Made by a program: the position numbers and the translations under genes | Part shown: positions 1-28,128 of the stretch, one piece after another | How positions within the stretch are numbered: the stretch's first letter is position 1 | Layout: every line of letters starts with the position of its first letter | The notes under the pieces: generated by a model | What the model was told of the DNA's origin: nothing | The model's input: the letters and a program-made list of their open reading frames with translations, nothing else | Database searches by the model: none | From: Catajapyx aquilonaris | Taxonomy: Eukaryota | Assembly: GCA_000934665.2 (NCBI GenBank) | Contig: KZ538263.1 | Span: forward strand, 62,001 to 90,128 | Reading direction: 5' to 3' | DNA length: 28,128 nucleotides

Positions 1-3000
1 CTGGCCCTCTGTTCCCTCTCTCGCCACATCTCCCGTTCCCTCTCTCGTTGGCGGGCAACCCTCTCCCTATCTCCTCCCCTGCCATCCCTGCCTCCACCTC
101 GGCCACCATCTCTGCCTCCCCTGCCTCTTTCCATTGACCTCCTGCGCCTGTCCCTCCCTGGAGACATTCGCCTTGGTGGGGAGCGCATGCCACGGGGAGA
201 AGGCGAACGTGACCCACCTCTCCTGCGCCTGTCACCATCCTGTCAAGAAAGAGAAACTATATTACACTCAAGACTGCTATCCAGCATGCATCCTTCCATC
301 AGGCTAATTAATATGCACAACTAAAAATGGTGTGCATTGCCTTGTATGACACGCAAGCATTGTAAAGGATGATGGCAGAATAAACAACTGGAATTATTAT
401 ATGCAAGAAACTGACCTTTCCCCTGGGGCCATCATCATCCCTCTCAGAATCAGTACTGGCATCTTTGTTGCTGCGGTAGTGCCTCTTTTTCTGCACACTG
501 TCCTCCTTCTTGTGTATCTCAAAATCCTCATCCTTCCCCCTCTTTCCCTTTCCTCCGCTGCTGCTGCGGTGGCTGCTCCCTCCACTTGAGGAAGAACTAG
601 TAGTACTGGCAGATCGTCGGCTGCCATGCCTCGGAGCAGCTGGGGAGTGAGAGCTGCTCCTCCTCTGTCCTACCCTTGGGCTGCCCCTAGATCGAGATCG
701 AGATCGAGAGCGAGATCTGGATGCAGATCGGCCAGGAGATGCAGACCTGGACTGGCTTCTTGACCTGGATTTGCCACCCTTCTGCTGGTGGTGATGGTTG
801 TGAGGCGGGGAGAATGAGTTGGAAGGCCGGCTGGAAAGTAAGATAATTCTTAGTCAATAAAATCTGCTTAATTAAACATGGTTGAAGGTTAAATTCATCA
901 TATACGTATGTCATGCGAAGTCAAGGTGGTTCAAATTATGTCAGCTCGTTGGCAATCAGAGGATCACTTTGTGTAGTGGTGTCAATTTGTCTGAGAAGCC
1001 TCGTTACGCAAATAAAATCCAAACCCAACATATGAAATATCCTGGAATAGGTATGCTTCCCTTCTTGCAGCCTTGCACTTTAAATATTGAAAATGTTGCC
1101 GTGAAATGAACTTAATGATCTTACGGGCCGTGTCAGGCAATAGAAGTGTCCTGAGCTGTATTGGCACCATAGAACATGGTGTAATGCACTATCATTTGAG
1201 TAATAATAATTTTCAGAGATAATGATAATGCAGTGCGTAAGGAAACCTCTCCTTATACCGGCATACCTCACTTAGACCAGCATGCCGGTATAGCCACCAC
1301 ATCGGGGATTTCTAATAACTGGTCGACCTCGAATGTGTAGGTAATATGGTAAGAAGATGACTGGGCATATTTAGCCAGTTCTCTGAATGTCTCTTTATCA
1401 TTTACTTACTTCTCCTTGCCATCTTCCTTCTCCTTCTTGATTTGCACTGGCTGATTATTATGACCTTCCTCTTTGGGTAGTGCCACACCATCATTCTCCT
1501 GACCTATGTGCAGCTCAGGCGTCTTTGACCTTGGCCTGAAATCACAAGGTAAACCGCACATGTAAGAAGAAACATTCCAATCTGCATCTGCAACAAGTCA
1601 TGATCAGTGTCATTCTCAAAACACCTACATAATGCACCTCCCAAACCAAAATGGTGACGGTTAGGGCCTGCTGAATAATTGTTCGCTGCTCTGGGTTTTG
1701 CTGAGCAATTACAGCACAATTGCATGTCATAAGCTAAGAAGACTGGGTGGTTACAACAGTAAAGGAGACAGTTAACATGGCACAAGTCATACTCAAAGCT
1801 ATCGTAATCACAAGATGTATTTGTCAGCTTTTCTCTCCAACTCGAGCACCTGACAAGCTGGTAGAACTGGACAGTACAGCTGGGATGTCCTGCATAACGC
1901 CACATACCCCTCTCAAATTTTGTGCAGCTAAAAAACACAATTTGTGTGCTCTGTGAGCTTTGCCTTTGCTACACAGCCCAACAGAGATCACAACTGCCCC
2001 TGGACAGGTATTTCAAGAATGTAGCACTCATCACGACTTATGTTACAACTTGTAGGAATAGTAATCCTTACTGCGGCTTGGGAGACTTGGTCGATTCCCG
2101 CTCTTTCTCAACACCCCTCCCTCGCTTATCATCCTTCTCTCCTCTGCGATCCTTCTCCCTTTCTCCCCTGTGATCACGATGCTTCTCCCTTGAATGACTC
2201 CTCCTCCTGTAATAACACCAAGGGCATTACAAATTGTCACGTACAAATAAAAATAAATACCCACCTCTCCCTATCCCGATCCTTCTCCCTCTCTCGGTGA
2301 CGATCACGATCCCTGTTACGCTCCCCTCCTCCTCCACGCTCACTCTTCTCCTCCTTGGCTGGTTTCAATCCATCCTCCTCTTCCTTCTCCTTCATCTTGT
2401 CCATGGTTTTTTTCAGGTTCTCCTGCATTTTCTCCTGCTCCTCCTATTTTTTTAAAAAAAAATCCACAATTATTTATATGCTTCAAAGCAAATCAGCACT
2501 ATTTACAACAATGTACAGTGCATCAATCTTCAGGGTAATGCATCCTATAAAAGTGCATAAAATTATATGACATGCCTTAGGCTGGTGCTGTTATGGTATA
2601 AAGTAAAAGGAGGTGAAGGCTAGGAGCCGAGAGCCTTGTTCTACATTCATAGAACTCCTACCATAGGATAATTCTTGCCTTCATTTAAAAACAACAAAAG
2701 CGCAACCCCACTTTTGTCAAATGTCCCCTCTTAACGACAAGCTGCATAATAAATAGCACGTTTCTGTTTGGCGCTTGACCATCGGCACATGACACAATAC
2801 CAACTTACCATTCGCTTCTTAATTTCCTCCTTTTTTTGTTCAAGGAACTGGGCTGGAATCCCGCTCACGCTGTCCTGCGCTGACAGAAGAAGGTCCCACA
2901 GCTCTCCCATGAAGTTGCGTGCATTGCGGCCGTTCAGGAAGCCAGTCAGGTTGATCTGCATCTTCTTAGGATCAGGGGTCTGCAAAAAGCCAGGTGGGAA

Positions 3001-6000
3001 GCGGGCCCAGTGCATTTCAAGTTGCTCCCAACACACCTCTGGAACAGAAAAACATCACAGGAGGCAAAACAACTTGCCTTGGAAATGCCGAGACATTTCC
3101 ACCCACATCTACTTCCCCTGTGACATTTTCTAAGAGTATTCTTTTCATTCCCACCTTCCCATCTTATTCCTAGAGCCAAAATTTAACCACCAAATAGTAG
3201 CCCCATTGCAAGCAGGGCAAGAGTGATTTTCACCCTGCGCTTGCACTATTAATCAATCATATTATTCTCAAGCCAGCAGGGAGACCAAACGGTTACCTCA
3301 CGGACTTTGGTGCATACAATGGAATCTCGGGTGAATCCATAAAATACCACCTGTACCAAACGATGTCCAAACTTTGGTCGAGTCACTTCTTTCTTCATCT
3401 TCTCTCCTAGAATACTGAATTGAACCCCAGTATGAGTAGAATCAAGGGTGTAAAATGAGGAAACAGGATAACCTAAGCTCTTCCATTTCAAAGTATTGTT
3501 TCAGTACAGTGGGTGTAATAATGTTTTGCCATTACAGACTCCTAATATGCTCAGAGCTGTACAAGAGATTATTTAATGCTCATAAGTTTCTGATCCACAG
3601 CCGCATTAATTAAAACTGAATTGTGGCATAATGCAGAAATATTACGCAAAATTGTGCGTTACAAATTTATTTTAGGATGTTATGTCAACAGTTGCACAAC
3701 ACGAAGCCCTCAATAGGTCAAATGCACACTGGTACATGACTTTAATATGCAAAAAAGTTGATCAATTCACCTTCACATGCACTATGTCAGCAATAATAGA
3801 AACACCTTCTAAATGCAAGGTGATGACCTCTCCCCTCTGTAACGGCTCACATTATATGAACACACACACATGCACATCCACACATACTATTTCAAACTTC
3901 TGACCTTCAGTTAAAAGAATCATGTTGATGGCTGATCCAGCAAAGCCTTACTATATTATGAATAAAGAGTGGAATTTTCGTCCCACTGCTATATATATCT
4001 AGTTACTGTTAACTTAGCAGTAACACTGCCAACACTGGTACTGCTAAGTTAGTAGCAACTAGCAGTGGGGCAAAAATTCCGCCCAAAGTAGTTTATAAAT
4101 AGGCTTATTCTTCCACCTTATCACAAAGTTCCTGGTATGCAAGTACTACTTATTCTAGCATCAGTCAAGATAAAAAATTATTATTGTAACAGAGATGGCA
4201 AAAGAGGTATTTTAGAGTGTAAGAATCCCTTTATATGTGATGGCCTAAGATTGATCTCAATAGCAATTTTCTGTTCTTCTCAAGAAATCACAATAATCCA
4301 TAAATGGGACACTAAAAATAAAAATAAAGACCCAAAGCCTATGTAACATCAATGTCTAAGGCACTAGCATCAAGCTGAAAAGACACCCAGAAGCATGACG
4401 CATTGCCTCAAGCCATCTCTATGCACGATTCTAAATACAGTAAAAACCTCGATATAACGCTCCCGCATATAACGATTTCCCATTTTAAACGACCCTTTTT
4501 CCGGTCCCTTGATCATTTCCATAAGGCAAATTTTCCCGCATATAACGCTATTTAGGGCGGTACCTTAATGCGTTATGTTGAGGTTTTACTGTAGTACACA
4601 ATTTCGTAATAAATCATTCAACATGTAAGTCATACCTAACATTACCATAATAATCTTGATTTACTGAAAATAAACGTGACTATCAAATGACACGAAACTG
4701 AAACTGCACGTGATACAAACACAAGGAGAAAGAGCCTTCCTAGACTTTGAATACTCAAACTAGATTAATAGACTTTAACATTTTCCTTTCCCATTAAAGC
4801 TGAAGGTTTAAGACATGTTCACAAGCTCACAAAAATCGTTCATAGCGAGTGTGAGCAGATTCTCGCACCCTGTTCATTCACTGACTTCTTGCCCATCTTC
4901 CTGCCTTTTCTTACAAAATGTCTTGAACTTGCTCAAAAACAATGGTTCTCATGAACTTGTGAACATGCCTGAAGTGTTACGGCGGCAGCAGTACTATTTG
5001 TATGGAAATTATGTACAATCCAACACTCCAGGCACCTATCCTCAACTTAAGCTTGTAACTTCTGAATTGATAGATCATTAGCGATAACCTAAATATTAAA
5101 GAGAGGTTAAAATATAGCGATAACGTGACTACTCCTTCAGTTGGATGAACGGATACAAAAAATGTTCGCACATTCTACAGAAAAGAGCTACAAATATAAG
5201 GCAATAAAGTACACTATATCATGCAAGTAGACAGAAATATAACTATCCTATAGGATGCAGCGTATGTGTTCTGTTGCTGGCAAAATATGCCACTCGCTGG
5301 CACCCCCCTGCCCCCCAATCTTGCCAGACTGGACCATATGTCCACATAAATCCACCCATCAGCCTGCAGTCACACGGAAGCAAGGGGTACCAACCTTGGC
5401 TACCGGCTGCAGCCAGCAGGCCAGGAAGCGAGCCATCTGCAGTCTAGGAGGAAGCAATCAAGTCAAGAAGGCAACAGTCCTGGAGTAACGGAGGGAGAGA
5501 GATCCATGTGACCAGCAGGGGTTGAAAATGAGCATGCGCAATGTTGCCACATCAGGGCAGACCGAAGCTGTTGCGGCGGCTACTGATGGCAGTTACTGCT
5601 GGCTGTTGCGGCGGCTACTGCTGCAGCTACTGCTGGCTGTTGCGGCGGCTACTGCTGCAGCTACTGCTTTCTGTTGCGGCAGCTACTGCTGCAGTTGCTG
5701 CTTTCTGTTGTGGCGGCTACTGCTGCAGCTACTGCTTGCTGTTATTGCTGCTCCATTGGTGGAGGGGAATCCTGAGCCTGATCCTTGACCGGAAATTCCA
5801 TCTCCAGAAGTGAAGATTTACGATGTGGACAATCCCAACCACAGTGCAAGCTCCTGCTCCTCACGCTCTCTCCCTTTCCGTCCGTGTGTCTCTGTGTCAA
5901 CCTTTCTTCCGCTCCTCTGCGCAAGGATGGGGTTCGATACTCTTTCTCCGTGCTAAGGGGGTGGTGGGGTGGTAGGTGACCTCATGCCTCTAGTCTCTCA

Positions 6001-9000
6001 TTGAGACTGGCGTGCAAAAATGACCAGTGCTATTTTCTTAACTCACGCTATGCTTCAGGATACCCTTTTCTGGCAAACCTCAACCCAAAATTCTTCCTGA
6101 CAGACCAGTCCCCCTCCCTTCCTACTCTCTTTATCTTTTGAAAGCTGCATTTTTCCCTCCCAGAAAATAATAAATAAATAAAGCCTACATTGTTGCATCC
6201 TCACGCCTTTTAATGACACAACTCAAGTCAGCCAACCTGTCAAGGAATTGCTCCTTTCAAGGGGCTGACTTGGTTGGGTGTGAAGCTCACACTGTTAGAT
6301 CTACTATTGTCTGGAAAATCTTTACTCCGTAGCAGTCACATGCTAAGATCAGGGATTCTGCAGCCCACTGCCTATTCGAGGGTTACGAGTTTCTTGTACT
6401 GGTACTCTACCAAATTCTCTATCTAGAAGCAGTAATAACGCAGCAGAATCCCTGACAGGTGCACCAGATGCCCTTTGGCCAGGTCATCTAATACTGAATT
6501 AGTTTTCTCGCACCAAGGTGGAGCATATGACCAGTCCTTCATGACTACAAAAGCTGCTTATGTAGCAAAAATTGCAAGAACTTTCATAACCTGGAATTAC
6601 AGTATCAACTATAGGCAGCATTAGCACTTAATTTTATGCATATCAGGTAACTTCAAAAACTAATCAAGTTACTTTCTTCCATGTCAGGAACTTGAAAACT
6701 CGACATCCCTTCCAGGCAATGAAATGTGGTTGCAATTTTCTAAACAGGTCCTGATCACCCATGCATTAAAGATTATTTGCTCTCAACACTTGAAGTAAAT
6801 TGTACTTAGGAAATAAATTTCACCATGTTACGATGGTCTTATCAGAATCATACCTAAAAATGAACACGTCACTAACTGCCAAATTACATTACAGGCCTGG
6901 TTTGGAGAGAACAAAAAATGTACACTGCTGGACATAATAGCAGGATCCTTGTCAATTCGCCTGTATTTTTTTCGGACAATATATTCTCAGCTGATTTGTT
7001 CCACCTAGGCCTGCGTTTTTATCCTCCCTTGAATTCACACGCCTCACAGCAAGGCTAGGCCCGCTCAATGGCTTCAATTACTAAGCTGGAAGCCCTTGCA
7101 TGATCTCAACTGTCATTGACTATCTGCTTGAGATGTTAATAATTTGGACCTTGCAACTTTGTCACACAACACATCCACATCTGGTATATGTCAGAGCTTT
7201 TCACCACGACTTGTAACAACAGATGCTACCGTGGGGGTGCTTGTTTCAAATTTTCCTTTGTCTAAAAAAAAAAACAGGTCCTGGTAAGATCCTTTCTTGT
7301 AAACGTTCCAATGCTATTCATCACTTTAAACTGGAATCATCCTCATGCTACTCACCAAGCTGAAATTTGCATAACTTCAACTGCCACGCTCTTTCCCCCA
7401 TTCACAATAGCTACACCCAGGCCTTACTAGGCCAACATCACATTGGAGAAAACAACTGAAGTACTACACTGCACAGGTTCCTGATAGATTCCTTCCAGTT
7501 GTGATTAATTGCTTATTAAGCCTGGTTGCATTAACCGTACTCTGCCATGCAGTCTGCACGAAAACTACACTCAGTGGACAGAATGCATGTAAATTTGAAG
7601 GTACTCATTAAAACCTGAAAAACCTAAATTCCCTGCACGTGACATTAATCAATTTGCGGAATGTTACACTGCTGTTTCCCCCCCATCTGTATGAGCACTG
7701 AACTATGCAAAATTAAGCCCTATTAACACACCCTCTTATCCTTGCTGCAGTTTAGCACTGCTTTTACTGACATTTCTGCCATCCCAAGGACAAATGCCCT
7801 ATCTACAAAACCAGTAAGGACACTTTCGTCCTTACAGTTACTGGTTTTGTAGATAGGGCGTTTCTCCTTAAATGGCACATTTAGAGCCTTGTCATGGTGC
7901 AAAACCAATTTGTCTACATAAGACTTAAATGTTGCAGTACACAGAATGGTAACAGTGAAAGCCCATCTCTACACTGTTAAGAATGCTACATGGTAGCATC
8001 CCAAATAACAGGCAAGCATCTCCATCCATTTGCAAGAAATATCAAACAGGATGAAAACAAGGCACCAAAAATTGAGGTGTGGAGCTCAGCACCAATATCA
8101 AACAAAATGTAAAAATCAAAATCATGAAAAAATTTAACACCCTCTAAACGAGTCGATCACACTGATTGGACGCCTTAAATACCTTTTCAGCCTCAAGTTG
8201 GTTGAAGACAAATTCCACCACCACGTCATCCTCCATCTGCAGGTGCTCAGTTATCTTCTGTGCTATCCACGGCTTGATGACATCCAGCTTCACCTTGCTC
8301 ATGTCCACCTAGAAAATATGAGCTTGGTAAATAACAATTTGAGAGTAAATCTGACACTCAATAAGGCTCATTTTTAGTTATCACTAATATTGCCCAAAGT
8401 AGTCACTTTTGTGTAGATTGTTGCACCCCGATCCAGGTGTCCAATTACTCCCAGTCAAATATAGCGGTTTCTATGATTTAGGGCACCTGGTTCAGGGTGC
8501 AACAAGCAGAAAAAAGTAACAGCTGTCAGTGAATTTTCCTATACCTAAAAGGATTAATATACTGTTGAATCCTGATATAATACACTTCAAGGGACAGCAA
8601 GGAAAAGTCTGTTATAGCCAAATTGCCTCTGCTTTCCATGTGCTTATAACGCCCACTACTGCACACATTAGTGAAACAATCCACAAAAATGTAAAATTAG
8701 ATCATCCGTAAATTACTCAGGGCCAAAAAAAATCTAATTTTCTTCTGCCTTCCCCTTGTTGCCAAATATACCAGAAAAATTATGATTTTGAGTAGCTTAG
8801 ATCAGCGACATATCTGCCGTCAGATGAAATTGACCATAAATCAAAAACTAGTAAGGGTGAAAGTCGCATGGACGCAAATCCCCTCCGAGTCAGGGGGGAT
8901 TAGTGCAGGGCATGCATGCAACTTTCACCCCTACTAGCTTCTGAGTAAGCCTGCTACACAAATTCGGCAGAAGGCTGAGCGGGCGGAAAACATGCGATTG

Positions 9001-9873
9001 GGGTGCGGAATGTGAGCAGTGGAAATTCACAAATTTGGCGGTGGCGCTGCAGGCGGAATCTGGTGCGATGGGAATCGCTCAAGTCCAACTGTATGGACTT
9101 TGCGGTTCCCACTGCTCAGGTTCCGCACCCCAAACCAGGCCCCCAAACGCACTCTTGCCGCCCACTCAGCCTTCCGCCGAATTTTTTAAGCAGGCTTTAC
9201 GGTCTTCATTCACCTGACAACAGAGATGCGAAATCCCCCCNCCCCCCCCCAGTAATTCTCTGCCGTCCTCTGCATGAGAAAGGTGATACTAAAAAACCGC
9301 ACATTTTCCCACTGAGGACCCAAGAAACAGTCTGTTAAACCCATGGTGAGGTGAAAATCAGCACGTTATATCAGGAATAAAAATACACCGGGCCTTATGG
9401 AAGTAAGCCAGGACAGTGATAATCGAGTCTGTTATATCCAGACTGTACTAATAACACCCTGTATAAAAAGGAATGCTACATCCTAGCCATGCATCAAGTC
9501 CCCTCTTGAGGATGCTTAATTTCCCTTACTTTCTTAGACAGGTTGTCGGCAAACCGCATCTGCTTCAGCAGCTTCTTCTCCTTGTCGCTGAAGCGGTTGT
9601 CCTGCTCCGCCGACGTCCCCTGCAATGCCGAAATCAAATCATCAACACTCATCGAATGGTACAATATGGCATATTTTCCCCCATTTTTTCTTTCTTTTCA
9701 GTCCCAAGCCGGCCTCCCACCCGGCTACAAGATGGTCGTTCCCGGGGTGGGGGGGGCCATGCACCCCTCCTCCCACACACACACTGTATATTCTCTCTCT
9801 TCCCCCTTTTCCCCTCCTCAAAACAGCCAAGCAGCCCCTGCGTTCTCACCCGGAAGAATCCAGCGTCCGTCAT
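1..9873 (-). CDS. SRRM1: Serine/arginine repetitive matrix protein 1 (SRm160), PWI domain plus RS-rich region; 3' end lies outside the window
   Basis: Phase-consistent GT-AG exons: 9873-9850 (MTDAGFFR), 9619-9530 (GTSAEQDNRFSDKEKKLLKQMRFADNLSKK), 8308-8183 (VDMSKVKLDVIKPWIAQKITEHLQMEDDVVVEFVFNQLEAEK, includes PWI), 2979-2809 (TPDPKKMQINLTGFLNGRNARNFMGELWDLLLSAQ...), 2443-2265, 2206-2072, 1535-1410, 830-416 (SRSRSRSRS) and 239-<1. The N-terminus matches the well-known SRm160 PWI domain. Confidence 0.96.
1241..1351. mobile_element. Partial second copy of the 27.3-27.8 kb element, in an SRRM1 intron
   Basis: 42-nt exact inverted match to 27371-27412 and a similar terminus (AGGTAATATGGTA versus AGGTAATACAGTA). 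Confidence 0.6.
3971..4080. mobile_element. Foldback / MITE-like hairpin
   Basis: GGAATTTTCGTCCCACTGCTA...TAGCAGTGGGGCAAAAATTCC, plus inner arms AACTTAGCAGTA and TACTGCTAAGTT. Confidence 0.65.
4438..4591. mobile_element. Tc1/mariner-pogo-type MITE
   Basis: Imperfect TIRs CAGTAAAAACCTCGATATAACGC and GCGTTATGTTGAGGTTTTACTG, flanked by a TA duplication (4436-4437, 4592-4593). Confidence 0.8.
5568..5752. repeat. 34-bp CTG/CAG-rich minisatellite, about 5.5 copies, in SRRM1 intron 3
   Basis: Unit CTGTTGCGGCGGCTACTGCTGCAGCTACTGCT(GG/TT) repeated in tandem. Confidence 0.9.
6349..6455. mobile_element. Small MITE-like element
   Basis: 13-bp perfect inverted repeat TCAGGGATTCTGC and GCAGAATCCCTGA. 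Confidence 0.45.
7796..7859. repeat. Perfect 22-bp inverted repeat (hairpin, MITE remnant)
   Basis: GCCCTATCTACAAAACCAGTAA ... TTACTGGTTTTGTAGATAGGGC. Confidence 0.75.
8418..8505. mobile_element. MITE-like hairpin
   Basis: TTGTTGCACCCCGATCCAGGTGTCC and GGGCACCTGGTTCAGGGTGCAACAA form an imperfect inverted repeat. Confidence 0.6.
8848..8937. mobile_element. MITE-like hairpin
   Basis: CTAGTAAGGGTGAAAGTCGCATG and CATGCAACTTTCACCCCTACTAG form an inverted repeat. Confidence 0.6.
8945..9200. mobile_element. Long foldback MITE
   Basis: Arms AAGCCTGCTACACAAATTCGGCAGAAGGCTGAGCGGGCGG...GGGGTGCGGAATGTGAGCAGTGG pair with CCACTGCTCAGGTTCCGCACCCC...CCGCCCACTCAGCCTTCCGCCGAATTTTTTAAGCAGGCTT. Confidence 0.7.
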
Positions 9874-10260
9874 GGTGTCGCTCTGCACTGGGGAAGGGAC
9901 GGGGCCCCCTTCCTCACTCGGACAGCCGGAAAAAGAACGCCTTCCTTTCCCTTCCTTTTCCACCCGGACTCCCTTTTCCTCCTCCTCTCCCCCTCCCCCT
10001 TCGGCTTCATCCCCCTCCGACGGGGGCCGGTAAAGCACAGCAGCTACTCGCCTATCCAGAAAGCAGCTATAGGAACGTGCATCCATCAAAAGGGGAGAGG
10101 CACAGCTAATATGAATTGTAGCTGCGATTTGTAGCCGCTGCTTTAACGGCTGTTTGACCCCATCGAATCCGGCGTAGTTTGGGGTCACGTGATTTGTTTG
10201 GAGAGGCGGTGTTGCCAGAATGTGCGAGTGATTTCCCGCTCTGATTGTTCTCTGTTGCGG
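9874..10260 (-). promoter_or_regulatory. SRRM1 5' UTR and promoter region
   Basis: GC/CpG-richer, purine-rich leader upstream of the ATG, with a palindromic TCACGTGA E-box at about 10185-10192. Confidence 0.4.
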
Positions 10261-10319
10261 CCTGCAATTTATTTGTGCGAAATAGGAATTCGCACAGCCA
10301 CTATTTTTACAACCGAACT

Positions 10320-10384
10320 TTAGAAGCGCTTTTTGTTAGAGAGAAGGCGGCTTTAGAAGCTCTCTATAACAAAAGGGCTTCTAA
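10320..10384. repeat. Hairpin between the EPHX stop codon and the SRRM1 5' end
   Basis: TTAGAAGCGCTTTTTGTTAGAGAG and CTCTCTATAACAAAAGGGCTTCTAA form an imperfect inverted repeat. Confidence 0.6.
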
Positions 10385-10478
10385 TCTACGAGCAAACGGA
10401 GCAAACAAAGAATCCAGCTAATTATTTTTTCATCCAGCATATGTTGTAATGTACTGTACTGTACAAGCATAACGACAC

Positions 10479-11781
10479 TCAATTCCTGTGCAAGAAGTCC
10501 CTGATGTACGTGTTGACCTCTTGAGGATGATCTTGATGTACCCAATGAGACGCTCCGTGTACAGGTCGAAGGCACCAGTGCTGCACATATTCAGTGGAAT
10601 TGTAGGCCATGGCCGAGGAGAGGTGAATGTCCTTCATTCCCCAGATGATCAATGTCCTCACCTTGACCTGGGGGTCACTTATAGAATCGTACAAGCCACC
10701 TGCTCTGTAGTAGTTAATTGGACCCGTGAAGGCACCTGTCCAGCAGACAAAATTGAGAGTTCACTGACTCATAATCATTACACCACGTGCACATTACCTG
10801 GAGAAGAGTACATGTACCGATAGACTTCGATGTCCTCGGAGCTGATTCGACTCCAGCCCTGACCCGTGAGCCAGAACAGAGCATGGAAGAGTATGTCCCG
10901 AATGCCCCACAAGAATAGTTCTGGAGCCAGAGGAATCTGGAAGAAGGTCATGTAGAAAGACATCAGAGTCTGCCACACGCTCCGTTTGATGAATGTCACG
11001 AAGGCTGACGGATGAGGATAGTTGAGCACGATCAGCTGCTGGACCATCTCAGGGTGTCGAATGGCCATTGACCAAGCCAGGACACCACCCCAGTCGTGAC
11101 CAGCCAAGATGCACTGATCCCTGCCTGTACAACAATGCAACAGATTGTGCTCAACGTGAAATGTACGACACAGGGAACAATATCAGCAATAACATGTACT
11201 TACCCAAGTGAAGTATTAAGTGATGAATGTCGTCCAGAACAATGTCAAGCCTGTATTTTCCTGCTCCTGAAGGTTTTTCAGAGTCGCCAAAACCTCGGAG
11301 GTCGACTGCCACCACCCTGACAATACCAGAATTGGTCTGATTCGGTATGAAACACCTTATATGATATTGAGACTTTACCAGTATTTGTCGCTGAGGTCCA
11401 GAATCTGATGCCTCCAAGAGTACCAAAATTCGGGGAATCCATGGAGAAGCAGCAGAAGAGGCCTGTCTCTATTGCCCTTCTCTACGTAATGCAGCTTCAC
11501 ATCCTGAAACACAGAACAGTCAGTACCTATACAACGAGTGAGATGACCACCCTGACCTTAAGTTTGGTGTACGAGTGTTGACCCCAACGTGGGTTGTCCA
11601 GCGTCTCCGGACGTTTGTCTTGCTGTGGGAATCCAACAAACCTTCCAAGGATATTCCTGATGATGGCCCAGGTCACCACCAATGGGGTCAGGAACAAGAT
11701 GACCCCACAAATCGGAACAACCAGAACCCAATGCACCAGCAGTGGTGCCAGTTCCGTTCTGGTATGGCCCATTGCACTCAT
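10479..11781 (-). CDS. EPHX4: Epoxide hydrolase 3/4-like alpha/beta hydrolase with N-terminal membrane anchor
   Basis: Exons 11781-11557, 11503-11379, 11316-11204, 11124-10798 and 10735-10479, all in phase. Motifs: hydrophobic N-terminus, HGFPEFWYSWRHQ (oxyanion HGxP), DLRGFGDS, GHDWGG (nucleophile Asp), PINYYRA (lid Tyr), WGMKD (acid) and ASHWVHQD (His). EPHX3 versus EPHX4 orthology cannot be resolved by eye. Confidence 0.9.
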
Positions 11782-12199
11782 TAAAATGTAATGTCTCCCC
11801 TAAGCTGTTACCATTAAGACCTTATGTGCCAACAGTGGTAATCTGCACTGCAATACAAATTATCCTCACATTCTTACCACCTTGAGCACATGTAATGACC
11901 ACCAAAATGCAGCGTTTGCAATCTGACCTTGAATAATATCTCACACAGGATCAGAATAATTATACTGATACCGTGTAATTATCTCATGCACTGTTTCGCA
12001 CCTTATAATTTTGCAGAAAAACACGCAAGATACTCGGGCAACCACCCGTTGTAAGCAAGACACAAATTCAGTAGGGAAATTGAATATTCAGCATAATGCG
12101 TATAATGCAAAATGGGGCGAATATGGAAGATAAACATGGTAATTCACGTTGCAAATTTATTCTGGTTGATATTAGTCACACTGCTCCAGCGAGCAAAAT

Positions 12200-14430
12200 T
12201 TATCTCAAATGCCAAAGGCCCCTGAAGTGTAGCCATTGTTGTAGTATTGTTTCAGCGGCTTTCACACCAAGTATGCTTTTCAGCACAAACTGCAATAGAA
12301 AAGCAACAATGTTACGACAAGACGACGAATTGCAGAAGAGCACAGTATAATATGGCGCACACACCAAGATTGCTTTCTGCCAGTGTTTCGTGGCAAGTTC
12401 CAATATGGGCAGGGACAGGACAATGTAGCACAGCCTCTCATGAACCCAGGGGATAAGGAAGCACTCAGGATCGGAGAAGGACTGCACATACTTCAGAGCT
12501 TGTTCCACATCGGGCCTGTCAGCAATACTTAGGCTCAGTGCCTCCTGGTACAAGCTCAGGTACCTATAAAGAAGAACCGAGGTGATGGAAATCTTTTGTA
12601 AATTTACGGCAGCCTTATAATGTGCATACGTAGCAGAGTTGGAGCTGCGGATTTTCAGTCCTTACCAAAGAGGTGGCTTGGCACCATCATCTATCTCCTG
12701 GAGTTTCTTAGCTATAAGTTTAGCTTGGGCTTTTTTACGCATTCGTTGCAGGGCCAGACTGGGAAATGAATCCAGCTTCAACGCTGCAGATCACAAGCAT
12801 AAAATTATTTGAGAATGAACGAGAATAATGTGAGTTCACTCACCGTTTGTTTTGTACGAGAACTGATCAGCCAAACTATCTTCCATGACCTCTACACTCT
12901 TTTCATACTCGCATTTCATGGCTCGATCCAGTTTCAGGTAGGCGTTACGTACCGACTTCAGCACGTGAATGGCATCCACTTCCCTGTGGCCCTTATCCAT
13001 TTGCATTTGGACAATAGACTTTTTCTCCTGCAAAACGCATGTCTGCCATGGACGAGGAAGAGTCTCCTGACCAAATATGAAGTTCATCATGGATTCATTT
13101 CCATTGGGGAGATTTTTGGAAGAAACCCTGGGGTACCCCTGATGACGATCGTGAAACAGAAACCTGAAAATGCATTAGTGACACTGACCAGGTTTAATTG
13201 CGGATTCATAACAATAGAAGCAACTCACGGTCCAGTTCTTCCATACTCATCTTCCGGAGGGAACTGAGGCTGCATTCCAACATACTCTGGAATATCGCCG
13301 GTCAGAGGAATGATAATCCTGAAGGGCAGCAAAATTCAAGCTAGACGGTGAGCCATACACACTGAATTTCCTGTGACTTTGCCTTACTTGGGTGCGCCGA
13401 GCAGTGCTTTTCCAACCTTCTTCGTGAGACTCTGCAAAGAGTATGGTTTGCGCAGTTCCTGGAGAGCGCTTGGATTCAACGTGTAGTTTGCAGCCAGGTC
13501 AGCCAGCTCCAAATTCAGCACGCTTGTAAGGAGGTGATTCACTGCATGCAAGTAATTCATCCAGAACTCGTACTTCTCAGCTTTCACGTACCTAAAACGA
13601 ACACACTTTAAGAAATTCAGTGCCTTCAATATTGTTGCGAACCAGTTGGAAATAAATGTATTTTCAAATTAAATGGGGTTGCGTCATTACTTACGGTGGA
13701 TCCTCCTTCGCAATAGCATTTGCTGCTTTACTTTTATCGTCCATCTGTTTCTTTTGTTTCATCGCATCTAGGACATTGAGTTTGGGTGGACACAGCTCCG
13801 CCAAGCTCCTCAAGTAAGGTATCCCACTACGCTGTCCTGCATTGTTATGAAAATTAAGGCATGATAGAAAGTGTATCTATTTGACCATGAGTTAAAAAAA
13901 AACAAAATCTGTCAAATTTTAATATATACCCATGTAATGGAATAGATCTTCATCTATTACACTGCATGCCAATTCGCATTAACGACACTCAACGTTATCA
14001 TACCTTTGCAGTTACAGATCAATCACAGAAAAGTAGAAACTCACGGTCCAAAATCACCCCAGACATTTTCACATGACGGGTAATGCTGGGTGTCTGCATT
14101 AGGCGTTTAGGCGGAAGTGGCAGAGTAATCTTTTCTTTGGTTCCATGAGCCACAACTATTGGCCTGGAGCCTACTGGTTTTCCATATAACTGTAAAGAGA
14201 GTGAAAGTGCAGCCAAAATAGATGCTTCCGCTCCATCACTGCATTCCGGTCGAGTTGAATTGGCAAGGTCACTTACCGCTTCATTTGGCTTCTTTGGCAA
14301 TGGGCAGGCATGCATGGAACTGGAATTTGTCGTTTGTAATTTGTTAGTCTTGTTCGTCTGCAATTGACAAGAAATAGTGACACATGAACTGCACACGAGC
14401 ATTTCATGTAAACTTGCTTACCTTCTCCAT
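12200..14430 (-). CDS. Uncharacterised multi-exon protein, about 465 aa
   Basis: Chain of phase-compatible GT-AG exons with short introns: 14430-14422 (MEK), 14357-14277, 14189-14045, 13836-13695, 13591-13388, 13318-13229, 13163-12844, 12783-12666, 12563-12365 and 12289-12200 (stop). C-terminus ...PWVHERLCYIVLSLPILELATKHWQKAILFVLKSILGVKAAETILQQWLHFRGLWHLR looks helical. No family recognised, and the 5' exons are less certain. Confidence 0.75.
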
Positions 14431-15353
14431 GATTGAAAAATTAATTGGGACAACTATAAAAGACAAGGCTATCCATGAGGGTCTAATGAATAACCCTCTT
14501 GGTGTGTCGGTCCAACCCACAAATATGCCAAATTAAGGTTACCATACATACCATGGTATTTATTGCGGTTTCCGTGGAATGCAATCTAATAGAGGCCTAT
14601 TTGGTACATAACTGGTATTGGCCGGGTATTGGCCACTTCGTAACAATGGAATCCTTCGAAGCTTCACGTGAGATGAACTGAGTCCCTCAAGTGCATGCAC
14701 ATTTCCATTAAAGTTATGAACGTTAGCAAAGTGGCTGTGTGGAGGGTACGGACATGCGTTAGGAAAGTTGTGCAAAGTATGAATGTTAGTAAAGTGATGT
14801 AGTAGATTACTATTGATGACAGTAGAGGGCACATCACCATTAGTGTTTCAAACTGATGAGATGCTACTGCATGGATTGAAGTGGAATAAAAGGAGGGGCC
14901 AAAAGGTAGTGTAAAAATAACAACACTTGAGCTGTTGTAAACATATATATTGCGTATGAAATGACAGCAGGTAGCCAACATGATCAGTCAGTCCGCTGCT
15001 TGATGTGGCCTAATCTGAAAAAAACAATAAAACATGTCAATGCTAATATATGTAACTTAACAACATGTCACGTCAGTGCACGGGTGAAAATGTTACAAAA
15101 TCTGCGCATGGACTTCAAAGGCTGAAATGTCTGTTACCGATCTTTGGCACTAAGCTGCTTATTTCTATCCAGTAACTTTTGAATGGCCATTTTCAGTATG
15201 GATCACTAATGTTGACTGTGGCCCAATATTAGGAGCCATCCTTTTAATAAGCAGTGCTCGGTGGCTGATACTAGCCAATTTGTATGGTCATTGGTGCGTA
15301 CGTACAGGATGTGGCGCATTGCCACAGACATTTGGATAGAACTCACAGTGTGG

Positions 15354-15746
15354 TCACTGGACAACTCGTGGCTGCGGATTGAACCCAATCCTCTCCCTGA
15401 CCACCTCCTGCCTGACAGTCCTGCTGCTGCTGCCGGAGGAGGAGGAGGCGGTTGCTGCTGCCAGTGGGGCGTCCCCGCTGTGGGGCATGGCCTGGGCGTC
15501 TCCAGCTGCACCGGAAGGGGTGGCAGGCGGTGGGCAGGTGGCCAGCAGCCCCGCGGAGGACGAGGAGGAGGCCACCGGGGCGGCCCCGCTGGTCCCAGCA
15601 GCAGCCGCCCCGCTCCCGCCAGCGGCGGTGACCCTGCTGTGGTGGGCCTTGCTGGCCGCGGTCGCCTCCTGCTCCCTCCGGACCGCCTCGTACTCCTGCA
15701 GGTCCTCCAGACGAAGCTCAATCCTTGTCGGGTCACGACGGATCAT
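15354..15746 (-). CDS. CDC26: Anaphase-promoting complex subunit CDC26 (APC12), 130 aa
   Basis: Starts MIRRDPTRIELRLEDLQEYEAVRREQE, matching the CDC26 signature MLRRxPTRLELKLDDIEEF. It has a low-complexity A/S/G linker and ends RERIGFNPQP, resembling the conserved RIGYKPQP. Confidence 0.92.
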   Translation of the reverse strand: MIRRDPTRIELRLEDLQEYEAVRREQEATAASKAHHSRVTAAGGSGAAAAGTSGAAPVASSSSSAGLLATCPPPATPSGAAGDAQAMPHSGDAPLAAATASSSSGSSSRTVRQEVVRERIGFNPQPRVVQ

Positions 15747-16693
15747 CTCTCCTTGCAGAAGCGATACTTTTCCCTTTCCGCAGAGGGTATATTTCTGGGC
15801 GTCAACAAGAAGCCGGCTGTACATAAAGTGAATTGCAGCTGCGTTCGTGATTTCAGTACAGGCACGACAAAAGAAACGAAATGTTGAGTGTCAACTACAG
15901 GCATGCCAAAGTTTTATGAACGTCATTAACTCACGCCATTGCCGACGGGAGAAAATACATTTAGAGACGGCTAATGTGTCCAGCACTGTACAGAATAGGA
16001 AATGGATAAATAAAGAACGTTTGTAAATATATGCAAACATTTTTTTTCCTTATAAACAACTCTGTTACAAACTACAAGTCACACTTTCTACATATTGTCC
16101 AGTGTAAAACACAGGGCAACAGCCACACAATCAGTCATCGCGTACGGATCATCGCAGTCATTTGCATTGATTACAGAAATGTAATTCGTCAGCCTTCTAA
16201 TAAGAAGGCATAGGCCCACCAAAACTGCACTGTAATATTAGCATGATCATGTAATACGCAAATGTAGCACAGCACTACAACTCGGTTAATACGCTTCACC
16301 AGTTTCTCAGTTGAAATTAAGTCAAAATAACTTGTGCGTATAAGTTACGCAATAATTTAGGTGTTCAGGTCTGATAATAAGTAAGAAATACCATATACTA
16401 TGACAAAATTTACAATGTAATGGAAATACTTCCGCTTATGACTTAGATTCATTTAGAAAGAAGGTTATCACTGCTGTCCTTGGCCCGTTCTATGAATCCC
16501 AACTCTTAATGATGTGCGACTCTATTTACAAAACCTGGATTTTCTGAGCCGTAATGTGCACTCTTGTGATGAAAAATACGGAGCACTCCAACTGAAGATA
16601 GTTTGCCATTTGTATGCTCTAAGCTGCTTAAGTCTTGTGCATTTCTAACCTAATAAAACAAATAGTTACTCAATGTATAACAACTTGCATTAA

Positions 16694-16966
16694 AGGGCCA
16701 CTGTCCCAATAATCGGACCGAATTTTATCGCAATTTAAAGTGCATTTTAAAATCATAACACGACCTTGCATCATATGGGAATGAAAGTGTCATATTTTTC
16801 TCATGATCCAAAAGGAAGATATGAGTTTTACAAGTCCGAAATAGGCTGGAGGTCATGTGACCAAGGGTGTCCTCGTGAGTACACATAATTTTTTTGGGAT
16901 ACTATGGACCAAGCGGACACATTCCATGCATTTTGTCAAATTTTTTAACTTGGAGACAAGTGCCCT
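16694..16966. mobile_element. Kolobok-like non-autonomous element downstream of the TAK1 stop
   Basis: TTAA|AGGGCCACTGTCCCA ... TGGAGACAAGTGCCCT|TGAA: imperfect TIRs starting with AGGG and a TTAA-type target site, with the right copy degenerate. Confidence 0.5.
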
Positions 16967-17851
16967 TGAATCAAACTCCCACAATTACAATGTATAGCTA
17001 CCAATCTCGGGATAAACGCTTTCGAAACAGAACAAAGAAGATGCGAATAACATGTTTTAAAATGTGATGCAACGGTTTAAACCTGAAACATAGTCGAAAA
17101 ATAAAATCAAATGTATTTTAAAACTTTGGTGAGCTTAAAGTTGCAATCAAATTTTTTATATGCATCAGTTGCGTGATAAAATTGATCTTAACTGTAATTC
17201 ACACAAATAAAGTGGATAACATCATCTAGCAGTCTTAGCTTAACCCAGTCTTCCAGCAACAGCAGTTTAGTTAGGCCCATTAGTTGCATAGTCAACAACG
17301 AATAACAATAAAAAATCAGATCACAACATGATCATAAAACTCATATGCCGTGTGAATAGCCTAGGGCCACAATGTCAAAGGGAAGAGCATTGCTCTTCAG
17401 CGCAATAGATTCACATGTGAATAACGGCACACAAATAATGCAATGGCCCACAAATAAATTTCGGCAGGGTGACTTCAGCATAAGGATACCTTCAACGCTA
17501 ACCAAAATATGACATGATTTCCAGTCTTTCGCAGACGACCTCTGTATCCCCCCCAGCAATATTTGTTGCACTGGTAAGCAGTAACACAGTGTAAACAAGC
17601 TGCGGTTTCCTATTTGGGTATGCACATCTCACTGGGAAGTAACTTGTCTCCATGAGCTTGCACATGTCCACTCACACTGGGATAGGCAAGTCTTTTCCTT
17701 ATTCGTGGAATATTTTGTCCAGTGCCAGCGATTTAAAAACCTCCTTATTCGTCTTTAAAAAAATAAGTCCATCAGGACACACGTGAATTTTAACTTACAG
17801 GAATAAACTTAACAAAAGCCAGCCAGTCAGCTGTTCGCATCAGCGCAAGTC

Positions 17852-20800
17852 TCACGATCTTTGCACCATAACCCAACCTCCGTCACCATCCCCACCTCCT
17901 CCGCCACTCCGTTCCCCTCCAGGCCCAGCACCTCCTCCATTCCCTCCTCCCCCTCCTTGCCCTGACGGTGGACTCCCCTGACCTCCTCGTTGCCGCTTCT
18001 GCTGGGCCGACTTTATGATTTCCAGTTGGCGCTTCAGGTTGCGATGAAGGTGCACCAGGCTCTCCTGAAATTAAGAAGCAATCTGTAGTCTTCCAATCTC
18101 TTAACATCATCCGCACATTACCTTCTCGCTCTGGAGTTGGCGCAACTCTGACTTGTACCGTTGGGAATCTTGCTCCTCCAGCTGGCTCAGGCCTTCCGCT
18201 TCACTCAGCTGCTCGGCCAACTCATGCTTGTACTTTGTTAGCAGTGCAAGCTCAGTCTGGACCTTCAGGTACTCTTGAGCCATCTGAAATAAAGCAGAAT
18301 AACAATCATACGCAACCTAATTTTAAAAAAAAAGTTCAGGCAGGGATGCCCCCGATACCACTTTTTACCGATTCCAATATTGGTTATTTGATTCCAATAC
18401 TGCTCCCACCACGGCTTCCGACAAGGCTTGAGGAGCCCACCTCCCAAAAAAATATCCCGGTGGCAAGCAAGCAACAAAATCTTTAAATATCCCGACTCAC
18501 ATGTGCCGCACATGTGTCATGCCCACCCCCAAAAAATGACTCACCCGCTTGTGTTCCTCAAAGATCCGCATGGACTCTTCGCAATTAATAGAAGGCGAGA
18601 TGGGATGCAACTGCGGATCCAGCATCAGGTACGCATTTTCGATCAAGTCTTGCGTGTTGGCGTCAGGACCTTGAGAGAAGACAAATCATGTTCTATATTA
18701 GTTAACTGACCCGACCCACTTTTTTTTTTTTTGGTTTGAAAAACATTTTTAAAAAAAGTTACAGCACAACACTCTTGGCGCCTGATCCCTGCCATTCGTC
18801 GCAAAAACAAACTGGTAGGAAACTCTGTGCCAACTCAGCTTAAATTGGCAACCACAACTCACGGGGAATCCCTAACATCCTGGGTCAGTCCCTGACTGTA
18901 CCGTAGCTATTGGTCAAGATTCGGTGAGAAAAAAGTTGATCCTGCACGTCACGCAGCTAGTGCTACAAGTGTGCAGTTGCATAACGTTCAGGATGCTAAT
19001 TCCAACTGCCTCAAAATAAATACTGCAAATAAGTCATGTAGATAATATTTTATTTTTGGTTGCATGGTACTCACAATATTAACGCCAAGGTCAACTATTA
19101 CATACATTAATTCAAGACAAGTTTCAGCACTCTCAGTAGTCTGAAAGTGGGTTAGGTAGCCGTGACATATTTACAAACTTTCCTATCGTACATATATAAA
19201 GCGGAATGTTTGTTGGTATGTACCCATGTCACGGCTACCTAACCCACTTCCGGAGTACTGGCATTGCTGAAACTTGGCACACCGACGTCTTACGTGCATC
19301 TGATTCCGGGAAAAGGCCGAAAACCGCACTTTTTTTAAAGTCTAAATGCCCAAAATTTTGGATTTTGTTTGTTAAAAAAAAATTGTGGCACATATTTCTT
19401 AATTATTCATCAATCACTGTGTGAAGACCCCTGCTAGTTCATACTATAAGAGATTAATGAAAATCACATCATAAGACACGACACTGACTGAGCCAAACGG
19501 TCAACTACTCATGTCCCGTCTCCGAGCCGTGACCCAACCTTGTCCCGTCTCCCGAGTCGTGACACATGTCCCGTCTCCAAGCCGTGACCAAAACTTGTCC
19601 CGTCTCCCGAGTCGTGACACGTGTCCCGTCTCCGAGCCGTGACCCGTGACCCAAACTTGTTCCGTCTCCCCAGTCGTGAAACATGTCCCGTCTCCGAGCC
19701 GTGACCACAGCTTGTCCCGTCTCCGGTCTCCCCAAGCCGGGACATATTAAACGCGTGTAGCCTCCTTCTCTTTGAATGCACTGTGTAGAAAGAGCAAGTC
19801 GTTGACTTCCCCGGCAGGTAGCCTGGCCCTGTTGTTGGTGACGACGCTTCCTCCGACGCTGAACAGTCGTGACGATGGTACGCTGGTGGCGGTGACGCAC
19901 AGGTACTTCCTGGCTATCCTGGCCACGTTCGGGTACTTGGTCTCGTTCATCTTCCACCACCTCATGGGGTCCAGCTCCGTCTTGTTCTCCTGGCGGTACC
20001 TGGCCGCCTCGTGCGTCTCGTGCGCCTCGTCGTCGTCCTCACTGTCGCTGTCGTCCAACAGCCACTTCCTCTTCTTCTTATTATTGTCCTCAGCAGCTCG
20101 TGGTTCGCTCCCTTTGGCGATCCGCAACACCTCGTCGTACAGCTGGCTCCAGACCTTGTTCCGCTCCGGCTGGGTCAGGAACTTCAAGGCTTTGAACCTG
20201 GTGTCCATTGCGGAACACTTGCGGTACAGCTCCATCCGCTGCATGCTGCTCGCAATGGCGTCAACCACCTTCCGCTTCAGGTCTCGCACGCACTCGTGGT
20301 CCCCCTTGTCCACCAGGGTTTTGGTCAGCTTGTGGAATATGGTGAGGACCACCGATCCGCTGATGTAGCTCTCATCCCCGAGGCAGGTCATGGCCTCTGC
20401 TAACGGCTCCAGGGCAGACACGATGGCCTCCATCTGTGCCTGGTCAGTCTCATCCAATCGGAGGTCGCTTGAAGCCTCCTCCAGCGTGGCATTGACCGCT
20501 TTTGAGTGAACACACAGGGATTGAAGCATGGTACGGGTCGAGTGCCACTGCTGCGGAACATCCTTCTGCAGCTTGGTACTTGCCAGTCCGTACCTCTGCT
20601 GGCTCCTCTCAAGCGCCTGTTGGTTCTTAGTCAACTGCGCCACAATCAACCGCCCCTTCTTCAGAGTGTCCGCGACCGTTTCGTCCATCGCCGCGCACAC
20701 GCTGTCACGTATGATATGCCCCGCGCACGGTACGGCCTCGTTATCAATCGGACTGGACGTTACGTACGCAACGACCTTCCCAGCCAATCCCCACCGCTCC

Positions 20801-23800
20801 TCCAGTGCGCTCAAGCACGCTCCAAGGCGCTCTTCCACCTCCACCGCGCCCAGCAACCGCGACTGCAGCGACCAATCAGCGTCCACGAAATGTCCGCTCG
20901 CGCTCACAAACCGCTCGCCGGTAACGGACACCCACATGTCGACAGTAACGCACACGTGCTGCACAGTCGACATATCATAATGCAATATCTGTCTTTCCTC
21001 ATCAGCCAGCGACGTCAGCAGCCATGACACCGTCGCACTTGACGGCGGTTGGTATCTCGGTACCGCAACTCTCAGCATACTCACAAACCCCCGACCTTCA
21101 ACGATACTAATCGGCTGCAAATCGCGGGCTACGAACTTTGCAATCTCATGCGTAATGTCCATCGCGTGTTTGGTGTTGACCTGCTGCGTCTTCTGCTGCG
21201 TTGTTGCTGCTGCAGAGTGACACGGCACCAGCGCCGGGCATCTCGCAATATGCACATTCAAATTGGTGGTATTGCCGCAGTACGTCACGCGTTTACCGCA
21301 ACTGCGACACCACACGGCTGTCCTGTCCGATGGGGTGCCATCCTCCTTGACCTCGAACCCAAAGTGTTTCCACACATCGCTCCTCAGGTTGGACGGTGTC
21401 ACCAGCTTCCTCTCCATCGCGACAAGGAAACAACAAACACGCCGTACAGCAAGCTCCGACCACACTGAAGTTTTCCCCGGTATTAAAGAGAATATTTCAA
21501 GCTCCGGACAAATCGATGCGTAGTTCTATCGATTATCGAAAACCAGTCCAGGATTGGATAATCGATGTATCGTATGCAGCTGGAGTGAGGCCATGAGAGG
21601 AACCCACAGGAGGGGAGGACACAGTACGGTCGATCAGAAACGGATAATCACCTGCTCTGCAACGCTTCTAGCAATCCATATGCTTAAAACTGGGACACTA
21701 CCGCCCTACACATAGAACTGGCTAGGCGTGACTCTGTCCCTACACATGAGCTGACTCATCACCTAGGTGCATGTAGTTATCACTTTCCCAGTAGAGGAAC
21801 GGTGTCTGGAAATCTACTTACAAACTGACAAGGTTTTCCCACTGGAATGACTAAACGATACAAACTCATGTGAGGTGGCCATTGCGCCTCGGTTAGCAAC
21901 AGGTTCACTCTCTATAGCAGCTATACCAGTGTGGAGCGGCATTCACTAGTCATCGTCATCATCATCATCACCATCACGACATTTCCATATAATGGGTAGT
22001 CCGCGATGACGGAAGCCACAAGCATTCACCCATTCACTAGTAAACTTACTAAACAGCAACCAACAGCAGTGCAACGTCCCGCAAACCAATGGCAGCCTGC
22101 ACTTGCTAGGGTCACACTCAGTGGTCACCTTCTTGGCCGCCACCACTGGACGTTGACCGCCTTCCTCGCTCCCCATTCTAACAGCACTAAAAATCCTCAC
22201 CGCCTTGAACACCTCTCAACGACTGAGCAAAGAGATGCTTTGGTCCAAACTCTTCTTCTTTCCCCCCCACCTCATCTCCCCTCCCATGCAGCCTCCCTGT
22301 CCCCAAACAAACTCGGTAATTTTGGACGCCAGGGGGCATGAGTCACTAGAGTTTCTTTGCAGACGCCCCGCAGACTAAAAATGGGAGGAGGTGATGCTGA
22401 TGCTGCCTCATCCCTAGGAGATGCCCCAAAGCACGGCCAGGGCCAACACTCTCCTATAAAGCTCCACATTGCTCTCAACGGCCTCACGTAAATGAGTCTG
22501 CTTAAATACTGTAAATAAACATAATTACATTTACATTTCTTCACAGCATTAGTTCCCAGAGAACGGTAGCCAGTGGTGTCCCGGTATTACCTGACCACCT
22601 CGTTAAGACCGACATAATGACACCTCCATTACAAATAAATATATTACAGATAATACATAACACAAAATAAAATAAATTATCATTAGATTCATGGGGGTGC
22701 ACCTCCCTGTGCAGATGCAATCCGGAAGAAAGGTGAACGTCCTAGGTGAGTCATCTTGTACCCCAAAAACAGATCAGGTGGATTGGCGGAGAAGGGGCTC
22801 GTGGCCAGCAGAAGAGACGCCATCCTCACTGTCGCGTGTAATCAAAGCTCGCGTTTCAACATGGGGAGTTTTTTTATTCTTGCAGATCCTCCACAGTGAT
22901 GAGTCAAAGAAGAATTTTTAGAGTGGTCTAGGTCACAGTGTTCGGTGGGAAAAGTGGCTTTAAATGAGAGTCTGACTCAGCGTCGCACACTGTTTACACA
23001 CAGGCTTATACTCTGGGTGAAGACAAATTCAACTTATTCTCTACATATGCTAGAGAGAGAAAAAAATTGCAATTGAAATCACGCTCGAAATATTTCTGGC
23101 ACTTTTTTTGGGGTAACTAACGTAATGCCCTTCTCTGCGGGGTATCATCATGTGATATACGTTCTTGGCGCACCGATGCGCACTAATGCTGTGGGTCATG
23201 GGAGCAGTCCAGAACCAACTGGGTGAGTCACCACGATATGTATGTTGGCAAGCCGGTTCAGTGACACAGAAATGGCCTCTATATAATGCAAGTCAACATA
23301 CTGCGCCTTCAAGTGTTACATCAATCAGGAGAACCAAGCAGAAGTAAATAAGAGCACTGAAATTCAATGGCTCAAAAAAAATATGACATTGGATGCCCAC
23401 GTATATCCTCTTCGGATTCCACTCTTCTTTCGGGTGATGAGGTGAAGCGTTATGCCAAAAACCTTGCATGTCCCTCAATACCCCTCACTCATATATGAGT
23501 GGTACTGCCCAACTTTCTGCGGCAGTCCAAAACAGTGGCGCAAGAGTCCTGTTTGACAGGCACCTGGCTAAAGATAAGCCAGGGACCAGGCAACAGGCCA
23601 GACCGTGGTGTCTCCCTAGTCCTTCTGACTCAGCCTCTTCAGCCATCGCCCTTACACCTAATCTAGCTTCCTTTTTTTTCCCTTCACTCTTTTGTAGGAA
23701 CAGCAAGGTAAAAATGAAGCAATCCCTATAGTAACTCATGACTAATTAAGCCGCCAAATTCTGCCAATGGTATATAATTGTCCTGTGTCTGTGGCGTCAG

Positions 23801-24736
23801 CTCAAGTATTAACACGAAGTAGTGTATTGACTTTGGAACACGCTGCTTTATTCAACGGTCACATGACAGTAGCGAGAAAAATGTGAAGGTTGAGTGTTCC
23901 TGAATAGAAAGGTTTCATTCATTAGAGTGAGGCTAAAATGTATCACGCAGACCCGGAAGTCAAAAAAAAATTTCCTCTGTTCCATGTACGAAGTATGAAC
24001 ACATCGATGAAATTGACCTGGTTGCAATTCCTGAATGATTAATAATACAACAACAACAACATCACGACATTTCCCTATGAGGGGTAGTCAGCGATGAAGG
24101 GAGATGCAAGCTAACCCAACATATGAACTAATAAAACTCATGAGAAAGAACCTAAAAACATCCTGTCCCACCCCCCACCCCTGCCCACCTCAGACATCAC
24201 CTTATCCTCAGACATATTTACCTATTTACCCATTAATTAACCTACGCCATTTACACCTATCCAAACAAACAACCCTAGCCTCAGCCACGTCCATGGTCCT
24301 ATTGACACAAGAACGTCTCGGCTTAACACTAGCAACACCCTTAAGACACTGACCCACCAATAATAACCGCAATTAAAAAGGTCCTACCCTATTCAACGTA
24401 AATTGGCAGAAACCATCTTGCACACTGAATAATTGGTGAGCATAGTGTGTACTACTATACATCAAACAATGTTTTCAAACTGATGGGCTTGAATAAATCA
24501 TGCAAGAATACATGCAAAACAATCATTCCTACCTGTCGAGGACAGATCTGACATTGAGGGATGGTCATAACTTCGGCCTAGATCCTTCAAATTGTAGAGT
24601 GACTGAGAAGAAGCAGCTCCAACCCAGCTAAGCGTCGATGCTTCCAGTGCCGGTGTGTCGTTTTCTCTACCAAGGTGACCGTGACATATGGCAGCCATGT
24701 CTGCCGGTGAACCGTACGAGACTGTTCTTCGGTGTC
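17852..24736 (-). CDS. MAP3K7: TGF-beta-activated kinase 1 (TAK1), C-terminal exons including the TAB2/3-binding coiled coil; kinase exons not seen and presumably right of the window
   Basis: Exons 24736-24533 (GHRRTVSYG..., compare vertebrate GHRKTASFG), 18669-18545 (AYLMLDPQLHPISPSINCEESMRIFEEHKR), 18283-18122 (MAQEYLKVQTELALL...) and 18064-17852 (LKRQLEIIKSAQQKRQ...GWVMVQRS*). Phases are consistent and the sequence matches the TAK1 C-terminus AYLTLDHQLQP...MAQEYMKVQTEIALL...QLEVIRSQQQKRQ. Confidence 0.9.
19180..19438 (+). mobile_element. Non-autonomous Helitron-like fragment
   Basis: Starts near TC...TATATAAAGCGGAATGTTTGTTGGTATGT, contains CTGAAACTTGGCACAC and ends CTAG|T at 19434-19438. 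This layout resembles arthropod Lep1/DINE-like Helitrons, recognised by eye only. Confidence 0.5.
19510..19744. repeat. Tandem array: about 8 copies of TGTCCCGTCTCC(C)GAG(C/T)CGTGAC in alternating ~29/26-bp units (about 55-bp dimer x4)
   Basis: Read directly from the sequence; it begins immediately after the ZBED-like stop codon. Confidence 0.9.
19747..21417 (-). CDS. ZBED1/DREF-like BED zinc finger, hAT transposase-derived protein (556 aa from ATG), nested in a TAK1 intron
   Basis: Uninterrupted GC-rich ORF. It contains a BED finger (SDVWKHF..CRSC..GNTTNLNVHIARC), DLQPISIVEGRGF, TVDMW, CAGH (CxxH), QWHST, AMDTRFK, a KKKRK NLS-like stretch and the hATC dimerisation domain (WWKMNETKYPNVARIARKYLCVTATSVPSSRLFS). 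Confidence 0.92.
   Translation of the reverse strand: MERKLVTPSNLRSDVWKHFGFEVKEDGTPSDRTAVWCRSCGKRVTYCGNTTNLNVHIARCPALVPCHSAAATTQQKTQQVNTKHAMDITHEIAKFVARDLQPISIVEGRGFVSMLRVAVPRYQPPSSATVSWLLTSLADEERQILHYDMSTVQHVCVTVDMWVSVTGERFVSASGHFVDADWSLQSRLLGAVEVEERLGACLSALEERWGLAGKVVAYVTSSPIDNEAVPCAGHIIRDSVCAAMDETVADTLKKGRLIVAQLTKNQQALERSQQRYGLASTKLQKDVPQQWHSTRTMLQSLCVHSKAVNATLEEASSDLRLDETDQAQMEAIVSALEPLAEAMTCLGDESYISGSVVLTIFHKLTKTLVDKGDHECVRDLKRKVVDAIASSMQRMELYRKCSAMDTRFKALKFLTQPERNKVWSQLYDEVLRIAKGSEPRAAEDNNKKKRKWLLDDSDSEDDDEAHETHEAARYRQENKTELDPMRWWKMNETKYPNVARIARKYLCVTATSVPSSRLFSVGGSVVTNNRARLPAGEVNDLLFLHSAFKEKEATRV
21752..23632. promoter_or_regulatory. Cluster of seven AP-1 consensus (TGASTCA) sites in the TAK1 intron
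   Basis: Exact TGACTCA/TGAGTCA at 21752, 22339, 22747, 22900, 22973, 23224 and 23626. Confidence 0.5.
21950..22330 (-). mobile_element. Retroposon fragment sharing its 3' tail with the RTE copy at 24.1 kb
   Basis: 21972-22023 (CATCACGACATTTCCATATAATGGGTAGTCCGCGATGA...) resembles 24060-24111 and has a (TGA)n tail. The 5' boundary is uncertain. Confidence 0.5.
24048..24400 (-). mobile_element. 3' fragment of an RTE-clade non-LTR retrotransposon
   Basis: Minus strand reads ...VKPRRSCVNRTMDVAEARVVCLDRCKWRRLING* (stop 24228-24226), similar to the RTE C-terminus RRACMKRLMDVxEAxxVCxDRxxW. It is followed by a short 3' UTR and a (TTG)n tail. Confidence 0.7.
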
Positions 24737-27301
24737 CTGAAACAACATTGCAAAATTCTCTGAACCTCGGAACAATCCACATGCTCAGAATATTTTTAAA
24801 AGCTTACCAAGGCCAACACACAAACTGAACCTATGCCATGGTTCGAAAATAATTGAATGTGAGAATTGAGTTCACCACAGGCATTTTGGTCAGATAACAT
24901 TTGGAACGACACACAATTTATGTGTGCGGCCAATCAACACTTTACTAACTCAATGGAAATGAACAAATTCCATGCAAAAAACACAATAAAATACTGCCCA
25001 TACAACCTAAATAAGGCAAATATTATCCATTGTGGACAGTATTTTTGGTCCTCGCACCAGATTTTCAATGTATTTCTGTCATGTACAGTATAATAATTTA
25101 AACCTACTCAGGAAGGGAATTTTTTTAAATGGAACAGAACAATTCGACTATTCACAGGTTTCAGTACATTACACAATAACTGATTTTTTCCGCTCCGAGT
25201 ATTATGTCAGAAACACTTAGTGATGCTTAGTCACCATGTTGAAGCTGTATTGGTAAATGGGTGTGTGATGCAACTCGTTGCATAATTTTGCTTGGAACAA
25301 AGTTTCCCATGGACTGACATTAATTATTCTTAAAAATCTACATGCACTCATGCTTAATTTAAGTCCGAAGAAACTTATTACTTTTTGTTCTTTATTCCGC
25401 ACATTAGCATACTCCCAAGTAAACACGTCCAGGGCAAAAACTCGTAGGGAAGGTATTCAGGCAGGTGAATCCATTCTTAGAAAGAAAAAAAAGGCAGCTC
25501 CAGTGCGACACCCCTTTGCTTCAATTTATGATGTTGCCGAGAATGAAGAAAACACGGCTCTTGTGCATGGTGAATCATGCCACAGGGATGCTACAAGAAT
25601 CCAACTTGGCTGGCTTTCTCTATCTTTGCACAGATTAGGTAGAGGCTCGTTACTGGCAGTCCACGTCTTATGCCGCCTGTGCCAACTCTCCACTGTTGGG
25701 TCAAGCCATGACTGCACTTGTGCTTCCGAAAGTCTGAGGTGCCAAATGCTATTTGTGCATCAGCTTTTTCTGGTACTGCTTCCTACTCAACAATTCTGGT
25801 CATTTTCCTTTCTGGCAGCGGTATCGCTCAAAAAAGTGGAAACACAGTGCATGTTTCAGAAGAGGGTAGCAACCTGCCGTATTAATCGTTCTTCTACAGA
25901 TTTGTAACCTACGTATGAAATCATGCAACTGAAAAGTCAATTGCGATGGAAAAGGCAAATTTTCACGACATGTATAGCGTAGTTATAAAGCACACTTACA
26001 ATTTAATAGAGCCCACTTTCCTGCCGCAACAAAAGAATTACTTTCAAAATGTGACGGTCTGGACGACAATTATAGAAGTGCATGAAAACTCATCTCTCCC
26101 AATACAAATCTGTTGGACATGCCTATATTTGCACATTCACCTTACTGATGAGTCAACGAATGACTATTATAATATTTCCTTCACACTCACAAAGGTCGGC
26201 AAAGTTGAATAGTGAGTAGGTAAAGGACCGCACAGAACTGAATGCAGCAGGCAGTCATATTTTGTCATGTGGCAATGAAGACCTGCCAAGAATTCAAAAT
26301 ATGTCAAAGCCAAGATTCCTTCATTGACACGGTACTATTACAGGCATCACTAATGTTTTCCTTTGAGAACCCAACACTACTGTACCAAATTATGTGGACA
26401 TAGATGAACACAGGCTCTTTCTAAAACGCTCTTAATATATTGTGCGATGTCATGTTTTTTCCTCACTTTATGCCAAGCAAAAATAATTCTAAGCATATGA
26501 ATTGCGAATGTTAATTTGTGATCGTAATCAAGAGGCATTTCACTAATCCTTTTATAGCATTTTCTTCTTGCTGATTCAGCTGCAATTCAATTTTAGAGGT
26601 GACAATCTTCACATGTACCGGTACATGCTTATGAATGGCGTGGATTCACGTTTACATTGTGCTGGATTTTATACATTAGGATTGGAACAGACCTGCTAGA
26701 TTTTAACAAGAATATATTGAGCACTTATTGGCTTTCCTAGCACAATGTATGCAGCCTTTTTTTTTTTTACATATCCACAAATATCCAGCAAGCAATATAA
26801 CTTACAGTATACTCTAGTATTTGCAACATATTTTGAAATTGAGAAAAAGGTAAGTGTCAATGCCTATTTTAAGAGCTTATTTAGGACTTTCTGTAGCCTT
26901 TTTTGGAATTCATAGGACCTGAAACATCAGGGATAGAGTCATAACATATTAACATTTTCGAATAGAGCAGCTTCCATTATTTTCCAAAAATCACACAAAG
27001 TGAATTTCAGTTCAAAGCTACATTGTTATTCAAGAACATTATTAGTGGCGACCGATCTTACTTGATTACGTTCGAATAAATGGCAATCCTTCAATTTCGA
27101 AAACTAAATCAGTCAATAATACTAATCACACTACATAATCACTACAGGGTGGGTTGTCATGTGTCTAGTCAATGATTACACTAGCAGGTGGAAGGCCCAT
27201 TCGTAAGAAACACCCTGTGTAATTAAACACAATTAATACAGAATTACCTCCAAAGGGTCTAGGGCCTATTGGCAGGGTCAACCCTTCAAGGCCCTATCTA
27301 A

Positions 27302-27782
27302 GTATTATCTCGAACATAAAGCGGCATGCCGGTGTAGTCAAGGTTGACCAGAGTTTAGACAGTCATCATCTGGTGGCTATACCGGCATGCTGGTCTAAGT
27401 GAGGTATGCCGGCATGAGTCGAGGTTTTCACTACATTTGCCTTTCATAACTTGCTATTTAATTCCTGAAAGAAAAATCCATGAAAAGGCTCATTTTCCTA
27501 ATCTAATATCGTATGCAGTATGTTCTTTTCTCTGCACTGTTCAACAGAATTTGCATATTCTCCCACCACAGTACACTTGCCCATTTTTCACTGTAACATT
27601 ACTTGAGTAGGGTACTAGAAGCATTTCATTGAAAAATGACAAGGATCAAAATTAAGGACACGTACCTCTGTTATTGCGGCATGCCGGTCACCCCTGGGTT
27701 ATACCGGCATGCTGGTCGACCTCATTTTATACAGGCATTTATACCATTTCATACCGGCCGCTTTATGTGAGGTAATACAGTA
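27302..27782. mobile_element. TIR element (MITE-like) with internal CCGGCATGC repeats
   Basis: Ends GTATTATCTCGAACATAAAGCGGC and GCCGCTTTATGTGAGGTAATAC are an imperfect inverted pair. 27371-27412 is the exact reverse complement of 1258-1299. Confidence 0.6.
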
Positions 27783-28035
27783 CAACATATAATTTATTAA
27801 CATATAATTAACATAAGCAATCAAATACGGACAGCCTTCTGCTCTTGGCCATAATTAAAAGTGTCTGCACTGCATGACAAAAATACATTGAAAATCCTCT
27901 GCTGGGATCAAACCAATATTATGCATAATTACACAAGTTTACCTGGAATCCTGAGTTCACTGCACTCACACATTTCAGAACTTAGCCCATACTGTAGCCA
28001 TACAAATCTTACGAACACTCATTTGCCACACTTAA

Positions 28036-28128
28036 GGGCGCACGGTCACGACGATTTTTCCCACTCGCGGAGGGCAAGTTTGGCCGAGGGACGGGTGCTG
28101 CGTTGTGTTCGCACCGCCGGCGTAGCCG
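28036..28128. mobile_element. Probable start of a GC-rich TTAA-flanked DNA transposon, truncated by the window edge
   Basis: Abrupt switch to CpG-rich sequence immediately after TTAA (28032-28035), beginning GGGCGCACGG. The other end is not visible. Confidence 0.3.

Follow-up and report, generated by a model that had tools for sequence, protein, structure and literature searches.

The locus raises the question of whether a transposase-like open reading frame (ORF), lying within an intron of a probable kinase gene, is a gene kept by its host or the remains of a transposon. The window, i.e. the whole stretch of 28,128 nucleotides analysed here, contains this ORF on the minus strand, and re-reading it gave zero stops along the 556 codons for which the earlier note had claimed an uninterrupted frame. 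The ORF product is called P0001 below.

A hAT-type ORF nested in a host intron

The intron, the ORF and the parts of its product are as follows.

18671..24532, minus strand: host intron of 5862 nt, with the ORF inside it in the same orientation (splice signals, in-frame junction)
19747..21417, minus strand: hAT-transposase-derived ORF of P0001 with its stop codon, 556 codons, open throughout
21238..21381, minus strand: BED zinc finger, residues 13-60 (Pfam zf-BED, E 5.4e-6)
20716..20955, minus strand: strands 1-5 of the RNase-H-like core plus CxxH, residues 155-234 (alignments, AlphaFold2 model)
20539..20550, minus strand: QWHS motif, Q290-W291-H292-S293, which reads RWNS in the family (family alignments)
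19780..19989, minus strand: hATC dimerisation region, residues 477-546, including S516 (Pfam Dimer_Tnp_hAT, E 2.2e-18)

Across the intron, exon 24737-24533 continues in frame into exon 18670-18545 (...LSSTG PDANTQD...), the first ending in ...ACAG before gtagga and the next starting at 18670 after ...ctctcaag. The splice signals and the frame preserved across the junction thus bear out the proposal of a co-oriented ORF within a host intron. With the host exons, searches of the PDB and Pfam gave no match and the Atlas gave a weak lead to MAP3K7CL (score 0.78). From its likeness to the human C-terminus we take the host to be the TAK1/MAP3K7 kinase gene, a probable identity with the standing of a lead, and a role of P0001 in the 'immune/stress' biology of TAK1 is pure speculation. 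When the sequence was read, no ATG was found in the 160 nt upstream of the P0001 start codon. A pyrimidine-rich CAG is located near 21581, also upstream of the start codon.

In phmmer searches against the PDB, P0001 matched the Hermes transposase (E 6.5e-24) and the BED domain of ZBED1 (2ct5, E 2.1e-7), and the four CCHC ligands of its BED finger (C37, C40, H56 and C60) are all present. The AlphaFold2 model has a mean pLDDT of 88.8 and a pTM of 0.79; compared to the PDB using Foldseek, its best 10 of 10 matches were Hermes chains (E 1e-18 to 6e-16, TM ~0.6-0.7). The parts that mark the hAT superfamily, namely a BED finger, an RNase-H-like core interrupted by an all-alpha domain and hATC at the C-terminus, were all found, and P0001 is a member of this superfamily by descent. 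Pfam, phmmer and the alignments agree on the retention of the BED finger, CxxH, tryptophan and hATC that had been read from the letters earlier.

Alteration of the catalytic site

The alignment with Hermes, suggested in the earlier note as a check on the loss of the DDE residues, showed serine in place of the second Asp and of the Glu, with the first Asp kept. The triad of P0001 reads D160-S221-S516 against D-D-E in the Hermes and family alignments. Hermes D180, D248 and E572, which we take to be the catalytic residues, correspond to D160 (GAC, 20940-20938), S221 (TCC, 20757-20755, by which VTDN becomes VTSS) and S516 (TCA, 19872-19870), respectively. The last of these is the exact codon singled out before as lying at least two changes from Glu, and VTSS for VTDN and QWHS for RWNS, both claimed previously, were read again in these alignments. 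The S221 (TCC) and S516 (TCA) codons are each at least two base changes away from Asp or Glu codons. C231 and H234 of CxxH and W291 are kept, while RWNS has become QWHS, with H292 encoded by CAC. In the AlphaFold2 model, strand 4 (215-220) is joined to strand 5 (228-230) by 7 residues, whereas the three nearest relatives have 9-10 further residues there.

The triad columns are conserved at 96% (D), 87% (D) and 89% (E) among 156 relatives, and D-D-E is complete in 124 of the 157 aligned family members. As judged from these alignments, P0001 lacks the D-D-E triad of an active hAT transposase. However, 33 of the 157 aligned hAT-like database proteins are without a full DDE and 10 carry at least two substitutions, so that open frames with a broken triad are not rare.

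Preservation of the reading frame

Neutral decay was simulated with substitutions only. The probability of acquiring no new stop was 0.53 at 1%, 0.30 at 2%, 0.06 at 5% and 0.003 at 10% neutral divergence, and the probability that two given codons would each be changed at two or more sites was 5e-5 at 5% and 0.011 at 20% divergence. The deletions private to P0001 form 11 runs, which cover 32 columns in total, and 6 of which are at least two residues long; all are necessarily in frame. It has no private insertions, and the three relatives nearest to it have 3, 2 and 1 such deletion runs. Neutral decay would not be expected to keep the frame open through the two-step changes of catalytic codons and 11 in-frame deletions, and this pattern in the sequence points to selection on the P0001 frame. 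P0001 also departs from the family at 16 of the 62 columns conserved at 80% or more (median among the 157 at the same columns 5, quartiles 3 and 9, maximum 26). As these departures include non-catalytic sites (e.g. DPR to DTR), the loosening is not limited to the active site, and this was counted against domestication.

Copy number and transposon ends

Two repeats frame the ORF.

19118..19276, no strand: palindromic, MITE-like, high-copy repeat with 61-nt arms, 84% complementary (repeat search, contigs)
21713..21900, no strand: moderately repeated segment, roughly tens of copies (summed contig depth)

The ORF lies on one contig of 2548 bp (19231-21778), with depths of 27.2, 16.9 and 35.7 in three DNA runs of one sample, compared to 31.8-34.7, 18.1-21.7 and 33.5-36.8 for the neighbouring unique contigs in the same runs. 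Among the DNA contigs of these three runs, none other had 90% or higher likeness over 19436-21298. The copy-number check called for by the earlier note thus came out in favour of its reading, with an ORF depth equal to that of the unique flanks and no second copy at this threshold. The P0001 ORF is single copy at 90% or higher likeness in this one sample, which may be the source of the window's own assembly. Its contig is bounded 3' of the ORF by the MITE-like repeat and 5' by the moderately repeated segment, with joints and contig ends at 21713-21897; the depth of the bin 21299-21919 is 364, 235 and 380 in the three runs, against ~17-36 alongside.

A repeat search and two scripts found no TIR/TSD pair flanking the ORF above chance, the second script giving 2 weak hits compared to 0-6 in 20 shuffles, in agreement with the earlier note, which had seen no matching TIR pair or 8-bp TSD by eye. 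Neither the TIRs and 8-bp TSD nor the several similar copies (90% or higher likeness) of an autonomous hAT element were found, and the single copy at this threshold, the lost transposon ends and the intact ORF are those expected of a domesticated hAT gene.

Repeat array and CpG content

Three further features surround or include the ORF.

19510..19724, minus strand: array in which a 55-bp unit is repeated 3.8 times in tandem, with 8 copies of GAGACGGGACA, starting 23 bp past the stop codon
21727..21740, minus strand: further copy of GGGACA-N-TCACG, sharing the strand of the array, ~310 bp upstream of the ATG
19500..21700, no strand: CpG-undepleted, GC-rich block comprising the array, the ORF and ~280 bp upstream (CpG o/e)

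GAGACGGGACA has 8 matches in the array for 0.27 expected, a number reached in none of 100 shuffles, and GGGACA-N-TCACG has 4 matches in the 28,128-nt window, 3 of them inside the array, for 0.02 expected. By its sequence, the array looks like a hAT subterminal repeat array, and the copy at 21727..21740 is possibly a remnant of the other transposon end. According to passages of PMC10368747, the BED finger of Hermes binds subterminal repeats; by analogy, the GAGACGGGACA copies may be binding sites of the P0001 BED finger.

The CpG o/e is 1.00 in the ORF and 1.01 over 19231-21778, compared to 0.53 in the pooled host exons, ~0.6 in the flanking intron and 0.63 in the whole window. Split by codon phase, the ORF values are 0.96 (positions 1-2), 0.89 (positions 2-3) and 1.08 (position 3 to the next codon), and its GC3 is 0.74 against 0.60 in the host exons. 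A long-resident sequence in a CpG-depleted gene body would be expected to lose its synonymous CpGs unless it is germline-unmethylated. The undepleted CpG and higher GC3 therefore indicate either a recent arrival or a germline-unmethylated island, and together with the array they are equally compatible with an unmethylated gene and with a recent arrival. The undepleted CpG and the well-kept array, the latter resembling that of a not-yet-decayed transposon, were counted against domestication.

P0001 might accordingly be a recently arrived, single-copy hAT relic without host function, an explanation that we consider unlikely but still serious. The element would then come from a lineage whose transposase was already inactive, would have arrived through mobilisation in trans or capture by repair, and would owe its open frame to short residence. 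CpG undepleted even at synonymous phases, a GC3 unlike that of the host exons, the preserved 8-motif array by the stop codon with one further copy upstream, the repeats bounding the ORF block and a nearest protein in the searches at 38% identity all agree with such an arrival, and the simulated chance of the frame staying open is 0.53-0.30 at 1-2% neutral divergence. However, TIRs and an 8-bp TSD would be expected after a recent transposition, none of which was found above chance, and no second copy with 90% or higher likeness was present among the DNA contigs. In addition, to account for the in-frame deletions and two-step codon changes, a non-catalytic protein must have been under selection for a long time at some point of the lineage, a situation that does not arise in an ordinary transposon life cycle.

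Relatives of P0001

Among 1.84 billion representatives, the proteins nearest to P0001 are 38% and 37% identical, and a word search of 5.8 billion clusters gave 2 hits only, the best with 34% identity (BLASTP). The nearest relative and sister (FastTree support 0.988) is a Centruroides protein of 579 aa named 'E3 SUMO-protein ligase ZBED1-like' (P0004 and P0153; XP_067135790.1 and XP_023212204.1), found in C. vittatus and C. sculpturatus on one contig each and identical between them at 560 of 579 positions without gaps. Its triad is D-E-D with W-H-S, and it is thus altered at the two catalytic positions altered in P0001, with an intact frame. This intact, triad-altered sister in two species was counted in favour of domestication. 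P0001 groups with P0004, P0002 and P0159 (support 0.988 and 0.987), and the stem shared with its sister measures 0.26 substitutions per site. The identity between the two is 56% in the BED finger and 33% in the N-terminal RNase-H part, compared to 46% and 48%, respectively, for the DDE-intact pair P0002/P0159, a pattern of constraint that was counted in favour of domestication. The BED finger is the P0001 domain best conserved with the scorpion protein.

The Atlas feature search with P0001 named ZBED1-like clusters first. Other triad-altered members of the alignment, also counted in favour of domestication, include the named ZBED1-type genes P0144 (paddlefish 'ZBED1-like', D-E-D with W-H-S) and P0150 (Halyomorpha 'ZBED1', isoforms, E-S-S). 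P0001 lies 1.75 substitutions per site from its scorpion sister in the tree, 3.5 from P0144 and 3.7 from P0150; the states shared with these distant proteins are thus convergent and imply no orthology. P0001 as an orthologue of ZBED1/DREF or ZBED6 was ruled out, as it groups away from the ZBED1-named P0144 and P0150. When the scorpion protein was used as the query, other animals yielded no closer relative (55 proteins at E <=1e-20), the best beyond its own cluster being P0002 (35%) and an aphid 'Transposase' (34%).

It is quite improbable that the two proteins belong to an old inactive family inherited vertically, i.e. an ancient domestication lost in most animals and not lineage-specific. The sister support of 0.988 with a stem of 0.26 substitutions per site, the derived states W-H-S and S265N, the common N-terminus M-x-R-K-L-V-T-P and the alteration of identical catalytic positions argue for such a family, whereas the identity of only 38%, the differing replacements (S/S and E/D), the lack of a closer relative in other animals in the scorpion-protein search and the patchy, transposon-like distribution argue against it.

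Nature and potential function of P0001

The explanation that we favour, at about an even chance, is that P0001 descends from a hAT transposase, is catalytically inactive and has been kept intact by selection for a cleavage-independent function. That P0001 is instead a working transposase with an unconventional active site, e.g. with D225 of the S-S-P-I-D-N loop replacing the lost Asp, is barely credible: D160, W291 and CxxH are retained, an I-D-N tripeptide lies four residues past the lost Asp and AlphaFold2 predicts the fold with confidence, but the Glu position is Ser with no acidic substitute nearby in the alignments, the core is short of 9-10 residues beside the second catalytic position, no TIRs or TSD were found, the ORF is single copy (90% or higher likeness) and D-D-E is kept by 124 of the 157 aligned family members.

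The suggestion of a domesticated gene made in the earlier note is thus upheld in part. The broken active site, the single copy (90% or higher likeness), the absence of transposon ends, the open frame and the ZBED6-like nesting speak for it, and the undepleted CpG, the higher GC3 and the array speak against it. From its sequence, P0001 is a plausible candidate for a lineage-specific ZBED-like gene of a well-known kind, i.e. a DNA-binding host gene.

With two of the three catalytic residues lost and the BED and hATC parts kept, the most likely function of such a descendant would be sequence-specific DNA binding, possibly by dimers or oligomers assembled via the insertion and hATC domains that it retains. 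P0001 could act as a lineage-specific ZBED-like regulator or, as a mechanistically equal alternative, bind the ends of related hAT elements in a dominant-negative manner. It might be expressed from the CpG-rich block itself or, by analogy with ZBED6, through intron retention in the host pre-mRNA. If exapted, P0001 would be an invertebrate-type addition to the ZBED class with a transposon-style binding-site array still attached, and could show how a transposase becomes a regulator. As domesticated hAT genes and 'ZBED1-like' predictions are common, no long-standing question is opened by it.

A bolder and rather improbable proposal is that P0001 and the scorpion protein represent an unrecognised inactive hAT-derived BED family under selection in distant animals, with P0001 lying beside its own binding-site array and being expressed from TAK1 pre-mRNA. 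If true, this would make it a self-recognising DNA-binding module tied to a stress-kinase locus, or a repressor of hAT mobility retained by the host.

Comparison with known systems

The architecture of P0001 is that of Hermes, the hAT transposase of Musca domestica (PDB 8EDG, 4D1Q, 6DWW and 2BW3), with a BED finger, DNA-binding helices, an RNase-H core into which an all-alpha domain is inserted, and an hATC end. Compared to Hermes, P0001 keeps the first Asp, CxxH and Trp but has Ser for the second Asp and the Glu, QWHS for RWNS and a shorter link after strand 4; unlike the Hermes element, it has no detected TIRs or TSD and is single copy (90% or higher likeness). The Centruroides sister shares with P0001 the N-terminus, KVVAYV, W-H-S and the same two altered catalytic positions at 38% identity, whereas it carries conservative changes there (D to E, E to D), its core is not shortened and its private deletion runs number 3 against 11. 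The ZBED1/DREF-type P0144 and P0150 resemble P0001 in being hAT-Ac-like, in having a BED finger and in the alteration of the triad, P0150 having Ser at the same two triad positions.

With two BED domains and over 900 codons, ZBED6 is larger than P0001, which has one BED finger and 556 codons, and it occupies one locus that is conserved throughout placental mammals. Its expression and DNA binding have been shown, whereas those of P0001 are predicted; the two are not orthologous. According to passages of PMC2780926, intron 1 of ZC3H11A harbours ZBED6 as a single-copy gene without introns of its own, and ZBED6 is co-expressed with ZC3H11A by intron retention. ZBED6 resembles P0001 as an intronless, single-copy, hAT-derived ORF with BED and hATC parts, nested co-oriented in the intron of an unrelated host gene, and the position of P0001 repeats the ZBED6/ZC3H11A arrangement. 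According to passages of PMC10368747, domesticated hAT proteins seldom keep enzymatic activity yet keep DNA binding.

An intact hAT-derived frame in an intron of a probable kinase gene

The window holds at 19747-21417, on the reverse strand, a single open frame of 556 codons plus stop, the product of which, P0001, carries two domains recognised by Pfam:

Residues 13-60 of P0001: BED zinc finger (Pfam E 5.4e-6)
Residues 477-546 of P0001: hAT C-terminal dimerisation (hATC) region (Pfam E 2.2e-18)

The Hermes DNA-binding domain gave a sub-threshold Pfam match only. Among all PDB chains, phmmer matched P0001 to the Hermes transposase (E 6.5e-24) and to the BED domain of human ZBED1 (2ct5, E 2.1e-7). 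The structure predicted by AlphaFold2 from a 50-sequence alignment was confident (mean pLDDT 88.8, pTM 0.79), with pLDDT below 50 only at residues 67-74 and 442-459, and its ten best Foldseek matches in the PDB were all Hermes chains (10/10). The earlier note had thus described the frame and its domains correctly. Run X1 shows the one variant within the ORF, C>T at 21235; it is synonymous (CCG to CCA) and little informative.

The host exon at 24737-24533 is bounded by an acceptor (...tttcag/G) and a donor (ACAG/gtagga), and the following host exon begins at 18670, after ...ctctcaag, with the reading frame continuous across the junction. By these splice signals and the in-frame junction, the ORF sits, co-oriented, in an intron of 5862 nt. 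This part of the earlier claim of a TAK1 intron stands, whereas the name TAK1 is presumptive: the exons downstream of the ORF are presumably the C-terminus of TAK1/MAP3K7 by their likeness to the human protein, and the one database lead is a weak one, to MAP3K7CL (0.78) in an Atlas search of the host exons. The host exons had no match in the PDB search, four host exon peptides had no relevant Pfam match, and a limited literature search brought up no publication describing a hAT gene within MAP3K7.

The contig set covering the window came from four DNA-type runs plus one, X5, from a second study and of unknown type. Over the would-be 3' UTR of the kinase gene (16126-17780), X5 has a 1656-bp contig of depth 22.5, and elsewhere scattered short pieces of depth 2-5, a pattern that looks like RNA; it has no contig over the ORF, which weighs neither way. 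A very high-copy repeat lies at 24047-24358, just downstream on the reverse strand of the host exon ending at 24533, and the bin 23783-24403 has a summed depth of ~41,000-66,000 in the DNA runs, or thousands of copies.

Loss of two residues of the catalytic triad

The catalytic residues of the Hermes transposase are taken here to be D180, D248 and E572. In the phmmer alignment to Hermes, D180 corresponds to D160 of P0001, which is retained, and E572 to S516 (TCA, 19872-19870), the same serine that had been read earlier in place of the catalytic Glu. The second Asp is replaced by S221 (TCC, 20757-20755) in family alignments, where the KVVAYVT context is the same in P0001 and in its nearest DDE-bearing relative. 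The alignment to Hermes that the earlier note had proposed as a check of DDE loss, taken with the family alignments, leaves Ser at both the second Asp and the Glu; the CxxH motif (C231, H234) and W291 were also found retained, and QWHS stands where the family has RWNS. Across 156 relatives the triad columns hold D in 96%, D in 87% and E in 89%, and the full D-D-E is missing in 33 of the 157 aligned proteins, a point against domestication, since a broken triad in an open frame is thus no rarity. In the model, strand 4 (215-220) is joined to strand 5 (228-230) by a 7-residue loop, and between these strands P0001 lacks 9-10 residues of its three nearest relatives. D225 in the loop (S-S-P-I-D-N) could in principle stand in for the missing Asp; since the Glu is gone, catalysis by P0001 is very unlikely.

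Relatives of P0001

A HMMER search of 1.84 billion representatives, a collection from which P0001 itself is absent, returned 15031 matches at E <=0.001, with best identities of 38% (P0004) and 37% (P0002). The Centruroides vittatus protein P0004 carries the annotation 'ZBED1-like'; a protein of C. sculpturatus matches it at 560 of 579 positions, gap-free, with one contig listed for each. With P0004 as query, nothing closer to it turned up in any other animal among 55 proteins at E <=1e-20. A metagenome scan with P0001 gave 11 loci, with a best segment of 37% identity; locus L003, considered as a close relative, was rejected as a frameshifted DDE-bearing hAT.

For the tree, 157 proteins of 520-720 aa were kept from 211, out-of-length proteins, the near-duplicate P0153 (also from Centruroides) and the hydrolase P0211 being dropped. 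FastTree placed P0001 and P0004 as sisters (support 0.988) on a stem of 0.26, with terminal branches of 0.87 and 0.88, with P0002 and an aphid 'Transposase', each of which has D-D-E, as the next to join them (support 0.987). The triad of P0004 is D-E-D, and its W-H-S is common to P0001.

Probable selection on a non-catalytic frame

Neither of the two Ser codons can be reached from an Asp or Glu codon by fewer than two base changes. In a neutral simulation of substitutions only, the script's indel term with its assumed rates being set aside, the frame stayed stop-free with probabilities of 0.30, 0.06 and 0.003 at divergences of 2%, 5% and 10%, and the probability that two particular codons would both change at no fewer than two positions was 5e-5 at 5% and 0.011 at 20%. 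Private deletion runs number 11 in P0001 (32 columns; 6 of the runs at least two residues long), as against 3, 2 and 1 in the three proteins nearest to it, and P0001 carries no private insertion. On these grounds, neutral decay of an active copy cannot give P0001, which would mean that the frame was protected during the loss of catalysis. Between P0001 and its sister P0004, the BED finger is the best-conserved part (56%, against 33% in the N-terminal RNase-H part), whereas the DDE-intact pair P0002/P0159 has 46% in the BED finger and 48% in the N-terminal RNase-H part.

Flanks and copy number

Three repeated features flank the ORF:

19118-19276: high-copy palindromic MITE-like repeat, 61-nt arms, 84% complementary, beginning CAAGTTTCAGCA
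19510-19724: tandem array of 55-bp units immediately beyond the stop codon, in which GAGACGGGACA occurs 8 times (0.27 expected)
21713-21900: moderately repeated segment; the ORF contig breaks there and at 19118-19276

Around the ORF, repeat search and scripts turned up no TIRs accompanied by an 8-bp TSD above chance, in line with what had been seen by eye, and self-BLAST of the window showed no similarity between the two flanks. An inverted pair at 19350-19371 and 22304-22325 (22 nt, 82% complementary) was rejected as TIRs, being AT-rich, without TSD and one of 99 such pairs; possible ends at 19197 and 21708 (TIR 7/12, TSD 6/8) are at chance level, the left one lying inside the MITE-like repeat. 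Some 310 bp upstream of the ATG, and on the strand of the array, there is one more GGGACA-N-TCACG. Short subterminal repeats are what the Hermes BED domains bind (PMC10368747), and the array accordingly looks like the remains of a subterminal region. GGCTCG, the ZBED6 site named in 10.1101/540914, also occurs inside the array units and was treated as coincidence.

The ORF lies on one 2548-bp contig (19231-21778). In three DNA runs, all from a single sample that is possibly the window's own source, this contig has depths of 27.2, 16.9 and 35.7, and the unique contigs next to it are at 31.8-34.7, 18.1-21.7 and 33.5-36.8. The bins over 19436-21298, in which sequences at least 90% alike would count, hold the depth of that one contig exactly, so that at >=90% likeness the ORF is single copy; older paralogues may exist. 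The copy-number check of the earlier note thus turned up no second copy at that likeness in the contigs of this sample. The bin of the MITE-like repeat has a summed depth of ~1200-2200, against ~20-35 for single-copy sequence, and 19118 is the end point of 56 contigs. A joint from 19158 to 21752, which skips 2593 bases including the ORF, is present in all four runs with a shorter side of 23 letters. It was rejected as an empty-site allele, having full single-copy depth, with the ORF contig not at half depth and both sides in repeats; it probably stems from a different locus at which two repeats adjoin.

Other features of the window

Rfam gave no match and the tRNA scan no gene in the window. 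Downstream of the kinase gene, at 10479-11557 on the reverse strand, are alpha/beta-hydrolase (epoxide-hydrolase-like) exons, one of which has a single, bacterial-type match (Pfam abhydrolase families, 39% identity). The ORF list has a PWI-like exon at 8183-8293 and an Arg/Ser-rich frame at 308-853, both on the reverse strand, which we take to suggest an SRRM1-like splicing-factor gene, and at least one N at ~9100-9300, appearing as X in two frames. Self-BLAST revealed a ~35 bp tandem repeat at 5567-5743 (copies 88-91% identical, with Leu/Ala/Cys-rich frames) and an inverted 57-bp pair, 93% identical, 26 kb apart (1243-1299 and 27371-27427); bins 26888-28128 are high copy.

Possible origin and function of P0001

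Other observations point away from domestication. The CpG observed/expected ratio reaches 1.00 within the ORF, with 0.89 and 1.08 at the two phases that are mainly synonymous; over 19231-21778 it is 1.01. Pooled host exons (1284 nt) have 0.53 and the remaining intron ~0.6, and GC3 is 0.74 against 0.60 in host exons. The undepleted block is therefore either a recent arrival or germline-unmethylated. Of the 62 well-conserved columns, P0001 is also off the family consensus in 16, where the median is 5 (quartiles 3 and 9); so is P0004, and the loosening is thus general.

We put at about even the chance that P0001 is a selected, non-catalytic DNA-binding protein, either a ZBED-like regulator or a binder/repressor of hAT ends. 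In an old host gene the CpGs would be expected to have decayed, save in an unmethylated block, and a recent, non-functional relic would fit both the CpG content and a GC3 unlike that of host exons; but a young transposon should have ends and genomic relatives, and the ORF has neither, which leaves the relic a distinctly less probable explanation. The preference for a selected protein follows because the CpG conflict is easier to resolve than the missing ends and relatives, and because the frame-maintenance argument is valid under either history. An old gene family inherited vertically in common with scorpions appears improbable, and residual transposase activity, with the Glu lost and 9-10 core residues missing, has only a very slight chance.

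As a selected protein, P0001 would recognise its sites by the BED finger and may oligomerise via the insertion and hATC domains without cleavage. It could be expressed from the CpG-rich block or on intron-retaining host transcripts, as ZBED6 is (PMC2780926). Two other proteins with ZBED1-type names also depart from D-D-E: P0144 of the paddlefish has the triad D-E-D with W-H-S, and P0150 of Halyomorpha, which has isoforms, has E-S-S. Judged by the tree, P0001 is an orthologue of neither ZBED1/DREF nor ZBED6, and its gene is a candidate addition to the domesticated hAT (ZBED-like) genes.
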